Virus record (IMG/VR): IMGVR_UViG_3300031884_000939
Coordinates: 32,001 to 96,000 of that record
Length of the DNA: 64,000 bases
Strand: one strand, 5' to 3'
Source of the DNA: a virus
Shown: piece by piece, positions 1 through 64,000 of the stretch
Numbering within the stretch: position 1 is the stretch's first letter
How the letters are laid out: each line of letters starts with the position of its first letter
The notes under the pieces: generated by a model
The model's database searches: none
Seen by the model: only the letters and a program-made list of their open reading frames with translations
What the model was told of the DNA's origin: nothing
Position numbers and translations under genes: made by a program

Positions 1-139
1 CGATTGCTTTTTCGAGAATTTCTCTTACTGGCGGGGTACCGACTACAAATAATGTTTTCATACCATACGCAATAGTATGCTCGACTTCGTAGCCTGTAAA
101 GTAAACTACATCTTGTCTTTGTTCAGTGTTTAATCCCAC
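1..139 (-). CDS. hypothetical protein, runs off the window edge (MGLNTEQRQDVVYFTGYEVEHTIAYGMKTLFVVG...)
   Basis: Hand translation; GTG start at 139 overlaps the end of the 130..1020 ORF and the frame stays open to the edge. Confidence 0.7.
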   Translation of the reverse strand, partial: MGLNTEQRQDVVYFTGYEVEHTIAYGMKTLFVVGTPPVREILEKAI

Positions 140-1020
140 TTGATATAACCTCTACTGTAGCCGCTTGGACGGTCCTTACCATCCGCAAACGCCTGATCCC
201 ACTCTATGTTACGATTATAACACTTAGTCCAGAACTTGTCAACATCAAGTTGTCCAGATTGAATCCAATATACTGCTTTCTTCATATGCCAAATAAATTC
301 TGGATTACGAGGACTAGGGAATACCATTGTACAGGCTTTCCATAATAAATTGGCAAAGTCTGTAGTTACTTTCTTTTGTGCTCCAAAAATAATTAAGGCT
401 TGGTTAGCTAAAAAGTCTTCATCAAATACAGCAGAGCCAGAACTTAAATCGATAACAATTTCGTATTTCTTTTCTGGAATAGTAGGAACCATAATATCGC
501 CCCATAAGTCTTTATTACTACGACCTACTACAGTAATATCATTTTGTACCTTGTCAATCTTAAGTGTGTTATACGCTACCCATGCTAAGAATCCGCTACC
601 AAGAATTAGTATGTTACCGTTGCGCTTGTCAATTTCGTGTTGTGCTTGACGAATCAAATTGATACCACAAGCTACAGGTTCTATAATATATTTAGGATCA
701 GCTTGGGGAATAACTACAAATTCATCTTTACGAACATTGTAGTAATCAGCATAAGCAGGTTCGCCGCGAGTAGCAACATAATCGCCTACTTGAACATCAA
801 CAACATTACCACCTACTTGGGTAACTTGACCAACACCTTCGTGTCCGCTCATTTCAATAGGCAATGGACCAAATCCACCTGTCATCATATCAATGTCCGA
901 ACGGCATACTCCAGTCATTACAGCCTTGACTTCGATTTCGTTTTCGGTGTTATCTGGCTTGTCCCACGCTAGCTCACTGAACGAACCTTTGCCGTCAGTA
1001 GCTAATAATCTTACTTTCAT
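130..1020 (-). CDS. zinc-type medium-chain alcohol/sugar dehydrogenase (MDR family)
   Basis: GVCRSD and GHEGVG motifs, EPVACG, Rossmann ILGSGFLA; no structural-Zn loop. Confidence 0.85.
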   Translation of the reverse strand: MKVRLLATDGKGSFSELAWDKPDNTENEIEVKAVMTGVCRSDIDMMTGGFGPLPIEMSGHEGVGQVTQVGGNVVDVQVGDYVATRGEPAYADYYNVRKDEFVVIPQADPKYIIEPVACGINLIRQAQHEIDKRNGNILILGSGFLAWVAYNTLKIDKVQNDITVVGRSNKDLWGDIMVPTIPEKKYEIVIDLSSGSAVFDEDFLANQALIIFGAQKKVTTDFANLLWKACTMVFPSPRNPEFIWHMKKAVYWIQSGQLDVDKFWTKCYNRNIEWDQAFADGKDRPSGYSRGYIKWD

Positions 1021-1928
1021 GCTAACTCGTAAATGTCAATGTTTTCAATAGTCTTGTGAATCCATACATCTAATTCTAGTTGTAGGTCCCAAAACGCCGG
1101 TGTGTCTTTCATTTCTATAGCAGTACTAATCATACGCTTATATGCATCTTCTGGACATAATCCAAGTTCGAAGTAGTAATGGCTACCATCTTCAAATGTC
1201 ATTAAAATACTACGGTCATCACCAGTTAATGTGCGCCAGTTAGATTCAATAATCCAATGGCAGCCATGTGTATCCACATAACTTAATTCCACTTGATCTT
1301 CTACATCATAGATACCGTTAACATCTACACGGCCATAATCTGTTTGTGTAAGTTCAGGTAATGTCCAAAAGCGTTCAGCCGATTCTGTAAGCATATTTGC
1401 TTGGTCGTAACTAAATCCAGATAATGATTGGAATAAACTTAACAAATGCGGAAGTAAATCTCTACTGACTCCACCGTATGCTAAACTCTTAGTAGTAAAC
1501 CATGTACCCGGATTAGGAACACGGTCATTGTTGTTCCAAGTTAAGTTAATGATTTTTGCTTTGTGTGCTAGTTGTGTTAGTGTAGCAATATTTTCACGAT
1601 ACTGATTATTCTTAACCATCATGAAGCGTGTATCAGGATAATCGTCTACAAGATTATACCACGCTACTGCTGACTCTAGTCCTGGCTTCTCGATAAACAC
1701 AATACGAGTATGATTTGCTATAGCACGAGCAATATCTTCGTGTGTAAAATTAGGAGTACAAATATGAGCAGTATCAAAACAAGCATGATCCTTGAATACT
1801 TCTTCCAATTCATAATAATCGGCGTCTTTACTTAAATCAGGATCGACTGTAACAATCTCATGACCAAGTTCAGTTAATACTTGTTTGTATAACTGCCCAA
1901 TGCCCATTCCTACAATAAGACTTTTCAT
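1017..1928 (-). CDS. Gfo/Idh/MocA-family NAD-dependent oxidoreductase
   Basis: IVGMGIG, ICTPNFTH, FIEKPG, GGVSRDLLPH motifs. Confidence 0.85.
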   Translation of the reverse strand: MKSLIVGMGIGQLYKQVLTELGHEIVTVDPDLSKDADYYELEEVFKDHACFDTAHICTPNFTHEDIARAIANHTRIVFIEKPGLESAVAWYNLVDDYPDTRFMMVKNNQYRENIATLTQLAHKAKIINLTWNNNDRVPNPGTWFTTKSLAYGGVSRDLLPHLLSLFQSLSGFSYDQANMLTESAERFWTLPELTQTDYGRVDVNGIYDVEDQVELSYVDTHGCHWIIESNWRTLTGDDRSILMTFEDGSHYYFELGLCPEDAYKRMISTAIEMKDTPAFWDLQLELDVWIHKTIENIDIYELA

Positions 1929-3607
1929 GCTTCACTTTCAAGTGCGTCAAGTTTAGTTTCATCCAATCCAGAATCATCCATATGGTGTTCTTCTGGTTCC
2001 TCTGCTTCAAATAAATTACTAAACATAGTACTAGCATTAACTGTTTTCTTACCAGTAGCGCCACGAGTACCGATAATGCTTTGCCAAAACTTATCATACA
2101 AATCAATAATAGCAATAGCTGTTTCACGATCCGGAGCAGCAAATATTGCTTCTACTACATCCTTAAAGTATACAGTATCAAAGCGTTCATCTACAAGCAT
2201 ATTGGGACATTTGCCCGCATCATACTCGCGATTAGCTCGTTGTACTGATTCTAAGTGTGTCCAAACATTATGTCCCATGAGTAATGCGTAAGAGAATGAA
2301 TCCCAACTTGTTTTACCTTCTTTGCCTACTTTATTTTTGTCGCCTGGTTTATATATGCAAATATCTTTAATCTGTAAGTTATTACTAACAGGACTATCGT
2401 CGAAGTGATGAATTAGTTTATCTTGTAATACAGCATCGCTAAATTTGCGTGTATCTGTGGCATACTTTTTATCGTCAACGATAGCACTCATACGATAACA
2501 CCACTTCTTACGATCTTCGATATCTATTTGATGGTAGACTTGTCCATTAGCGGTTGCTAAGAATGGACTAGCACAATCAAAACTAATAGTGAAAGCAGGA
2601 TTAACATACTTACGAACAGCCCGTTGAATATCAGTCAACAATAATGCCCATTCTAGTTTACTTGTACCCAAGAAGTGCATCCAATCTTGTTTACCTTCTT
2701 GTAGTAATCCATCGAACTTCAGTGCTACTAGTCTACGCAATACTAAGTCAACGTCACACATATTCTGGCCACCCATAGCCCAACCATTAAATGCCTTATT
2801 GCCGTAAATGTTTGGATCGCAGAAGTCTTTCATCTGAGCATACCAGTCATCGGCCTGTGCGTGATTTTCACCTTGTAGTACATTTAAGAACTTACAAGCA
2901 CCTGTGCGGTGTTTGATAAAATATTCGTTATTGTACTTGGTTGCTTCGACGGCCTGCTGATAAGATTCAATACCGGTAGCGGCACGACCAGCTGGACTAC
3001 GCTCTACCCACGCTGGAATATCAAGTACCATACCATAGTCCATAATACCGTCCATCCAAGCTAATACTTGGCTACGCTTTTTCTGTGCCGCATCTAATTT
3101 AGCTTGATATTCTTTTACATGGTCAATCTTAGTATATTTGGTGTTGCCGTTCTTATCATGTTTAGGTGTACCATCTGGCTTTAACGCAGGAACTTGTTCT
3201 ATGCCTTTAGCTATAGCCTCAGCCATTTTAGCGGCTACTTCCGGGCCGTTAGGATCACGCCATTCACCTTCCCACACACCTTTACCAATTTGGAATCCGC
3301 CCGAATCGCCTAGAATGAAAGTGTTAGCACGATCCCTGTTACGAATCATGTCTTCATTCCAGTCTTGTTTGTTAAGATCCAAGTTGGCGTGTCCTGCTGA
3401 ATACAAACTCCACTTATATGTAAACAAACCTTTTTGACTATTAAGCCAATTAAGCATTTCCATATCTTGGATATTAGTAGGCATACGGGCTTGGTCAACA
3501 TATTGACTGCCTCGTTGTTTTCCTATGTAAGTACCGTAGAACCCCGACAATGCTGGCAAAAAGATAGCATAGTCGGATTGTTTGGCAGTTAAATTATCTT
3601 GCGCCAT
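1925..3607 (-). CDS. tRNA/DNA-guanine transglycosylase-like protein (TGT/DpdA family)
   Basis: DSGGFQ, MVLDIP, VLQG, HFLG, SFDCASP and GHN motifs; canonical CxCxxC zinc motif not evident. Confidence 0.8.
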   Translation of the reverse strand: MAQDNLTAKQSDYAIFLPALSGFYGTYIGKQRGSQYVDQARMPTNIQDMEMLNWLNSQKGLFTYKWSLYSAGHANLDLNKQDWNEDMIRNRDRANTFILGDSGGFQIGKGVWEGEWRDPNGPEVAAKMAEAIAKGIEQVPALKPDGTPKHDKNGNTKYTKIDHVKEYQAKLDAAQKKRSQVLAWMDGIMDYGMVLDIPAWVERSPAGRAATGIESYQQAVEATKYNNEYFIKHRTGACKFLNVLQGENHAQADDWYAQMKDFCDPNIYGNKAFNGWAMGGQNMCDVDLVLRRLVALKFDGLLQEGKQDWMHFLGTSKLEWALLLTDIQRAVRKYVNPAFTISFDCASPFLATANGQVYHQIDIEDRKKWCYRMSAIVDDKKYATDTRKFSDAVLQDKLIHHFDDSPVSNNLQIKDICIYKPGDKNKVGKEGKTSWDSFSYALLMGHNVWTHLESVQRANREYDAGKCPNMLVDERFDTVYFKDVVEAIFAAPDRETAIAIIDLYDKFWQSIIGTRGATGKKTVNASTMFSNLFEAEEPEEHHMDDSGLDETKLDALESEA

Positions 3608-4188
3608 TATTTAAGACCCATTTGTTTTCTTATTTCAGTCGCTGAAATAGAGTGCGTATCCTCGTCGAATACTTCGTTTTCAATTTTATAACCAACATTA
3701 CGACCATAGGTAATGTTTGTAATATTAGGAACGAATACAATAATATACTGTCCTTCATACTTTTCCTTTAAATCCGCATGGATGAAGTTTTCTACTTCTT
3801 CTTTTTTAAATGGATTAGAATCATTCCAACCTTCGCAATCACGGATCATAATACAAACTTGACCTGTTTTAGCAATAGCACGGTCAAACAATGCTCTATG
3901 TCCGGCGTGCCATGGCTGCCAACGCCCTAGCATTTGAACAGTAGGCTTACGCCAATCAAATCCATCTGGATGTGCGGTTGGCTTAGTATGTCTGCCCCAT
4001 TTAATTTTATTCCAAACTCTTTCATGAAACCAAAATAAACATATTTTAGTTAACACTTCGATAGAAGCGATACTACCAGCAACTACTAGTTCTCCTGTAA
4101 CAAGAAAACTAACAATAAATGTGTCGATAGTACCAGTAAGGCGCCATGATAGCGCCTTAACTAAACTTCTAATATTAGTGTCAAACAT
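3607..4188 (-). CDS. DUF2061-like membrane domain fused to HxGH nucleotidyltransferase
   Basis: RSLVKALSWR...HERVW N-terminus; GRWQPWHAGH and ISATEIR motifs. Confidence 0.75.
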   Translation of the reverse strand: MFDTNIRSLVKALSWRLTGTIDTFIVSFLVTGELVVAGSIASIEVLTKICLFWFHERVWNKIKWGRHTKPTAHPDGFDWRKPTVQMLGRWQPWHAGHRALFDRAIAKTGQVCIMIRDCEGWNDSNPFKKEEVENFIHADLKEKYEGQYIIVFVPNITNITYGRNVGYKIENEVFDEDTHSISATEIRKQMGLK

Positions 4189-4910
4189 TATTTAGATTGA
4201 GCTGGTAGAATATAAGAATAAACAGCAAGTCCGGAATCAACAATAATCTGCATTGCGCCTTCATCACTAATACGCATTACTTTATCGCCATACAAGTCAA
4301 GAATGCCAATAACAGCTTTGACTGGCCAACTCCATGCTCGCTTGAGATCACCTTGTACATCTGGTTGGAATACAAAGTTACCAGCGTGTGTTGAATGATC
4401 TCCAAAGAAGAACTTCAAATCACCGCCGTCTACTTTAACTTGGAAATTGTTTTCTTCGCTATTAGCTGTAGCTTGCATTTTCAAACGCTGAATAGCCGCT
4501 GCGCTTGGTTCAACCTCTAAGTTCCATTTAACACCTTTGAACTTAATAGTCTTAATCTTTTCATTAGCAACTTCGGCTGCCATAAAACGATATGAATTCT
4601 TAAAGTCGCCTGCTTTGTTCACAAAGTTTAACTGATCCGGCGCATTGTCGGCTCTGCGATTAATAGCAAGTGTAGCATCTTCTTTGTACTCTTGTAAGTT
4701 CAAAAGAATTTTAAGTTTGGCTAAATTTGGCATACCAAATGTACCAATAAATTCTGCTACTGGATTGATTGTTTTACCTTCTACAACAATCGAATTATCT
4801 TCAGCTTTGCCAAAGATATTTGTTTCAGTGTCAGTTCCAACTACACGAACTTGTTCAATACTGCCCAAGTCAAAAGTATGTGAAACTAAGTCTAAAAGAT
4901 GATCACGCAT
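4188..4910 (-). CDS. DNA polymerase sliding clamp (gp45-like)
   Basis: 240 aa, near the polymerase, clamp-like C-terminus (ISDEGAMQIIVDSGLAVYSYILP). Confidence 0.65.
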   Translation of the reverse strand: MRDHLLDLVSHTFDLGSIEQVRVVGTDTETNIFGKAEDNSIVVEGKTINPVAEFIGTFGMPNLAKLKILLNLQEYKEDATLAINRRADNAPDQLNFVNKAGDFKNSYRFMAAEVANEKIKTIKFKGVKWNLEVEPSAAAIQRLKMQATANSEENNFQVKVDGGDLKFFFGDHSTHAGNFVFQPDVQGDLKRAWSWPVKAVIGILDLYGDKVMRISDEGAMQIIVDSGLAVYSYILPAQSK

Positions 4911-4966
4911 TTAATATTTCCTTTAAGTAATGTTGATAGTATAACAGGTTTATTTAGGTTTTACAA

Positions 4967-5875
4967 CTATTTTGAAACTATTTTCGCCAAAGGTTGTCCA
5001 CCTTTAATCGAATCTAAAACGCCTGGCTTACGCAACTCTAGCCAAGTACTTGCTTCGTACGTATTATAAGAATACGCAATTTCATATCCTATATTAATGG
5101 CTAAATTTTTGATAAATGAACCAGGGGTATAGGATCTATGATTTTTTTCAGCTAATCGAACAGCACTAACTCGGTCGCAATCATTAAATGTCATAATGAA
5201 AGTTCCTCCTGGTTTGAGCTTTTCGAAAACTTCTTTTAAATATTTTTGAATCATTTCAAAAGGACGATAATCCAAATAATCATAGGCCAAGCACAATCCA
5301 ATTTGATTATTAGGTATTTTACTTAAAATTTCTCGATCAAAATCTTCGACAATAGTATAAGAGCGTAGTCGATTTTGATATTGAGTACTAAAAGTGCTTA
5401 ATGCTGGTAATAATAAATCATGTTTTAAATCCACAATGTATAATGGATCATGCCCTACCATATCTTCAATAAAAGGTCCTGCGCTAGGTCTGATAATTAG
5501 TGCGGGCATACGCCAATCAGCATATAGCTTTACTCTACTACGGTATAGGTCCATGCTTATACGATTATTTGTACGGATCTTTAAGACTGTTGCGCTATCC
5601 TCGTATAATTCCCATTCAAGTACATCGGTATAAGATTTATAACTTTCTTGAAATAGTGGTGGTTCAGCATCACTAATATCTTTATCTAACTGAGTTTTTA
5701 AATTATTAAAATCGCGTTCAAACATATCAAACGCATCGTTGATATCCTGTTGTCGTTTATTAAGACTAGCGGCTAGATATGTAATTTCATTTAATGACTG
5801 ATTAGCAATATCTCTGGCAGGTACCGCAGATAATTTATCTAACTGATTTTTTAAGAATACGAGATCACTCAACAT
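4967..5875 (-). CDS. coiled-coil plus class I SAM-methyltransferase-like domain
   Basis: YLKEVFEKLKPGGTFIMTF motif; motif I is degenerate. Confidence 0.55.
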   Translation of the reverse strand: MLSDLVFLKNQLDKLSAVPARDIANQSLNEITYLAASLNKRQQDINDAFDMFERDFNNLKTQLDKDISDAEPPLFQESYKSYTDVLEWELYEDSATVLKIRTNNRISMDLYRSRVKLYADWRMPALIIRPSAGPFIEDMVGHDPLYIVDLKHDLLLPALSTFSTQYQNRLRSYTIVEDFDREILSKIPNNQIGLCLAYDYLDYRPFEMIQKYLKEVFEKLKPGGTFIMTFNDCDRVSAVRLAEKNHRSYTPGSFIKNLAINIGYEIAYSYNTYEASTWLELRKPGVLDSIKGGQPLAKIVSK

Positions 5876-5877
5876 AA

Positions 5878-8538
5878 TTAGAACTCAAATAAATTTTGAA
5901 ATGTATTTTCAGTATTAGTAGCACTAGCTAAGTCCCAATCTAATACACTTAATAAGTTATCAATCTTTTGGTCTACAATAGTAGCTTCCATTAAGGCATC
6001 ATCAAATGGAAGTTCTTTAAACCAATCAGGCAAACGTTGCTCATCTGTAGGGTAACCAATACTAGTCCAACCCAATGGATTTGGCTTTAACTTACATACA
6101 ATAGTTTTCATGCCGTCGACTACCGCAATAGAATAATTGTCGCTATTCATACGACGTAGATTGTTCCAGTTTAGTGCCGCACGAACGTGTCCTGGCATAT
6201 TAGCTTTGCCTGCTTTTTCTTCAGCCGCACCATATTTGGTCAAGTTGTTTACACGTTTAGGTGTACCCTTTTCCCAAGCTGGACGCTCAGCAAACGCATA
6301 CTTAAATTCTCTAATGCGCTCAACAATTTCTTCACGACCTGTACCAGTTAATACCTTTTCCAAAATCTCACTTAAAAACTCTTGAATTATTTTAGGAGTA
6401 TCCGAACGCTTTAAGTCTAAGCCCATAGCTTTAATCTTGCCTGGCTTACCGTCTACGTCAAGGCGCTTGCCTTCTAAGTCATAAATTAATACAGCATAAC
6501 GCTTCTTAGTAATAAACAAACTATTAGATGCTACTAGTTCGCGACCCGCTTTAATAAGTTCGCCAGCTTCACGAGGACAGTGGAAAGCCTGTTCCATAAA
6601 TGCCGGAAATGAATCATTAACTTGATCCGCAATGCTATCATAGAGTTGAATACAACTTTCTTTACTCCAAGACATCTTTCCAGCCGCCACATCATCTTTG
6701 ATAGCTGGCCACGCTGTAAAATAGCATGAGTCAGTGTCACCATAGATAATTGCTTGTCCTAAATGGTCTTTAACCCCAAAGATACATTCGTTAATATAAC
6801 TAGCCATGTGTCGAGCAATACTACGACCCGATAGTGTAGTTGACTGTCCAATACGCTTGTCAAAGAAACGACAATGTGGATTTAAAATAGCACCGTATAA
6901 CGAATTTAAGTTAATCTTCTTAACTAACTGTCGCTTATCCCAGAACGCAATCATCTTAGGATCAGTAGCTTCTTTTTTCTTAGCTTGAAGTTCTTTACGT
7001 TCAGCATACCAACGCTCTAACAATCCTGGCACAACACCTTTACGCTCATATGTAACAATAGTGCCATTAGCGGTTAGCATCCAAGGTTTGTTAGAATTAA
7101 ATACCATCTCCCAAATCTCAGCCGCACTATGTACAGTACTATCGCCATCTTGCCAGTCGATTGTAATTTCAGTACCACGCTGTTGATCCATGACCGCTGT
7201 ATATTCTAATGTAGCAAACATACCTTCCCACGCTGCCGCAAATGATTTGCCTTTACCAACAATTTCATTAATGTAACGATCAGTCATAATAGGACGAAGT
7301 TGTCCTACTACAGTTTCCATTCCCATGTTCAACGCACGAATAGCAGATGGATAAAGTGAGTTAATATCCACAGCGCCGATCCATTCATGAATACCCTTTT
7401 TAGGATACGCAACATAAGCACCTGCGGCCGCTGTATCTTCTTCGTCTGTTAATCTTTGTTTACGATTAGGTACAACAAGTCCACGCTCATGTGCTTCGTT
7501 AATAATAGCTTGTTCAGTAACAGCTACGGCACCCATTGTAGTTGCTAACAATACAGTATTGGCGTGTGCGAGTTCGTTAGCTAAGTCCAAGAAGCGTAAC
7601 TTCTTATCTAACTTGTCTAACAACAATGTATCTTGCCTGTTATACACAATAAACTGTTTAAAGTCTTGATTGTATAATTGATCCAATGTGCCTTCGTATT
7701 GTGTTTTACTTTCGCCTAGTTCATATTCAGAAATAGCATCCAATGAATAACTGTGTCGTTCTTCATAGGTGTACTTACGATATAATTGCATATAGTCCAT
7801 GTGTACACGACCTACGATATCATAAGTTGTGCTAGTAGCACCATATCGCTCAAATTCACGCTCTTTAGGGAATTGACCCCACAAGCAGAATCTGCGTGTA
7901 TCATCTTTAGACAATACTCGCTTGATACGATTTACTGTGTATGGTATATCATAGCCTTCTGAGTTCCAACCTGAAATAACATCTGCGTCATCGATTAAGT
8001 CCAGGAATGTTTTTAACATATCCTCTTCTTTTTCAAACACAATACAGTTTTCAAAGTCTTTAGCAATATCATTAGCTGTTTCGATACTCATATGCTTGGG
8101 TGGCACAACCAATGTAACTAGTTGCTCCATCCATTGTAAGTAAACAGAAATAGCTGTAATGCCGTTGAATGGATCAGTGGTAGGAGAGAATCCTTTCTCC
8201 TTGTGAAAGTCTACTTCAATGTCGAAGAATGCCGCATGGAGTTCTGGAGCATCTTTATTTTTGTAATTTTCTTCTAAACAACGGAAGATAGGATTGATAT
8301 CAGATTCATAAAGTTGTTTGCCTTTTTGAATGGCTACTTCCTTACGAAACTCTTTACTATTACGACTAGAAAAGCGGGCAACTGGTGTGCCATAGATAGA
8401 AGTAAATTTACCTCTAGGATCGTTGTAGTAAAAGATATAATCAGCGGGGTATTCTTTATAAATTCTTTCCCCGTTGATTCGTTCTACAACATGAATTCGA
8501 TCGTGTTCACGATCATATAGACAATCTACATAACTCAA
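5878..8538 (-). CDS. family B DNA polymerase with 3'-5' exonuclease (gp43-like)
   Basis: FFDIEV, GWNSEGYD, DINSLYPS, KINLNSLYG, YGDTDS, KKRY; TTG start after ACGGAG. Confidence 0.97.
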   Translation of the reverse strand: MSYVDCLYDREHDRIHVVERINGERIYKEYPADYIFYYNDPRGKFTSIYGTPVARFSSRNSKEFRKEVAIQKGKQLYESDINPIFRCLEENYKNKDAPELHAAFFDIEVDFHKEKGFSPTTDPFNGITAISVYLQWMEQLVTLVVPPKHMSIETANDIAKDFENCIVFEKEEDMLKTFLDLIDDADVISGWNSEGYDIPYTVNRIKRVLSKDDTRRFCLWGQFPKEREFERYGATSTTYDIVGRVHMDYMQLYRKYTYEERHSYSLDAISEYELGESKTQYEGTLDQLYNQDFKQFIVYNRQDTLLLDKLDKKLRFLDLANELAHANTVLLATTMGAVAVTEQAIINEAHERGLVVPNRKQRLTDEEDTAAAGAYVAYPKKGIHEWIGAVDINSLYPSAIRALNMGMETVVGQLRPIMTDRYINEIVGKGKSFAAAWEGMFATLEYTAVMDQQRGTEITIDWQDGDSTVHSAAEIWEMVFNSNKPWMLTANGTIVTYERKGVVPGLLERWYAERKELQAKKKEATDPKMIAFWDKRQLVKKINLNSLYGAILNPHCRFFDKRIGQSTTLSGRSIARHMASYINECIFGVKDHLGQAIIYGDTDSCYFTAWPAIKDDVAAGKMSWSKESCIQLYDSIADQVNDSFPAFMEQAFHCPREAGELIKAGRELVASNSLFITKKRYAVLIYDLEGKRLDVDGKPGKIKAMGLDLKRSDTPKIIQEFLSEILEKVLTGTGREEIVERIREFKYAFAERPAWEKGTPKRVNNLTKYGAAEEKAGKANMPGHVRAALNWNNLRRMNSDNYSIAVVDGMKTIVCKLKPNPLGWTSIGYPTDEQRLPDWFKELPFDDALMEATIVDQKIDNLLSVLDWDLASATNTENTFQNLFEF

Positions 8539-8542
8539 ATTA

Positions 8543-8617
8543 ATCTCCGTTTATGGCCGGTAAGCCTTGTTTCATGTTCGTTAAGCGAACGACTCTTACT
8601 GCTAACTATAATATTTA
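8543..8617 (-). promoter_or_regulatory. structured 5' leader of the polymerase gene
   Basis: TAAATA at 8612-8617, hairpins GTTCG-CTTAA-CGAAC and GGC-TTACCG-GCC, then ACGGAG SD. Confidence 0.5.
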
Positions 8618-8875
8618 TAGTGTTTTGCCCACTTGAGTTAAAATTTGTTCTAGCAAGCTATGGTCATCTTGTGTACGGCCAAATTCAGCTTTGTGAGCAA
8701 TCTTAATAGCTTTTTTAAGGATAGCTGGTTTAATTTCTAATTCTTCAGCAATAGCTTTAACTGTGTCATTCAATCCACCTTGTAGTGTTTCGATTTCCAT
8801 AGTAACAGCCATACCTTCATTGATAATTTGCTCTAATTTTTTAGTTTGTTCTGCTGTGAATACGCGGTCTGACAT
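8615..8875 (-). CDS. small dsDNA-binding protein (T4 DsbA-like)
   Basis: 86-aa helical protein, VKAIAEELEIKPAILKKAIKIAHK; AGGAG SD; upstream TTGACT-N17-TATACT. Confidence 0.6.
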   Translation of the reverse strand: MSDRVFTAEQTKKLEQIINEGMAVTMEIETLQGGLNDTVKAIAEELEIKPAILKKAIKIAHKAEFGRTQDDHSLLEQILTQVGKTL

Positions 8876-8939
8876 TTAGTTCTCCTGTTAATAATGTTAC
8901 AAGTATACAGGATATTTTGGATGAAGTCAAATGATAAAA

Positions 8940-9026
8940 GACACTTTTGGCTAAACGGTAGCGAATCGCTTTACCAAGGCAGGCTCCGCCTACACCGGCC
9001 GTTTTACAACGGTCCTAAGGGTGTTC
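8940..9026 (-). ncRNA. candidate structured small RNA of unknown family
   Basis: GC-rich intergenic island; ACACC/GGUGU enclosing CCGUU-GUAA-AACGG, AGGCGG/CUGCCU stem, third stem with AUUCGCUAC loop; TAAATA at 9039-9044. Confidence 0.6.
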
Positions 9027-9027
9027 T

Positions 9028-9128
9028 TTACATATAAGTATTTACCGAAGTACAGTTTTCAAAATGCCAACGATTCATAGCATTAGAGTAGTTGGATATC
9101 CCCATATCGCGAACTACACTTTTATTTA
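9028..9128 (-). pseudogene. homing endonuclease remnant: RNA leader joined to the last codons (MNRWHFENC...)
   Basis: Leader nearly identical to that at 15020-15070; RWHFENC matches RWHMDRC and RWHNNNC ends of the intact endonucleases in this window. Confidence 0.75.
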
Positions 9129-9209
9129 TCTATAGATAACAGGTGCGTAAGGATTAAGTTTATAATCCTCATCACCGTGTTGTTCTGGATAAACTGGATA
9201 TTCGTTCAT
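9126..9209 (-). CDS. 27-aa peptide MNEYPVYPEQHGDEDYKLNPYAPVIYR
   Basis: Hand translation; TAAATA 5 nt upstream of the ATG. Confidence 0.5.
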   Translation of the reverse strand: MNEYPVYPEQHGDEDYKLNPYAPVIYR

Positions 9210-9217
9210 ATTAATAT

Positions 9218-10330
9218 TTATTTAAAATCGTTATCGGACAAATAATAGTCTTCAATATTAAATTTATGGATAATATTGAAATCAGTATCGATACCTTCAA
9301 ACATCATACGCTGTAAGAAAACAGTTCGTAAGCTAGGCTTTTTGAGTTTATTATCGAGATAGTCTTGATTTTTATCAAATTCAAATATTTCTAATTTTGC
9401 TTGTTTTTTATACTCAACCCATTTTGTGATATTCCTAGCATCTTGCGAGTTAATACTCCAAAGTTGGAAATCAGTTGAATCATAAAAATGGTGTAAGTAT
9501 GTATTCATAAATTCTTCAGAAAAGTTATGCCATAGTTTCGGAGAGCATAACACTAATAATCTAAATCTTACTGATTGCCACTTAAAGCAAAAGTTCCACC
9601 ACCAAAACCAATCAGCATTTTTTTCTATTGTTATACCGTATGTGTCAGCTGAACGACATACTGCGTCTATTAATAATGTAGAAACTTTAGGAACTTGTAT
9701 TTTGCTGTTTAAGTACGAAAATATAATATCTTTAGAAAAGCTATTATTAAAAACATCAGCTCTTTCTAACATAAAGTTTTTTAACATATCGCTACCAAAT
9801 AATTGGTCGTTATGCTCACCTGTTACTAATATAATACTTTTATCAAATAACCAAGGAATAGTTTCACTATTGATTATTTGTAATTTGCCAGCAATATAAT
9901 TTCTAAAGAATTCCTGATTTTCAATTACTGCGTCATAGCTTGTTAATACTCTAATTCTATCTTTAACTTCAGCTAACGGATAATTTTCTAAAAAACTAAT
10001 CAACATTCTTGTACTGTCGATGCCGCCGCTCCACATAATGCCTAATGGCTTTTGTAGTCGAATGCTAAGTTCCCATAGTTCAGCAGCTCGTTTGTTACAA
10101 CAATCTCTATAAGATAAAAAATTTGATGTTAATAGCGGTAACTCGCTACCTGGATATACTTTAGTGTTGATTGGTTGTTTAAACTGGTTAGTTCTATCTA
10201 CTAACCCAACAGCATTACTAATAGTTTTGTACATTGCTTTCCAGTCAGCAACTTCTGAATATAATGGTGTCGGTAATACAGCATTAGAATTAAAATAATA
10301 AACGGATTTCATGTTTCGGCATTGCCCCAA
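9218..10330 (-). CDS. PP-loop ATP pyrophosphatase (asparagine synthetase/QueC-like)
   Basis: WSGGIDST and LVTGEHNDQLFGS; start may be 10312 (MKSVYY). Confidence 0.7.
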   Translation of the reverse strand: MGQCRNMKSVYYFNSNAVLPTPLYSEVADWKAMYKTISNAVGLVDRTNQFKQPINTKVYPGSELPLLTSNFLSYRDCCNKRAAELWELSIRLQKPLGIMWSGGIDSTRMLISFLENYPLAEVKDRIRVLTSYDAVIENQEFFRNYIAGKLQIINSETIPWLFDKSIILVTGEHNDQLFGSDMLKNFMLERADVFNNSFSKDIIFSYLNSKIQVPKVSTLLIDAVCRSADTYGITIEKNADWFWWWNFCFKWQSVRFRLLVLCSPKLWHNFSEEFMNTYLHHFYDSTDFQLWSINSQDARNITKWVEYKKQAKLEIFEFDKNQDYLDNKLKKPSLRTVFLQRMMFEGIDTDFNIIHKFNIEDYYLSDNDFK

Positions 10331-10941
10331 AATTCTGTATATATTTGCATTCTTACAATATCTAATTCTTCTTGCGTAATTGCTTGGTTAATCATATCTT
10401 TGAATTTTTCTGCTAGGGCAGTAATTCTAAATTTAGTTATATTTTCAGTCTCAATTTTCAAACTTAACTCAGCAAATACTTGTTCAACCGGACGCTCAAC
10501 AATGCGAGCATACTCTTCTATCATAAGAGTATAAAATCCTTTACTAGGATCGCATTTTGTTATTTCTATATCGGCGACGGCACTAAACGCTGTCCATTTT
10601 GTTGTATCGACTCTTAATAAAGCATTTCCAGTATGGGTTTCCCATATACCAAATAAAATATGTCTGCGCTTTATAATTTCACGATTAATTAACCAAGATT
10701 CACTAACTTGAGTTGGATCAATAGGAACTAACTGTCCTGATCGCTTGTCATTTTTCCAAACATTATCATAAAATTCTGTTCGGTTTTTAAACTTTTCATA
10801 GTTATTTACAAATGGTGTAATACCACGCACAAAGCAATCAATAGAACTTGACGCTAATGCGTTAGCTGTAACTAATCGATTGGTAGAAGTGTAAACACAA
10901 AAATTTTCGTGACTTACTACAAGGTAGTGCATATCGTACAT
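10309..10941 (-). CDS. hypothetical protein coupled to the PP-loop gene
   Basis: 210-aa ORF overlapping the next start; TAAGTA upstream. Confidence 0.7.
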   Translation of the reverse strand: MYDMHYLVVSHENFCVYTSTNRLVTANALASSSIDCFVRGITPFVNNYEKFKNRTEFYDNVWKNDKRSGQLVPIDPTQVSESWLINREIIKRRHILFGIWETHTGNALLRVDTTKWTAFSAVADIEITKCDPSKGFYTLMIEEYARIVERPVEQVFAELSLKIETENITKFRITALAEKFKDMINQAITQEELDIVRMQIYTEFWGNAET

Positions 10942-10977
10942 ATGATATACTTATACTGCTAGATTTTGTTTAAATTA

Positions 10978-13464
10978 TTATTGACCTTGGATAGACCAGT
11001 CGTAGTCTACATTAACGACAACTTTGCCTTGCTTACCATAATATGCGTATGGATCAAACTCGTCACTAGTAACTTTGATACGCTTACTACTGCCATCATC
11101 AAAATATACTGTCCAAACAAAGTATTCGCCTGGGCGCAAACTTTCATTAACTTCGTCTTTAATCAAACGCAATGCTTCTTTGCGTACTTGAATATGACCG
11201 CCGTTATCTAAGTCTACTGTATAATATCCAGGAGCGCCTTTAAATGCGCCTGGACGGATTTCTCCAATAGTGCCCATTTGTCCAGCTTCAGGACCTTTAA
11301 CAATCTTAACACGATTGCCTAAGTTCTTAGCTTCACTGATAGCTTCAGCTAACATAACATCTAGGTTTTCGATACTTTCACAATGCCATTTTCTAAGTGA
11401 TAATGCTTTACGAGTTGGCTCTCCGTTGGGCTTTTTCATAGGACCCTTCATGCCACTCATACGAGCGCAAAATGATTTGCGGCGCTTATCATCTTTACTG
11501 CCTTTTTTAATTTTACTAGGCTTTTTAGTAACAGCGGTTTGTAGTTTAGATCCAGGATGTTCTTTGCGATAAGAGTCAACACCTTTCTTGTTTAAGCCGC
11601 CGTTTTTATTCTTGCCTGATTTCTTTTGCCAAGCGGCTGTTTCGTCTACAGCTTTCTTTTTAGCAATAGCAATAGCAGCTTGTTGTGCTGGGTTAGCGGC
11701 TTCTTCAACAGATTCATTAGGCACACAGTTACGCACTCGGCCACCATTTTTGCCCTTCTTAGTTCCTTCTTCGTGTTTGCCAGGCCAACATTTGGAAAAA
11801 CCATTTGAATCTTTTTGACCTTTTTTGATTTCTGTAAATGTTTTACGAGCTGATTCATAGATAGCAGGTTTAGTAATATTGTATCCATTACGAACAGCCC
11901 ACGATAAGAAATTATCTGATTCTTCAAGTTGACCAGTTAATCCTTTGTAAGCACCTTTAACCATGTCAATTTGTTTTTGTCCAACTTGTTGCATAAATGA
12001 TTTTTTAGGTTCAGCTTTCTTAGGTGCCTTAGGAGCTGTCATTTGCTTAATAGCATATTCTTCAGCATCCTTGCGTAACTTAGCACCTTCTTCATCAGTC
12101 ATTTCACCTAATCTAGCGGCAGCCGCTTTTTTCAATTGATTAGCGTGTTTGCCGGCACCACTTTGCATTACTGACTTAGGAGCATGGGTACTTTTTCTAA
12201 GAGGTTGCGATAAAGGATTAGAGCGAACGGTCATGTTGCCATCAATGCCCTCATCTACTTCTTGATCATCGCCGTTAATTTCGTGTTCGTCACCTTTGTG
12301 TAAATCTGGATCAGGTTGACTCTTCATACCTTTAGCTTTAGCAATTAAATATGCTAATTCTTTATCACCCATTGGATTGTCTAACTCTTCCAAGCCGCCA
12401 AAACCTTGCCCTGGCTTAGGAGGATTTGGATCTGTACCTTTCCAGTATCCGCCAAACTTAGGACCATCTGGATGATGTGCGGCTGCAGCCATTGATCCTT
12501 CCTTCATGATAGGATTTAATGTAATCTTATCTGCTTTTTCTTTTTCGCCTTGGTTGTATAATTTCTTCTTCCAGTTATCGTGAAAGCGGCGAGCATCTTC
12601 ATAGTAATCAAACTGTTTAACGGACTTGCCGGCTAAACAAACTTCATATGGCTCTACTTTGTTAAAGTCTTGCCAACCTTCTACTTTAATTAATTCATCC
12701 TGGTCAGGCTCGCCTGGGGCAGAATCTTTCCATTCTTCGACTGTAGCAGGAGCTTTAGTAATACCATGTTCTTTGTTAGCTTTTTTACGCCAAGCGATAT
12801 AACTACCATTATTGTTTACACCACCACCATGCTCATCTAAGTCTGCTTTGCGAGCTCGCATAGCATTATGGCCTTTGGACCACAATAAATGTTCTGGCGA
12901 TCCTTTTGGATGCGGATTGCTATCATATGATTTACCTTTAATAGCGGCATGCATGCCAGCATCGTGCGGGCTTACTTTTAAACTTTCGTCTACATCGCGA
13001 TTTTTGTTATTGTAGAATTTTTTAATACTACGAGCACTTGTGCGTGGCTTTGGAGCAATACGATAATCTCTGCCTGGGGCTTGTTCTTTTTTGCGACGAA
13101 CTACAGCTTTAGCTTCTTCCTTGCTACCGTAAGTTCCTTCTTTAGTGCCGTCAATAAAAACTGTATATGTATAATTTGTATCTGCGTAGTCTTCTTCTAA
13201 ATCAAACGCATCTAAATTACTTTGTGCTGTTCTTTCATTATGGGCCAATGTTTCTGCGCCCGGAGCTTCATCTACTTTTAGTTTGTAATAACTGTCGCGC
13301 TCTGCTTTAGCTTTAGCGTATGCGTGACGCATAGCTTCTTTATATTTAGGATCGTTTGATTCTTTAGCACGAGCTAAAAAGTCATCCATTTTAGCATTTA
13401 AGTCTTCAATACGACGTGCTTCAAGGTCGTCGATAGCCCCTTCAAATATATCAAATAAATTCAT
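10978..13464 (-). CDS. modular putative internal head protein (RMF-like, Cys-Trp, DUF6321-like and KOW-like modules)
   Basis: MNLFDIFE N-terminus; many (L/V/I)xE(A/S/G) linkers; KCWPG...NCVP and RRKSFCARM...LRKWHC modules. Confidence 0.6.
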   Translation of the reverse strand: MNLFDIFEGAIDDLEARRIEDLNAKMDDFLARAKESNDPKYKEAMRHAYAKAKAERDSYYKLKVDEAPGAETLAHNERTAQSNLDAFDLEEDYADTNYTYTVFIDGTKEGTYGSKEEAKAVVRRKKEQAPGRDYRIAPKPRTSARSIKKFYNNKNRDVDESLKVSPHDAGMHAAIKGKSYDSNPHPKGSPEHLLWSKGHNAMRARKADLDEHGGGVNNNGSYIAWRKKANKEHGITKAPATVEEWKDSAPGEPDQDELIKVEGWQDFNKVEPYEVCLAGKSVKQFDYYEDARRFHDNWKKKLYNQGEKEKADKITLNPIMKEGSMAAAAHHPDGPKFGGYWKGTDPNPPKPGQGFGGLEELDNPMGDKELAYLIAKAKGMKSQPDPDLHKGDEHEINGDDQEVDEGIDGNMTVRSNPLSQPLRKSTHAPKSVMQSGAGKHANQLKKAAAARLGEMTDEEGAKLRKDAEEYAIKQMTAPKAPKKAEPKKSFMQQVGQKQIDMVKGAYKGLTGQLEESDNFLSWAVRNGYNITKPAIYESARKTFTEIKKGQKDSNGFSKCWPGKHEEGTKKGKNGGRVRNCVPNESVEEAANPAQQAAIAIAKKKAVDETAAWQKKSGKNKNGGLNKKGVDSYRKEHPGSKLQTAVTKKPSKIKKGSKDDKRRKSFCARMSGMKGPMKKPNGEPTRKALSLRKWHCESIENLDVMLAEAISEAKNLGNRVKIVKGPEAGQMGTIGEIRPGAFKGAPGYYTVDLDNGGHIQVRKEALRLIKDEVNESLRPGEYFVWTVYFDDGSSKRIKVTSDEFDPYAYYGKQGKVVVNVDYDWSIQGQ

Positions 13465-13465
13465 T

Positions 13466-14542
13466 CTATTTTTCTTCTATGTAATCAGCCGATTGCTCAG
13501 CGTCATGTTTGGCTTTACGACGAGCCATATACATTTCTAATGCTATTTCACATTCTTCTAAACTGCTAAAACGACTTGGTAATTCTTTGCCAGCACGTTT
13601 GATACAAAAGCCATTGCGCTCATCGCCGTGGATCTCAACTAATACAGAGCCGCCGCCACCTGAGCCAATGCCAACATCCTCGACTGGAACATTAACTGTT
13701 TTAACTGGAGCTGTTGCGCTTTCTGCGTATGTAGGATCAGTTAACCCAGCAGGCGCTTCGCCTTGTGCCGGAGTTTGATTTGGATCTTCGTCCAACTCAT
13801 TTTCGTGTTCGCCGTATTCGTCGGCATCTTCATCATCGGCGTATTGATTGTATTCAACATTAGCAGCATTAAAACTGTGTGTTCCGTGATTGTATAAATT
13901 TACAATTATAAAATTACTGCGTTGTCCAAAATCAACAATTTCGCCAGTAGCGCCGCTAAACTGTACATCGCCAATAATTTCAACTGGGTCACCAATTCGT
14001 AATTCTTGACCTTCTTCTAAACTATCAGGGATAGCTTCTTCTACATCTTGTTCTTTTTTCTTTGCTAACTCAGCACGAGTTTGTTGTGCTAACTTGTTGC
14101 CTACGCCTGTGCCTTGTTTGTTGAAGCCCGGAGGATTGCGAAACGGTTTAGCCGGAGCCGGTGTGTATGGTGCGTCGGGATCTTGATCAGCTTCGTCGAC
14201 TGATTCTTTAGACTGTAGTTCTAAATCTTTTAATTCTTTTTTCTTTAAGTCTAAGTCTTGTTTTTTCTTAGTAATTAAATCTTTGTCTTGTTTGAGTGAA
14301 TCTTCTGCTGATTTTAAATAATCAACTAAACTTGCTTTAACTTTTGATAGTACATCGTCTGACTTCTCTTCGGCAAACTCAACACCACCGACACCAGGAG
14401 TAAAATCCTCTTCGGCTTTTTTTAAATTATTAAAGAGTGCTGGTTTCTTCTGTTTAGATTCAGCAATATGCTCATGCTTAGGAGCTATGCGCCCCTCAAG
14501 TATGGCTAATTTTTCTACAATACTATAAAAGTTATGGTCCAT
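13466..14542 (-). CDS. acidic modular putative internal head protein with KOW/SH3-like module
   Basis: ILEG, IAES, VDEA, VEEA, LEEG linkers; LRIGDPVEIIG...GATGEIV. Confidence 0.55.
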   Translation of the reverse strand: MDHNFYSIVEKLAILEGRIAPKHEHIAESKQKKPALFNNLKKAEEDFTPGVGGVEFAEEKSDDVLSKVKASLVDYLKSAEDSLKQDKDLITKKKQDLDLKKKELKDLELQSKESVDEADQDPDAPYTPAPAKPFRNPPGFNKQGTGVGNKLAQQTRAELAKKKEQDVEEAIPDSLEEGQELRIGDPVEIIGDVQFSGATGEIVDFGQRSNFIIVNLYNHGTHSFNAANVEYNQYADDEDADEYGEHENELDEDPNQTPAQGEAPAGLTDPTYAESATAPVKTVNVPVEDVGIGSGGGGSVLVEIHGDERNGFCIKRAGKELPSRFSSLEECEIALEMYMARRKAKHDAEQSADYIEEK

Positions 14543-14982
14543 TATGCTCTAGCTTCTTTCAAAAAACTTTGTAGCATCCAGATAAACTTGTTTGTGGCAG
14601 TTAATCTTTCAGCGATAAAATTTGCGATATCTTGCTTGTTCTCTGCTGTAGCAGCCGCAAAACATTCATTAAGAAGGTTGATCATAACATGGGAATCAGC
14701 TAGTAATTCCTCAAGCATGAGTTGTGCTCTAGGCACTTTAGTTTGGTCTTGAATACGGGATAACTCGTTATAACGAGTAAGGCTAGCAGGAGTGTATTCT
14801 CCCAGGGTGCGGATAAACTCCCCGAGCGGGTCAACGGCAGAATATGCGTCCTCATACACTTTTTGTAGGAATTTATGATATTGATAGAAGTCTTTGCCTT
14901 CTACATTAAAATGAAAGAAATGGGCTTTTAAGTAATAAGCGAAGTCACTCGCGAGTAAAATTTTCATCAATTCAGCCAGCAT
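14542..14982 (-). CDS. dps: Dps ferritin-like DNA-protection protein
   Basis: KAHFFHFNVEGKDFYQYHKFL...D.LGEFIR...WML; TAAATA upstream. Confidence 0.9.
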   Translation of the reverse strand: MLAELMKILLASDFAYYLKAHFFHFNVEGKDFYQYHKFLQKVYEDAYSAVDPLGEFIRTLGEYTPASLTRYNELSRIQDQTKVPRAQLMLEELLADSHVMINLLNECFAAATAENKQDIANFIAERLTATNKFIWMLQSFLKEARA

Positions 14983-15019
14983 TTTAAATCCTTTAAATTA
15001 TATATTATTTAGTTAAAAC

Positions 15020-15087
15020 TAAATAGAAGTGTAGTTCGCGGATCTCGACAATCCCAACTACTCTAACGCTTATAAGGAGCAATCAGC
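15020..15087 (+). promoter_or_regulatory. late promoter plus structured RNA leader of HNH gene (copy A)
   Basis: TAAATA, GTAGTT/AACTAC stem with inner GGAT/ATCC, TCTAAC linker, hairpin over AAGGAG. Confidence 0.7.
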
Positions 15088-15669
15088 ATGAGTATTTACA
15101 GAAAAGATAGCTACCATCGTAAAATATACGAGGATCACTATGGGCCAATTCCAAAAGATTCAGAAGGTCGTAGCTACGAAATACATCATATAGACGGAAA
15201 TCACGAAAATAACAACATTGATAATCTTCTCTGTGTAAGCATACAGGAACATTATAATATACACTATTCTCAAGGAGATTTCAAGGCTTGCCTTATAATG
15301 TCTAAAAGAATGGACATTTCTCCGGAAGAAAAATCGAGGCTAGCAAAAATAACTAACGCAGGCAAAAACAATCCAAGTTATGGGATTTATTGGTGGACTA
15401 ATGGAGTTGAAGAAAAGAAATCAAAAACTCAACCGGGACCAGAATGGACTCGCGGAAGATCTGCTATATTAAAAACTCGTGTATCGTCTACTATAGTTAA
15501 AAAGGATATTCGAGCAGGGGCAAAAAATACAAGTTATGGAAAATATTGGTGGACTAACGGAATAGATAGCATTAAATCAGATAAGTGCCCAGAGGGATAT
15601 TACAGAGGGGTAGGAGAAATACAGAGAATGAAGTCAAGAAATAAGTTGGCTAAATCTTGGATTTTTTAG
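15088..15669 (+). CDS. free-standing HNH homing endonuclease
   Basis: EIHHIDGNHENNNIDNL...EHYNIH; two YWWTNG DNA-binding repeats; antisense to neighbours. Confidence 0.9.
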   Translation: MSIYRKDSYHRKIYEDHYGPIPKDSEGRSYEIHHIDGNHENNNIDNLLCVSIQEHYNIHYSQGDFKACLIMSKRMDISPEEKSRLAKITNAGKNNPSYGIYWWTNGVEEKKSKTQPGPEWTRGRSAILKTRVSSTIVKKDIRAGAKNTSYGKYWWTNGIDSIKSDKCPEGYYRGVGEIQRMKSRNKLAKSWIF

Positions 15670-15862
15670 TTGATTTGTATGCTTTATATTCTTTAGGAGT
15701 ATTAGGAGTAAGATCGTTAGTTTCGACACCTGTAAAGAATGAGCCCTGGGGTATTCTTCGCTGTACGGCTCCTAGAGGAGTAGCCACGGGCGCAATACTT
15801 CCTGCGCTAGTACTAGCTACACTGGCGTCTTCTTTTAACCCTATAATTTCAAATAGTTTCAT
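15650..15862 (-). CDS. small putative internal head protein
   Basis: MKLFEII...LKEDAS N-terminus shared with the flanking modular proteins. Confidence 0.55.
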   Translation of the reverse strand: MKLFEIIGLKEDASVASTSAGSIAPVATPLGAVQRRIPQGSFFTGVETNDLTPNTPKEYKAYKSTKKSKI

Positions 15863-16146
15863 TCTAAAATCCTAAATTTTAAGTTATCTATAACTGCTCC
15901 GGGCCCGTATTCTACTTTTAAACTTTTAACATTTAGTTGGGCTAAATGCGGGGCAACTAACTCATAGCGTAACGTGTATTCACCCGGTTCGGCACTAATT
16001 TGTAAATCTTCTTCCAAAGCACTATCAGTCCAAATCCATGTACGTTCTGCAAATAATTCGTCATTAACATACAAACGATAGATAGGACTTAATCCTTCCC
16101 AATCGCAGTCAATATTACTCAGTATACGCACAAATTTTTTGCTCAT
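15859..16146 (-). CDS. hypothetical protein
   Basis: 95-aa ORF with TAAATA directly upstream. Confidence 0.7.
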   Translation of the reverse strand: MSKKFVRILSNIDCDWEGLSPIYRLYVNDELFAERTWIWTDSALEEDLQISAEPGEYTLRYELVAPHLAQLNVKSLKVEYGPGAVIDNLKFRILE

Positions 16147-16164
16147 ACTGTATTTAGCGGAATT

Positions 16165-17970
16165 TTATTTAGGTGCGGCAACTAATCGAACATTCTGTGC
16201 GATATCGCCTCTGTAGCCGTGTGTTGATTCAGGGTCATCTGCCCCGGTATTGATAGGTTTGTTAGTTTTCATATTAAATGCGTAAACATTTAATGAACGC
16301 CCATAACGTTGTTCTAAATCTTGCCATACTCTTTGGCCGCCTGGGGATTGATATTTGTCACTAACTAGCGTAAGCCCTTGGTTTTTAACCAACCAAGCAT
16401 ACAAATCTGCGGCACGAATAGGAGCTTTAGGACCTCCATATATACCAAATATTTCAAATGAATGTGGTTTGTTTGTTCCGCTAATGGTCATTTGACTAAC
16501 GCGAGTTTTAGGATCAAAAACGGAGTAAGCAGAATCGTTACCCTTGTCCCACTTATATACTTCTAACTGTCCTAAGTTCCCTACTAAGTTACCAAGTAAA
16601 CGTTTTTCTTTACCTGGAGGCACTGGTTCGCCTTTGTTTACTAAACCTGACTTGTCTTGATTTTTAGTTTTGATATTGTTATGATAAATCACTTCACTTA
16701 ACTCTCGTTCTTTATTTACGCGAGCCATATGCTGATCATATGTTTCTTCATCATCGTCTGACTCTAAGGGAACATAAGCTGGCATAGAAGTCATACCCAT
16801 ATCTCTAGCAGCCACAGCTCTGTGGTTGCCGTCAATAATCCAGCCTTCATTATCTACTACAATAGGTTTATTTTTAATGTCTTGTGCTGTAATATCTTTA
16901 ACATAATTGTAGTCAACTAAGTTGATTTGATCGTACGGACTAACTTCATCTGAATCTATATGTAAACTAGTTAGAGGTACCGTAGTGAGTTCCCATTTAG
17001 CATGATTCATTACAGCATGGTCTATAGTAAATTCATCTTTAGGATGTATTTTTTTAACATAAGACAATATTTCTTTGTTACTTTCTTCGCTGACTGGTTC
17101 CCATGACATTGGTTTAGCACCTTTAGCGACGGGTTTAAAACCATGACGCTTATATAACTTAGTTAATGAGGCTTGACTTACATTACCCTTAGCCCAAGGA
17201 TACAATGTTAACTTAATACCCGCTTCTTGTGCTTGACGCTGTAGCTCTTTAATAGCACGACTACCAACACCTTTGCGTTGTTCGGGCCCGGCCATGATCC
17301 AATCTATTTCTACTGTATCAGGTTTCATACTAGGTTTGAGTTTGAACGCGGCAAATTGCTGATCTTCGCCTTCTCCCCATACCATAACTTTATCTGCTTG
17401 ACCATACGGCCAATCAGGATACTGACTATATACCCTGTCAATAAATTCTTGTGCTTTATTTGATTCTACAGCTTCATTTAAATTTTTTTTTAAAAAAGTA
17501 TCGGCTAACTTTTTACACAGTAATTTAATCTTGCTATTTTCTGTAATAATGATTGTAAACTTTTCTTGGGTATTATCTTGTGATGGATCACTATACCCGC
17601 AATAAGCTAATTTGATATGTTTTTCATTTAATAAATCTGTACAGCTAACGCCATAGCGATTATCGCCAGTATCTTCACAGCATGGGCTCAGTGTAGTAAT
17701 TACAATACTGCCCTTTGGCAATTCTCCGTACTCTTCTTCATACTTGTCTATGGCTGCTCGTTCCGCATGGATTCTTGAATTTCCATATAGATAATTTACA
17801 CCAGTGACTAATCTACCCCGAGTATCTAATACCGCGGCGGCTACCATACCATAAAAGTCTGGATTATCTTGTTGTCCTTCGATGACCATATCGCAAAGCT
17901 CAACAAGAACTGCGTCTAGTTTTTCACGACTAAACTTTAGTTTAGGTTGGATAAAATCGTTTAAAATCAT
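16165..17970 (-). CDS. polyvalent protein: deaminase-like + GNAT + ParB/Srx-like + second GNAT-like domain
   Basis: HAE...LSPCC...C; QRKGVGSR...LYKRHGF; IIDGNHR; QSPGGQRVW; domains separated by LNEA/VESN, VSEES and LSEV. Confidence 0.8.
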   Translation of the reverse strand: MILNDFIQPKLKFSREKLDAVLVELCDMVIEGQQDNPDFYGMVAAAVLDTRGRLVTGVNYLYGNSRIHAERAAIDKYEEEYGELPKGSIVITTLSPCCEDTGDNRYGVSCTDLLNEKHIKLAYCGYSDPSQDNTQEKFTIIITENSKIKLLCKKLADTFLKKNLNEAVESNKAQEFIDRVYSQYPDWPYGQADKVMVWGEGEDQQFAAFKLKPSMKPDTVEIDWIMAGPEQRKGVGSRAIKELQRQAQEAGIKLTLYPWAKGNVSQASLTKLYKRHGFKPVAKGAKPMSWEPVSEESNKEILSYVKKIHPKDEFTIDHAVMNHAKWELTTVPLTSLHIDSDEVSPYDQINLVDYNYVKDITAQDIKNKPIVVDNEGWIIDGNHRAVAARDMGMTSMPAYVPLESDDDEETYDQHMARVNKERELSEVIYHNNIKTKNQDKSGLVNKGEPVPPGKEKRLLGNLVGNLGQLEVYKWDKGNDSAYSVFDPKTRVSQMTISGTNKPHSFEIFGIYGGPKAPIRAADLYAWLVKNQGLTLVSDKYQSPGGQRVWQDLEQRYGRSLNVYAFNMKTNKPINTGADDPESTHGYRGDIAQNVRLVAAPK

Positions 17971-17971
17971 T

Positions 17972-19312
17972 TTAGTGGAACATTAGGAAACTGTTGATTA
18001 CATCCAATCTGTTGGCAGCACGGTCTCCGTGTCCTGCTGGAAATATAACCACATTCCACTTAGGTTTAGGGCCTTCAGGGATGGTTAACATCTGATCGTA
18101 TGTGATAATTGATGCTGGATCAATTTTATATCTAGTGGCCAACATTTTTTTAAATTCTTCCCATGCTTCGGGACTTTTAACCTGTGTACGACCTTTGGCA
18201 TCTTTAACATATTTCCCTTTAGCATCCGTAACAAACAATGTGCGGAACAAGTCTTTGGGTAATGTTACAGCATCTTTAACTGCATTTCCTTGAGCTTTGT
18301 GTAGTTCAATTTGCTTTTCTTCACCGCGCTTACTTCCCGAACTAAAGTTAACAATAAAATTATCTGGTTTGTTGGCAGTTGCAGCCGCGGCTATTTTTGT
18401 ATAAGCATAAAATTTTACATCTGGATTAGTACGAGCAACGTTAAATGCTAGATCTAAATATTCTTTACTAAAGAAATCTCCAGCATCATGCCAGCGTACA
18501 ACTAATCTAATACCATGCTTGTCTGCTTTGCCTTTAAGACCTTGTATTTCTTTGTTAACCATGGCCATATATCCAGCAGGGTCATTGACTAAAAAGTTTA
18601 ATGCTTGTGCGGCTGACATGCTACTAGCAGGGAACATTACATATCCACCTTTACGAGCGTAGCAAAATAATTGACATCCGCCAGCACCAGGGCAAGTAGT
18701 AATTTCTACAAAATCGCCTGTTTCCTCGTCCACAACAACACCGCTTAATGCTGGCAATGTTAAGTCATAAACAATTTCGCCTTCTGTAGCACTCTTACTC
18801 ATTTTAGCATTAGTGCCTAATAATGAACGAGGACGGGTAGTGATTTGACGGGCCAAATCATCTAAATCCCATTCGGTACCTTCGTCATCTTTAGTAATTG
18901 CTTTGATATTGCTACCGTGTATGATTGGAGCAAATCTATCTTTCTTTGTCTTAGTACCAGTTTTAATACGATCGGCATAGCCTTGTAACTCATCGCGACT
19001 CATTCGGCGATGTGGAGCATTTAACCCAATAGCTTCATTTGTAATTTCTTCTACATTTAAAATTTTAGCCCCGGGGTGGTGAATCTCAACTTTATGTTGT
19101 GCGATTCGTGCGCTCTGAGCTTTGACCTTAAAATGTTTTGTGACACCGTATATATTTGCTGTAATTCTAAATTGTTTATTAAATTGGCCGGCTGCTAATA
19201 ACCCACTAATGTCAGATTCTTCAACACCTTGATCTTCAATATGTAACGGAGTGACTTTAAATCCACCTAGTGTTGTTTGTGCAGATTCAAAGATAAATTC
19301 ATGGGCTTTCAT
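17972..19312 (-). CDS. GP88-like Cys-cluster (radical-SAM-like) protein with N-terminal modules
   Basis: TCPGAGGCQLFCYARKG, VRWHDAGDF, FYAYTK; MKAHEFIFE N-terminus. Confidence 0.7.
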   Translation of the reverse strand: MKAHEFIFESAQTTLGGFKVTPLHIEDQGVEESDISGLLAAGQFNKQFRITANIYGVTKHFKVKAQSARIAQHKVEIHHPGAKILNVEEITNEAIGLNAPHRRMSRDELQGYADRIKTGTKTKKDRFAPIIHGSNIKAITKDDEGTEWDLDDLARQITTRPRSLLGTNAKMSKSATEGEIVYDLTLPALSGVVVDEETGDFVEITTCPGAGGCQLFCYARKGGYVMFPASSMSAAQALNFLVNDPAGYMAMVNKEIQGLKGKADKHGIRLVVRWHDAGDFFSKEYLDLAFNVARTNPDVKFYAYTKIAAAATANKPDNFIVNFSSGSKRGEEKQIELHKAQGNAVKDAVTLPKDLFRTLFVTDAKGKYVKDAKGRTQVKSPEAWEEFKKMLATRYKIDPASIITYDQMLTIPEGPKPKWNVVIFPAGHGDRAANRLDVINSFLMFH

Positions 19313-20787
19313 TAATACGTCCTTTTAAATAATTCTAATTCTTCCATCATCCGATGGACGATGCCATCTGGACGAAGTTCTTGTGGTTTACCTTGTGCGT
19401 CGGTGTCTAATAAAAATGCATTAGCACAACGACCAATTTCTCCTGGACGCACATCAACAGTTAGCGCCATTAAGAAGCGTGGATCTTTTGCTTCTGCGGC
19501 TGTTGGAATATAGCCCGTAGCTTCATTTAATTCGATAGCCATAAACAATTCAGGATGTAGTTGAGCATACTTACGCATCAATACACCAGCTTTGGCATTA
19601 GCTTCATTTTCATATGGACTGCCATCTTCTCCAGCGTCTGCTGGAACTGGTCCTATTTCATTTTGTTTTTGATGTACAAGTTCGTGTGCTACAGTTCTTA
19701 ATACATCCATAATATGACGGCCGCCTACACCAACTTCAAGTTCATTGGTTCCATCATTGTAGCGTCCAAAAGTTTTGTTTCTTACGGACCATTGTGGGTC
19801 ACGACGAATTCTTAAGTTAATTTCTTTTTTTAATTTTAAATGGGAAACACAAAAATTAATAAAATCTTCAATAATGTCTTTGTCATTATGTTTGTCTTCG
19901 TTAGCAAACATACAAGTACTAGGATTGGTTCCGTCTGGAGTAACACCAACTTCATCTAATTGTGCTTCGTTGGTAAACTCGGAAGTAGTAGGATTAGTAC
20001 CGTCTGGTGTAATGCCAACTTCTTCGATATAGTCAGGACCAAAACCATATTTTACAGGAGCTTGTGGCTTACGCTCTTTTAAACTTAACTCTTGGCTTCT
20101 TGCTTCTTTACGAGCATTATGTAACTTTTTCAATTCACCACTATTGCGTAGTAATTTGAAGGCTAAATTTTCTGGGCCAAACTCGCCGTGATTAGCTAGT
20201 CCTGTACCACGCATATTTTTAATTTTATCTAATAGAGCATTCATTTGGTCTATAGATTTAGATTTAATTGCTTGTTTAATACGCTTACTTAAATCCTTGT
20301 ATTTGCTCTTAACGCTCATATCATCGATATCAGCGTGTTTGCGTCTAGGAATTTGTATCCATTCGTTATCTACAATACTGTAAATTCCTTGACTATGATG
20401 TTCTTCGCTTATGTCCTGTACATACAATTCAACAGGAATACCTTTAATAGTAATTTTATGTTCGTTGTTATAGATAAACTTTTTAGCATCAAAAAGTTCA
20501 CGATATATTTCTTTGTTTTCGTCATTGCCTAAATCTACAATTAAATGTAAATCTATATCAGAATGTGGAGTATAAGAAAATGCGGCATTACTACCCGAAC
20601 TTGTTATATCTTTTAAATTTAAGTTGTCGACGCCAAGTGATTCAGCAAAGTCTGAAGCAATAGCTAATAACTGCTCACGGATTTCAGGATGTAAATGTTC
20701 GCTTTTATCCCATAATAAAGGATTAAGTTTATCGTGAAATTTAACTGCGTCTGCTAAATTGAAGGATTCTAATTGTTCAATGTTCAT
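19312..20787 (-). CDS. Pol-beta-type nucleotidyltransferase fused to zincin-like metallopeptidase
   Basis: GSNA...SDIDLH and VELYVQD; AHELVH...YENEANA; start placed at MNIEQ just after TAAATA. Confidence 0.75.
   Translation of the reverse strand: MNIEQLESFNLADAVKFHDKLNPLLWDKSEHLHPEIREQLLAIASDFAESLGVDNLNLKDITSSGSNAAFSYTPHSDIDLHLIVDLGNDENKEIYRELFDAKKFIYNNEHKITIKGIPVELYVQDISEEHHSQGIYSIVDNEWIQIPRRKHADIDDMSVKSKYKDLSKRIKQAIKSKSIDQMNALLDKIKNMRGTGLANHGEFGPENLAFKLLRNSGELKKLHNARKEARSQELSLKERKPQAPVKYGFGPDYIEEVGITPDGTNPTTSEFTNEAQLDEVGVTPDGTNPSTCMFANEDKHNDKDIIEDFINFCVSHLKLKKEINLRIRRDPQWSVRNKTFGRYNDGTNELEVGVGGRHIMDVLRTVAHELVHQKQNEIGPVPADAGEDGSPYENEANAKAGVLMRKYAQLHPELFMAIELNEATGYIPTAAEAKDPRFLMALTVDVRPGEIGRCANAFLLDTDAQGKPQELRPDGIVHRMMEELELFKRTY
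19903..20028 (-). repeat. tandem duplicated peptide module EVG(I/V)TPDGTNP(T/S)T..F.NE
   Basis: Two copies visible in protein and DNA. Confidence 0.8.
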
Positions 20788-20802
20788 TAATATATTTAGC
20801 GT

Positions 20803-20840
20803 AAAAAACAAAAGCCGTTACAGACTTAACTGTAACGGCC
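20803..20840 (-). terminator. intrinsic terminator
   Basis: 10-bp stem GCCGTTACAG/CTGTAACGGC followed by a U-rich tract. Confidence 0.85.
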
Positions 20841-20865
20841 TTTGCCCGTTTATAAACTACCCAGT

Positions 20866-21801
20866 TTATTTTTTCTTTTTGCCTTTGCTTGAAGCAACTA
20901 CAGTAGCTTTAGGAGCTTCTGGTGCTGCTACAGGAGCGTCAGATACAGCGGCTGCCTGTGCTTGGGCTGGTAATGACTGTGCTGGTTGCTGATTACTAAT
21001 AGCCAAAGAATGTAAGTCTTTGTATAGTTGATCTTGTGTAGCATAGTCAAATACATAGGTGCCTGTGTGCTTGAGCAATACACGCTTGTCTACCCAAACT
21101 TTACCACCTAAATCACGCCAGTTTTCGCAGAATGTCCAGTCTTCACTGTAATAACGATTCTCGCGAACTGCTGTGTCAAAATATGTTTTCATATAAACAT
21201 TTAACTCTGGTGGCAAACCAATATCAGAGTTGAAAGGCTTAACTGCTGGGTGGGCATTTAACTTCTCAAATACGCCACGCTTCATTAAGAGGAATCCTGT
21301 GCCAGTTTTAGTAACTTCTTGTAAGCCATCTGGGCCTTCTTCGGCACCGTCAAATCCATTAACACACCACTTAACTGGTAAGGATTTCATTGGATACAAA
21401 CCGCCAATAACATCTACGTCACGATTTAACATAACGAGCAAGTGCCATGGCTCCCAACCGATGTCAGCATCGATAAACATTAAGTGTGTTGAATCTGGGT
21501 TAGAAAGGAACTTAGCAGTAAGAGTATTACGAGCACGACTAATCAATGACTCATTGGTCATAGTTTCCATAGTCCAATCAATGCCTAATTGACGGGCTGT
21601 ATTTGCCCATTTAATGTAGCTCATAAATGTAGATTCAGTAAGCATACCACCATAACAAGGCATACAAATATGTACACGGGTAGTTTTTAAGTAATCAATG
21701 TTGATTTGCACTTGGCCTGCTTGTGGAGCTGACGGTGCTTGTGCTGTTGGGGTAGCTGCTTCTGTGGTTGCATCTAGGTTAGTTTGTTGGGTTGATACCA
21801 T
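20866..21801 (-). CDS. GT-A fold glycosyltransferase-like protein
   Basis: ESLISRARN, LMFIDADIGW (DxD), GTGFLL, SEDWTFC. Confidence 0.75.
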   Translation of the reverse strand: MVSTQQTNLDATTEAATPTAQAPSAPQAGQVQINIDYLKTTRVHICMPCYGGMLTESTFMSYIKWANTARQLGIDWTMETMTNESLISRARNTLTAKFLSNPDSTHLMFIDADIGWEPWHLLVMLNRDVDVIGGLYPMKSLPVKWCVNGFDGAEEGPDGLQEVTKTGTGFLLMKRGVFEKLNAHPAVKPFNSDIGLPPELNVYMKTYFDTAVRENRYYSEDWTFCENWRDLGGKVWVDKRVLLKHTGTYVFDYATQDQLYKDLHSLAISNQQPAQSLPAQAQAAAVSDAPVAAPEAPKATVVASSKGKKKK

Positions 21802-21847
21802 GGGTTCCTCTTATAAATGTGTAACATATTTACACGAGTAAGGAGAC

Positions 21848-22786
21848 CTAGTAAAATTTTCTGTCGTCTAATTGAATATAAACTTCGTTAATAGGAATAG
21901 CTATTTGATTGTTTTTTATTATAGATTTAAATCGCTTATTTGTTACATCAGGATCTAGTCCAAAATACCTAGCCATATCTTGTTGGGTAGCTATTCTAAG
22001 ATCCATAATCTTTTCAAATCCATGATATTTAATTCGCGGAGTTGTGTGTGGAAAATGTGATCTCATCATAATTGTTTTAGCAGGCACATCGATTGACCCT
22101 GATTTTAATATGTAAGGATTGTTTATTAACATCTGATTAACAGGATCTTGAAGATATGCGCTATGTATTTCTGATGTTGTTTGATAGAAAAATACGCTGT
22201 GATTTAAACTATTTTTCCTACACCATTCTAACGGAGCAAGTGAGCCGATATCGTAGGTATCGCATACAGGATCATTATTTGGATCAACTTCATTATATAT
22301 TTTTTGTTCTAACCCTAGCCCAGCACTTTTGCCACCAAAAATACCAAATCCATTCATATCTTCTATGTGCTGTAATAGTTCAATTGTATAGTATCTAAAA
22401 ACATTATTCGACACAAGATTTTGATTAAGATATTTCTTGTAGCCTTCTTTTAAAAAAGACAGCATATCAAATTCAAAAAATTTGTACTCAACCTTATTTG
22501 CTTCGCACCAACTAATAGCGTAACTTATATCGTGTGTGTTTAAATCGTCTGGAAATTTGGCAATCAATGCCTTGAAAGGAATATTTGCGTTTTTAAATGT
22601 GCTAGCAACAACTTCACTATCAATCCCGCCAGACATACATACCCAAATATCTTTAGTGGTCGATTCTGCTATAGTGGTAGCAGCAATTTTAATTTCTTCA
22701 ATCCAAGATAATGGTTTTCTAACACAAGGTGAGTACCAAATTTTGAAGGCAATAGGATCGTAATTTATACCAAAACTTTTATACAT
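21848..22786 (-). CDS. second PP-loop ATP pyrophosphatase-like protein
   Basis: CMSGGIDSE; C-terminal RIKYHGFE. Confidence 0.65.
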   Translation of the reverse strand: MYKSFGINYDPIAFKIWYSPCVRKPLSWIEEIKIAATTIAESTTKDIWVCMSGGIDSEVVASTFKNANIPFKALIAKFPDDLNTHDISYAISWCEANKVEYKFFEFDMLSFLKEGYKKYLNQNLVSNNVFRYYTIELLQHIEDMNGFGIFGGKSAGLGLEQKIYNEVDPNNDPVCDTYDIGSLAPLEWCRKNSLNHSVFFYQTTSEIHSAYLQDPVNQMLINNPYILKSGSIDVPAKTIMMRSHFPHTTPRIKYHGFEKIMDLRIATQQDMARYFGLDPDVTNKRFKSIIKNNQIAIPINEVYIQLDDRKFY

Positions 22787-22795
22787 TATTTGTTT

Positions 22796-23614
22796 TTAAT
22801 AAAATTTTCGACCAGTTTTTTCGTCGATGAAATTAGGAATTAAATCTTCTTCAAAACTTCTATAGCAATGTGCGGCGGTGCGTTCTGCTAGAATTGTTGA
22901 CTCTAATAATTTTGCTAACTTGGCTCTATGTTGTTTACTTTCATTGCGTACTACTGGCATAGGTTGATCAATTACATCGCCGTCAAGGTCAGGCTGTTGA
23001 ATTACTATGTCGCGAGCTTTTTGTGCTACGCCTAATTTCTTATCAAATAATTGTTGTAGGGCAGTATCATCAGTACCATATAAGTCATGTAAGATTTGTT
23101 TACGATCCGCTTCGCTACCATTAGAATACATATTGCGTATTGCTGAAGCAGAGTCAGCATCTTTGCCTCTAACTTTAAATGTAACAGTTGGAGTAACCAT
23201 TACATAAGCGTGTTTGGTCAACGGTTGAAGTTTGCCATCTTTAGGATAAGGTTGCATATAACTTGGCTCACCGTTCTTTTTAACACCAAACTTGAAGCGT
23301 GGATTTTCGCCCATGTCTTTTTCTGATACAGCAAACACTAACGCAGTATTTTCTGGATCTGGAATATCTTTTGTAATTTCTTGTGCTTGATAAGGATTGC
23401 GTACTTGTACAATGTGACTAGCAGGTATTCCTATTTTTGTAAGCATCTCTACTTTGTCAGCAAAACTAAAGGGATTTGTCACAGGAGCAGTTACATCAGA
23501 AGTAGCTACATACACATTTTCAGCACCAAATTTCTTAGCTAGATAATCGTAGCTAGACTTATGACCTTTGTGGCCAGGCTGAAATCTTCCGGGATATATT
23601 ACAACTGTACGCAT
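22796..23614 (-). CDS. HxGH nucleotidyltransferase (cytidylyltransferase-like)
   Basis: YPGRFQPGHKGH, NPFSF, SASAIR; TAAATA upstream. Confidence 0.75.
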   Translation of the reverse strand: MRTVVIYPGRFQPGHKGHKSSYDYLAKKFGAENVYVATSDVTAPVTNPFSFADKVEMLTKIGIPASHIVQVRNPYQAQEITKDIPDPENTALVFAVSEKDMGENPRFKFGVKKNGEPSYMQPYPKDGKLQPLTKHAYVMVTPTVTFKVRGKDADSASAIRNMYSNGSEADRKQILHDLYGTDDTALQQLFDKKLGVAQKARDIVIQQPDLDGDVIDQPMPVVRNESKQHRAKLAKLLESTILAERTAAHCYRSFEEDLIPNFIDEKTGRKFY

Positions 23615-23631
23615 TCTAATATTTAGCTATA

Positions 23632-24000
23632 TTAGAATATTACGTTTGCTGAATTAATAGTTCCGCCAGTAAAGGATGATACATTGGCTCGCAACCATAC
23701 GAAATTGCCAATCATATTAATAGCTTGGGTATCTGTAGTAGCTACATTGGCATTACCGTAAGTTTCAATTCTGAACCATTCAGCTTGCTGAGTCCAATCG
23801 TTCAAACTACCTTCTATAGTAAGAACACCAACAAAATCTGTTGTTTGAATCATAGCTGTTTGAGCAGATCCTTGTCCGCCATAGTAATTTGCGGCTGGAA
23901 TAGCATTACCATAAAATTGTGTATTAGCCCCATTATAATTACCAGATGGGATTCTGTATGTAGTTGGAGGCAATAAACCTTCATTAGTAAAAGTCGTCAT
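23632..24000 (-). CDS. hypothetical protein, probably virion-associated
   Basis: Beta-rich 122 aa (GNFVWLRA); late promoter motif. Confidence 0.55.
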   Translation of the reverse strand: MTTFTNEGLLPPTTYRIPSGNYNGANTQFYGNAIPAANYYGGQGSAQTAMIQTTDFVGVLTIEGSLNDWTQQAEWFRIETYGNANVATTDTQAINMIGNFVWLRANVSSFTGGTINSANVIF

Positions 24001-24010
24001 AGTATATTAT

Positions 24011-24730
24011 TTATGCTGGGATGATTTCCAGCGTTTTTCTAATTATACCAGGGGATATAAGCTCTAGCATAACTAGCCAGCCTTCCCCATCGTGATCTAT
24101 AAAGAAATAATCTTGGGTCCGCAAATAAGGGGACTTTGATAGCCATTTAGCAAAAGCCGGAGCAACTCTTATAGTATCTTGTTGATTATTAAAAAAGTTA
24201 ATTAAACTGTCTTTATTAGCTTGTGTTAGTTTTACGCTTTTAAAATAACTTCTGTGGGTAAACTTAGGAACTTTTAATTTAACAGTATTTTTAGGTCTCG
24301 ATATTATAGCTTCTGTATATTCCTTATTGTCAAGGAAACTCATAGCATTAAGTCTTTTAAGTAAAGACATATTGTTACTGTATATCCAACCCAAGTTAAC
24401 CGATGTAACTAATTTAAAATCAGCGGTTGTTGTAAGTAGTAACTCAGCTAATTCGTGAAGATCCTCAGAAGTTTTATCAGTAATATCTTTCCAACGCCTT
24501 GTTAATATAGTTTGAGCTAGTTGAGGTTGGCCGCCGGGACGAACTAAAGTCCAACGCTGTTGTGCGACTTCTCGCCACAACTTTCTACGATCAATAATAG
24601 CATCGATATAGTTGTGGTCGAGAGTCTTCATAGCACTTACTTCATCTAAAGCAAATGCTACGCAGTATCGATATTTGTCGTAAAAGTATCTATCTTTATC
24701 GACAGGCTTAAACGTTAGGAGATTCGCCAT
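24011..24730 (-). CDS. hypothetical protein
   Basis: Long ORF overlapping the end of clpA. Confidence 0.7.
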   Translation of the reverse strand: MANLLTFKPVDKDRYFYDKYRYCVAFALDEVSAMKTLDHNYIDAIIDRRKLWREVAQQRWTLVRPGGQPQLAQTILTRRWKDITDKTSEDLHELAELLLTTTADFKLVTSVNLGWIYSNNMSLLKRLNAMSFLDNKEYTEAIISRPKNTVKLKVPKFTHRSYFKSVKLTQANKDSLINFFNNQQDTIRVAPAFAKWLSKSPYLRTQDYFFIDHDGEGWLVMLELISPGIIRKTLEIIPA

Positions 24731-26987
24731 CAAGAACAATAATACCAGAATTGTCTACAATCGCCAATGGAGCAGTTTGGATAATTGTAAAATCAATCTT
24801 ATCATCGATTATGATAGCATTGACGGTGCAGTCAGATAAGCGTTCAAACAAAATCTTCTTAGACAAAGGTACACGAATCAATTCGTCAATCTTACGATTA
24901 AGTGGACGAGCACCCATCTTAGGATCATAACCTTTATCAGCTAGCATATCAATAACTGCTTCGGATAAATTAAGTCTAATATTTTTATTGTTCAAACTAA
25001 CTTGTAACTGTTCAACAAATTTAAGTACAACTTTCTTAATAGCAAGGGTATCAAGTTTCTTAAACTTACAAATTTGATCGATACGATTACGCAACTCAGG
25101 TTTGAAGAAGTCCTTCATTGCTTTATCTTCTGATCCTGTTTTTTGTAGTGCTTGACCAAATCCAATGTTATTGTTTTCGTTATCGCGAGCACCTAAGTTA
25201 CTTGTCATAATGATAATAGTATTCTTAAGGTTAACAGTTTTGCCGTTAGCACTAGTAATACGAGCTTCGTCTAACATCTGTAACATAATGTTAATAACAT
25301 CAGGGTGAGCTTTTTCAATTTCATCAAACAGGATGATTGAATACGGATTCTTACTAATATCACTGATTAACTTGCCGCCACCTACATTGCCATCTTCAAA
25401 TCCTACATATCCTGGAGGCGCACCAATCAACGAACTTACAGTATGCTTTTCTTGATATTCTGACATATCATACTTTAATAATTGCATATCTAAGTTTGTA
25501 GCTAGTAACTTAGCAAGTTCTGTTTTACCAGTACCAGTTGGTCCTAAGAATAAGAAACTAGCAATAGGACGATTGTCGTTGCCAATACCAGAAAAGTTAA
25601 TATAAACTCGCTCAAGTACGCTGTCTACTGCTTCGTCCTGACCATATAATTTTTCTTTAATATTCGATTCAAGTTCTACAATATTAGCTGAACGCTCGTT
25701 TTGTAATCGATCCATAGGAACTTCAGTAACACGACTTAATTGTTCCATAATCATTTCTTTAGTAATAGTTACATTACCTTGATCCTTAACTCGTTCCTTA
25801 GCGCAAGCGCCGTCTAACAAGTCAATACTCTTATCTGGATTCTTACGGTCGTGTATATAACGACCTGATAAATCTACAGCGGCCGTGATAGCATCTGTAT
25901 CAATTAATACATTGTGGAATGATTCTAAGCGTGGGCTAAGTCCAATAAGGATTTGTTCTGTAACTTCGTTAGTTGGTTCATCGATACTTACACGATGGAA
26001 ACGACGCATTAACGCACGATCCTTTTCAAAGGACTCGTAGTATTCTTCCCATGTTGTACTTGCGATTACCTTAAGTTTACCTTTAGTAATAGCAGGTTTT
26101 AACATATTAGCAAAGTCAAGTGTAGATTGTGAGCTAGCGCCAGCACCTTTCATAGTGTGTGCTTCGTCTACAAACAAAATACAATTACCTTTAGTTTCTA
26201 ATGCGCCAATAACTTGTTTGAACTTTTCTTCAAATTCGCCGCGATATTTAGAACCAGCTAACAATGATCCAATCTCTAATGCCCATACTTCATGAGCAAT
26301 TAAGAACTTAGGAACACGATTATTAATAATCTCTTGAGCTAGGCCTTCTGCGATAGCAGTTTTACCTACCCCGGGATCTCCAACCATCAATACATTAGCT
26401 TTAAATTTACGAGCTAATACTGTAATCATTTCATCAAGTTCAGCACCGCGGCCAATCATTGGCTCAAGGCGATCTTCTACCGCCATCTTAGTTAAGTTAA
26501 CACAGTATTCAGTTAAAATTTCATCTGCTTGCGTAGTTGTAAGAACTACATCATCATGTTTGTAGTGTGCTTGCCAGTATTCCATGAACTCTTGTTTCTT
26601 AACACCATACTTTAATAAAAAGTAATGTGCGTGTGAATTATTTTCAGCCATCATAGCAAGATACAAGTCGCCAGTATTCATTGAACGGCGCCCTGTGAAC
26701 AATACTTGTGTCATTGCTCTGTTGAAGCAACGCTCGAGAGCATTTGTTTTCTTAGGCTGATTGTCTTTTTTAGTAGTAACCAAACTAGTTAAACTTTGTA
26801 AGTAAGCATCTAACTCCATATCTAATAAATCTACACTAGTCCCAAAAGATTCTAGTACTTTATAAAATGGAGCATGGCGTATTAATACCAATAAGACGTG
26901 CTCAGTTAAAACATATTCGTGTTGACGCTCTTTAGCCAATTTAACAGCTTGGGCGACGATTTGTTCGATTTCTTTATTGTTTTGCAT
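24708..26987 (-). CDS. clpA: ClpA-type Hsp100 AAA+ chaperone
   Basis: Clp N-domain; Walker A GDPGVGKT and GPTGTGKT; IGF ClpP-docking loop; no ClpB middle domain. Confidence 0.92.
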   Translation of the reverse strand: MQNNKEIEQIVAQAVKLAKERQHEYVLTEHVLLVLIRHAPFYKVLESFGTSVDLLDMELDAYLQSLTSLVTTKKDNQPKKTNALERCFNRAMTQVLFTGRRSMNTGDLYLAMMAENNSHAHYFLLKYGVKKQEFMEYWQAHYKHDDVVLTTTQADEILTEYCVNLTKMAVEDRLEPMIGRGAELDEMITVLARKFKANVLMVGDPGVGKTAIAEGLAQEIINNRVPKFLIAHEVWALEIGSLLAGSKYRGEFEEKFKQVIGALETKGNCILFVDEAHTMKGAGASSQSTLDFANMLKPAITKGKLKVIASTTWEEYYESFEKDRALMRRFHRVSIDEPTNEVTEQILIGLSPRLESFHNVLIDTDAITAAVDLSGRYIHDRKNPDKSIDLLDGACAKERVKDQGNVTITKEMIMEQLSRVTEVPMDRLQNERSANIVELESNIKEKLYGQDEAVDSVLERVYINFSGIGNDNRPIASFLFLGPTGTGKTELAKLLATNLDMQLLKYDMSEYQEKHTVSSLIGAPPGYVGFEDGNVGGGKLISDISKNPYSIILFDEIEKAHPDVINIMLQMLDEARITSANGKTVNLKNTIIIMTSNLGARDNENNNIGFGQALQKTGSEDKAMKDFFKPELRNRIDQICKFKKLDTLAIKKVVLKFVEQLQVSLNNKNIRLNLSEAVIDMLADKGYDPKMGARPLNRKIDELIRVPLSKKILFERLSDCTVNAIIIDDKIDFTIIQTAPLAIVDNSGIIVLDGESPNV

Positions 26988-27050
26988 GTTTTCCTTTGCT
27001 TGGTACTAGTTAAGTATATAGCATTACTAAACAAAATACAATGATTATGG

Positions 27051-27845
27051 TTACTTCTTTTGTGCTTCTTTGATAAGATTGGTTAGTTCGTCACTTAGGC
27101 TAGATGGCATTTTGGCATGAATTCTAACTAATAAATCGCCAACAGGTCCTTGGCGTGAAGCTAGTCCTCTACCTTTCAGACGCAATAGTCCGCCTGGCTG
27201 TGTTAACGGTGGAATGGTTAAAGTTAATTGGTTACCCAAAATATCTTTTACTTCTGTTTCTCCGCCAACTAAACAATCCCAAATAGATACTTGCTGGTCC
27301 ATTGTTAAGTTTAATCCTTGGCGATGCCATTTTGGATGTTGATGTATTCTAAAATTAACAATTAAATCTGTGTTACCAGGACCTATGCCAGGATATTGAA
27401 TATTATCGCCATCGTTAAGTCCCAATGGGATTTCTATTTCAATTGTCATTGAGCCTTGCTGTGTACCTACAGTAACAGGCCGCTTGCCGCCTTGTGCTAC
27501 ATCTTGTAATGTTACCCATAAGCTCATTCTGGTATGGGTTTGTCGTTGCTGTCCTGGATGTTGATGCCCTGGATGAAACTGTGCGCCAAACATACTAAAG
27601 ATATTGTTAAAATCGAACCCGCCACCATTAAATTCAAAATGTATATTTTGATTAGGATTATCGTATTGGGCTCGTTTACTAGGATCGCTTAATGTTTCAT
27701 AAGCCGACTGAACCGATTGAAATTTAGCTTTATCGCCACCTTCGCGGTCTGGATGATACTTTGCCGCCATACGGCGATATGCTTTTTTAATATCGTCAGC
27801 AGACGCATTACGGTCTACTCCTAAGGTTTGATAGTGATCTGTCAT
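27051..27845 (-). CDS. DnaJ/CbpA-type co-chaperone without zinc finger
   Basis: J-domain with HPD, G/F-rich linker, C-terminal substrate domain; ATGA overlap with the upstream stop. Confidence 0.9.
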
Positions 27846-28441
27846 ATTGTAATAAATGTGCAATTTTTTCGTATTAGATAGGGAGATAAATTTGTAGCCG
27901 CCATTGCTTCTCTAATAGAAGCATATTCAATACCATTAAGTAATAACGGTTTTGAGGCGGCGTTCTCTTTACCTGTCCTGTTGCCTTTTTGTTTTTGACT
28001 GCTCTTACGTTTTCTATCATTGGAACAAGGTATTCCATATAATGGATGATTACTACCTTTCATTCGTTCGCTTTGTGCTGGATTCTTCTTACCGCCCCAG
28101 ACACTTAGCTCACCGACGTATACACCTTTTAATGCTTTACTTCGTTTGGCTCGAACTTCTGGAGATATATTACTTCCGCCTTCGCCGCCATCTGTTTGAT
28201 TTGCTAATATGCCAGTACCGATGTCTTTGCGCCCAAACTTTTTAATAAGTTTTTTTTCGAGGTCAAACGCTTCCTCCTCAAATAAAGATTTGGCAATTAT
28301 TATAATTCGATTTTTATCTGATGGTGGTTTATAAGTGCGTTTTTTTGACCATGCTCGATCACCGGACCCCTTACCTATGTAGTAAGGGGATTGCCCGTCT
28401 TTACGAAGATAAGCATAAACATAGAATTTTGGGTCAGTCAT
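27842..28441 (-). CDS. GIY-YIG homing endonuclease
   Basis: FYVYAY...YYIGKG, EKKLI...[13 protein letters not shown]-like tail. Confidence 0.85.
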
Positions 28442-28477
28442 AATATTAATTATACTACAAACAACCTGCGGTGTAAA

Positions 28478-28660
28478 TTATTTCTTCTTTTTGGATTTAG
28501 GAGTAGGTTCTGGAACTACTGTGCCTTCTACTTTTTTGTGTACTTTGACATTTTTACATACTTGTTTGCCTTTTTGTTCATGACAAACTTTTTCCATAAC
28601 GCCACCTGCGTGTGCTACTGTAAATCCTAATGTTAATGCGATTACTAATATAGATTTCAT
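28478..28660 (-). CDS. small secreted protein
   Basis: Signal peptide MKSILVIALTLGFTVAHA; Cys pair. Confidence 0.6.
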   Translation of the reverse strand: MKSILVIALTLGFTVAHAGGVMEKVCHEQKGKQVCKNVKVHKKVEGTVVPEPTPKSKKKK

Positions 28661-28676
28661 TTTATTATCCTTATCC

Positions 28677-29360
28677 TTATAGTGCTGGGAATGACTGTGT
28701 TGGGCCACTTGGCTTACCGCTAGCTGTTATTGGCGGTGTTGAATTAAAGGTTGGAGGAGTGGCTGTTGAGCCAAATCCGCCTGACGCAGGAGCGCCGAAT
28801 CCGCCCGCTGTACTACCCCCGAAACCTCCTGCTGCCGGAGCGCCAAATGTTGAAGCCCCGCTTGATGATGAACCGAATCCGCCACTTTGTTGTCCTCCAA
28901 AACCGCCCCCTGCTGGAGCGCCAAAACCGCCACTTTGTTGACCACCAAAGCCTCCGCCCATTCCGGAGTTCATACCGTTATTCATACCGTTATTCATCAT
29001 GCCAGGTTGCATACCTGGTGGAATATATGTGGTTCCAGCTCCAGGACCAAAGCCTTCGGCTAACCCGCCTTGCTCTGCGCCGGCCATCTTTTCTTTAGTG
29101 CGACCATAAGCGGCAATGCCTAATACCGCACCCATAGCAATATGAAATAGCCCAGCACCTTGTAGTGTAAGTGGCTGCCATTGACTTAAAGGTCCAACTC
29201 TTTGCATAGTTTGAACCAACGCCCACAATACAGGAAATAACATAAAGTCACAACAACATACAGCCATATACATCCAGCCCATCATTGGACGCCATTTGGC
29301 ATTCATCCAATCTTCTTTTTTCTTCTCACTTGCGCTTAGTTGATTCTCGCAGTTAGACAT
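28677..29360 (-). CDS. holin-like membrane protein (3TM family) with Gly/Phe-rich tail
   Basis: WRPMMGWMY and GAVLGIAAYGRTKEK; near the endolysin. Confidence 0.7.
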   Translation of the reverse strand: MSNCENQLSASEKKKEDWMNAKWRPMMGWMYMAVCCCDFMLFPVLWALVQTMQRVGPLSQWQPLTLQGAGLFHIAMGAVLGIAAYGRTKEKMAGAEQGGLAEGFGPGAGTTYIPPGMQPGMMNNGMNNGMNSGMGGGFGGQQSGGFGAPAGGGFGGQQSGGFGSSSSGASTFGAPAAGGFGGSTAGGFGAPASGGFGSTATPPTFNSTPPITASGKPSGPTQSFPAL

Positions 29361-29397
29361 ATTAGCTCCTTGTTATTGTTATTATTTTGTATTTATA

Positions 29398-29808
29398 TTA
29401 TTGCGGTGCTACTAAAGGTGGAGCTTCTGGATCTGTTACTTGTTCTAACTGTGCCGGTGTAAGAGCTGTAGGATCTATAGCAACAGGAGCTGTAACTACT
29501 ACAGGTGCTACAGGAGCAGCACGATTCATAATTTCTTCGGCTTTTCGAGCGGCAGCTTCTGCTTCGGTTGCTAATGCTTCTGCGGCAGCTTGTGCCTTAG
29601 CTACATCAGCTCGGGCACGTGCGGCGGCAGCTTGTGCGGCTTGACTAGCAGTTTGCGCGGCTTTAGCAGCTTTAACTTTAGCGGCTTGTAATGCTTGTTC
29701 AGCATGAGCAATATCTGCTTCTGCGTGTTCTGCTATTTGTTTAGCATCAATAAATGCGGCTTTTAATTTTTCTGCGGCCGCTTTTTCAATTTTTGTAAAC
29801 CATCCCAT
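29398..29808 (-). CDS. Ala-rich coiled-coil protein
   Basis: AAGGAG SD before MGWFTK. Confidence 0.65.
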   Translation of the reverse strand: MGWFTKIEKAAAEKLKAAFIDAKQIAEHAEADIAHAEQALQAAKVKAAKAAQTASQAAQAAAARARADVAKAQAAAEALATEAEAAARKAEEIMNRAAPVAPVVVTAPVAIDPTALTPAQLEQVTDPEAPPLVAPQ

Positions 29809-29818
29809 GTTATTCTCC

Positions 29819-30079
29819 TTAATATACTGCGCCAATAATAGTTAATAATCCACTAATAACTGTGTTTAGTGTTTCTTTAAACTGTAACTGACTCATTTCT
29901 TGTACAACGGCTAATTGTCGTTGTGTATCTTTTAATAGCTCTGCTAAATCTTGTGTACTAAACTGTCCAGCTTGTGCGGCTTGGGTAGCTTGTTGAATAT
30001 TCTGTGCCGCTTGAGCAAACGCAGGATCTCCACAGTTAGCTAAGTCCGATAATGCTTGATTGATTTGATCCATATTCAT
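29819..30079 (-). CDS. hypothetical protein
   Basis: Coupled ORF in the lysis cassette. Confidence 0.6.
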   Translation of the reverse strand: MNMDQINQALSDLANCGDPAFAQAAQNIQQATQAAQAGQFSTQDLAELLKDTQRQLAVVQEMSQLQFKETLNTVISGLLTIIGAVY

Positions 30080-30477
30080 CGAGGTCTACTCCCTATAACG
30101 TGTTGAATTATTTCTGCTGTATTCTCAACATTAGACATTTTGAGTTTACAGAATAACGGCGACACTGGTGTGCTTTCTGTGTATCTAGTTGCTAACCCTT
30201 GTGCTATTTCGTTTAATGACTTTGCGGCTTTATAGCCGTTGTCATTGTGTGGTAATTCTTGACTATACTTTTCATACAATTCTGTTTTATATGCTAATGC
30301 TGTAGCATTGGATTGCGCTAGTAAAGGATTACTACATTGATTTTTATACATACTAGCATCTACACGAATTTCTGTAATTTGATGATATTCAATGTTATCA
30401 AACTTAGTCATTAACACAGCATCTACTACTGTACAACTAACTAATACAGGTAATAATAGTGCTATAAGGCGTTTCAT
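30076..30477 (-). CDS. predicted lipoprotein
   Basis: Lipobox LVSC. Confidence 0.6.
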   Translation of the reverse strand: MKRLIALLLPVLVSCTVVDAVLMTKFDNIEYHQITEIRVDASMYKNQCSNPLLAQSNATALAYKTELYEKYSQELPHNDNGYKAAKSLNEIAQGLATRYTESTPVSPLFCKLKMSNVENTAEIIQHVIGSRPR

Positions 30478-30746
30478 TTAGATTCACCGTAAATGTTTTT
30501 GTTTGTGTTATACCATTGTATCCAAGTTTCAACTCGTTCCTTTAACAAATAGTATTGAGCAAAATTATCATTTGCGTTTTCAATCATATCTGTTAGTGTG
30601 CGCTTGTCTTCTGGCAATGGAGTTAAATCTGGTGGCGGTGCTAACATTTCATCACTAGCAGTAGGCCACTTTAATGTAACTGGAACAGTATTATTAGCAC
30701 AACCGGCAATAGTAACCACAAATAATAGTATTAATAATTTTTTCAT
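30474..30746 (-). CDS. outer-membrane spanin (Rz1-like lipoprotein)
   Basis: Lipobox IAGC, Pro-rich segment; follows the i-spanin candidate. Confidence 0.7.
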   Translation of the reverse strand: MKKLLILLFVVTIAGCANNTVPVTLKWPTASDEMLAPPPDLTPLPEDKRTLTDMIENANDNFAQYYLLKERVETWIQWYNTNKNIYGESK

Positions 30747-31222
30747 TTTGTTGGCCCTACGGTAACAAATCCATTAGTAGCTTGATTTTTAACAGCGCGA
30801 TTATAAGTATCAAAAGCTATATCATTTATAGTACATTCTTTGTTTATTACTACACGATTTTGTTCAGCTTGTTGTTTAACTCCATAAGTATGACCTTTAA
30901 TTAAATTTTCATTAGCTTTAAGAGCTTGAGTAAGTTGTGCGTTGGCAGCATCACTTTTTTGTTCTAGTAATTGCATTTGCTGTTGTGCGTCTTTTAAATC
31001 TTGTTGATATATAGCTACTACACCAGAGCCACCATACATAAAAATACTAACCAACATTACTATACCACTAACTGGTTTAAGGAATATAGCATAAGGTTTA
31101 CATTCAGGAATATGTGTTAATATTCCAGATAAAAAATAAATTGCGGCGGCACCACCTGCGGCAGCTGGCCATACCCAGACTGGTATGTTACCTAACAAGT
31201 AGTGGACAGCAAAAGCATACAT
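30743..31222 (-). CDS. inner-membrane spanin (Rz-like)
   Basis: N-terminal TM helices plus coiled coil, directly after the endolysin. Confidence 0.6.
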   Translation of the reverse strand: MYAFAVHYLLGNIPVWVWPAAAGGAAAIYFLSGILTHIPECKPYAIFLKPVSGIVMLVSIFMYGGSGVVAIYQQDLKDAQQQMQLLEQKSDAANAQLTQALKANENLIKGHTYGVKQQAEQNRVVINKECTINDIAFDTYNRAVKNQATNGFVTVGPTK

Positions 31223-31833
31223 TATGAACTCAATATCTGATAAGCACGACTACAATGTTGTTCGCGTTCAGGAAGACCTAATTCGCCGCCATTGATTTTA
31301 ATACTTAACTCACGAATATTGCCAGCATCGGCATATTGATTAAGATTATTATTTTCCCAGAACCAGCAAGCTGATTGAATAGCGCCTTCGAATGTAGTAA
31401 GGAACGCAGGAACATCGTCGATATTCATTTGTAGACTGTCAGCAAATGCTTGATAGTTACTACGACCAGTAACTTGAATCAAACCGCGGCCACAAAACTT
31501 CCAACCATCGCCTGATGCTTCGTCGCCATTGCCCATACGACCAGCATAAGCACGATTAGCAATCTTTTCTGGATTGTGTGCGTATTGGTCAGCAATGTCT
31601 GGTGTAAAGTGACTAGGCCAAACACGACATAAGCTAGCCGCCTGATAATTTAAATTTTCATGTAATGCTGTATAGCCAGCAGACTCAACATAAGTTTCAC
31701 CTAAAAAGGCAGCTACCCGATTGATTGTTGTGATATCGTAATCAGGAAGAATTTTGTTTAATGCGTTACACCAGTGTTCAACATATTCGTTGCCTGGTAA
31801 TATTTGTGCTAATTGATCTTGTCTTATTTCCAT
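31222..31833 (-). CDS. GH19 (chitinase-like) endolysin
   Basis: ES...ENLNY, RMGNG...GDGWKFCGRGLIQVTGRSNY, INGG. Confidence 0.92.
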   Translation of the reverse strand: MEIRQDQLAQILPGNEYVEHWCNALNKILPDYDITTINRVAAFLGETYVESAGYTALHENLNYQAASLCRVWPSHFTPDIADQYAHNPEKIANRAYAGRMGNGDEASGDGWKFCGRGLIQVTGRSNYQAFADSLQMNIDDVPAFLTTFEGAIQSACWFWENNNLNQYADAGNIRELSIKINGGELGLPEREQHCSRAYQILSS

Positions 31834-31871
31834 AGTAGATGTGCTCCGTGTCTACTAATATTTAGTTAGAT

Positions 31872-32279
31872 TTAAGGTAAAATGTTGCTGGCTATTATAC
31901 TAGCCCAACGCTCAGCATCTTGTTCTGTTACACGATAATCGTATGTTTTAGGGCTTTTAAATAAGGCATTAGTATCAGCAAATCTGCCCTCTTTAATAGT
32001 ATCTACCCATATTGTAATCTCCGGGGCAAATATTTCACGCATTTCTAGTAATGGGCATACGAAATCAGCAATAGCATATTCTGATTCACTTGCGTCACAT
32101 AGTTCACGCATACGACGACTTTGACGAATTCTTCCTTCTTCGCTAAAGTCCCAATCGTTAAATTGTGCTCTAATTTCGTCAGCATTAAAATGCTGTGCGT
32201 TAATTTTTTCTACTAAGGATTTTGCTAAGGTAGTTTTTCCTGAGCCAGGAAGGCCCAGGATTAAAATACGATGTGCCAT
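31872..32279 (-). CDS. P-loop kinase, adenylyl-sulfate kinase-like
   Basis: GLPGSGKTT, NADEIR...DWDFSEEGRIRQ, DFVCP. Confidence 0.75.
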   Translation of the reverse strand: MAHRILILGLPGSGKTTLAKSLVEKINAQHFNADEIRAQFNDWDFSEEGRIRQSRRMRELCDASESEYAIADFVCPLLEMREIFAPEITIWVDTIKEGRFADTNALFKSPKTYDYRVTEQDAERWASIIASNILP

Positions 32280-32369
32280 TATTATTATAATCTTTCAATA
32301 GTTACATAACTACCGTACGGCGTTGTGTTTGTGGTAAGCATCCAGGTGCTCATTTAGCTTGTCCTGTTT

Positions 32370-32578
32370 TTATTCTTCTTTGACCCAACGGCAAGTTGTT
32401 TCGTCAAATGTGTAGCCATCGCCCGGTGTAGGTGCTATGAATGCGTCACGACCTGAGTCATATGTAAATCCAACGCCGGCTCTATCACTGCTACAGGCTC
32501 TTGTACAACTTTCTCGGCTCCTGTACCATGTTGTTCTATTGTGTCAGCTAATGCTCTTAATATTTCTTCAAATCTCAT
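32370..32578 (-). pseudogene. probable deletion-fusion remnant of two genes
   Basis: MRFEEILRAL... frame joins near 32480 to a start-less -1 frame AGVGFTYDSGRDAFIAP...TCRW. Confidence 0.55.
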
Positions 32579-32579
32579 T

Positions 32580-33137
32580 TTATAATATCCCCGCGGCGGC
32601 TTGTAGAGCTTTGATAGATTCATCTTGCTCGTAATATGCTTTTGTAGGCAACCCAGCTGCCACTCGCATTTCGTTTAATCCTTCATCGTGTGTTTCACGA
32701 TATGCTTTTGGCGATAGTGGAACTATGCGCTCAAATTCTTCTTGAGTGTAAGGATATTCCTTACCTTCATAAACCATTGTCCAATCTTTTGGCTCAAATT
32801 CTGTTAAGGTAGACAAATCATCTAATAACTGTTGTACATGGGAACCTGCTGTACTGCGTCTACGAATTTCAACATATACTAAGTAACGATTTGGTTTAAT
32901 TTCGCCTGGACTACGGTCAGCATCAATAATAAAATCATAACCTTTTTCGAACCAATTCATTAAATCTTTCGAAGCATTAGGGTCGCGAACAAAGAAAGAG
33001 ATAACAATAATGTCATCATCCTCGCCCATCTTGCTAGTAAACTCGTCAATATGAATAACTGGCTTTAATAAGCCTTCCATGTCTTTATATTCTAAAGTTT
33101 CAAATATAAAATTAGAGTTGAGGTTCTTGTTGTCCAT
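32580..33137 (-). CDS. hypothetical phage protein
   Basis: 185 aa with IFET and LNEM..AAG linkers. Confidence 0.7.
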   Translation of the reverse strand: MDNKNLNSNFIFETLEYKDMEGLLKPVIHIDEFTSKMGEDDDIIVISFFVRDPNASKDLMNWFEKGYDFIIDADRSPGEIKPNRYLVYVEIRRRSTAGSHVQQLLDDLSTLTEFEPKDWTMVYEGKEYPYTQEEFERIVPLSPKAYRETHDEGLNEMRVAAGLPTKAYYEQDESIKALQAAAGIL

Positions 33138-33684
33138 TGTCTGTATAGTTAGGTTGTGTTTGTTCTTTGTCTAAATCTTTACTGTACGCATTGTCTAAGT
33201 CTTCCAAGTCCATTTCTTCCTCTTCCAACGCAATACTTCCAGTACGGATATCACTCATTAAATTCTTAGGCATAGTAATTTCTACTAGCCAAATCTTTTT
33301 CTCGATAATTCTAGCAATTTTAGTGCCAGGACGATAATCGGATGGATCCTCAATTTTAAGAGGAATCTTCATGTTAGTTTTTTTAAATTTTACTTCACAA
33401 TCAAAAGGAAGTAATCTGCGAGCCCCGCGTGGGTCTGGCATTAAATTCTCAGGCCACATAAAAATACAAGAAACTTTGTATTTGGAAATAGTAGGGCCTT
33501 GTACTAATTCACCAATTCCCCAGTTCTTAAATGCGTATAAATCCAAAGAATCCAACACACGCTCGTAGTCAAGTAAAGTTAATAAACTACCTTCACTAAG
33601 GTAGATATCTTTAATGTTGGCGGCGACCTGCCAATAGTCGGCATGATCTTTAAAGATTTCAGAGTCAAAAGGTTTATTTGCCAT
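33112..33684 (-). CDS. hypothetical phage protein
   Basis: 190-aa ORF; TAAATA upstream. Confidence 0.7.
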   Translation of the reverse strand: MANKPFDSEIFKDHADYWQVAANIKDIYLSEGSLLTLLDYERVLDSLDLYAFKNWGIGELVQGPTISKYKVSCIFMWPENLMPDPRGARRLLPFDCEVKFKKTNMKIPLKIEDPSDYRPGTKIARIIEKKIWLVEITMPKNLMSDIRTGSIALEEEEMDLEDLDNAYSKDLDKEQTQPNYTDNGQQEPQL

Positions 33685-33873
33685 AGTAATGTATTTAGTT
33701 AAATGGAAAGGTTAAGGTTATTTTGAAATTTAAGCGCAGAACAGCACTTTGGACTATTACTTATGCTTGAAATATAAGATATTAACACCCATAGAATATA
33801 AAAATCATGGGTCGTAAATACTCTTGACAGCAAGGTGCTGTCGGAAGTAACTCAACTACAAACGGAGTCTAAA

Positions 33874-34608
33874 TTGAGTAGACAAAGAGCAGCAAAATCT
33901 CAAAAACGTCAAATGACACATCAAGAAAATACGATAAGGTTCGATCAGGCAAAACCAGTAAAACAGCGCCCAATTGATATAGTTCCTAGAACTAGAAATC
34001 AAGAGCGTTTAGTGCTGGCTTTACAAAGTGACGAGCAACATATCGTTGTAACAGCAGGCCCTGCGGGCACAGGCAAGACATATCTTGCCGTCCTGGCGGC
34101 AATAAAAGCCTTTAGAGAAGGAGAAGTAGATCGCATAGTACTAACTAGACCAGCAGTTTCTGTTGAAAACGAAAATCACGGATTTTTACCGGGTGACTTA
34201 AATCAAAAAATGGACCCGTGGATTAAACCAATTACAGACATACTGAGAGAGTATTATCGTCCGCAAGACATTGCAGCGATGATCGAAGATCAGAAAATTG
34301 AAATTGCTCCGTTGTCGTTTATGCGTGGACGCACATTCAAAGACAGTTTTATTATTGCCGATGAAATGCAAAATGCCACGCCTAATCAAGTAAAAATGCT
34401 AATGACCCGTATTGGCGAAGGCAGTAAAATTGTAATCACGGGCGACGTAGAACAAGCCGATCGTAATCGCGGCAACAATGGTTTGATGGACCTTTGTTTA
34501 AGATTATCGAAAGGGGGTGTAAAGGGTATTGCTGTTTGCGATTTAGATTGTCGCGATATACAGCGGCACAAGATCATTGATAGTGTGCTAAACCTTTACG
34601 CTGATTGA
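33874..34608 (+). CDS. phoH: PhoH-family ATPase
   Basis: GPAGTGKT, TRPAV, GFLPG, MRGRTF, DEMQN, TGD..Q; TTG start inferred after ACGGAG. Confidence 0.93.
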   Translation: MSRQRAAKSQKRQMTHQENTIRFDQAKPVKQRPIDIVPRTRNQERLVLALQSDEQHIVVTAGPAGTGKTYLAVLAAIKAFREGEVDRIVLTRPAVSVENENHGFLPGDLNQKMDPWIKPITDILREYYRPQDIAAMIEDQKIEIAPLSFMRGRTFKDSFIIADEMQNATPNQVKMLMTRIGEGSKIVITGDVEQADRNRGNNGLMDLCLRLSKGGVKGIAVCDLDCRDIQRHKIIDSVLNLYAD

Positions 34609-35207
34609 CCAGTAATTAGCTCGTAAATGTGCTTCCAGTTCTTTACGAGCGTTACTCCAGGATGGTAGTGATGCATGTTGTGGCCGTGCTCTATTAGTAG
34701 GGAATTTAATCCATACTTGTATCCGGCCTCAGCATTCTCGATTTTGTCTTCAATCCAAACTAGGCCAGTGCCTTCATATTCTTCTAAGGCCTCATCTTTG
34801 TGTGCGCCAGTATCCAGACACACGATGCGTTCAAAAGTATGCTCACCAAACAATTTACTTAGATTCATCTCACGAAGTCTCTGAGCATTAGGATCTAGAC
34901 TTAGTGAAGTAATACAGTGGAATTTATAACCGTGTTCCTCGACTAAGCGTTTTACATAGTACATGGCATCGCGCTGGGCGGGAAGGAATCCAATGGCCGC
35001 ACTTTCATTAAAAATGCGTATCAGCTTGACTACTTGTTCACGAGGTATGCCATAACGGATAGACATATCGTAATTGAGCTTGCTACCTGGAACTTCTTCG
35101 AATCCGTGTTCTTGCATCCAGACATTAAAGGCCCATTCCCAATCTAACAAACAACCGTCAGCATCGGTTAGGATAAGTTTTTTTCTGTTTCTATATTTCG
35201 ATTTCAT
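34596..35207 (-). CDS. HAD-family 5'(3')-deoxyribonucleotidase-like phosphatase
   Basis: LTDADGCLLDW and WIEDK motifs. Confidence 0.75.
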   Translation of the reverse strand: MKSKYRNRKKLILTDADGCLLDWEWAFNVWMQEHGFEEVPGSKLNYDMSIRYGIPREQVVKLIRIFNESAAIGFLPAQRDAMYYVKRLVEEHGYKFHCITSLSLDPNAQRLREMNLSKLFGEHTFERIVCLDTGAHKDEALEEYEGTGLVWIEDKIENAEAGYKYGLNSLLIEHGHNMHHYHPGVTLVKNWKHIYELITGQSA

Positions 35208-35242
35208 ATTACTATTATAGTATAATATGAATTGTTTGTCAA
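35203..35242 (-). promoter_or_regulatory. sigma70-type promoter with inverted repeat over the start codon
   Basis: TTGACA-N17-TATAAT; arms TTCATATTA/TAATATGAA. Confidence 0.75.
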
Positions 35243-35258
35243 GTTAGTGCGTACTAAC

Positions 35259-35867
35259 TTAGACTTTGTGAGTCCCATTATACATAGGGTGATCAAACTC
35301 GGCTGACGAAATAGTGCTAAAAATATGAATTGGAAGTACTATAAGTTCAGAATCATTAGTTTTGAAATGATGGGGAGTCATTTTTCCAAGCAAAATAACA
35401 TCACCACAATTTAATTGGTACTCTTGTTGAGAATCAGCTGTACCAACAATAGATATACCTTGTCCCTGTACAACATAAACTACTCTTGGCGTAGCATGAA
35501 TGTGATGAGCTTGTTCAGATGTATAAGGGGGAATACATAACATTTGGAATGTTGGGTCGCCTGGCCGAACTGGATTAATTAATTGTTTTGTGCTACATCC
35601 GTTGATGTAAGGTAAATCAGTTCCGCGATTAAATGTACTAGTTCTTGTTTCTGGTGTATAGCCAAAAATTTCCACACACATTTTTGTAGATAATAATGTT
35701 GTACCGTCACCTGTTTTTGATACAGCGGTATCATTGTCCAAATACCAGTAACTCGATAGTTGATTAGTTAAAATAGTTTGCTCACCGATATACACTTTAT
35801 ATTGATATAAATCGCTACTCACTGATTCGTATGTAGATGGTGTGTTTGAATTAAGTATTTGGAACAT
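35259..35867 (-). CDS. cupin-domain protein
   Basis: HHIH...VYVVQGQG...GDVI...PHHF; start uncertain. Confidence 0.7.
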   Translation of the reverse strand: MFQILNSNTPSTYESVSSDLYQYKVYIGEQTILTNQLSSYWYLDNDTAVSKTGDGTTLLSTKMCVEIFGYTPETRTSTFNRGTDLPYINGCSTKQLINPVRPGDPTFQMLCIPPYTSEQAHHIHATPRVVYVVQGQGISIVGTADSQQEYQLNCGDVILLGKMTPHHFKTNDSELIVLPIHIFSTISSAEFDHPMYNGTHKV

Positions 35868-36138
35868 TTTTGCTTTCAGTAGGTAATGCGTGGCCATTTT
35901 CTTGTAACAATCTTTCCATAATAGCAGGATAAAATGGATAATAGTAGCCAACTATACGCTCCCAATCTTTTGGAATAGTGCTATCACGCAACGATGCTTT
36001 AAGTACTTTGCATTCTTTAAAGTCCAAAATAACACTAGCAGTTTGCCAATCTTTAGTACGAACCCTAGTAGTTACAGTCATACCTTCGTCAATTTTACCG
36101 TTGGCTTGGTAAAAATAAGTTAACATTAAATATCTCAT
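35851..36138 (-). CDS. hypothetical protein
   Basis: ATGA-coupled to the clamp loader. Confidence 0.65.
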   Translation of the reverse strand: MRYLMLTYFYQANGKIDEGMTVTTRVRTKDWQTASVILDFKECKVLKASLRDSTIPKDWERIVGYYYPFYPAIMERLLQENGHALPTESKNVPNT

Positions 36139-37055
36139 AGTTGGCACAATTCAGTTAATGTAGCGGACAAGTTAATTTCTTGGTCAGCTACCATAGGAAC
36201 ATTTACAAGCCCATTGCGAATAATAATAATTGCTTGATCCTGTTTGTGTGTATCAGTACTCCATAAGTCTAAGTTATCATACATCCAGCGGAACATACTG
36301 TCCATATCTTCAGTACTTGCTTGACTACAAATAATCTTACGGGCTTCGTTAGTCTTGCCAGCTTTAAATAATGCTACAGCGTCTAGCTTCCAATCTTTAA
36401 CTGACTGATCATTGTCGCCTGGTTTAACTAAAGTGCCGGTCATGCTATTGGGTTGTACTAAATTTAAACATTTGCGCAAGTCTGGGTAAGTGGCACGCAC
36501 ATAAGAATCTAGTGTGTCTAAATCAAATTCAACTTCCTCAGTCACTAATACAGTTGCTACACGAGCAGTAAACTCTGTAATATCTGTTTTTTCAATATGA
36601 AAGCCTTGGCAACGACTATGAATCGCTGGCATAATTTTATTAGGATAGTTACAAGTTAAAATAAAACGCACAGATTCTGCGTAGTCTTCCATTAAGTTAC
36701 GAAGTGCTGGTTGAACAGAGTTAATGTTCATATAATCAGCTTCGTCAATCAATACTACTTTAAATTTGCCAAATGGCATAGTACTACAAAAGCCAATTAG
36801 CTTATCAATCCACTCAACTTTTCTGGCATCTTTAGAACCGTTAGCTGACATTACATCATATTCATCTACACCTAGCTCGTTAATTAATAACTTAGCTAAT
36901 GTAGTCTTGCCTGTGCCAGGGCTACCGCTTAATAATAAATGCGGAATACTGCCTTGTTTAATCCAAGTTGTAACTTGTTGTTTTTGACTTTCGTCGGTAA
37001 ACACATACCCTTCAGTAGTGTTGGGCCTAAATTTTTCTGTCCAAAGAGCCTGCAT
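36135..37055 (-). CDS. clamp loader AAA+ subunit (gp44/RFC-like)
   Basis: LWTEKFRP, GSPGTGKT, DEAD, SRC. Confidence 0.93.
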   Translation of the reverse strand: MQALWTEKFRPNTTEGYVFTDESQKQQVTTWIKQGSIPHLLLSGSPGTGKTTLAKLLINELGVDEYDVMSANGSKDARKVEWIDKLIGFCSTMPFGKFKVVLIDEADYMNINSVQPALRNLMEDYAESVRFILTCNYPNKIMPAIHSRCQGFHIEKTDITEFTARVATVLVTEEVEFDLDTLDSYVRATYPDLRKCLNLVQPNSMTGTLVKPGDNDQSVKDWKLDAVALFKAGKTNEARKIICSQASTEDMDSMFRWMYDNLDLWSTDTHKQDQAIIIIRNGLVNVPMVADQEINLSATLTELCQL

Positions 37056-37323
37056 CTATTTCTTCCTTATCCAATATTAATTTTACATCATATCCTGCTA
37101 ATTTTACAGCCGCCAAAGTTGTTTCATCTGTGCCTTTAATGTTTTCTTTATCGTACTTAGATACTAGTCTTTCTTCATTATACACATTTAAAGGGTCGTC
37201 GTCAACTGGTTTGGCTGGTTGTGTTTTGCCAAAGATTGAATCCCAATTATTTTGAACTGTTTCGTTTGATACTAGATTCGGCCTGCGGCCATAGCCTTTG
37301 CCACCGTCTCCGGATAATGCCAT
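37027..37323 (-). CDS. hypothetical protein
   Basis: GGKG..RRP...NWDSIFGK small phage motif. Confidence 0.6.
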   Translation of the reverse strand: MALSGDGGKGYGRRPNLVSNETVQNNWDSIFGKTQPAKPVDDDPLNVYNEERLVSKYDKENIKGTDETTLAAVKLAGYDVKLILDKEEIDAGSLDRKI

Positions 37324-37535
37324 TATACCAACTCTTCAGCAATACCTAATAATTCAGCAAACACCAATAGGTATCCAGCTGACTGAATGTAAGGATTCAT
37401 TTCTAACCAACCACCACCAGCAAGTGCTAGTCCAGCTATAATTCGTAATGCGCTTTTAGCTAAACTAATTCTTAAATGTTTGGCGGCATTTGGATGTTTT
37501 TCTATTTGTGTTGCGTTAGGTCTAGTTAATCCCAT
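37323..37535 (-). CDS. small membrane protein
   Basis: Two hydrophobic helices. Confidence 0.6.
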   Translation of the reverse strand: MGLTRPNATQIEKHPNAAKHLRISLAKSALRIIAGLALAGGGWLEMNPYIQSAGYLLVFAELLGIAEELV

Positions 37536-37536
37536 A

Positions 37537-37722
37537 TTATTTTCCTTTAAAAAAATGAAGTATATTATAAAATCTAGTTTTATAATGGGTGAACAGGGGT
37601 TTTAATATTGCTGGATGGTACGGACAGCGTCCTTGCCGATAATCACACTCAGGAGTGTATTCGTGTCCGCAAGTTGAACAATCTATCTTTTTAGTAGTTG
37701 AATTAATCTTTCTTGATCCCAT
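37537..37722 (-). CDS. small Cys-rich hypothetical protein
   Basis: CSTC...CDYRQGRCP. Confidence 0.5.
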   Translation of the reverse strand: MGSRKINSTTKKIDCSTCGHEYTPECDYRQGRCPYHPAILKPLFTHYKTRFYNILHFFKGK

Positions 37723-37904
37723 ATTTCTTCTCCAGCAAATTTTGGTAATGAAACAAACGCATCATCTAAATATCGTTTGAGCATATATAAATCTCTTTTA
37801 CAATTCATTTGAGTAAATCCATCATTCATTGGAGAACTGATTTCACTAATCGATTCTCTTATTGCTTGATAAGCTGGATTTAAGTTGGGCTGTTTAAAAC
37901 CCAT
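37683..37904 (-). CDS. hypothetical protein
   Basis: Coupled ORF. Confidence 0.6.
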   Translation of the reverse strand: MGFKQPNLNPAYQAIRESISEISSPMNDGFTQMNCKRDLYMLKRYLDDAFVSLPKFAGEEIWDQERLIQLLKR

Positions 37905-38299
37905 TAGCTTGGCATTTCTTGTTTTTCAATATGTACAGCAGTTGAAATACCTTCCAATGTTGGGCACTCAACATCGTCGGATACAAGTAGTATATCCTTA
38001 GGATCAATCTTACGAACAGTTTGTTCGCCGTTTTCATCTTCTATTTCTAAACCGCGAGTCCAACGACCGTGTGCTACAAGAATCCACTGTCCTACTTTGA
38101 CTGTAGTTTGTTTTGGTCCTACCGCATATACCTTACCCCAGCGTGGACGAATGCCATGGCCCTTACCATTGTCGTTTGGAATCCAAATACCACCTTGAGT
38201 AATACGCACATCAAAAGCCATGTCATGTACAATCACATGATCTTTCACAGCTTTAAACTGTTCTCTTTTTATTTTATGCGGTTCAAACTGATGTTTCAT
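37904..38299 (-). CDS. GroES-like co-chaperonin
   Basis: TQGGIWIP, GKVYAVGP...VKVGQWILV. Confidence 0.85.
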   Translation of the reverse strand: MKHQFEPHKIKREQFKAVKDHVIVHDMAFDVRITQGGIWIPNDNGKGHGIRPRWGKVYAVGPKQTTVKVGQWILVAHGRWTRGLEIEDENGEQTVRKIDPKDILLVSDDVECPTLEGISTAVHIEKQEMPS

Positions 38300-38773
38300 T
38301 TAAATCTTTCTTACAGGTTTATCTTGTTGTTGTTGACGAGCTGTTTTTTCTAACTCTTGCTTAACTGTTTTAGCACGAGCGATAGCTCCTGCCAACCCAC
38401 CTTGATCGTCTGTTGTGGTTTCTGTAATACTTGCTGGTGTCGAATCTGCTACCGGCAATGGATCAGCTTGTGGGGCTATAGGAGCTGATGCTACAACTGG
38501 CTGGCCTGTTGCCATAGCTGGCGCTTGTACTGGAGCTTCTGTTGAATGTTGATGGTTAGTTTGTACTGGGCCATCTGATACATTAGTTTGGCGCTGAATG
38601 CGTCTTTGTAATTGTTGATTTCTAGAATCGATAATATTACCTTGAGCATCGATTCTGTCGCCGCGAGCATTTACGCCCATATTGCCAACAGCTCTAACAT
38701 TTTCATTTTGTAAACGCATAGATCCAATGTCTACTTGTTTGCCTCTCGCTGTTTTATATACTTTAGTTGTCAT
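38300..38773 (-). CDS. hypothetical phage protein
   Basis: AVGNMGVNARGD motif; AGGAG SD and TAAATA. Confidence 0.7.
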   Translation of the reverse strand: MTTKVYKTARGKQVDIGSMRLQNENVRAVGNMGVNARGDRIDAQGNIIDSRNQQLQRRIQRQTNVSDGPVQTNHQHSTEAPVQAPAMATGQPVVASAPIAPQADPLPVADSTPASITETTTDDQGGLAGAIARAKTVKQELEKTARQQQQDKPVRKI

Positions 38774-38799
38774 AATATTCTCCTGAATTCTTACTGTAT

Positions 38800-39318
38800 T
38801 TAACGCAAAAATTCGCCGATGTTTAATTTATAGTGCATAGAATCTATTTTATGTACTCCCATTTTATATAATATAAAACTGGATACTGAACTTCCACGCC
38901 CTACACCCCAAATTACACGATTTTCTTTCATAATATCCACGAGGTACTTTAAAAATTTGAGCAAATCAAATAAATTACGCTCTTGATATAATAATAGTTC
39001 TTCCCCGCATCGTTGTAATTCGGCTTCATTGTTACATAAATCTAGGATATACTGAGCTATATCCATATCTTTATATGCTTGTGGCACGTGCCAATTTTGT
39101 TGTTTTTCGTAATCCCATGCTGGGACAGTTTTATTGCCTTCGATAGTCCAAGGTAAAAAAGTATTTGGAAATCTTTCAACGAATTTAATTATCTTTTCAA
39201 TATCAACTGTATTATCTACAATCATACCTTTGAATGAATCTAGTTTACGGCCTTGCATTAACAGATCAACTACATCTGTTTCATTAAAAATCATTTCGCC
39301 GTAATTATTCTGTTTCAT
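38800..39318 (-). CDS. stand-alone fragment of DNA polymerase III alpha (DnaE palm-region homolog)
   Basis: GVGRGSSVSSFILYKMGVHKID...EFL matches the DnaE GPGRGS...YxLGIT.IDP...FERFL motif. Confidence 0.8.
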   Translation of the reverse strand: MKQNNYGEMIFNETDVVDLLMQGRKLDSFKGMIVDNTVDIEKIIKFVERFPNTFLPWTIEGNKTVPAWDYEKQQNWHVPQAYKDMDIAQYILDLCNNEAELQRCGEELLLYQERNLFDLLKFLKYLVDIMKENRVIWGVGRGSSVSSFILYKMGVHKIDSMHYKLNIGEFLR

Positions 39319-39934
39319 CTAATCTTTTAAAATCAGCATAAACTACTGTGTTACCATATTCATCGTCTTCTTCTGGCTTTTCAGTTATATCTTCTATATC
39401 TGGCCATTGTAAGTCTAAATCACGCCAAACACTTCCTTGATGTATTGTAACAACTTTATCAACATCAATCAAGTCTCCTTCGCAATGTACTAAATCAGCA
39501 GAGTCCCACCAAGTAGGAGATTCCAAACTGTCGATGTTTTCATTATCGCCATGTATATAAATTACACCATCGCCAATTACACTACTAATTTCAACTTCGC
39601 CTAGTACAATACGGTCTTCCATAATAGCTGATAACTTTTGGAATAACATTATTCCCACTAATTGATCTACTGGATCGCCCGGAAATGTAACAACACGCAA
39701 GCCAGCATCCGCATACTTTTTACATTGTTCTTCGTGCTCGGCACTAATAAACATTGAGCTATCTAGTATATTATACACGAAATACTTAATACGGTCAAAT
39801 GCTACATTATTAGCAGCACCGTCTGGTGTATTAGTCATCATGTATAACTTGGCCACATAGTTGTTCATTTGCATTTGACCATTATAATAAATGCCGGCGG
39901 TAAAATTAAGGGGGTATTGTATTCTTACGTTCAT
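39305..39934 (-). CDS. hypothetical protein
   Basis: 209-aa coupled ORF. Confidence 0.7.
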   Translation of the reverse strand: MNVRIQYPLNFTAGIYYNGQMQMNNYVAKLYMMTNTPDGAANNVAFDRIKYFVYNILDSSMFISAEHEEQCKKYADAGLRVVTFPGDPVDQLVGIMLFQKLSAIMEDRIVLGEVEISSVIGDGVIYIHGDNENIDSLESPTWWDSADLVHCEGDLIDVDKVVTIHQGSVWRDLDLQWPDIEDITEKPEEDDEYGNTVVYADFKRLDETE

Positions 39935-40155
39935 GAGATGTCAATCATTCCATCAAAGTCTGTGCCTGATTGTGCGGCCTTCATTTTACTTTGATATTTG
40001 TTTTGATAAGTTTCTAGTGCCATACGAATTTGGTTACACAAATCGTGATTCCCTAAACGATAAGCAATACTAAGTTTTTTGTTTAATTCGGCAATCTTAC
40101 CAGAGAGTTCGTCAGTAGTAAGATTATCAATACTAGGTAATAGTGGATGTTCCAT
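39931..40155 (-). CDS. hypothetical protein
   Basis: Leaderless after TTGACA-N17-TACAAT. Confidence 0.65.
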   Translation of the reverse strand: MEHPLLPSIDNLTTDELSGKIAELNKKLSIAYRLGNHDLCNQIRMALETYQNKYQSKMKAAQSGTDFDGMIDIS

Positions 40156-40197
40156 ATACTAATTGTATAGGAAAAATATGGTTATGTCAATAGCTTT

Positions 40198-41097
40198 TTA
40201 GCTAAATGAAACGCCGTTGTTACCAATACAATACCAACTGCCATTGCCAAATTGTAATGTACAAGCTGAGCCTGTAGAACTTAATGTAACATTACCAGTA
40301 TTGCCTAAATTCCATCCAGCACTAGTAACAGCTACAACCATAGAGCCTGCCGCTACATTGGCTGCCACTAAAGTTTTAATTTGTCCAGAAACTCCATTTG
40401 GAAGTGTAGCTGTTTCAGCTGAACCTGTAGTAATATAACTTGTAGTTACTGCTAAATTAGATACCGCACTAGCTGCTAATGATTCACTGGAATTATTAAA
40501 TGGCTGTAATTCTTGATTAGTTTGATTAATCGAAATAGTAGCACCGTTAGATGATGTACTAAATGTAAATGAGTATACACCAGATGCCGCAAAAGTTATT
40601 ACATTGGTACTAGGATTTAATCCTTGAATACCAGTAGTGTTAACACTAACTGCTGTAGGTAATGTTACAGTATGTGCCGCACTAGCTACAGTAATTTGAA
40701 CTGTAACAACACCTTGTTGTCCTGCTATAGGCCAATTACTAAATCCTAAACTTACTGATCCACTAGTAGTAAAAGATTGGAAATGTCCTGCGGAGTAATC
40801 AATAGTAACTACATTTGATACTGGGACTAACCCAGAAACTGCTACAAATGCAAAGTCAGATACAAGAGCATTAGTTAATGGGGAATTCAACATATTGTTT
40901 TGAACAGAAAGATTTGCTCCGCCTGTTAACTGAGAATTTACAATGGATTTATTTTGTAAATCGGTAATTTCTTGTGCCGCATAGTTAAAATTCGTAGAAG
41001 TATTCGTGAAGTTATCACGAAAACCTTGCGAGTTGTTATCTTGACCGGCTACTGGGTAAGCGCCGTTAATGTTATTTGGGTTAATCTGACTTGTCAT
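40198..41097 (-). CDS. virion structural protein
   Basis: YPVAGQDNNSQGFRDNF N-terminus; Ser/Thr/Asn-rich; late promoter motif. Confidence 0.7.
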   Translation of the reverse strand: MTSQINPNNINGAYPVAGQDNNSQGFRDNFTNTSTNFNYAAQEITDLQNKSIVNSQLTGGANLSVQNNMLNSPLTNALVSDFAFVAVSGLVPVSNVVTIDYSAGHFQSFTTSGSVSLGFSNWPIAGQQGVVTVQITVASAAHTVTLPTAVSVNTTGIQGLNPSTNVITFAASGVYSFTFSTSSNGATISINQTNQELQPFNNSSESLAASAVSNLAVTTSYITTGSAETATLPNGVSGQIKTLVAANVAAGSMVVAVTSAGWNLGNTGNVTLSSTGSACTLQFGNGSWYCIGNNGVSFS

Positions 41098-41150
41098 TCT
41101 TAGTATCCTTGAATATGCTATTATTTAGCTAATTTGATAACTGTTTAAAA

Positions 41151-42815
41151 TTAGTAATTAAAACTTGCTCTAGGGTAAGTTTGTCCCGTTACGGGCCTTG
41201 GACCTACTACATACCCTGGAAAAACAGGGCCTTGAGTTGATTGGCTAAACAACGCGGCAATAGCTGTTCCAATTGGGCTACCTAATCCAGTACATGCATC
41301 CCAGCCAGGAGTTGCGCTATATCCAGTAGATAAATTAGATGCGTTATCGCCTACAGTTATATCGTTAAATGCTTGGTGATTATTATAAAATAATGTATTC
41401 AATAATCCACCTTGTCTTCCGTAAAGTTGTATTAATCTAGCAATCATGCCAGCATATAATGGACAACAAGCACTGGTTCCACCATACTGACTAAATGTAT
41501 TGCCAGTGCCCCAATAAAATTGATATCCTGTATTTGGATCAGAATTGCCGGCAACATCAGGTACTCCGCGTACTGTTAAAGGAGATACTGTTCCAGCCGG
41601 ATATAATTTTGTTGTTAACCCCACTTGAAACGCTGGCTTGGCGTTATAAACACTTTTGCCACCGCCCGAAGGAGTCCAAGTTACTTCGCTAGTAATTGTA
41701 GTTCCGCTTATTTGAAGTGTTGTTCCGCCGCAACCTAATACATAAGGACTGGACGCTGGAAATAGTACTTCGGGAGACGAACTTGCCCAAGTTGAACCTT
41801 CGTCACCTGATGCTACACATACTGGGATACCAATAACTACTGCTTGAGCTAGTACTGCATTCATAGAAGCTATAGAGCCCGAAGACCAATAAGTTGTTTC
41901 GCCTGCGCCCCAACTTATAGTAAGAACACAAGGGTTATTAACAGTATCGTGTATTGCTGTATTAATTGGGTCGTACCAATCAGGTCCTGGTACAGGACTA
42001 CTATCACCGCCACCATATCCAAAATACATGGCTATTGTAGCATTTGGAGCTACTCCTGCGGCTACATATATATCTAACATAACTTCAGGAGAACCATTTG
42101 TGTCAGCTGGATCATTGGTGCCGCCATCAACTAATATATCTATCATAGTTGGGTTTGGTAATCCTATTCGAGAAAATGTTGAAGTTAAATTTTGTGGTGT
42201 ATAGCCTCCGCCGTATTCTATAATTCCAATACACACTCCAGTACCAGTGGCCGCTGGAAATTTATAAGCGTTTGCTACTTGTATAGGTGTTAATGCTGAA
42301 ATTGCAGCTGGTATTGCTTGATCTGGGGTTACAGGAACTGCCAAAGGACGCATTAATGTAAAATTGTTTAATCCTATTATATATTCTATAACATTTTCTA
42401 ACTGAGTTGGGATAGTTATAGACCCATTATATCCCATATAAGTTCTATCAGGTAATGTTATTAACAATAGTGTTATTCCAAATGCGGCATTAACTTGTTC
42501 AGCGGTTCCTGTTAATTTTACAGTAGCCCCCGGAGCATGACTATCAGTTATTGTTAACCCTGTTGCATTAGCAAAATCAGTAATAAGAGCTAAATCAGAA
42601 TCTGATGCGCTAAATTGATTTGAAAAATCATCGTAAGATAATATTTTACTACGTCCAGCTAATATACTATCGGCATAATCCGTAACAGATTGTGGTCTTC
42701 TGACCATTATACTAAATTTAATTTGTTGAGTGGTGTCTACTGGGGTTGTAGAAACTACAGACGCAGGTGTAGTTACGGTACTTCCTGCTAAAGTAACTAC
42801 AGGAGTTAACTCCAT
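41151..42815 (-). CDS. sedolisin/kumamolisin-like S53 peptidase with prodomain
   Basis: EVMLD, ISWG, ASGDEG, RGVPDVA, GGTSA, GWDACTGLGSP. Confidence 0.92.
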   Translation of the reverse strand: MELTPVVTLAGSTVTTPASVVSTTPVDTTQQIKFSIMVRRPQSVTDYADSILAGRSKILSYDDFSNQFSASDSDLALITDFANATGLTITDSHAPGATVKLTGTAEQVNAAFGITLLLITLPDRTYMGYNGSITIPTQLENVIEYIIGLNNFTLMRPLAVPVTPDQAIPAAISALTPIQVANAYKFPAATGTGVCIGIIEYGGGYTPQNLTSTFSRIGLPNPTMIDILVDGGTNDPADTNGSPEVMLDIYVAAGVAPNATIAMYFGYGGGDSSPVPGPDWYDPINTAIHDTVNNPCVLTISWGAGETTYWSSGSIASMNAVLAQAVVIGIPVCVASGDEGSTWASSSPEVLFPASSPYVLGCGGTTLQISGTTITSEVTWTPSGGGKSVYNAKPAFQVGLTTKLYPAGTVSPLTVRGVPDVAGNSDPNTGYQFYWGTGNTFSQYGGTSACCPLYAGMIARLIQLYGRQGGLLNTLFYNNHQAFNDITVGDNASNLSTGYSATPGWDACTGLGSPIGTAIAALFSQSTQGPVFPGYVVGPRPVTGQTYPRASFNY

Positions 42816-42816
42816 A

Positions 42817-44523
42817 TTATCCTTCCATTTTTAACAAGGTTAATGTTACAGACAATGCTGTAGTTGTATTACCATTGTTAACTACTTTCATAGGAATTGC
42901 TACTGTTGGAACTGTTTCATTGTTAAAACCTATTACTGCTGGCGTAAAGTTTACTGTGCCAGCGGCATTACCAATTGCTTCGGCTACTACGCCTGATCCC
43001 GGTGTTGGATCTGTATTAATTGTTCGTGTATAATCAGACACAGCAGCTGCATTTGATGTGTATAATGTAACCCAACTTGCATTGTTAGATGTTATACTAT
43101 AAAGAGCGTACCCTTTATATCCAGTTGCTACAATATTGGCTGCCGCATTAGATGCTAAACTACCTGTAGTAATTGTTACATTAACACGAGAGTTGGTGGT
43201 AGCAACACCTGTTAATTGACTGCCGTTACCATAAAAATAAGTAGCGTTAACATTGCCAGCTGTAACATTACCTGGCAACGACATACCTGATGTAAAGAAT
43301 GTTGCTGATGTTGTACCATTAACTGTTACGGAAATATTATTACTTGGTGTAGGAATATTGATACTACTAGCCCCGGATACAATGTTTGACGATGATGTAG
43401 TGATGCCAGTTAACTGACTACCGTTACCAATAAAATAGTTACCTATGATATTGCCAGAAGCAGCTACAGTATTCAAGTCCAACATACTGCCCGAATAAGT
43501 TGGCAAGAACGCGGCTACTTGGGCATTACCATAGCCACTGCCAGTATTACTATAAGTTAATTCGCCACTAGTAGTATTATAATAAACTGTACTAGTAATA
43601 TTGGAATCATCATTACGCACTGGCTTAACATAAAATCCAGCTAAAGGAGCATCTAATGGTGCCCGGGCGCCATTGAGAGCAATTGAGTTATCAGCTGAAT
43701 TTGGATATCCAGCATACGCACCAATTGCTATTGCGTTGGATCCTTGATTAATGTTTCCTGCTAATGCTCCTATAGCAATAGCTTGATTACCTTGTACATT
43801 AGCACCTGCGCCTAAACCAATAGCAATAGCTTGATTGCCTTGATTGTATTGTCCTGATCCTTGCCCAATAGCTACTGCTTGGATACCTTGATTAAGATTA
43901 CCTGCCGCACGACCATAAGCAATCGCATTAGCACCTTGGTTAGTATATCCTGCTATTTTACCTACAGCAATCGCACCATCACCTTGGCCGTTAGAGCCAG
44001 CGCCAGATCCTATAGCGATTGAGTTATAACCTTGACTGCTGTTGCCGGCAAAATAACCAATAGCTACAGCGTTACCACTTTGAGTAAATTGTCCAGCGGC
44101 GTGTCCAATTGCTACTGAATCACTAGCTTGGCCAGTAAATCCTGCTACACGACCAATACCAACAGCGTATGTTCCTTGTGTATTAGATCCAGCAAAGGAT
44201 CCTATAGCTATGCCATTGGCACTTTGATTTATGCCACCTGCTGTATTACCTATAGCAATAGTATCTATATTTGCTGATTGTCCAGAGTTGCCAGCATTAT
44301 TGCCTAAACTAATACTAGTACTAGTTTGATACAAATAGTTGGTAGTTAATGTAGATGCTACATTTAAATTAGTTAAAGTACCAACAGTTGTAATGTTTGG
44401 CTGTACGGCTTGAGTTACAGTACCAGCCGTATTGGCATAATTAGGAACAGCCGCAAAATTAGCGTCAAGTTCTGCTAAAGGTATTGTGCCAGTTTGATTG
44501 GCAAAGGTATATGGTACAGTCAT
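42817..44523 (-). CDS. tail fibre/adhesin with YadA-head-like repeats
   Basis: Many 16-aa Q...AIAIG..AG repeats; LAELDANF N-terminus. Confidence 0.8.
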   Translation of the reverse strand: MTVPYTFANQTGTIPLAELDANFAAVPNYANTAGTVTQAVQPNITTVGTLTNLNVASTLTTNYLYQTSTSISLGNNAGNSGQSANIDTIAIGNTAGGINQSANGIAIGSFAGSNTQGTYAVGIGRVAGFTGQASDSVAIGHAAGQFTQSGNAVAIGYFAGNSSQGYNSIAIGSGAGSNGQGDGAIAVGKIAGYTNQGANAIAYGRAAGNLNQGIQAVAIGQGSGQYNQGNQAIAIGLGAGANVQGNQAIAIGALAGNINQGSNAIAIGAYAGYPNSADNSIALNGARAPLDAPLAGFYVKPVRNDDSNITSTVYYNTTSGELTYSNTGSGYGNAQVAAFLPTYSGSMLDLNTVAASGNIIGNYFIGNGSQLTGITTSSSNIVSGASSINIPTPSNNISVTVNGTTSATFFTSGMSLPGNVTAGNVNATYFYGNGSQLTGVATTNSRVNVTITTGSLASNAAANIVATGYKGYALYSITSNNASWVTLYTSNAAAVSDYTRTINTDPTPGSGVVAEAIGNAAGTVNFTPAVIGFNNETVPTVAIPMKVVNNGNTTTALSVTLTLLKMEG

Positions 44524-44525
44524 TT

Positions 44526-47222
44526 TTATCCTAGAATATTTCGTTTGGGGAACAATAGATATTTATTGTATGCATCGGTATTAGTGTATATGTCAGCAGG
44601 TGCGTTAAATGTAAGGCTTCCGCCGTCAAATTGCGTATCAAAGGTTGTAGTTCCACCGTTGGACCAGTAAACAGTAGTGCCACTGTTATTTTTCCAGCCA
44701 ACAGCTACATTGGTATTATTAACCCATGATGTAGTAGCCGGGACAGTAGCATCTAATCCAGGAACTACAAGTACATTCCAAAAAGCACCGGTTCCAGAGC
44801 CAGTAAGCGTAGTTCCAGAAATTGAAGTATAGTAATTATTAAACGCAAATAAATCTCCAGTACCATAATAGAATACATTTACGATTCCGCCATAACTGTT
44901 TACAGTATCGACAACAATTAATATATCATTCAATGGACTGGTGCCACCGACTTGTGTGCCAGATATTTTAATGTGGTCGCCGCCATAAATGATAGTTCCA
45001 TGAGCATCTCGCTCAACACCACGATACCCAATGCCAGATGACGCAACCGATATATCATAATGATAGTTAATATCAAATGTAGTTGATGTTGGCGGACTTG
45101 GTATCCAGCTTTGAGCATCGGCATCCCAGTTAACTGTTAATGCGCTATCTAATTCATAACGGTCTGCTTCAAAGTCAACTTGATTTAATTGTGTGCCAAA
45201 TTGAGTTTCGATGTTATATTGTATCTGCCCGCTTGCTCCTGGAATCGTATAAGCAATTACCCAAGCAGGTGTGAATCCTAATACTTGTCCGTTAGCTTGT
45301 TTTGACTGCATCCACAACGGTAAAATATTACTTTCTTGGCCTACTACATCAATAACTTGATTACGCATATCTTCCAATGCGTTAGGATATACCACATCAA
45401 CAGTTGGATCAGTAAGTCCATATGGCCATACTACTTCTTTGCTTACACTTACACCTTCATTGTTAACTAAGTTATCTATAATTTCAGAATACACTACTTC
45501 ATATATTACTTGTCCTGTAATAGGATCAACAGCTTGTGCTGTTTTAATTTCACCTAGTGTTAAATTTTTCCAATAGTGATTAAGTTGTAGTGCTTCAACA
45601 TAAGTATCTAAACTAACCGCATCTAAACCATACGCATGATAATATGTTACATTATGGCTTAATCCAAAATTAGGATCATCAGAACGATACAATAATGACG
45701 GAGTAAAGATATTATTATTCTCAAGTAAGTTAGAAATTAATGCTCTATCATTAACTGGAGGCATACATTGGATGTATAAATTTTCATACGGTTTATTGTA
45801 TGTGCGAAGTACATCAATTGTAAATGTTTTATAAACACTAACATAACCATTTATACTATATGCGTTAACCGTAAATGTACAAGTAAGGTCAAAGGTTGTA
45901 GTATTATTATCAAAAGTTGTATTGCCATCGTCAAGAGCAAAAGTATTAAAACTTACACGCCCAACAATATGTCCTGAAGGCAGTAAAGATAATCCTTGTG
46001 GTAATCTTGAATCAGTCCCTGTCGCTAATCTATATTGTAATGGTAATCCAGCTGTGGTAGTCGCCGCAACATAAAAAGTGCTAGTCGAACCGTTACTAAT
46101 GCTTCCTAAGAAGGCAGGAGTTAACCAAGTAACATTAGTTGATATAGGGCCACTAATAGTTAAACTATATTGATAGAATATACTTACAATATCAGGAGAT
46201 GAAACATTATAAACAGCGACACTAAAATTATAAGTTTGTTCAGTTAATCCAAGATTTGGCAAGTATCCAGACAGCCACCCTGTTTCATTATCAAGATATA
46301 GTCCTGGTGGCAAGAAATTGCCTAAGTAACCAATTTGATCTCCTGTAACATTCTTGCCTATAAATTGATAAGCAAAGAAGGTACTGTTAGGTGCTGTACC
46401 AATACTGCCTTGTGGATTTAATAGTACAGGAGCATTAATATTAGATATCGATGCTGTTAAATCAGTATTATCTGCTGTAATAAGTGTAGTGGATGCGTTA
46501 AAGTCTGAAGTACTCCATACAAACATACTAAAAGATCTTACAGCCGAAGTACGGCCGTCTGTTACTTGTAAACTAAATTCATAATTAGTACTTTGCGACT
46601 CTACCCCAAAGTCGAACGGATAAGTTGAAAAGCCTACACCCTTAGCACTATATCCAGGCGCAGCAGAATAAGTTGGATTGAGTTCAAAAAATCCTGATAG
46701 TAATCCAGTTGGACTTAATGTAATGCCAGGAGGTAATGTTCCAGCATATAAAGTAACTGCTGGCGGAATTCCTGTAGTATTGTCGTCTGTATATTCAAGT
46801 TGAAATCCAGGTTCTAATAATTCTCCAACAAAGAATTGTCCAATCTCTCCAGCAGGAGTAATCCAACTTGGAAGATTTTGTCCAGCTACAGTAAGCGTAA
46901 ATGTTCTATCAGCTAATCGGTTGATTACTGTAATACCGCCAATTGTTTTTGTAGTATAAGCGCGAATAGCAAATTTGCTAGTAACATTAACTCCGGCTAC
47001 TATTGCGTCATCTGCTATAGTTACAACATTAGTAGGTACACCTTGAATGATGCCATCTTTTGTACATTCTATTCCAGAAGGTAAACTTCCTGCTATAGCT
47101 TGAAAAAAGACTGGATCGCCACCAGGTTCTTCTACCTGTAGTGGTACTTGGTAAAATGTGCCTTCTGGTACCGTGCCTAAGCTACCGAGCGGGGTAATCC
47201 AAATAGGTTGTACTGACGACAT
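44526..47222 (-). CDS. baseplate/tail structural protein with Ig-like repeats
   Basis: Repeated W.TP.G.LG and LPPG.L...G..SG motifs. Confidence 0.75.
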   Translation of the reverse strand: MSSVQPIWITPLGSLGTVPEGTFYQVPLQVEEPGGDPVFFQAIAGSLPSGIECTKDGIIQGVPTNVVTIADDAIVAGVNVTSKFAIRAYTTKTIGGITVINRLADRTFTLTVAGQNLPSWITPAGEIGQFFVGELLEPGFQLEYTDDNTTGIPPAVTLYAGTLPPGITLSPTGLLSGFFELNPTYSAAPGYSAKGVGFSTYPFDFGVESQSTNYEFSLQVTDGRTSAVRSFSMFVWSTSDFNASTTLITADNTDLTASISNINAPVLLNPQGSIGTAPNSTFFAYQFIGKNVTGDQIGYLGNFLPPGLYLDNETGWLSGYLPNLGLTEQTYNFSVAVYNVSSPDIVSIFYQYSLTISGPISTNVTWLTPAFLGSISNGSTSTFYVAATTTAGLPLQYRLATGTDSRLPQGLSLLPSGHIVGRVSFNTFALDDGNTTFDNNTTTFDLTCTFTVNAYSINGYVSVYKTFTIDVLRTYNKPYENLYIQCMPPVNDRALISNLLENNNIFTPSLLYRSDDPNFGLSHNVTYYHAYGLDAVSLDTYVEALQLNHYWKNLTLGEIKTAQAVDPITGQVIYEVVYSEIIDNLVNNEGVSVSKEVVWPYGLTDPTVDVVYPNALEDMRNQVIDVVGQESNILPLWMQSKQANGQVLGFTPAWVIAYTIPGASGQIQYNIETQFGTQLNQVDFEADRYELDSALTVNWDADAQSWIPSPPTSTTFDINYHYDISVASSGIGYRGVERDAHGTIIYGGDHIKISGTQVGGTSPLNDILIVVDTVNSYGGIVNVFYYGTGDLFAFNNYYTSISGTTLTGSGTGAFWNVLVVPGLDATVPATTSWVNNTNVAVGWKNNSGTTVYWSNGGTTTFDTQFDGGSLTFNAPADIYTNTDAYNKYLLFPKRNILG

Positions 47223-47233
47223 AAGTTACTCCG

Positions 47234-48388
47234 TTATTGGTAAGCAGCTACAGTCCAGTTTACCCATCCTAATGAACCTGTTGCTGGATTTAATTGATAA
47301 GCCTGAACCTGTTGAGTTTGTGAATTGTAAACCATTTCGCCACCAGTCATGCCACTTAAACTAGCAATTTGACTAGTTGTGTAACTAGGCAATTTAAAGA
47401 AGCCGCCCGGGGCAATAAAGCTACCACTAACTGTATTACCACTTACACTTAAACTTGACAATGTACCAACACTAGTAATATTACCTTGTGCGTTTGTTGT
47501 TACTGTGCCAGATGTTAATGCAGTAGTAGCCAATGCCACTGGGCCAACTACGTTAGTACCAGTAAGAGCAGTAATTTGTGTTCCGTTACCAATCAAGTAA
47601 CTACCAGTAATAGCACCGATAGCACTTACTTGTCCGCCGACAAAAATATTTCCAATATTTAAATTACTACCATATACATTGCCAGTAGCACTTACTTGGC
47701 CGGTTGTTAATACATTACCAGCTGTGATATTCCCTGTGTTATCAAATATAAAACCAGTAACACTTAAACTGCCAGCAAAAATTTCGCCAGCAGCACTAAT
47801 TATTCCAGCACTTAAAACATTACCGCCGTAAATATTACCAGTTGCCGTTAATGATCCAGCACTATTAAGATTGCCGCCGCGGATATTACCAGTAGCACTT
47901 ACTACACCAGCTGTATAAAAGTTAGCGCCAGTAATATTTCCGTTGTCAATTTCAAAACCAGTTACACTTAAATTGCCCGCATATACTGTACCTGCGGAAC
48001 TAATTATTCCACTAGTTAATAAGTTACCAATAGTAGCATTACCAGATACACTAAGACTTGGTAATGTGCCAATAGAAGTAGCTACAATACCTGTTAATGC
48101 GGAGCCATTACCGTTAAGGTAAGCAGCAGTAATATTGCCAGCGACAATAACATTACCTGAAGTAGATACGCCGCCATCAATAATTGTTTGCGGTGTAGAT
48201 ATAGTACCACTAGCACTTAATGATGTTACTGCTAAGTTACCTAAAGTAGAAATACTATTATTGACAAAGTTAGATATGTTAGCCGCAGAAACTTGGTAAG
48301 TTGTCCCGCCCGCAACAACTGGGAATTCAGCTGAGCTAGATAGGTTACCTGGGTAAAGTGGTAATTGGCTAATTTTTATAGTTGACAT
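47234..48388 (-). CDS. tail fibre-like beta-repeat protein
   Basis: IKISQLP N-terminus; SATGNI.GGN repeats. Confidence 0.75.
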   Translation of the reverse strand: MSTIKISQLPLYPGNLSSSAEFPVVAGGTTYQVSAANISNFVNNSISTLGNLAVTSLSASGTISTPQTIIDGGVSTSGNVIVAGNITAAYLNGNGSALTGIVATSIGTLPSLSVSGNATIGNLLTSGIISSAGTVYAGNLSVTGFEIDNGNITGANFYTAGVVSATGNIRGGNLNSAGSLTATGNIYGGNVLSAGIISAAGEIFAGSLSVTGFIFDNTGNITAGNVLTTGQVSATGNVYGSNLNIGNIFVGGQVSAIGAITGSYLIGNGTQITALTGTNVVGPVALATTALTSGTVTTNAQGNITSVGTLSSLSVSGNTVSGSFIAPGGFFKLPSYTTSQIASLSGMTGGEMVYNSQTQQVQAYQLNPATGSLGWVNWTVAAYQ

Positions 48389-48405
48389 TTTTAAATAATC
48401 CTTTT

Positions 48406-48552
48406 TTAATTTTCTGTTGTGAGTTCAGCACCGGCTTCGGTGGTTATGATTGTTCCATCTTCAGCAGTGATCTCACTAACTGATTGAACAATGACTATTC
48501 CTAAAGAGATACCTTCTCCTATTGTAATTCCTGGGCCGAATGTTATAGTCAT
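48406..48552 (-). CDS. 48-aa tail-associated protein (MTITFGPGITIGEGI...)
   Basis: Hand translation; fills the gap between tail genes. Confidence 0.6.
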   Translation of the reverse strand: MTITFGPGITIGEGISLGIVIVQSVSEITAEDGTIITTEAGAELTTEN

Positions 48553-48558
48553 AATCTA

Positions 48559-50292
48559 TTAATATCCTGCGGTAAGAGCACTTCTTGCCCAAGTATTTGG
48601 AGCAACACATACATAGATGTAATTGGTATCCCATGCCAACTGACCTACTACCCCAGGTGAACTAGAAGTAGGACTCGATGACGCTGTTAATTGTAAATTA
48701 CCAACAGTAACATTACCACTAGCCGATAATGATACTGTAGCAATTAAATTAGCACCAGCAATATCTCCGCCTGAGCCCGAAGTAGTAAGTGTGTTAGCTG
48801 TTACATTTCCACTTACTGTTAAAGTAGTTAGTGTACCAACGGATGTAATATTTGGTTGTGCGTTTGTCGTTACGGTATTGGCTGTAATTGCTGTGTTAGC
48901 AACAGGAACGGCGCCAGTAAGATTCCCTGCTGGAATGTTAGTTAAGTATAACGCATTACCTATAATGTTGCCGCCAATTATATTACCTTGTGCGCTAACT
49001 GTTCCTAATACAATAAATGTATTGGAATCTTTGTTGTATGTCATGCCGCCGGTAGCATCAGCGTTACCGTTAGTATTGAAAATAACTTGTGTATTGGCTC
49101 CTGGCACAACAAAGTTACCAGTAACATTACCTTGGAAAGTTCCAATGAATACACCATCGGTAACAATATTACCAGTAGCAGATACAACACCTTGAGCTAA
49201 AACATTGCCAGTAGTAGAAATTGCGCCTTGCGATAAAACATTACCAGTAGTAATAATATCAGTAGTAACATTACCGCTTGACAGTAATGCTGTTACATTA
49301 GCATTAGTATATGACGTTGGCAATCCACTTAATTGTGATCCATTGCCAATGATATAATTACCGTAGACATTGCCAGTAGCTGTTACAGTAATAGCACTAA
49401 TAACATTAGCGCCTGAAATATTTCCTGCGCCTACATTGCCTGTTGTTTGAATACCCACAGCAACAACTTGATTCGCTTCTACATTAGCTGCTCCATTACC
49501 TAATATGCCTCCATAAGTTGGCAAGAATGTTGCTACATTAGCATTAGTATAAGAAGATGGAATGCCAGTTAACTGACTACCATCACCCAAGTAAGTAGTT
49601 GCTGTTACTGTGCCATTGACCACAACATTATTAACTGCGCCACTACTTAAGAAAGATTGTACATTAGAATTACCATAGTTACCAGCGCCACCGCTAATAC
49701 CTGTTAAGTAATATCCATTACCAACAAAGTATCCGCTAGTACTTGTAATGTTGCCAGTAGCAATAATAGATGCTACATTTTGCATTGATCCAGAATAAGT
49801 TACAAGATACGAGCTTACATTAGAATTACCGTAGTTTCCAGCAAACGGTACGCCATTAGCATATTGGTAAGTGTTAGTTTTAACTATGCCAGCAGTTACA
49901 TTTCCAGGAACAGTTACGCCAGTAGAAGTAAATGTTGCCACATTAGCAACACCAGACACTCCAACAGTAACATTTGCGTTAGCCGAAGCAATGGATACAT
50001 TAGATGTACCATATCCAATAGCATTACCAGAGATATTATTAACTTGTGGGACTTTGCCCCAAATTATAGTACTGCCGTCATAAGTGCCAAAACAATAGTA
50101 AAAGAATGATGAGCTATAGGCATACATTCCAGCAACATCGCCAACTTTACCTACTAATGTAGCTGGCGGTTGTGGGTTTGGGAGAGCAAATAATTGTTCA
50201 AAATTGCTGTTTGTAGTAATAAACGCGGTGCGTATAGGATCGCCCATGCCATCATTTGGCGCTGATCCTACATTAATAATTTCCTGAGACAT
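48559..50292 (-). CDS. baseplate/tail fibre protein (gp9/gp10-like N-terminus)
   Basis: INVGSAPNDGMGDPIRTAF; WDTNYIYVCVAPNTW C-terminal module. Confidence 0.75.
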   Translation of the reverse strand: MSQEIINVGSAPNDGMGDPIRTAFITTNSNFEQLFALPNPQPPATLVGKVGDVAGMYAYSSSFFYYCFGTYDGSTIIWGKVPQVNNISGNAIGYGTSNVSIASANANVTVGVSGVANVATFTSTGVTVPGNVTAGIVKTNTYQYANGVPFAGNYGNSNVSSYLVTYSGSMQNVASIIATGNITSTSGYFVGNGYYLTGISGGAGNYGNSNVQSFLSSGAVNNVVVNGTVTATTYLGDGSQLTGIPSSYTNANVATFLPTYGGILGNGAANVEANQVVAVGIQTTGNVGAGNISGANVISAITVTATGNVYGNYIIGNGSQLSGLPTSYTNANVTALLSSGNVTTDIITTGNVLSQGAISTTGNVLAQGVVSATGNIVTDGVFIGTFQGNVTGNFVVPGANTQVIFNTNGNADATGGMTYNKDSNTFIVLGTVSAQGNIIGGNIIGNALYLTNIPAGNLTGAVPVANTAITANTVTTNAQPNITSVGTLTTLTVSGNVTANTLTTSGSGGDIAGANLIATVSLSASGNVTVGNLQLTASSSPTSSSPGVVGQLAWDTNYIYVCVAPNTWARSALTAGY

Positions 50293-50358
50293 ACCATTCC
50301 TCTTTAGCTTTTATTATTTAGCTAAAATGGTATCTATGTTATTTTGGGCGTTTTTAGT

Positions 50359-50685
50359 TTAATATGGGGAGAAACTACTACCGCAACCGCAGGTTGTTGA
50401 TGCCTGCATTCCAGTAATTGTAAAGGCAGAACCGTGTATATCTTCTTTATAATCTACAACGGCACCTTGTAAATAGGATCCAGACATAGAATCTACAAGT
50501 AAATGTACGCCATTAGATTCAAAATCCCAATCATCGTCGGCTTGGTCTTCGTCTAAAGTGAACCCTGTTTGAAACCCAGAACATCCGCCACCTTGTACGA
50601 ATACTCGTAATTTCAAATTAGGGTTATTTTCTTCTGCTAAAATATCTTTAATTTTAGCTGTAGCAGATTCGGTAATGGTAATCAT
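50359..50685 (-). CDS. erpA: A-type Fe-S carrier (ErpA/IscA family)
   Basis: GGGCSG and TCGCGSSF; start at MITITESA. Confidence 0.88.
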
Positions 50686-51233
50686 ATGCGTTCGGAACAA
50701 ACTTCCCAATTGATAATCTTCCAGAAGCTGTCGATATACTTTTCTTTGTCCCATTGGTATTGAAGGCTCCATGCATGTTCCCAAAAATCGACGAGAAGAC
50801 AGATATCAGTCCGCACTTGGTGATTAGGAATAGTCTTAATTGTACCCGATGTACTAAGATATACCCACCCTGAACCTTGAAGGGCCATGGCCACTTTTTT
50901 AAATTCTTCCTTAAAGTCTTCATATGTTTTAAAGTTAGTTTCAATAAGCTCCAATACAGCTCCCTTAGGACGATTAGCGCCTTTAGGTGCTTTTAACTGT
51001 GGGAAAAACTTATTATGTAAGAACGACCCAGCGCGGTTAAATTTAGGATCGCCTTCGCCAGCATTGTATTTTTTAGCATAGGCTTTGGCCAAGTGCTCAT
51101 AATGATAATCTATAGTTGCGGCACTCATAACAGGCTCTAAATCTTTAGGCTTGTATGGTAATGGTGTTGTTTCTAGTTTAGCTGGAACTGTGGTAGCTTC
51201 GACTAAATCGATTGTTTTGCGAATATCGTTCAT
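50682..51233 (-). CDS. Fe/Mn superoxide dismutase
   Basis: LPY..LEP, H...HNKFF, GSGWVYL, DFWEHAW. Confidence 0.88.
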
Positions 51234-51241
51234 GCTAATAT

Positions 51242-51460
51242 TTAGCGTCTGCGTGTAATGCGCCCACGATTGAGATCGTAAGGGGAAAATTCTAATTCTA
51301 CCGTATCGCCTTCTAGAACTTTAATATTGTTCTGACGCATTCTACCGCTCAAACTGGCAAGTACTGGGTTTTCAAAGTTTTCTAATTTTACACGGTATTG
51401 GGTATTTCTTAACACTTCTGTAATAATACCCTCCATTTTTATAACATCATCTTTTGCCAA
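51242..51460 (-). CDS. infA: translation initiation factor IF-1
   Basis: MAKDDVIKMEG...SGRMRQN.I....GD.V..E.SPYDL.RGRI. Confidence 0.93.
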   Translation of the reverse strand: MAKDDVIKMEGIITEVLRNTQYRVKLENFENPVLASLSGRMRQNNIKVLEGDTVELEFSPYDLNRGRITRRR

Positions 51461-51495
51461 TTTTTTAGTTTCTCTCCCTCGTATATTACTTATGA

Positions 51496-51891
51496 TTATC
51501 TACGCATAGAACTAATATCTTTAGCTTCTTCGTCGCTAAAAATTGGCACTCCGTTGGACTTGTGCATAGTGCCAATACCTTTAACTTTAGTACCAGTATA
51601 AGTGTTATCTTTGACTTTAACACAAGGAACCCAACCTGTATCTTTGGATTCAATCTTTGGAGTTTCGCGGCCTGGCGGAGTTTTGGGCATGAAATCCGAC
51701 ATAGTTTTACGGGGAGAATTGTAAGGGCCTGTGCTAAACTTAGGAGCCATTTTATCAAACTCAACTAGCTTACGATCCCAATCAGCTTGTCGTGCTTGTG
51801 CTAGTTTCTTAGCTTCAGAACTTGCCCATTTGCGTTTAGTTTTTTGCTTGCCAGTTGTGGATAACCACGGTCCTTCTAAATGAAAGCTCAT
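51496..51891 (-). CDS. hypothetical phage protein
   Basis: YTGT...GIGTMHKSN.VPIF motif. Confidence 0.7.
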   Translation of the reverse strand: MSFHLEGPWLSTTGKQKTKRKWASSEAKKLAQARQADWDRKLVEFDKMAPKFSTGPYNSPRKTMSDFMPKTPPGRETPKIESKDTGWVPCVKVKDNTYTGTKVKGIGTMHKSNGVPIFSDEEAKDISSMRR

Positions 51892-52019
51892 ACTTTATCT
51901 ATACCGTTTAAACTGTTAAAGGGAATTTTGTAAACAGAATACTTGAGTGCTTCGCCGAGAGTAGCAAAGTACTTGCTGTATGTAACATTAAGATGGGAGT
52001 AACTAATTTTATAACTCAT
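51888..52019 (-). CDS. 43-aa hypothetical protein
   Basis: Hand translation; leaderless after a consensus promoter, ATGA-coupled to the next gene. Confidence 0.55.
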   Translation of the reverse strand: MSYKISYSHLNVTYSKYFATLGEALKYSVYKIPFNSLNGIDKV

Positions 52020-52054
52020 ACTACTATTATAGCGTAGTATGAGTTATTTGTCAA
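52011..52054 (-). promoter_or_regulatory. sigma70-type promoter inside a perfect 14-bp inverted repeat
   Basis: TTGACA-N17-TATAAT; arms ATAACTCATACTAC/GTAGTATGAGTTAT. Confidence 0.8.
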
Positions 52055-52055
52055 C

Positions 52056-52727
52056 TTATTCGTAAAAGATATGATGCCCAGTTTTAGTAATATATCTCTT
52101 GGTGCTAGCCCATACTGGTCGTATTCCAGTAGAATGGAAGTACATAGCAGTACCATATTTGGTACGATATTCACTATATTCCCCGCGGGCAATACCTTCG
52201 GCGATTTGTTTACTTTCTACCCAACGCTCATCATCGGATTTAGGTTTCGAAACGTACCCAGCGCATACCCAGCTAAACTGACATACCGGAACTTGCTGTA
52301 CGACTTCTGTAGTTTTGGTAACAGTTTCTGGGCGACCAAAATAGCCAACATGGACTACTTCTGTCTTTTTAACTTCTCGAGTTTTGGTTACGACTGTACG
52401 AGCTTTTACTACTTCGCATACACTCTTACCAAATCGTGGATCTTGGGCACGATTAATTGTAACGATACCTACAGCAATTTTGCCTTCGGTTGGTTCGCTA
52501 CCCGACTCGTAAAATATGTTACGAGCTAAACACTCTACATCCTTGTCTGAAAGGAATGGTGTCGCAATTAAATTTACAGTACGCTCTACAAAATATGTAG
52601 CTTGGCCAACCATCTGTCCTGTAAATGTTGTATTGTCTGCTAAGACAACTACTTCTTGTTTTACTTCTGCTGCTTGTACTACAATACTGCTTACTACTAG
52701 TAATAACGATAATAAGATATTCTTCAT
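52056..52727 (-). CDS. SleB/Hydrolase_2-like cell wall hydrolase
   Basis: CLARNIFYES..E...GKIAVG.V..NR, CQFSW, YFH, HIFY; signal peptide. Confidence 0.88.
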   Translation of the reverse strand: MKNILLSLLLVVSSIVVQAAEVKQEVVVLADNTTFTGQMVGQATYFVERTVNLIATPFLSDKDVECLARNIFYESGSEPTEGKIAVGIVTINRAQDPRFGKSVCEVVKARTVVTKTREVKKTEVVHVGYFGRPETVTKTTEVVQQVPVCQFSWVCAGYVSKPKSDDERWVESKQIAEGIARGEYSEYRTKYGTAMYFHSTGIRPVWASTKRYITKTGHHIFYE

Positions 52728-52734
52728 TTCGTTC

Positions 52735-52985
52735 TCCTCACGGCACAACTGGGCCAGTTCAGCGGATGCTCAGGATGAGCGCATTGACAATGATGGAGAG
52801 TGTAGGTACGAGACCTCGGCCTTCTTTGGCATTTACTCTTTCGTATATTAAACAACTAATATACAATACCATATTGTCAACGAAAAGGATTTCCGAAGTC
52901 CTCTTTCGAATCGGATTCAAACTGACATCCGGTGCGTGACTTACATTTATATTCCGGACAAGCCCGTTCGGTGTTCGCTACTATA
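52735..52985 (-). ncRNA. long structured leader or ncRNA upstream of the hydrolase
   Basis: Multiple stems including long-range TTGACAATATGG/CCATCATTGTCAA; TAAGTA at the 5' end. Confidence 0.5.
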
Positions 52986-53054
52986 TATACTTACTAAGTT
53001 TACTACAGAACAATAAAAAAAGCAATCATTTCGGTACCTTTTTGCCGTTAACTA

Positions 53055-53672
53055 CTAATATAATGGCTCCGGTGGAGGCATAGCTTTAAGTTTAGCCCAC
53101 ATCTCACCTTGTTCCTTTAATTTGGCTTCTAATGCGCGATACTTGTCGCCTAATTCTTTAAGTTCATCCCATTCCTTTTCCAATTCTGGATTTGGAACTA
53201 AGACATTTAATCTTTCTTCAAGTTTTTGTATGACATCAGTTAAACTACGACCATTAATTTTTATGTCAGCGTTATCGCCTTCGAGATTTAATTGACCAGT
53301 AGCATTGGTGTATAAAGAAGTATTAGTGGCGTTAGTTGCGCCAAAATTATATCCAGTTCCTGCTCCGGCAGAGATAGTATATGGGCCAGTGTTAGCTCCA
53401 GTTAAACTAGGAGAGATTGTGTATCCGCCGCCAATAACAGTATTACTATACAACGATCCAGATGCTGCTCCTGGATTAAGTGTAATGGTATCAGTTGTCG
53501 CACCGTTATTATAAGTTAAATCAAACGGATTATATGAACTTGAATATTCATAACCTGCTATTGTAACAGTATCTTCTGTTTCTGTTACCGGAGTCGGGTC
53601 ATTAATTTTTTTAAGTGCGTTACGAATTTCATCCAATTGTTCTTGAGCCAATTGCTCTTGCGTAAGGTCCAT
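53055..53672 (-). CDS. hypothetical protein
   Basis: Low-complexity middle, coiled-coil C-terminus. Confidence 0.65.
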   Translation of the reverse strand: MDLTQEQLAQEQLDEIRNALKKINDPTPVTETEDTVTIAGYEYSSSYNPFDLTYNNGATTDTITLNPGAASGSLYSNTVIGGGYTISPSLTGANTGPYTISAGAGTGYNFGATNATNTSLYTNATGQLNLEGDNADIKINGRSLTDVIQKLEERLNVLVPNPELEKEWDELKELGDKYRALEAKLKEQGEMWAKLKAMPPPEPLY

Positions 53673-53803
53673 GTGCCATCCTTATTATCAATCCACTCTA
53701 GCGTGTCGCCGACCTTCCAGCCGGCTTCACGACAGAGCTCATCACCGAGATCCAGGATTAAGTCGCCTGTATCTGGATCTTCGATGATATTTCTTGTTGC
53801 CAT
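53585..53803 (-). CDS. AbrB/MazE-like small DNA-binding protein
   Basis: GDLILDL...AGWKVGDTLEW. Confidence 0.6.
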   Translation of the reverse strand: MATRNIIEDPDTGDLILDLGDELCREAGWKVGDTLEWIDNKDGTWTLRKSNWLKNNWMKFVTHLKKLMTRLR

Positions 53804-53804
53804 A

Positions 53805-53993
53805 TTACTTAACAGACAATGCTTCTTTTTCTGCTGTAATTTCTTTACGACGCTCTTTGATGCCCTTAGACATTTCTTGTAATGCTTTACGTGCCCTGGC
53901 GGCAGATGCTTTAACGCCTTTAGTTGTAAACTTAGTGTTTTCTTCGATATATGTATTATAAGCCGCTACAATAGCGTCATGTTGTTGTGACAT
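53805..53993 (-). CDS. histone H1-like (Hc1-type) basic protein
   Basis: GVKASAARARKAL.E..K..KERRKEI. Confidence 0.7.
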   Translation of the reverse strand: MSQQHDAIVAAYNTYIEENTKFTTKGVKASAARARKALQEMSKGIKERRKEITAEKEALSVK

Positions 53994-54072
53994 TTAATTT
54001 CCTTTATATTAATATTATGCTTTCGCATTACACTATAATACGCATTAATGCGCTAATAGTCAACCTTATTGA

Positions 54073-54750
54073 TTAAGTTGTTTTTTTCTTACAGCGATCC
54101 ATGTGCCATCTTTTCATGATACTAAGACCGCCAGTTTTATTACAATGAGGACAAGTTATTACTTCTTTAATTCCTGCCCTTATTCCTACTAACTCGCCCG
54201 ATGCTAACCGAGGATCGTCTACTGATACCTGCATAACATTGCCATTTTTATCTTTTACTGTAGTAGTTCCGGCTGTAGCATTAACTAACTCGCCAGTTTT
54301 AATTCTAATATCATCTACTGCTACTCTAAATTTATTGCCAGCTTTATCAACTACGGTTACCTTACCTTTAGTATGTGCTACTAACTCTCCGGATATAAAC
54401 CGAGGATCGTCAACGGCTACTCTAAATTTATTACCGGCTTTATCTATCACTGGAGTAGTGCCTTTATTGCGTCCTTTAGGACCAAACCCTCCGCCAGACT
54501 CAGGAATCCTATTAGCCCATTCTGCGCTCTCAACTATATTCCATTTCTCACTAAGTCGTCGCCCTTCATTATCAATTACCGATTTATCATCAGATTGACA
54601 TATTATTTCAGTAATATGATTCTTTCCGTGCTCTGCTAAATGTAGTTTCCAGTCAACCCCGGATCCTCGATATTTAAACGGATCCCGTTCTGTCTGTCCC
54701 AGATACTTTAATCCAGTAACCGAGTGAGTCTTAAGATAAAGATAGTGCAT
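54073..54750 (-). CDS. Seg-like GIY-YIG homing endonuclease
   Basis: YLYLKTH..TGLKYLG, YRGSG; three DK.GN...V.VDD.R...GELV repeats; CPHC...RWH..C end. Confidence 0.8.
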   Translation of the reverse strand: MHYLYLKTHSVTGLKYLGQTERDPFKYRGSGVDWKLHLAEHGKNHITEIICQSDDKSVIDNEGRRLSEKWNIVESAEWANRIPESGGGFGPKGRNKGTTPVIDKAGNKFRVAVDDPRFISGELVAHTKGKVTVVDKAGNKFRVAVDDIRIKTGELVNATAGTTTVKDKNGNVMQVSVDDPRLASGELVGIRAGIKEVITCPHCNKTGGLSIMKRWHMDRCKKKTT

Positions 54751-54793
54751 ACTAGTTAATTATACACGATTTACAATAATAGTCAAATTTTTA

Positions 54794-55036
54794 TTAGAAA
54801 TAAACGTGTCGTTTGGCATAACAGTCCCAAACTAATATATTGTCCCAACTATGTGTCCAAGTTACTATAAACAGACTAAGGGTATTGTGGTCAAAGATAT
54901 GTAATTTATTGTCATCTACTCTTGCTTGAATTGAACGGCTAGTAGTTGTCCATTTTTGTAAACGGTTTCGTGCTTCTGGATCTCTCATTATTACGGTATA
55001 CAGAGAGTCACCGTTTTTAAAAACTGGTAAGGTCAT
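54794..55036 (-). CDS. hypothetical protein
   Basis: Coupled ORF. Confidence 0.6.
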   Translation of the reverse strand: MTLPVFKNGDSLYTVIMRDPEARNRLQKWTTTSRSIQARVDDNKLHIFDHNTLSLFIVTWTHSWDNILVWDCYAKRHVYF

Positions 55037-55782
55037 TTACGTTCTATATCTTCTTCTTGACAGTCTTCACCATATTGTATTTCAACTATGCGACACGGAT
55101 TGTCTGACATATTAATTAATTGGTGCCAAGTATTTACTGGAATGTCAATTGTTTCGTGTGTGCTGAGTTTTACAATATTGTCATCACCTGCTACACGACC
55201 TTCGCCTTCTTCTACTACCCAATACTCGCTACGCTTAAAATGTCGTTGCATACTTAAACTCTTACCTGGATTGACTGTAAGCTCTTTAACCTTCATGCCC
55301 GGAGCTTCGTGTAGTACACGATAATGACCCCATTGGCGTTCTGTTTTAGGCGCTTTCCATTCTTGTAGTATCCAAGATGATGAATTCATTTTGTTTTCGC
55401 CACCAACTCCAAATACAAATTCTAGATTGCTATCGACTAAATCCATTTCAGGAATGTTGGTACTAGTTCTATCGCCACCGTTAGCAAATATAATCTTATC
55501 ATTTGGATAACTTTGTCGGGCCATTGTGATAGCGTGTTTAGCTGAGTTATCTGAATCATTGAAGTCAATAACATAATCAACTCCTACAATGTTTTGTACG
55601 ATAGCCGAGCGTTCCGAATAAGGCATAAATGCTCGTCCTTTTTTACGCATCAGCCAAGCATCTGAATTAACACCAACTACTAATATATCTCCCAGCTTTT
55701 TTGCGGCTTGAAGGTAAGCAATATGTCCAGAGTGTAGCGGATCAAAGCCGCCAGTTACTACAACAATTTTTAAAGGTTTCAT
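55033..55782 (-). CDS. cytidylyltransferase-like domain fused to mannose-6-phosphate-isomerase-type cupin
   Basis: TGGFDPLHSGH, FANGGDR, RQWG.Y, LSMQRH..RSEYW, EEDIER. Confidence 0.85.
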   Translation of the reverse strand: MKPLKIVVVTGGFDPLHSGHIAYLQAAKKLGDILVVGVNSDAWLMRKKGRAFMPYSERSAIVQNIVGVDYVIDFNDSDNSAKHAITMARQSYPNDKIIFANGGDRTSTNIPEMDLVDSNLEFVFGVGGENKMNSSSWILQEWKAPKTERQWGHYRVLHEAPGMKVKELTVNPGKSLSMQRHFKRSEYWVVEEGEGRVAGDDNIVKLSTHETIDIPVNTWHQLINMSDNPCRIVEIQYGEDCQEEDIERK

Positions 55783-56025
55783 TTAATGTAAAGTTTGGTT
55801 ACCGCTATCGGCTGATGTTAAATCAACCATTTGAGAAATGTATTTACTAAAATCATCTGTGAGCTCTATACGATCTTCATCACACTCTTGCGCTTCTTCA
55901 TCGCTAACACCAATTAAGCGCATCAAGGCACCCATATGAACTTCTTTGATGCCATGTTTATGTAGCACCATCATTAGTTCCATTATGATTAGCCTAACTT
56001 CTTGATCAATTTCAGCATCAGTCAT
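55783..56025 (-). CDS. hypothetical protein
   Basis: 80-aa ORF. Confidence 0.6.
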   Translation of the reverse strand: MTDAEIDQEVRLIIMELMMVLHKHGIKEVHMGALMRLIGVSDEEAQECDEDRIELTDDFSKYISQMVDLTSADSGNQTLH

Positions 56026-56058
56026 ACTTTTAATTATCCAAACTGAAATTATAGTTGT

Positions 56059-56080
56059 GAAAAAGCGGCCGAAGCCGCTT
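56059..56080 (-). terminator. intrinsic terminator with UUCG loop
   Basis: AAGCGGC-TTCG-GCCGCTT followed by U residues. Confidence 0.85.
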
Positions 56081-56096
56081 ATAATACTAACTGTTA

Positions 56097-56852
56097 TTAA
56101 TTTTTTAAGTTTTTATCAAAGAATTCTTTAGTTTTAATAGCTGATTGAGTAGCCGCAAACTCATCCCAAGCTAACGCATGGCCGCCCCATTTAATTCTAT
56201 ATGCTACAGGTAAATCAAAGGAATGGTAAGCATCAGGGTAAGAATTAATGTCGTGCTTTGGATTATTATATTCTTTTAATGCTACGCATGGGCCCGGTAA
56301 TGTCCAATCATCTTTGGCGCCCACATGCATTTGTAATGGGACCAAAGGATTCTTTTCAAGTTCAGTTACACAATTACCATAATATGATATCATAGCATCT
56401 ACGGATCGTTTTGCTCGTTTAGTTGGGGCAAATGAATTGATAGCAGAGCCACCATGACTCCAACCAATTACACCAATTTTACCTTTGTGCCAAGGTTGTT
56501 GCTTAATCCATTGTGATACATATTCAATATCATATGTGCGTGACCATGCTGAATTTCTTACACCATTTACGCATTCGTGTGTGTAACCACGCTCTGTAAA
56601 ACTGTCTGGCAATACAACATTGTATCCGTAAGTTTGATAAAGCTGAGCCCAACCTATTTCATGTGGGTCAAGTCCAAAGCAGGTGTGTAAAGCAATAATA
56701 GTTGGTGCTGGGTGGTCTTGTTTTAATACCATTACACCAATATTGAAATCTTGTTTTAAGTAATCATCATGTACCAATACATGATCATCGAAAAAATATG
56801 CTTGTGCTGTTAAACAATAACCTAACATCAGTGTCATTAATAGTTTACGCAT
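56097..56852 (-). CDS. secreted dienelactone-hydrolase-family alpha/beta hydrolase
   Basis: GWSHGG, KDDW, YHSFD; signal peptide. Confidence 0.85.
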   Translation of the reverse strand: MRKLLMTLMLGYCLTAQAYFFDDHVLVHDDYLKQDFNIGVMVLKQDHPAPTIIALHTCFGLDPHEIGWAQLYQTYGYNVVLPDSFTERGYTHECVNGVRNSAWSRTYDIEYVSQWIKQQPWHKGKIGVIGWSHGGSAINSFAPTKRAKRSVDAMISYYGNCVTELEKNPLVPLQMHVGAKDDWTLPGPCVALKEYNNPKHDINSYPDAYHSFDLPVAYRIKWGGHALAWDEFAATQSAIKTKEFFDKNLKN

Positions 56853-56931
56853 TTTTGTTCCGTATATAAAAATAGTTGTCTGAAGTTAAATTAATGCTAA
56901 AGGACTTACGGCCAAAGCCTGCCTTTAGTTA

Positions 56932-57258
56932 TTAGGCTGTTACTTTTGGTGTAGCCTTGGCAGTAGCTTTTACGCTAGTTGCCTTAACTTTAACTTCGCC
57001 TTTTTTGGCTAGTTTAGTTTTTTCAGCTACTTTGCTTGCTACTGCGTAGCCAGCGTCACCTTGTGTGATGCCTTGCTCTTGAAGATACTGAAGTGCTTCA
57101 AGTTTTGTCATTGGCTTTGGGAGCTCAACGAGATTTACATCTGTGTGTCCAGCGCGATGTAACGCTTTAATACGGCTTACCAAATCATTGGCAAAACGAA
57201 CTTTAACCTCGCCTTGACGATTAGATGTACCTGCTACTGTGAATAAAGATTGTGTCAT
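56932..57258 (-). CDS. hypothetical protein with Lys/Ala-rich tail
   Basis: KVRFAND...GHTDV.LVELP..MTK motif. Confidence 0.7.
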   Translation of the reverse strand: MTQSLFTVAGTSNRQGEVKVRFANDLVSRIKALHRAGHTDVNLVELPKPMTKLEALQYLQEQGITQGDAGYAVASKVAEKTKLAKKGEVKVKATSVKATAKATPKVTA

Positions 57259-57378
57259 TTTGATGCCTTTCTAAGATGCCTGTTTAAGTTAATTTAAATT
57301 TACTACTTTACTACTGTTACTAGTATAGCTGATTTGATTATATTTGTCAACTATATTAGTTCTTTTGGTTTACCAAAA

Positions 57379-57507
57379 TTACTTTGCTTGTTCTTGGATA
57401 ACCGTTTTGGTTTGATCAATACCTTTATCTACTACACGGGCAATACCACTTAGACCCACTGTAGAAATAGCGATACCAACAAATACTCCAACCAAAAACT
57501 TAGTCAT
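57379..57507 (-). CDS. 42-aa membrane peptide
   Basis: Hand translation MTKFLVGVFVGIAIST...; GGAGG SD. Confidence 0.6.
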   Translation of the reverse strand: MTKFLVGVFVGIAISTVGLSGIARVVDKGIDQTKTVIQEQAK

Positions 57508-57625
57508 TTTCCGCCTCCTCTTCCTGCTCTACAATATAGTTAATATCGAAACGCTTACACCAATCCGCATATTCGCGTTCGAACTGTTCTTGTTCTTTGG
57601 CTTCCAATTCAAATACCTGTTCCAT
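57500..57625 (-). CDS. 41-aa acidic peptide
   Basis: Hand translation MEQVFELEAKEQ...; TAATG coupling. Confidence 0.5.
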   Translation of the reverse strand: MEQVFELEAKEQEQFEREYADWCKRFDINYIVEQEEEAEND

Positions 57626-58029
57626 TATTTCACCTCGTATGGTTGATCCCACGCACCAATATTAATATCAATATAATATGCTGTGTCAAAGTAATCTGTC
57701 ATTGCGTCACTGCGGTCATAGTAGCCAGTACCTTTGTGATAACCTTCACCGCGGATTGGAGCTGTTTTGATAATTTGCTGAACTTGCTTTAAAAATGGTG
57801 CGTGTTCTTTGTAAAAACTATCAATATGGTAACCATTAATTTGTGCGTACTGACGTTTTTGATTGTACGCATCTTGATTAAAGATTGAACTAAAGTCTGT
57901 TGGACCTGATTTGATAGTTACCGATACAGCCATACCATCACGTTTACGAACACCAAACTTGAACTCAGGGAAAGTTTCTTTAAGTTCTTTACGAATCTGT
58001 GCTACATCTTTTGCGTTAATATAAGCCAT
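57625..58029 (-). CDS. early protein with LPD29-like domain
   Basis: IRKELKETFP.FKFGVR...V.IKSGP and MTDYF; sigma70-type promoter and AAGGAG. Confidence 0.6.
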   Translation of the reverse strand: MAYINAKDVAQIRKELKETFPEFKFGVRKRDGMAVSVTIKSGPTDFSSIFNQDAYNQKRQYAQINGYHIDSFYKEHAPFLKQVQQIIKTAPIRGEGYHKGTGYYDRSDAMTDYFDTAYYIDINIGAWDQPYEVK

Positions 58030-58093
58030 TTAAAACTCCTTTTTGTTTACTATAATGCAAGTATAGTGCCAAATGAATTAATCGTCAACCGAA

Positions 58094-58405
58094 TTACATA
58101 CTCCAGTAAGTTTCGCTAGCAGGGGATAAAAACAATGGGGTATTAGCCTTTTCCATGTACTTTTTACCAGTCATTATGTTGGTTCTTTCAACTAAATCGT
58201 TGTTTTCATACAACGAAACTTTGAGCTGTTTAAGGTTCATATCAATAGCGCAAAGACGAGCTGTACGGTTACCATTGTATTTTACATCAATCCACGGAAC
58301 TGTATTGCCTGCGGCATTTTCGCTAAGAACAATATTAGTAATTTCGCCATTCAATTTACCAGCTGCGCTTACCCAACTAATTTGATTTCCGATTGCTAAT
58401 TTCAT
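58094..58405 (-). CDS. hypothetical early protein
   Basis: TTGACG-N17-TATACT promoter; AGGAG SD. Confidence 0.7.
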   Translation of the reverse strand: MKLAIGNQISWVSAAGKLNGEITNIVLSENAAGNTVPWIDVKYNGNRTARLCAIDMNLKQLKVSLYENNDLVERTNIMTGKKYMEKANTPLFLSPASETYWSM

Positions 58406-58481
58406 TTGCTTCTCCTATTTGTTTACTATGTTAATAGTATAACAAATTGGCAATTTCTCGTCAACCTTTTGGAAATCCCAC

Positions 58482-58505
58482 AAAAAAGCCCCAATTAAGG
58501 GGCTT
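58482..58505 (-). terminator. intrinsic terminator
   Basis: AAGCCCC/GGGGCTT stem with a U tract. Confidence 0.85.
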
Positions 58506-58530
58506 AAAAGTGTTGTATATACACAACGAA

Positions 58531-58662
58531 TTAGAGTGTAATTAGCTCGTAATCTGACTTACTTACACCACACTCCGGGCAACATACATCGTCTGGAAGT
58601 GCTTCCCAATCTGCTACTGATAACTCGTGTCCGCATACTACACATCGCATGATTTGATTCAT
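58531..58662 (-). CDS. rubredoxin
   Basis: Hand translation CVVCG...WEALPDDVCCPECGVSKSDY; absent from the ORF track. Confidence 0.85.
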   Translation of the reverse strand: MNQIMRCVVCGHELSVADWEALPDDVCCPECGVSKSDYELITL

Positions 58663-59111
58663 TATAGTGTCTCCAATTTAGTTTGATATGCTTCGGCATG
58701 GCGTTTTTCAACTCCAGCCAATGCTTTAAAACGCTTTTCAGCTTTAGCCAATACTTCAGCAAATTGTTCAGCGTGTTCTTTTGATTCTTCGATTTGGTGC
58801 TGTGCTTCGATGGCAGCCTGTTGATTACCTTCCTCAACTGCTTCTTTAAGCATTGTTGGGTACATATAGGTAAACTCTTCGGTCTCGCCGTCGATAGCCT
58901 TTTGTAAACATTCTTTGGTAGTTGGCTTACCGATAAGCAATTCTAAATGGCCCCATGCGTGTAGCAATTCTTGGTCTGCCGTGTGTTCGAAATGCTTTGC
59001 TACTTCCTCATAGCCTTCGGCACGAGCAATCTTAGCAAAATAACGATACTTGATATGAGCTTGTGACTCGCCGGCCAATGCCGACTCAAGATTTTTAATA
59101 GTAATACTCAT
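58662..59111 (-). CDS. rubrerythrin (di-iron domain)
   Basis: NLESALAGESQA, E..HA, GETEE...MYP, EKRHA. Confidence 0.9.
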   Translation of the reverse strand: MSITIKNLESALAGESQAHIKYRYFAKIARAEGYEEVAKHFEHTADQELLHAWGHLELLIGKPTTKECLQKAIDGETEEFTYMYPTMLKEAVEEGNQQAAIEAQHQIEESKEHAEQFAEVLAKAEKRFKALAGVEKRHAEAYQTKLETL

Positions 59112-59229
59112 TGACATCTCCTTATAGTAAAGTAATATTGTAATAGTATTTACTAATAAGATCAAGCGAAATTAGCGATTTTTTCAATAATAATTTTAAT
59201 AACGCTTATTGATTTTTTCAATAACAAAA

Positions 59230-59886
59230 TTATAATAATGCCAAAACTTGTTCAGCAGTTAAATCTGGAAACTCTATACAAAATGTAAATCGGTCAACCG
59301 TATCTTTAATCTCATGTGCCGAATGAAACTCTAGTTGATTAAACAGATACCAAACGTCTTTCTCCATTACTAATCTATATACTTCTTCTAAGTGGTCTGG
59401 ATTAGCATATTTGAGGAAATCATATTCAGTAAAGTCTACAATTTTTTTATAGAATCTAGTTTCCATATCAGGTTCAGATAATACAACAAAGAAGCTAGAT
59501 TTTCTTAAATGGTCAGTATGTAATAATAGATAATCCCCATCTCCTGCGTGTTGTAAAGTTAACACTATGTTTTGATTCTTAATACTATTTGGCAATAAGT
59601 TAATAATTTCTTGTGTAGCTTCTTTACTGATGTCGTAGTGATTAAACTTACATCGCTTGCCATATAGTTCTTCGGATCGTCGTAACCTTTCGGCAAATTC
59701 TAAGGCTTGATCCTTTGTCATTATAGATTCAGGAATAGTTTGGCCCGATGGGTCTTTTTTAAACCACTCCCTTGCTTCTAAGTGATACGGCTCTCGGACT
59801 GTATAGCTTTTACTGTTAATAATTTCATTAACGATAGCTGTAACTTTGGATAAGTCAATGGGCGATTCTTTTAAGTAGAAACTCAT
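59230..59886 (-). CDS. 2OG-Fe(II) oxygenase-like protein
   Basis: HTD...FHSA...R facial-triad pattern. Confidence 0.55.
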   Translation of the reverse strand: MSFYLKESPIDLSKVTAIVNEIINSKSYTVREPYHLEAREWFKKDPSGQTIPESIMTKDQALEFAERLRRSEELYGKRCKFNHYDISKEATQEIINLLPNSIKNQNIVLTLQHAGDGDYLLLHTDHLRKSSFFVVLSEPDMETRFYKKIVDFTEYDFLKYANPDHLEEVYRLVMEKDVWYLFNQLEFHSAHEIKDTVDRFTFCIEFPDLTAEQVLALL

Positions 59887-60077
59887 CAGTGTACTGATTC
59901 GTCCTCGTAGCCAATGAATACATTACACCCTCGCTGTCGAGCTTCATCCAATGCTTGTTCAGTAGCAGCATCGCATACCAATTCGAACATTTCATCAATC
60001 TCATTCTGAGTTAAATGTTCTTCTCCGATAAGTCCTGCGAATACTGCTTCTGCTACCATTAATCTATCGTCTGTCAT
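59886..60077 (-). CDS. hypothetical protein
   Basis: Coupled small ORF. Confidence 0.55.
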   Translation of the reverse strand: MTDDRLMVAEAVFAGLIGEEHLTQNEIDEMFELVCDAATEQALDEARQRGCNVFIGYEDESVH

Positions 60078-60241
60078 TATTTCTCCGTTGGAGTAAATCG
60101 TTCGTTAAATGCTTCTGTACGACAAGTAAATTCCTCGCCGAGATGATTAGTGTATTTGATCCAATCATCTTGATCTACTGTGTATCGTTCTTTAACATAA
60201 AAGATTCTTGAATCTTTATCCATATAAACTATTTGTACCAT
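60077..60241 (-). CDS. hypothetical protein
   Basis: TAATG-coupled start at MVQIVY. Confidence 0.55.
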   Translation of the reverse strand: MVQIVYMDKDSRIFYVKERYTVDQDDWIKYTNHLGEEFTCRTEAFNERFTPTEK

Positions 60242-60591
60242 TATTGATTCCTTGCTAATCTTGCTTCGCGATGTGCGTTCCAACTTGCGTCTAAGTTGGC
60301 ATTTTGTCTAAACAATTTGTCGTATGCTCTGTCAGTGATACCATACAAATTGCCTTCTTGTTGTGATTCAAAAAAATTATAATCTATTGTCCATCTAGGA
60401 ATAATTGTAACCAATGCGTCTGCGTCATGTAATACCGGAAGTTGTTTCCACTGGAACATTAGTCGATCCACACAAGATTTCCAATATGTTTTAGACCATT
60501 CAGATTTTGCGCTGGCTAAACTTTTACGAGCCGCATCTAACCGTCCACCGAGCACTTCTGCTTCTTCACCTAAAAAACGATATGATTTCAT
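60241..60591 (-). CDS. hypothetical protein
   Basis: Coupled ORF. Confidence 0.6.
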   Translation of the reverse strand: MKSYRFLGEEAEVLGGRLDAARKSLASAKSEWSKTYWKSCVDRLMFQWKQLPVLHDADALVTIIPRWTIDYNFFESQQEGNLYGITDRAYDKLFRQNANLDASWNAHREARLARNQ

Positions 60592-60776
60592 TATACACTT
60601 TCCTTAATATGAAGTTCTTCTACTAAGTCATGCGCTAGATTTAATGCCATCATTGCGCCAAGATATACTAACCTTCGTTCGTTGTCATCGCCAGAGCAAT
60701 TTTCTGTCATAGACATAAGTTCTTCAAACGATTTTGGTGTAACAAATAGCCCCGAATGGGGAATGGGATTTAACAT
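60591..60776 (-). CDS. hypothetical early protein
   Basis: TTGACA-N17-TATAAT promoter; AAGGAG SD. Confidence 0.65.
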   Translation of the reverse strand: MLNPIPHSGLFVTPKSFEELMSMTENCSGDDNERRLVYLGAMMALNLAHDLVEELHIKESV

Positions 60777-60829
60777 TTAAACTCCTTTATCTAACTATAG
60801 AACTATTATAGCAAAATTGGATTTAATTG

Positions 60830-61060
60830 TCAACTCCACTTCATTAAGAAGGAAAGATAGTCTCTTTCGGAGTCAAAATAGAAGATATATTCACCATTTT
60901 TGGTATGAGTGCTTACTTCTATTAGTTGCCAGCGCCATTCGGCTACCAATTCATGTTTACACCAATCCAATATTTGTTCAATAATGCCAAAAGATTTAAT
61001 TATTCTGTGAGCATGATTATATTGCTCTTTTGAATGAATAAATTCACCTTGTATTATCAT
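60830..61060 (-). CDS. small Trp-rich phage protein
   Basis: WC...W...FYFDSERD...F.MKW. Confidence 0.6.
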   Translation of the reverse strand: MIIQGEFIHSKEQYNHAHRIIKSFGIIEQILDWCKHELVAEWRWQLIEVSTHTKNGEYIFYFDSERDYLSFLMKWS

Positions 61061-61278
61061 GCGGTTACCTCACCAAACTTCAATTTGAATAGCAAAGCGT
61101 CGTGTTCTTCTTTGAATATCCAATCCATACAGTTACCGCCAATGTCAGTAATGTATCTACCACCAGGTAAACCAAATAATTCTACTGCTTTATAGCACAC
61201 TTCGTCCCATCTTAATATATTATCAAGATCATTTTGTAGTGTTACCCTAACACTGAATGTATATTCAGGATCACGCAA
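61057..61278 (-). CDS. small phage protein with similar F.L.(W/F) C-terminus
   Basis: FGLPG.RY...F..E.DA..FKLKF. Confidence 0.6.
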   Translation of the reverse strand: MRDPEYTFSVRVTLQNDLDNILRWDEVCYKAVELFGLPGGRYITDIGGNCMDWIFKEEHDALLFKLKFGEVTA

Positions 61279-61510
61279 TATAAGTTTTCCTTATGTAATC
61301 GTCTGATTGTTCAGGAGTCATTGTATAATATAATAAGTTATCTTTTATATTAAAACGATTACAAAAACTTTGTCCATAGCGCAATCCATGTAAGGCGTCC
61401 CAGATAAAATCTTTGACCCACAGTTCGTATTCATCTAAAGTAATTCTTAGACTAGTGTGTCGTTCGTCATGTAATTCGTGATGTGTAAAAACAGAATGTC
61501 CGCTAGTCAT
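61271..61510 (-). CDS. hypothetical protein
   Basis: LRYGQSFCN motif. Confidence 0.6.
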   Translation of the reverse strand: MTSGHSVFTHHELHDERHTSLRITLDEYELWVKDFIWDALHGLRYGQSFCNRFNIKDNLLYYTMTPEQSDDYIRKTYIA

Positions 61511-61739
61511 TATTCTTTAACTTCTATGTTTGGTTTTTCTTTGTTAGTCATTAGTTTTTCAGACTATCTATTATAAAATCACCAGCATCTCCAAACTCAT
61601 AGCCTTGATGCGGATACACAGCAATATTCCGTTCTCTACGATATATTGTAGTGAGCCAATGCCACTGTCCGTTGATCCGACGTGGTTTCCACGGACCTTG
61701 CGGTCCTTTAATAAATTTAATAAGTGTTAGACGAGATGA

Positions 61740-61808
61740 TAAATAAGAATGCCGATCACGATACTGGACATATCTACCGGCTCTAACAGTTAATAAGGAA
61801 CTATCAGC
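61740..61808 (+). promoter_or_regulatory. late promoter plus structured RNA leader of HNH gene (copy B)
   Basis: TAAATA, GCCGAT/ACCGGC stem with inner GATA/TATC, TCTAAC linker, AGTT/AACT hairpin over the SD, ATCAGCATG. Confidence 0.7.
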
Positions 61809-62480
61809 ATGATATTTATACCCAACAAATACACTAAATGGTATTTTGCCATTATCAATAATGCCAGGACTCGTACTAATACTGGTTATAACGAACAACA
61901 TCATATTACTCCTGAGTGCTTTTTCAAAAACAGAACTCGCAAAGGTCCAGCTGGACAGCTAGTCGGTAATCCTGAAGATCCATCCAACAAAGTAAAACTT
62001 ACAGCAAAAGAACACTTCATTTGTCATCACCTTCTAACTAAAATGCTTGCCGATACTCGCCCACGGGCACAAATGCTAAAAGCCCTAGAACGAATGACCG
62101 CAAGTAATAATAAACATCAACGCTACAAAATAACAGCCCGACTATTTCAACAAATTCGTATCGAAGCCGCTACAGCACATTCAACTCTAATCAAAGGCAA
62201 ACCGAGCCATTCAAAAGGTAAAAAATGCCCTAACATCTCAATGGCTAAAACAGGTAAATCTATTAAACAACCACCTAGAACCGAACAGCATCGTATCAAT
62301 CTTGGCAATAGCCTCAAAGGTAAACCTGCTTGGAACAAAGGTAAAACTTACACTAACAAACCATACAAACGATTAACCTGTCCTCATTGCGGATTAGAAG
62401 GTAGCATCGCTAATATTAAACGCTGGCATAACAATAACTGTAAATCAATCCCAATGGGCACGGAAGTACTTTCCAAATAG
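61809..62480 (+). CDS. free-standing HNH (MobE-like) homing endonuclease
   Basis: EQHHITP...N.V.LTAKEHFICHHLL; NUMOD3-like KGKPAWNKG; CPHC...RWH..C; antisense to neighbours. Confidence 0.88.
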   Translation: MIFIPNKYTKWYFAIINNARTRTNTGYNEQHHITPECFFKNRTRKGPAGQLVGNPEDPSNKVKLTAKEHFICHHLLTKMLADTRPRAQMLKALERMTASNNKHQRYKITARLFQQIRIEAATAHSTLIKGKPSHSKGKKCPNISMAKTGKSIKQPPRTEQHRINLGNSLKGKPAWNKGKTYTNKPYKRLTCPHCGLEGSIANIKRWHNNNCKSIPMGTEVLSK

Positions 62481-63116
62481 TCTAAATCCGTTATCCATCC
62501 GGGCTTGATGTGCTTTAAGTCCTTCCCAATCACATTTAGGACTTACGTAATTTTCGTCCCATGGCGCTGTGTCATTACAGCCACTATGATCCCAAAACTT
62601 ATCTTCGGAGTGTTCATCAACTAATTGTTCGAATGCCCATATTTCTTCGTTAAGCACCCAGTCCCAACGGTCATGTAGTGTTGTATCTTCATCGCCCATG
62701 TCTACAGCGTGTGCGTTAACCTCTACACCTTTTTTCTTACGACGCTGACCTTTTTTGTAGCCTTCAGATTGTAAGTGTACCGGTACATCTTCGTCGTCGA
62801 CATATGGACTACCATGCTTAGTATCACGTAACTGTTTGAGCATAGGTAGTATGACATCAGCTAATGTATGATCCATTGACCAAGTGTCCCAAAAGTCAAT
62901 CTTGATATAAGACCAGCGTGGGTGGACTGTGTCTAGGAACTTTTGCCATAGTTGGCAAATAGGATCTAATATCTTAACCCAAGTTCCATATACAGGTTTA
63001 TACGCTACATCGTGGTCATAAAAGACTCCATCGTCCTTTTCCCAAAAGCAAACTCGCTTGAGAATATGATACGGGCTTACCCAGTGATTACGATACTTAC
63101 TTGTCCAAATTTTCAT
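62445..63116 (-). CDS. hypothetical phage protein
   Basis: DTWSMDHTLA..ILPML.QL...KHG.P and GFRLFGKY...WD. Confidence 0.75.
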   Translation of the reverse strand: MKIWTSKYRNHWVSPYHILKRVCFWEKDDGVFYDHDVAYKPVYGTWVKILDPICQLWQKFLDTVHPRWSYIKIDFWDTWSMDHTLADVILPMLKQLRDTKHGSPYVDDEDVPVHLQSEGYKKGQRRKKKGVEVNAHAVDMGDEDTTLHDRWDWVLNEEIWAFEQLVDEHSEDKFWDHSGCNDTAPWDENYVSPKCDWEGLKAHQARMDNGFRLFGKYFRAHWD

Positions 63117-63291
63117 TTTTGTATTCCTTGATATAATCTTTTAAAATTTGTTCAACCAACTGATTTAGTGTAATATCTTGTTCATGAGCATATAACATAA
63201 GCTGATACAACTCTTCGCGATCTAATCGTAGTTCAACAATTTCGCTACCATCTAACGGGTCATCTATACTTGTTAAATCAATATCTGTCAT
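63097..63291 (-). CDS. HicB/RHH-like small protein
   Basis: AHEQDITLNQLVEQIL. Confidence 0.55.
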   Translation of the reverse strand: MTDIDLTSIDDPLDGSEIVELRLDREELYQLMLYAHEQDITLNQLVEQILKDYIKEYKNENLDK

Positions 63292-63473
63292 TACCAACTC
63301 CCGTCATCTATCCATAGTCTTACTGTTAAAAACAACCAACTAACGTACCAAGTACGTTCATTAGGTCCTGCCCATTCATCTGTAAACGCTCTGCCACCTT
63401 GTGGCATATAACGCCAGTGTAATGGATTAACTGTTATTATAACAGACATTCCCGAGTAAGTCAACCATTTCAT
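63291..63473 (-). CDS. hypothetical protein
   Basis: Coupled ORF ending WIDDGSW. Confidence 0.6.
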   Translation of the reverse strand: MKWLTYSGMSVIITVNPLHWRYMPQGGRAFTDEWAGPNERTWYVSWLFLTVRLWIDDGSW

Positions 63474-63892
63474 TTGTATTCCTTATCTAATTTGGTACTA
63501 GTTAATTCAGCTAGTACTTGGAACTTATCCCATGCTTCTTTAACTGCTGGGCGCTTGGCCAACTCGGTATCAGGTAACACGGTTTCTAGCCAAATCTCAG
63601 ATCTGCGTGTGCTGTGTGCGCCAAACTTACGAGGTTGGTGTAGCTTGCCGGAATCGTATAGTTCCATCGATATAGCTCTAAAAGCCAATTTGTGTTTATC
63701 GGTTGGGTAGTGTTGCCACTCCGGACTACTCCAACTTTGACGAGCATGATATCCTTGCCAAATGTCTTCCCACTCCTCATCGATATGTGGATCAAAATTA
63801 GTACGAGCAATAACAACCAATACATCGTCAATGTCCACAACCCCTTCGTAGAGATCAACTAAACATCGACTATAACTTAATCCTACTTTCAT
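63470..63892 (-). CDS. hypothetical protein
   Basis: MKVGLSYSRC...GKLHQPRKFG; GGAGG SD. Confidence 0.7.
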   Translation of the reverse strand: MKVGLSYSRCLVDLYEGVVDIDDVLVVIARTNFDPHIDEEWEDIWQGYHARQSWSSPEWQHYPTDKHKLAFRAISMELYDSGKLHQPRKFGAHSTRRSEIWLETVLPDTELAKRPAVKEAWDKFQVLAELTSTKLDKEYK

Positions 63893-64000
63893 TACACCTC
63901 CAAATATTGTAATTTAAACCAATCAGCACTTGCTTCATGGCCAACATAGCCTCGTGGGTTACATACTACTCTAGTATCGCCAATCCAATAGTTAAAATTA

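Follow-up and report, generated by a model that had tools for sequence, protein, structure and literature searches.

A hypervariable locus of Glu-jointed protein modules in a T4-core jumbo phage, probably supplying capsid-delivered cargo

Gene content of the locus

The window analysed here, a 64-kb stretch of DNA, is part of a 158-kb contig (~45% complete) from an uncultured T4-core jumbo phage of lake origin. Within it lies a block of genes, positioned outside the head module and flanked by replication and chaperone genes, whose features are given below with a slash for the end of a leader or joint.

10978..13464, minus strand: 828-aa mosaic polyprotein, leader MNLFDIFE/G and ~14 small modules; Pfam and PHROG matches
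13441..13464, minus strand: leader MNLFDIFE of the 828-aa protein, like the T4 capsid-targeting sequence (CTS); predicted cut after Glu8
13466..14542, minus strand: 358-aa acidic protein (MDHNFYSIVEKLAILE/G); 5 strict [LIV]xE[ASG] sites against 1.74 expected
14542..14982, minus strand: Dps/ferritin-like protein without leader (Pfam Ferritin, E 6.5e-17; phrog_3636)
15006..15012, minus strand: CTAAATA box ahead of the Dps-358-828 operon
15650..15862, minus strand: 70-aa small protein, leader MKLFEIIGLKE/D; relatives begin MRLHEFVNLQE or MRLYEIVGLQE
15859..16146, minus strand: 95-aa conserved protein without leader, translationally coupled to the 70-aa gene
16151..16172, minus strand: two CTAAATA boxes in front of the paired 95-aa and 70-aa genes
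16165..17970, minus strand: 601-aa fusion protein with three joints; Pfam and PHROG matches
17473..17481, 17086..17094 and 16693..16701, minus strand: joints LNE (residues 164-166), VSE (293-295) and LSE (424-426) of the 601-aa protein, at domain boundaries
17972..19312, minus strand: 446-aa protein, leader MKAHEFIFE/S; GP88 (Pfam, E 3e-35)
19312..20787, minus strand: 491-aa protein with its real start at MNIEQLE, within a 499-aa ORF; phrog_36119, E 1e-48
Residues 244-246 (LKE) and 428-430 (LNE, 19522..19530), minus strand: joints of the 491-aa protein at domain boundaries, in 499-aa ORF numbering
20793..20799, minus strand: late-promoter-like CTAAATA box, 5 nt ahead of the 491-446-601 operon
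About 20805-20850: terminator-like hairpin and T-run preceding that box

The 828-aa protein, for which 585 mosaic homologues were found, includes a DUF6321 module (residues 617-693), a weak RMF-like one (168-204) and a KOW-like one (Pfam/PHROG), linked by joints of the V[DE]E, L[DE]E and VNE types. Many of its modules are strongly basic, the DUF6321 module having a net charge of +18, and many pieces of the 828-aa and 358-aa proteins are just 20-60 residues long. Instead of 'effectors', these two may be internal, core or DNA-coating proteins. The Dps gene opens their operon and is kept in the blocks of all relatives; whether its product is part of the cargo system is uncertain.

The enzyme-bearing proteins are built of larger units. 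In the 601-aa protein a cytidine-deaminase fold (1-166) is followed by GNAT (167-295), ParB/Srx-like (296-426) and C-terminal (427-601) domains, and the protein had zero matches among 50,697 phage records. In the same records the 446-aa protein gave domain-level GP88 matches only. It consists of its leader, a conserved 23-aa piece and a mobile 57-aa module, both closed by VEE (the second at residues 87-89, a domain boundary), and the GP88 domain, with its invariant CX5CX3C (three Cys) and RWHDAGDF. The 491-aa protein begins with a Pol-beta-type nucleotidyltransferase, closed by LKE 244-246, of a type that stands alone in cyanophages; there follow two tandem spacers each ending xE, an HExxH motif (HELVHQ), the LNE joint and a C-terminal piece. 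The payload listed in an earlier note on this DNA is partly verified: deaminase, GNAT, ParB-like, GP88 and Pol-beta nucleotidyltransferase domains are present (Pfam/PHROG), whereas its metallopeptidase comes down to the HExxH motif, the surrounding region matching no peptidase family. That note had also carried the system on to 23614. Leaders and joints alike are absent from the genes at 20866-23614 (311, 312 and 272 aa), and nothing was seen that would link the cytidylyltransferase (NMNAT-like), PP-loop and phrog_1574 genes in the note's range to the system.

The block's immediate upstream neighbours are ClpB and DnaJ, and the contig encodes ClpS, ClpX, ClpP and ClpB. DnaJ-ClpB is retained in Atu_ph07, the closest cultured phage by polymerase, where the syntenic place is without a comparable block.

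N-terminal leaders

Five N-termini had been proposed as capsid-targeting-like, and all five are found on the minus strand (MNLFDIFE starting at 13464, MKLFEIIGLKE at 15862, MILNDFI at 17970, MKAHEFIFE at 19312 and MNIEQLE at 20787). Three of them, MNLFDIFE/G, MKLFEIIGLKE/D and MKAHEFIFE/S, resemble the T4 CTS MKTYQEFIAE. MILNDFI is doubtful: it does not close with Glu, and may be the deaminase's first helix. MNIEQLE was ruled out as a detachable leader: it aligns with the start of stand-alone cyanophage nucleotidyltransferases and therefore belongs to the nucleotidyltransferase fold.

Relatives carry MRAQEFIAE, MRAREFITE, MKANEFLTE, MRAKEFVTE and other such leaders on more than 15 unrelated protein families, and a MNLFDIFE-type leader stands at the front of most among the 120 homologues listed for the 828-aa protein. 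The leader follows the consensus M-[KRN]-x-x-[ED]-[FIL]-[FILV]-x-E. A regular expression for the leader matched 16/38 block genes of relatives versus 9/673 other ORFs (Fisher 2e-16); the expression, like some of the other tests, was designed after the data had been seen, and the counts include non-independent orthologues. The leader copies differ in codons and in upstream DNA, therefore the conserved entity is the peptide.

Joints between modules

Against expectations from shuffled sequences, the 828-aa protein contains 10 strict [LIV]xE[ASG] sites versus 2.13, and 0/300 shuffles reached 10. Close to twenty such linkers had been claimed; that number (19) is reached only with the relaxed [LIVMF]xE. 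The T4 scaffold gp22, the best-known protein that gp21 cuts many times, gave 10 strict sites versus 2.39 expected in the same test, a density equal to that of the 828-aa protein. Across 120 homologues there are 693 joint sites versus 205 expected. The 601-, 446- and 499-aa proteins show no overall motif enrichment, and their few sites are at domain boundaries.

On enrichment at boundaries, which the earlier note had put forward as a test, 11 of 32 internal BLAST segment ends lie no more than 3 residues from a site, more than the 4.15 expected (P=0.0016). The AlphaFold model of the 828-aa protein resembles beads on a string, with residues 11-60, 101-140, 271-320 and 781-820 at pLDDT >90. Flexible linkers with pLDDT<50 make up 32% of the model and hold 13 of the 18 internal sites (P=6e-4). 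The joints of the window vary in residues and codons and keep a hydrophobic P3 and a Glu at P1.

Module shuffling among relatives

That the modules can be shuffled, as had been suggested, is seen in relatives, which insert or delete modules, move them from one protein to another, or split them off as genes with their own leader, exactly at Glu-ending joints. Leader end and internal joint are interchangeable before the same module: in the 120 homologues, 143 of 192 internal copies of the 10-residue post-leader sequence directly follow [LIVMF]xE (background 2.3% per position), and modules such as TAAWQKK..., IKKGQKDSNG... and AANPAQQAAIAIAKKK occur after a leader end and a joint alike. Relatives of the 601-aa protein end or change module exactly at its joints, and L005 encodes the ParB module on its own, as a gene with a leader (MKIKELLVE/N). 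Relatives of the 446-aa protein (L004-L011) show module insertions and deletions flanked by Glu joints; all 7 sequences, with identity falling to 47%, keep the Glu in front of the GP88 domain, although the modules upstream of it are unrelated. Both the 57-aa module of this protein and a module of the 358-aa protein (residues ~178-250) recur within an 877-aa polyprotein of L008. Homologues of the 491-aa protein have insertions exactly at the LNE joint (70 aa in L003, 217 aa in L004). The G006 homologue makes up residues 1-491 of a 1389-aa protein, and L009 has the HExxH domain as a gene of its own with a leader.

In three mosaic relatives a Tat signal (RRGFLKGL...), scoring 24.3 bits with Pfam TAT_signal and so above the cut-off, lies 3-4 residues past a joint; this far into the protein it could work only once the joint had been cut. 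The GVAE/G joints of L008 are near-identical in DNA (GGT GTG GCG GAA GGC), so recombination, and not selection for cleavage, may account for part of the pattern.

Head protease in related genomes

Neither a head protease gene nor a capsid gene was found on the window's own 158-kb contig, since this is a fragment. A T4 gp21-type protease (Peptidase_S77) is encoded by five larger related contigs (G006, G008, G009, G010 and G011). G006 is a complete genome whose DNA polymerase is 80% identical, and the scaffold gene beside its protease is the most site-enriched of 446 ORFs (9 versus 1.95 expected). No cultured relative with a virion proteome was found among the 50,697 phage records or on checking the Atu_ph07 locus.

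Proposed mechanism and alternatives

The pattern that had been noted is therefore real overall, with both leaders and joints confirmed in the block. Given a T4-like capsid tag and a T4-type head-protease motif at the joints, the tagged, jointed proteins are probably loaded into the capsid, cut apart and injected with the DNA. We hold this whole mechanism, together with the view that ~10978-20787 is a hypervariable locus for cargo in a T4-core jumbo phage, to be somewhat better than an even bet. It is partly supported, in that every computational test run fits capsid targeting and prohead-protease cutting. We infer the following course of events, and the roles of the modules in the host, from the sequences. 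The block genes would be transcribed late from the CTAAATA promoters, and the CTS-type leader, acting like the T4 CTS on IPI-III and Alt, would bring the precursors into the core of the prohead during its assembly. There the gp21-type serine protease, active only within the prohead, would cut after the Glu of exposed hydrophobic-x-Glu joints, taking off the leader and parting the modules from each other. The freed modules, namely the small basic pieces of the 828-aa protein and the deaminase, GNAT, ParB/Srx-like, GP88, nucleotidyltransferase and HExxH domains, would stay associated with the DNA and pass into the next host alongside it. As the same short joint frames every module, recombination can relocate modules, lose them, fuse them or divide them with processing unharmed, and the common joint would yield a shufflable kit.

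These could instead be ordinary cytoplasmic multidomain proteins of the 'polyvalent' style, never cut by the head protease, with joints that are acidic flexible linkers or recombination scars and an N-terminus shared for translation initiation or some other purpose. The near-identical DNA of the L008 joints is what recombination would leave, the enzyme-bearing proteins are without overall enrichment, the block sits among replication and chaperone genes, and AT-rich N-terminal codons are common in highly expressed genes. We nevertheless regard this as unlikely, because the window's joints keep P3 and P1 while their codons and residues vary, the leaders differ by codon below unrelated upstream DNA, the same modules follow leader end or joint (143/192), the motif density equals that of gp22, and internal Tat signals just past joints would be senseless without cleavage. 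Cutting in the cytoplasm by another Glu-specific protease, either the phage's own HExxH domain, along the lines suggested for the zincin domain in polyvalent proteins, or a host enzyme, would give equal amounts of small proteins and no capsid delivery. The block does encode HELVHQ in the 491-aa protein, with a separate leader-bearing gene in L009, and embedded peptidases are predicted to release polyvalent domains in the passages of Iyer et al. 2017 found by keyword (PMC5512222). We see little chance of this, however: hydrophobic-x-Glu followed by a small residue is the gp21-type rule, common to the G006 scaffold and T4 gp22, the leader matches the T4 CTS, most members of the mosaic family have no peptidase domain of their own, and the HExxH region has no peptidase match.

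A capsid address could also serve a different end, with the 828-aa and 358-aa proteins forming a sacrificial core or scaffold of a very large head, targeted and cut, then degraded and expelled. A scaffold-like motif density, the strong acidity of the 358-aa protein (compare T4 gp67/gp68-type core proteins) and the many pieces of only 20-60 residues agree with this, whereas several modules are confidently folded (pLDDT >90), conserved and mobile between proteins, many are strongly basic (DUF6321, +18) like DNA-bound T4 internal proteins, and enzyme domains have the same leaders and joints; we give it a similarly small chance. Very improbable is a shared N-terminus that is a tag for a modifying enzyme (radical-SAM/RiPP-like) or the phage Clp machinery. 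The Clp genes noted above and a radical-SAM gene within the G006 block would suit such a tag, but the latter lies in a plus-strand insertion missing from the window, whose block is without a radical-SAM or SPASM gene, Atu_ph07 has DnaJ-ClpB and no such block, and the internal joints and their equivalence to leader ends would go unexplained.

Capsid delivery of cut modules has its nearest parallel in T4 IPI, IPII, IPIII and Alt, which have 6-20-residue propeptides ending hydrophobic-x-Glu. In T4, gp21 takes off CTS propeptides and cuts after Glu, e.g. at ITE-6 and LTE-619 of Alt (PMC5694885), and the internal proteins of T-even phages form a varied set for defence with the CTS alone in common (PMC3012670). 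Here too the cargo is diverse and fast-changing with only the leader shared, the head module does not include its genes, and a T4-type protease is present in the clade. However, T4 cargo is a single protein cut once (Alt twice), whereas here up to ~14-19 modules make up a precursor, the cutting motif serves as the joint throughout, modules occur now fused, now as separately tagged proteins, and the clade is known from sequence. T4 gp22, gp67 and gp68 share the motif enrichment, the multi-cut design and N-termini such as MLKE/QLIAE/ and MEGLIE/, but are helical, degraded to peptides and expelled, unlike the conserved, folded, basic and mobile modules of the 828-aa chain. In phiKZ-like giants (SPN3US, phiKZ) many head-internal proteins, some at several sites, are cut by a gp21-related protease after the Glu of a 3-residue motif, with conserved N-terminal propeptides as their presumed targeting signals (PMC5694885). 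Their motifs are (A/S/G)-x-E, their propeptides exceed 100 residues, their lineage is another, and shuffled module chains with motif joints are not described there.

Polyvalent proteins (Iyer, Burroughs, Anand, de Souza and Aravind 2017), in the same keyword-found passages of PMC5512222, likewise combine several conflict-type domains per polypeptide, including GNAT, Pol-beta nucleotidyltransferase, ParB, zincin-like peptidase and amidoligase (the last in G006), and are predicted to be packaged in capsids with proteolytic domain release. That release is proposed to come from embedded peptidase domains, in contrast to an HExxH region without family match, and many chains here are of tiny non-enzymatic modules. 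Those passages mention neither a T4 CTS-type leader nor head-protease motifs as fixed inter-domain joints. They also describe the phage P1 Dar proteins (DarA, DarB, DdrB and Hdf), head-packaged anti-restriction proteins, some processed before or during packaging, that are injected with the DNA, but without a CTS-type leader or repeated joint motif and with another packaging hierarchy.

Lastly, two leader-bearing small proteins occur among the tail and baseplate genes of G006, and the CTAAATA box is also found before tail-fibre-like genes at 41128, 50321, 66633 and 73880.

The phage and its relatives

The source contig, an IMG/VR virus record of which the window takes up bases 32001-96000, is linear, 158,513 bp long and ~45% complete (CheckV), with nearly all of its genes on the minus strand. 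An identical 828-aa protein is also carried by a longer contig of 235,812 bp. The phage was placed by its DNA polymerase:

Window 5878-8538: family-B DNA polymerase, 50% identical to that of Sinorhizobium phage Phosso and 47% to that of Agrobacterium phage Atu_ph07

On the basis of these identities we regard it as a T4-core jumbo phage. No cultured relative was found, either among 50,697 phage records or in the syntenic interval of Atu_ph07. Megablast of the block (genes at ~10978-20787, minus strand) and tblastn of its 601-aa protein against these records gave no match, and the 446-aa protein retrieved only distant GP88-domain matches from Streptomyces and archaeal phages. The Atu_ph07 interval, from DnaJ-ClpB to the DNA polymerase, contains no leader-bearing block and therefore offers no cultured-phage proteome to borrow.

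Neither a prohead protease nor a major capsid gene was found in the 158-kb fragment, which is ~45% complete. The head genes were instead read from G006, a complete relative of 364,404 bp with terminal repeats, whose polymerase is 80% identical to that of the window phage. These lie in T4 order: portal, a protein of 72 aa, an acidic core protein of 293 aa, a gp21-type protease (Peptidase_S77, E 2e-24; G006 262533-263171), then the scaffold and the major capsid protein. The core protein itself starts MNKFEQLIE/Y (a slash marks a predicted cut). Peptidase_S77 was found in all five larger related contigs tested (G006, the complete genome, and G008, G009, G010 and G011); it was not found in five smaller related fragments, which at 8-28% complete are uninformative.

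Leaders

In T4 the capsid targeting sequence (CTS) is MKTYQEFIAE, and fusions to it are packaged. The earlier note had quoted five N-termini of the block as resembling such a sequence. All five are present at the genes named, and three are convincing leaders, short candidate N-terminal propeptides that resemble the T4 CTS and end in hydrophobic-x-Glu:

828-aa protein: MNLFDIFE/G
70-aa ORF, window 15650-15862: MKLFEIIGLKE/D
446-aa protein: MKAHEFIFE/S

The other two are doubtful. MILNDFI is without the closing Glu, and MNIEQLE was rejected, since it aligns with the start of stand-alone cyanophage nucleotidyltransferases and is thus part of the nucleotidyltransferase domain.

Among the relatives, M-[KR]-x-x-E-[FIL]-[ILV]-x-E starts most genes of the syntenic blocks, which are hypervariable, and two small proteins of G006, starting MRAREFITE and MRAQEFIAE, lie among tail/baseplate genes. 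Leader codons differ, and the upstream DNA is unrelated, between unrelated genes. Two other readings of the shared N-terminus were considered and set aside, a radical-SAM tag, which does not fit here, and a Clp degron. Outside the window, on its own contig, a leader-like MRLFEFQDEQLNE/G (MRLFEFQDE) starts a 375-aa gene (G000:C1:109902-111029, minus strand) that is preceded by CTAAATA.

Joints within the proteins

The earlier note had counted close to twenty linkers in the 828-aa protein. This figure is reached with the relaxed motif [LIVMF]xE (19 sites, in which V[DE]E, L[DE]E and VNE predominate, e.g. VDE66, VDE160, VEE588, VDE608 and VNE774), but the strict [LIV]xE[ASG] occurs 10 times. Against shuffled sequences these 10 compare with 2.13 expected, and the neighbouring 358-aa protein has 5 vs 1.74; no other block protein is enriched in the strict motif by this test. 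As a positive control, T4 gp22, the scaffold chopped by gp21, gives 10 vs 2.39, and the G006 scaffold gives 9 vs 1.95, the top value among 446 ORFs.

The sites also coincide with segment ends more often than by chance. Of 32 internal BLAST segment ends, 11 are no more than 3 residues away from one vs 4.15 expected (P=0.0016). An AlphaFold2 model of the 828-aa protein, built on a 50-sequence alignment (mean pLDDT 65.5), consists of small confident domains (pLDDT >90 at residues 11-60, 101-140, 271-320 and 781-820) with low-confidence stretches between them. Segments with pLDDT<50 make up 32% of the chain and hold 13/18 internal sites (P=6e-4), compared with 27/65 of its Glu residues overall. 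The whole model had no Foldseek match in the PDB at E<=0.001.

A search with this one protein recovered 585 homologues from metagenomes, whose alignments span 7-69% of it, and the family is therefore mosaic. Among the 120 of these that are listed, to which the leader and joint statistics refer, 70 begin with a strict leader, and [LIV]xE[ASG] occurs 693 times vs 205 expected (3.4-fold). In the same set, sequences that follow a leader in one protein recur inside others, and in 143 of 192 distinct cases [LIVMF]xE stands directly before them, against a background of 2.3% per position; most of the others are one residue off. Leader ends and internal joints are thus interchangeable, as would be expected if one protease cut at both and so left an identical mature N-terminus.

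Module exchange among relatives

What we consider the strongest evidence comes from comparing the module layout of relatives. As anticipated for a shufflable kit, whole modules have been inserted, deleted and moved at the Glu joints. Homologues of the 446-aa protein from eleven viral contigs have gained or lost entire modules, with the edges falling exactly at these joints:

Joints of the 446-aa protein and its homologues in related loci
Window: ...DQGVEE/(57-aa module)...NVEE/ITNEAIGLNAP
L004 and L005: ...DQDVDE/AIGLNAP
L006 and L007: a different module between VQE/ and LSE/AIKLNAP
L010 and L011 (47% identical): VDE/AKLGG and VEE/AKLSG

All seven sequences (7/7) keep the Glu that precedes the mature GP88 domain. 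The fused 601-aa protein is divided differently in each of three relatives:

Counterparts of the 601-aa fusion in related loci
L003: deaminase plus GNAT (291 aa), then a gene starting MRFFEIARIP (200 aa)
L004: 222, 280 and 197 aa
L005: 218, 242, 320 and 264 aa

The split points correspond to LNE166, VSE295 and LSE426 in the window's fusion, and in L005 the ParB module is a gene of its own, starting MKIKELLVE/N. Relatives of the 491-aa protein carry insertions of 70 and 217 aa exactly at LNE430, and the G006 homologue runs on to 1389 aa, an amidoligase domain included. Modules also pass between families: an 877-aa chain of L008 contains two modules known from the window, one of 57 aa from the 446-aa protein and one from the 358-aa protein, and a WWNGDE module is common to the GP88 and 828-aa families.

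The joints of the window vary in residues and codons, with P3 and P1 kept. L008 (11775-14408) has ten (Q/E)GVAE/G joints of nearly identical 15 nt (GGT GTG GCG GAA GGC), and since these are so nearly alike at the DNA level, they probably also serve as recombination microhomology.

Modules carried

The payload listed in the earlier note was recovered in part. The 601-aa protein matches a deaminase (E 4e-8), a GNAT acetyltransferase (E 1.5e-4) and a ParB-like domain (E 3e-6; PHROG), and the 491-aa protein holds a nucleotidyltransferase plus HExxH. The supposed metallopeptidase has the motif HELVHQ...ENEAN, but no Pfam or NCBIfam peptidase match at E<=0.01; NCBIfam added nothing further for the cargo proteins. 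For the 'Fe-S enzyme', the 446-aa protein matches GP88 (PF17338) at 122.5 bits vs a gathering cut-off of 24.4, and an Atlas look-up of this part returned GP88 clusters only. Three Cys (CX5CX3C) are invariant among 7 GP88 homologues, and the Fe-S label is read only from these cysteines.

Residues 617-693 of the 828-aa protein match DUF6321 (PF19846; 76 bits vs a gathering cut-off of 28.5). This module has a net charge of +18 and many others in the protein are basic, which is reminiscent of T4 internal proteins, rich in lysine and bound to DNA. A lysine-rich protein of 839 aa in Synechococcus phage ACG-2014f (L117, 724-3243) adjoins the large terminase and has DUF6321 and Cys-knuckle mini-modules in common with the 828-aa family; it has no CTS-like leader. 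Two segments, both framed by joints, resemble ribosome modulation factor (RMF, PF04957) below the cut-off of 27.9 bits, with E 1.4e-3 and 5e-3 for the two matches:

Window 12853-12963: 828-aa protein, residues 168-204, 19.1 bits, sub-threshold
G006, 611-aa protein: residues 344-385, 17.2 bits, sub-threshold, an independent match

This RMF-like segment may be a ribosome-silencing cargo module.

In three mosaic relatives (L008 11775-14408, at residues 490-510, and proteins P0073 and P0092) a twin-arginine (Tat) motif lies 3-4 residues past a joint, hundreds of residues into the chain. The L008 segment, RRGFLKGLAGAG..., scores 24.3 bits for Pfam TAT_signal, above the family cut-off. Tat signals function only at an N-terminus, and their position after joints therefore argues for real cleavage; it also suggests that some released modules would be exported to the periplasm.

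Interpretation

The internal proteins of T-even phages form a varied set of defence proteins with only the CTS in common (PMC3012670). Polyvalent proteins (Iyer et al. 2017, PMC5512222) combine GNAT, nucleotidyltransferase, ParB and zincin domains, with packaging and release by embedded peptidases predicted; the 601- and 491-aa proteins likewise hold at least two conflict-type domains. The proposed cargo system would be a variation on both themes. In the literature searched, which was incomplete, no paper was found that describes shuffled cargo chains with head-protease motifs as their universal joints.

Taken together, the block is best read as a cargo system that is addressed by a CTS-type leader and has head-protease sites for joints, and we think this probable. 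The leaders and joints observed in the earlier note are confirmed, and its interpretation of them as packaged, protease-cut and injected polyproteins is partly supported; packaging, cleavage and injection of the block proteins we infer. A wider proposal, which we offer tentatively and with some doubt, is that the head-protease motif acts both as cutting site and as recombination joint, so that a leader of the CTS type followed by any module with a joint on either side would suffice for that module to be loaded, released and injected, some modules using exposed N-terminal signals (e.g. Tat) to reach other compartments of the new host. This plug-and-play cargo would constitute a lineage-wide, evolvable delivery platform of uncultured jumbo phages.

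If confirmed, the three-protein CTS trick of T4 would become a general modular delivery of many proteins with the DNA in large uncultured phages, and exchange at joints would explain how the kit evolves. Moreover, a leader plus hydrophobic-x-Glu joints would provide a simple sequence rule for recognising virion cargo in metagenomes. Such a rule would flag hundreds of 'hypothetical' mosaic proteins (585 matches to one query) as candidate injected factors: enzymes against host defence, proteins that coat the DNA and possibly modules that silence ribosomes or are directed to the periplasm. The natural leaders and linkers could also serve for loading foreign proteins into phage capsids.

Limits and gene context of the block

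The genes at 20866-23614, which the earlier note had included, have neither leader nor joints and are probably not members of the system. They encode phrog_1574, a NadE-like PP-loop protein and an NMNAT-like protein. The last two adjoin one another:

Window 21848-23614 (minus strand): NMNAT-like adenylyltransferase (272 aa) and NadE-like PP-loop protein (312 aa, SGGIDS motif)

They may work as a pair in NAD+ salvage by the phage. Other phages of the family have an NMNAT-like module directly behind a leader (MFLSQLFES/..GRFNPPHKGH). ClpB and DnaJ genes lie directly upstream of the block (window 24708-27863, minus strand), and, judged by N-terminal sequences alone, other parts of the contig appear to encode DnaK, ClpX, ClpP, ClpS, GroES and a small heat-shock protein. 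This chaperone and protease set would be unusually complete.

CTAAATA occurs 0-26 nt upstream of tail-fibre-like genes and, as a consensus match only, also precedes the operons 491-446-601, 95-70 and Dps-358-828 (named by the lengths of their products), in the first case at:

Window 20793-20799: CTAAATA box of the 491-446-601 operon, behind a terminator-like hairpin

The window phage appears to use it as its late -10 box. The T4 late box TATAAATA was rejected for this role on its depletion in the whole window (3 vs 11.6 expected). A gene inserted on the opposite strand separates the Dps-358-828 operon from the 95/70-aa pair and shares 20 bases with the end of the 70-aa ORF:

Window 15088-15669 (plus strand): HNH-type endonuclease gene

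Follow-up and report, generated by a model that had tools for sequence, protein, structure and literature searches.

Here we describe a portable cassette of about 80 bp from uncultured giant T4-like phages, which makes up the 5' end of free-standing homing endonuclease genes and reaches through their first four codons. It carries a covarying fold that is selected on the antisense strand of the nuclease gene. Two late-promoter-like TAAATA boxes face each other across this fold, one upstream of the gene and the other within its codons 2-4. The reading we favor, to which we give an even chance on the sequence evidence, is that the boxes are two facing late promoters, one producing the nuclease mRNA and the other a two-hairpin antisense RNA that would cover the mRNA 5' UTR and end at a terminator. 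In large phages, the selfish elements are chiefly homing endonucleases. The window analyzed here is the entire stretch of 64,000 nucleotides comprising positions 32,001 to 96,000 of the IMG/VR virus record IMGVR_UViG_3300031884_000939.

A model search of the whole source record (158.5 kb) detected five copies of the cassette, three intact (A, B and D) and two relics (C and E; Table 1). A sequence-only reading of the window had reported copies A, B and C; all three are real and exactly as written there, but the count was low, given five copies in the source record and at least 141 distinct copies among uncultured-virus contigs. The same reading described A and B as preceding quite different proteins, antisense to their neighbors, and this description holds: BLASTP shows the two nucleases to be unrelated (E 1.6), the genes around the + strand copies A, B and D are on the - strand, and the copy A gene is antisense to both of its neighbors. 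Copy C has lost P3, CAGC, the ATG and the - box; the TAA of its + box is the stop codon of the gene at 9218-10330, and its leader enters a remnant, ..NRWHFENC.., that by eye is akin to the C-terminus of the copy B nuclease. The further statement that the two GIY-YIG genes here are devoid of the element is correct only for the window gene at 54073-54750; both copy D and most of the copies in other phages head GIY-YIG types.

Table 1. Features of the cassette copies in the source record (window positions unless marked as record positions)
Feature	Position	Strand	Evidence and remarks
Copy A, + box TAAATA	15020-15025	+	Late-promoter-like, facing the nuclease gene; preceded by AAC, as native TT(A/T)A(A/G)C-TAAATA boxes
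Copy A, hairpin P2	15031-15061	-	6-bp outer stem, two single-base bulges around an R:Y pair, 4-5-bp inner stem
Copy A, hairpin P3	15063-15086	-	Fold and pair statistics
Copy A, - box	15093-15098	-	TATTTA on +, TAAATA on -; codons 2-4 of the nuclease gene, facing outward
Copy A, predicted antisense RNA of ~70 nt	15016-15087	-	Putative start at G opposite the C of CAGC, putative end in the U-rich tail; from fold and geometry
Copy A, HNH_3 homing endonuclease gene (193 aa)	15088-15669	+	PF13392 3.2e-14; phrog_12324 2e-30
Copy B, + box TAAATA	61740-61745	+	Model R1, 70.2 bits
Copy B, hairpin P2, stem GCCGAT/ACCGGC	61751-61781	-	Sense A.C is G.U on -; CAC...T replaces CGC...C
Copy B, hairpin P3	61783-61807	-	Nine continuous base pairs, CUGAUAGUU with AACUGUUAG
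Copy B, - box	61813-61818	-	With flank, TATAAATA on -
Copy B, predicted antisense RNA	61736-61808	-	Model R2, 74.5 bits
Copy B, homing endonuclease gene (223 aa)	61809-62480	+	phrog_655; C-terminal zinc motif CPHC...KRWHNNNC
Copy C, ghost	9082-9128	-	+ box, intact P2 and CTCTAAT kept
Copy D, intact, outside the window	record 15577-15676	+	Precedes a GIY-YIG-like/NUMOD3 gene
Copy E, decayed relic	record 11611-11707	+	Model search

The cassette is widespread among uncultured viruses. A strict seed pattern, TAAATA-N1-6-TGNNGNTCRCG-N16-24-CTCTAAY, matched more than 118 IMG/VR contigs, and the motif scan combined with covariance models yielded at least 141 distinct copies in these contigs; a single complete phage of 360 kb carries 13 of them. 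Nearly all of the strict-pattern matches listed go on to show elements that the pattern does not specify, namely the Shine-Dalgarno (SD) hairpin, YCAGC, ATG and TATTTAY. Among the matches listed, a nuclease gene comes directly after the cassette in 103 of 120 copies. The cassette heads at least seven unrelated nuclease families, GIY-YIG types among them. An endonuclease-specific operator, of the kind employed in I-TevI autorepression, was considered and rejected, because unrelated nucleases share one cassette. About two thirds of the copies are antisense to their neighbors; the upstream neighbor has the opposite orientation in 57 of 83 copies, and in 76 of 115 in a larger set. The stem variants are scattered over at least seven nuclease clusters, and vice versa, with the clusters defined on the N-terminal 100 aa; single-linkage clustering of whole proteins was dropped because shared DNA-binding modules fused nearly all nucleases into one group. 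The notion of a mobile unit comprising a candidate promoter, an RNA and a nuclease thus stands, the element being covarying, portable and common to unrelated nucleases.

No Rfam family accounts for the element. Comparison with Rfam release 15 produced no matches in the window at the gathering thresholds and, for four cassette-bearing loci searched with E values up to 1, no match overlapping the element; a tRNA or another known RNA gene was also rejected. Among 50,697 GenBank phage records, no match was found to the 3 kb around copy A (megablast) or to a consensus-like 99-nt cassette copy (blastn). Model R2 detected nothing in the whole records of Sinorhizobium phage Phosso, Agrobacterium phage Atu_ph07, Xanthomonas phage XbC2 and T4, and its search of the complete S-PM2 genome (NC_006820), with E values of up to 10, was likewise negative. 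Across the GenBank phage blastn search and the R2 searches of named phage records, then, no cultured phage with the cassette was found.

The fold comprises two hairpins, P2 and P3. In the sense alignment (A4), built from copies that were seeded with the strict pattern, fitted to models and are kin by descent, 93% of the cells are paired, 15 of the 21 pairs show changes on both sides, and none of 500 shuffles reached the covariation score; slid controls were 33-43% paired. The antisense alignment (A7), to which the same caveats apply, has 97.1% of the cells paired, both-side changes in 16 of the 20 pairs, and a covariation score of 0.491 that was likewise reached by 0 of 500 shuffles. Read as sense strand, the A7 columns are 86.8% paired. 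P2 contributes both-side changes in 11 of its 12 pairs. The earlier observation that stems change sequence while retaining their pairing is therefore confirmed, with strong covariation in the larger alignment.

Several lines of evidence bear on the strand on which this fold is maintained. In the 10 basal pairs of P2, across 141 distinct copies, the non-Watson-Crick combinations in sense letters are 43 A.C and 2 G.U, and among the 62 P2 stem haplotypes, A.C occurs in 30 and G.U in 2. In 62 of 98 copies, P2 is more stable when read as antisense than as sense (Wilcoxon p 9e-5). The second line concerns the linkers TCTAAY and ATCAGC, which the sequence-only reading had noted as fixed. They are indeed invariant but are actually the two arms of one antisense-strand helix: the CTAAY/RYCAG helix, denoted P3a, is fully paired in 108 of 112 copies on the antisense strand and in 1 of 112 on the sense strand. 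At the Y:R pair of P3a, the sense letters are C/A in 66 copies, T/A in 46, C/G in 18 and T/G in none, and thus U.G, U-A and C-G, never C.A, on the antisense strand. Helix 1 of P3 is 99.2% paired on the antisense strand; the strand statistics for P3 were taken from the extended helix, as the 'A.C' cells of the first model alignment were mostly misaligned stems of the AGTT/AACT type. In copy A, P3a consists of CUGAU paired with GUUAG (ATCAG and CTAAC in sense letters), and the inner helix P3b of GCU paired with AGC, with a 7-nt loop that bears the anti-SD CCUU opposite the sense SD AAGGAG (15074-15079). Copy B folds with -19.2 kcal/mol and z -2.55 on the antisense strand, and no better than shuffles on the sense strand (z +0.58). 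The wobble pattern and the antisense-only P3a place selection for the fold on the antisense strand of the nuclease gene, as would suit a structured antisense RNA. The view of the element as a structured mRNA leader lying wholly downstream of a single promoter is thus unsupported in that form, the wobbles being of the antisense type and a second TAAATA being present in codons 2-4. The A.C bias is independent of neighbor orientation (24 A.C and 0 G.U with an antisense upstream neighbor, 12 A.C and 1 G.U with a co-oriented one), which fits a promoter borne by the cassette itself.

The two boxes are embedded in mirror geometry. Both read A-TAAATA-N5-G, facing each other with inner edges about 65 bp apart. 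The distance from the + box to the base of P2 is 5 nt in 113 of 137 copies, the sixth nucleotide is G in 118 of 137, and the preceding base is A in 108 of 137; the corresponding values for the - box are 98, 93 and 103 of 136. TATTTA starts 0, 1 or 2 nt past the ATG and is accordingly present in all three reading frames. The gap between TATTTA and CAGC remains 5 nt in 96 of 132 copies while the ATG floats, because the spacing from CAGC to ATG compensates, and the base preceding TATTTA is always T, regardless of the codon. Judging by these positions, the second box is a nucleotide-level signal.

Late transcription of the cassette is plausible. With TATAAATA as the gp55-dependent late promoter of the T4 type, both boxes of the cassette read (A)TAAATA, and the flanked - box of copy B has the sequence TATAAATA. 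For the related jumbo phage CBB, ATAAATA is the late promoter that has been proposed (PMC5259590). Two complete cassette-bearing phages, G001 and G002, have a gene for a gp55-like late sigma factor (phrog_12791, 3e-74). Queries with T4 gp55 and with the late sigma factor of G002 detected no homolog in the source record, which is 45% complete, so this result is uninformative. Among the native promoter-like boxes here, C precedes TAAATA in 25 of 55. The + boxes of copies A and D fit this native dialect, AAC-TAAATA, and the - boxes of A, B and D, which read TG-, TA- and TG-TAAATA, do not; consequently, the - box in the source genome may be weak or silent. In 12-13 copies, TATTTA is replaced with TACTTA (TAAGTA on the - strand), a change that would weaken a promoter and that retains a G.U pair in a possible box-to-box helix.

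The antisense P2 has a mean stability of -9.6 kcal/mol and is followed by AC and then, typically, by UUUUAUUUA, the U-tract thus beginning two nucleotides past the stem; in sense letters, the spacer has 54% A and 32% G. In copy A, P2 on the - strand is followed by ACUUCUAUUUAGUUUU and resembles an intrinsic terminator. A simple terminator scan flagged P2 on neither strand because its stem is bulged, and the U-tract, being forced by the + box, is not independent evidence for a terminator. The invariant bulges of P2 would be superfluous in a plain terminator and so are a point against the favored reading.

Under that reading, the upstream + box would direct the nuclease mRNA, starting at the base of P2, and the - box in codons 2-4 would direct an antisense RNA, about 65-72 nt long, with its 5' end at the base of P3. 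This RNA would begin with P3, a hairpin of 8-9 base pairs whose loop sequence CCUU complements the SD sequence, continue through the GUUAGAG linker and the bulged P2, and finish in a U-rich tract supplied by the complement of the + box; P2 together with this tract would serve as an intrinsic terminator. For copies A, B and D, as well as for two foreign copies, the predicted RNA folds into P3, P2 and a single-stranded U-rich tail, this being the minimum free energy fold for copy A. Such an RNA would be complementary to the nuclease mRNA throughout its 5' UTR, and loop-loop contact followed by duplex formation could block ribosome binding or trigger cleavage, holding a potentially harmful nuclease at a low level. 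Firing of either box, termination at P2, production of a discrete antisense RNA and translational repression are the predicted steps of this scheme. Because both boxes are of the late class, the two RNAs would be made together; the benefit of this is not obvious, which counts against the scheme. That the cassettes represent a conserved family of cis-antisense small RNAs within homing endonuclease 5' ends, moving along with these genes, expressed from a late promoter in codons 2-4 and terminated at the gene's own promoter, seems to us slightly less probable than an even chance.

A fairly unlikely alternative is that there is no separate small RNA and that, in the roughly two thirds of copies inserted backwards into a host gene cluster, the transcript of that cluster reads through the nuclease gene in antisense into P3 and P2. 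The two hairpins would there terminate or insulate transcription, or would be structures for processing or stabilization. TATTTA would then not be a promoter and may instead pair with the complement of the + box, closing a three-way junction. The prevalence of upstream neighbors on the opposite strand implies that antisense read-through RNA should exist, and copy A has a consensus promoter-like box for the next - strand gene at 15006-15011, directly past the P2 tail, as expected behind a terminator. On the antisense strand, the box-to-box helix (P1 in model R1) is predicted to pair with a mean probability of 0.49, and the TACTTA variants preserve it through their G.U pair. However, P1 is nearly invariant, with no covariation and no compensatory change, and in its flanking pair the C before the + box is never matched by a G after TATTTA. 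The A.C bias is equal where the upstream gene is co-oriented and host read-through is not expected, a terminator within an operon would hurt the downstream host gene, and the A-TAAATA-N5-G mirror geometry with its floating ATG is left unaccounted for.

Another alternative, that of the sequence-only reading, is a structured 5' leader of the nuclease mRNA, in which P2 would be a 5'-terminal stabilizer or protein-binding hairpin and P3 would partly mask the SD as a translational switch or processing signal. Both hairpins do form on the sense strand, P3b takes in part of GGAG, the + box puts the mRNA start at the base of P2, and in Aeromonas phage 25, seg43(25) has a stable hairpin just 5' of an unmasked ribosome-binding site (PMC2988022). 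We nevertheless consider this quite unlikely: the non-Watson-Crick pairs are overwhelmingly A.C in sense letters, the outer P3 helix behind the invariant CTAAY/RYCAG cannot form on the sense strand, copy B is stable for its composition only as antisense, and a TATTTA conserved in three frames would have no role.

A temporal mask in the style of T4 appears very unlikely. Here, read-in transcripts would pair UAAAUA with UAUUUA and hide the start within a three-way junction, and late transcripts, which start past the box, would escape and be translated. This is the known logic of I-TevI, I-TevII, I-TevIII, segB and mobE (PMC2988022), the two boxes are perfectly complementary, with a mean helix probability of 0.39 on the sense strand, and the upstream stop codon of co-oriented copies abuts or overlaps the box, so that read-through into these copies is likely. 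Most copies, however, are antisense to the upstream gene, which makes sense read-through unlikely, six A-U pairs are a weak mask that lacks covariation, and selection of the fold on the other strand is unexplained. Finally, a role at the DNA level only, as a PeSL-like recombination point for swapping nuclease modules or as a single-stranded DNA hairpin, is most improbable: the intermixing of stem variants and nuclease clusters suggests shuffling at the cassette, and PeSLs are described as composite terminator/promoter motifs mediating modular shuffling in T4-like phages (PMC4122927), yet recombination requires identity rather than compensatory change, the wobble bias is strand-specific, and such a role is compatible with a coexisting RNA function.

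To our knowledge, containment of homing endonuclease toxicity is known only for a few T-even genes, through hairpins masking the ribosome-binding site and through I-TevI self-repression. Restraint by an antisense RNA, on which our confidence is evenly balanced, would be a control not described for homing nuclease genes of this kind. If the antisense reading is true, it would be a different and widespread containment route, with the regulator borne by the mobile gene itself, and the first antisense brake dedicated to homing endonucleases; with as many as 13 copies in a genome, partly cross-complementary, it could then give copy-number-dependent (multicopy) inhibition of all such nucleases in the phage. 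The packing would be tight, one 6-bp box being a promoter on one strand and a terminator tail on the other, and unrelated proteins have their first four codons (M-x-I-Y) set by the second box. The cassette is a testable RNA family for Rfam and marks free-standing nuclease genes in metagenomic phage contigs, and it cautions that a covarying "5' leader" may belong to the opposite strand.

Among known systems, PeSLs are composite promoter-terminator cassettes of T4-like phages (PMC2839356, PMC4122927) and resemble the present element in being small conserved modules of a promoter and a stem-loop that are repeated in T4-type genomes and tied to modular gene shuffling. They differ in combining an early promoter with a terminator between genes of hyperplastic regions and in not being nuclease-specific; they are not known to have a second promoter box inside an ORF or to have had an antisense RNA proposed for them. 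CfrI of cyanophage S-PM2, an RNA of about 225 nt over psbA and the homing endonuclease gene F-CphI (Millard et al. 2010, cited in PMC2984593), resembles the RNA predicted here in lying antisense to a homing endonuclease gene of a T4-like phage. According to that secondary account, CfrI was detected experimentally; it is longer, joins two genes and involves no portable cassette.

The T-even class comprising I-TevI, I-TevII, I-TevIII, segB and Aeh1 mobE combines an RBS-sequestering hairpin with a nested late promoter (PMC2988022). It shares with the cassette the homing endonuclease genes of T4-type phages, a late promoter (here a candidate) beside an RNA structure near the SD, and limitation of nuclease translation, which is proposed here. 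In that class, a hairpin of the mRNA encloses the late promoter, whereas the + box of the cassette is 5 nt 5' of P2 and outside both hairpins, selection on the fold acts on the opposite strand, and a second box is present in the ORF. On the sense strand, only the 3-4-bp P3b touches GGAG, in place of an SD-sequestering hairpin, and only the hypothetical box-to-box helix would put a late promoter in the 5' arm of a masking hairpin. The class lies in early or middle units of the same orientation; most cassette genes, A, B and D among them, are antisense to their neighbors.

A functional parallel is the RNA-IN/RNA-OUT antisense control of transposase in IS10/Tn10. There, the 69-nt RNA-OUT comes from a promoter within the 5' part of the transposase gene, and it is destabilized when pIN, the sense promoter, is mutated (PMC5006887). 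The cassette differs in that its gene is a phage homing endonuclease rather than a transposase, its boxes are of the T4 late type and not sigma-70 promoters, and its predicted RNA would have two hairpins with an anti-SD loop and overlap the whole 5' UTR, ending just short of the AUG. The likeness is one of functional class only, without sequence or structural homology. In both cases, a selfish-element gene has an outward-facing promoter, a candidate one here, just inside its 5' end; a stable stem-loop antisense RNA of about 70 nt, predicted here, is complementary to the translation initiation region of the mRNA; and the 3' part of this RNA coincides with the sense promoter, the U-tail being encoded by the + box in the cassette.

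The cassette, an approximately 80-bp element at the 5' end of nuclease genes comprising an upstream TAAATA that faces the gene (+ box), hairpins P2 and P3, and a TATTTA in codons 2-4 (- box), is real, portable and uncatalogued. Copies A, B and C, from which the sequence-only reading had proposed a structured RNA leader of dissimilar HNH endonuclease genes, match in sequence as given, and two more copies, D and E, were found outside the window using BLAST and a covariance model. The strict pattern TAAATA-N1-6-TGNNGNTCRCG-N16-24-CTCTAAY matched more than 118 IMG/VR contigs, a lower bound; at nearly every match, there was a short hairpin around AAGGAG followed by YCAGC, ATG and TATTTAY, none of which the pattern demanded. 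The sense covariance model R1, trained on 117 copies, and later the antisense model R2 recovered 141 distinct copies, in a set that was seeded by the pattern and whose members share descent. A single complete 360-kb phage with terminal repeats harbors 13 copies, and a 139-kb fragment harbors five.

The source record (158.5 kb; completeness 45%, CheckV estimate) carries nearly all of its genes on the - strand. The identities of its family-B DNA polymerase (50% with the Sinorhizobium phage Phosso enzyme, 43-47% with the enzymes of Atu_ph07 and Rak2/CBB-like jumbo phages) mark the record as a fragment of a large phage of the T4 superfamily. An extended promoter-like motif native to this genome, TT(A/T)A(G/A)C-TAAATA, lies 15-45 nt 5' of many start codons.

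Cassette copies and associated features of the source record
Feature	Location	Strand	Remarks
Copy A	window 15020	+
Copy B	window 61740	+
Copy C	window 9018-9128	-	ghost; TAAATA box, P2 and CTCTAAT kept
Copy D	record 15577-15676	+	intact; 5' of GIY-YIG-like/NUMOD3 gene; outside window
Relic E	record 11611-11707 (L122:2112-2208)	+	decayed; R1 score 32.7 bits; TATTTA retained, no nuclease ORF downstream; outside window
TT(A/T)A(G/A)C-TAAATA instance	window 15006-15019	-	directly past P2 tail of copy A; serves ferritin/Dps-like gene 14542-14982
Terminator-like hairpin	window 61693-61719	+	GGACC-TTGC-GGTCC then TTTAATAAATTTA; ~20 nt 5' of copy B box
TTGACT-N16-TATAAT promoter	window 54751-54790	-	in place of cassette at gene 54073-54750
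Weak GIY-YIG matches	record 12996-13184, 14247-14429	-	below Pfam cut-off; co-oriented with neighbours, no cassette; outside window
TAAATA then hairpin GACAGC-AAGGT-GCTGTC	window 33815-33850	+	precedes PhoH-like gene 33835-34608

The genes bearing copies A, B and D are each antisense to their own neighbours, and the A and B proteins, described from the sequence as quite different, indeed show no similarity to each other. The GIY-YIG-like gene 54073-54750 is a cassette-less homologue of D (44% identity) that is co-oriented with its neighbours and lacks the first three residues of the copy D protein; its promoter lies only 8 nt from the ATG, and its mRNA would be nearly leaderless. In copy C, the intact P2 and CTCTAAT run into ..SNAMNRWHFENC.. 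(..NRWHFENC..), a match to the C-terminal zinc motif KRWHxxxC found in the nucleases at 61809 and 54073; this suggests that the nuclease body was deleted. The TAAATA box of this copy includes the TAA that ends gene 9218-10330; among co-oriented copies elsewhere, the upstream gene likewise has its stop codon within -7 to +11 nt of the box. The hairpin 5' of copy B would stop sense read-through into that cassette. The PhoH-like gene is also antisense to its neighbours, and its box-plus-hairpin layout resembles the cassette, with unrelated sequence.

Across the larger set, an ORF of 96-312 aa follows 103 of 120 copies, and family searches assigned almost all of them to homing endonucleases (phrog_314, 55; phrog_655, 29; NUMOD3, 36; HNH, HNH_3 and HNH_5 together, 23; GIY-YIG, 7; TnsA-like, 3). 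Clustering of the N-terminal 100 aa yielded at least seven mutually unrelated nuclease clusters, and each stem variant was found with several of them. In 57/83 cases (76/115 in a larger set), the gene upstream is encoded on the opposite strand; both neighbours are antisense in 36 cases and co-oriented in 11. Two of the 103 downstream ORFs in alignment A3 encode head-closure proteins (phrog_218, phrog_14892) instead of nucleases; these may be cases of leader capture following loss of the nuclease.

The pairing of the stems despite sequence change, pointed out in the sequence-only reading, is borne out by strong covariation of both hairpins: in the sense alignment, 11 of 12 P2 pairs and all three P3 pairs change on both sides, 93% of cells are paired (33-43% in slid controls), and none of 500 shuffles reaches the score. 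However, it is the strand opposite the nuclease sense that carries the fold, because its non-Watson-Crick pairs in the sense orientation are A.C and rarely G.U (43 vs 2 in the ten basal P2 pairs, with an A.C in 30 of the 62 stem haplotypes). Read on the complementary strand, each A.C becomes a G.U. Folding the reverse strands of copies A, B and D, and of two copies from other genomes, produces an extra helix between CUGRY (complement of RYCAG) and RUUAG (complement of CTAAY), which uses G.U wobbles and brings P3 to 8-9 base pairs. This helix explains the two "fixed linkers", which are fixed as originally described, but are the two arms of antisense P3 in these folds. The closing pair of extended P3 (in sense letters, C/A 66, T/A 46, C/G 18, T/G 0) covaries only as antisense. 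In A7, the antisense alignment of model R2, 97.1% of cells are paired (86.8% for the same columns on the sense strand), 16 of 20 pairs change on both sides, and the covariation score of 0.491 is not reached in 500 shuffles. All pairs of the outer P3 helix form in 108/112 copies as antisense vs 1/112 as sense, and P2 is more stable on the antisense strand. Thus, the fold is very probably selected on the antisense strand. The P2 bulges are invariant across copies, and the antisense model assigns them no role. The same P2 apical loop is found in opposite orientations in different copies (e.g. CGCCAA in some, its reverse complement TTGGCG in others), which looks like an inversion of the hairpin tip.

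The TATTTA of the - box (TAAATA on the other strand) starts 0, 1 or 2 nt past the ATG, so its conservation extends over all three reading frames; it imposes a common N-terminus (M-Y-L, M-I-F-I or M-x-I-Y) on unrelated nucleases and places the cassette boundary inside the ORF. Its distance to CAGC is 5 nt in 96/132 copies, kept steady by compensating CAGC-to-ATG spacing, and the base 5' of it is T regardless of codon; together, these features make it a nucleotide-level signal. The + and - boxes are mirror images: an A precedes the box (108/137 and 103/136, respectively), 5 nt separate it from the helix base (113/137 and 98/136), reaching the first base of P2 and P3, respectively, and the sixth nucleotide is G (118/137 and 93/136). 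The inner edges are 61-70 bp apart, most commonly 65 bp. The two boxes could pair with each other, but the resulting helix never covaries, and the flanking pair shows no compensation.

We propose instead that the boxes act as late promoters that face each other. The + box would yield the nuclease mRNA, and the - box an antisense RNA of ~65-72 nt consisting of G, P3 with an anti-Shine-Dalgarno CCUU loop, GUUAGAG, the bulged hairpin P2, and then AC and a U-rich tract. This terminator-like tract is the complement of the + box, so that one box would serve as a promoter on one strand and a terminator tail on the other. Spanning the entire 5' UTR of the nuclease mRNA, the antisense RNA would keep ribosomes from binding or cause cleavage. 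Late transcription is supported by the gp55-like late sigma factor encoded in complete cassette-bearing phages and by the late promoter proposed for CBB, a related jumbo phage, which reads ATAAATA (PMC5259590); gp55 had no match in the source record, which is partial (45% complete). The A.C bias is equal with an antisense or a co-oriented upstream gene, which fits a promoter carried by the cassette itself. Weak points include that both promoters belong to the same temporal class and that the - boxes depart from the native form of the source genome, usually C before TAAATA, with which the + boxes of A and D agree. Judging from sequence, the complete model, in which a discrete antisense RNA represses the nuclease, is about as likely as not.

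The sequence-only reading could assign no known family, and no Rfam family matches the cassette even at E up to 1; nor was there a match in GenBank phage records. Model R2 detected nothing in T4, S-PM2, Phosso, Atu_ph07 and XbC2. The known nuclease controls of T-even phages are hairpins on the sense strand that hide the ribosome-binding site and contain a late promoter (PMC2988022); three of their defining features were checked, and the cassette shows none of these. CfrI, detected in cyanophage S-PM2 as an antisense transcript across a homing endonuclease gene (PMC2984593), does not belong to the cassette family, given the lack of an R2 match in that phage. PeSL promoter-terminator cassettes offer a looser parallel, for portability. 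By mechanism, the closest analogue is RNA-OUT/RNA-IN of IS10 (PMC5006887).
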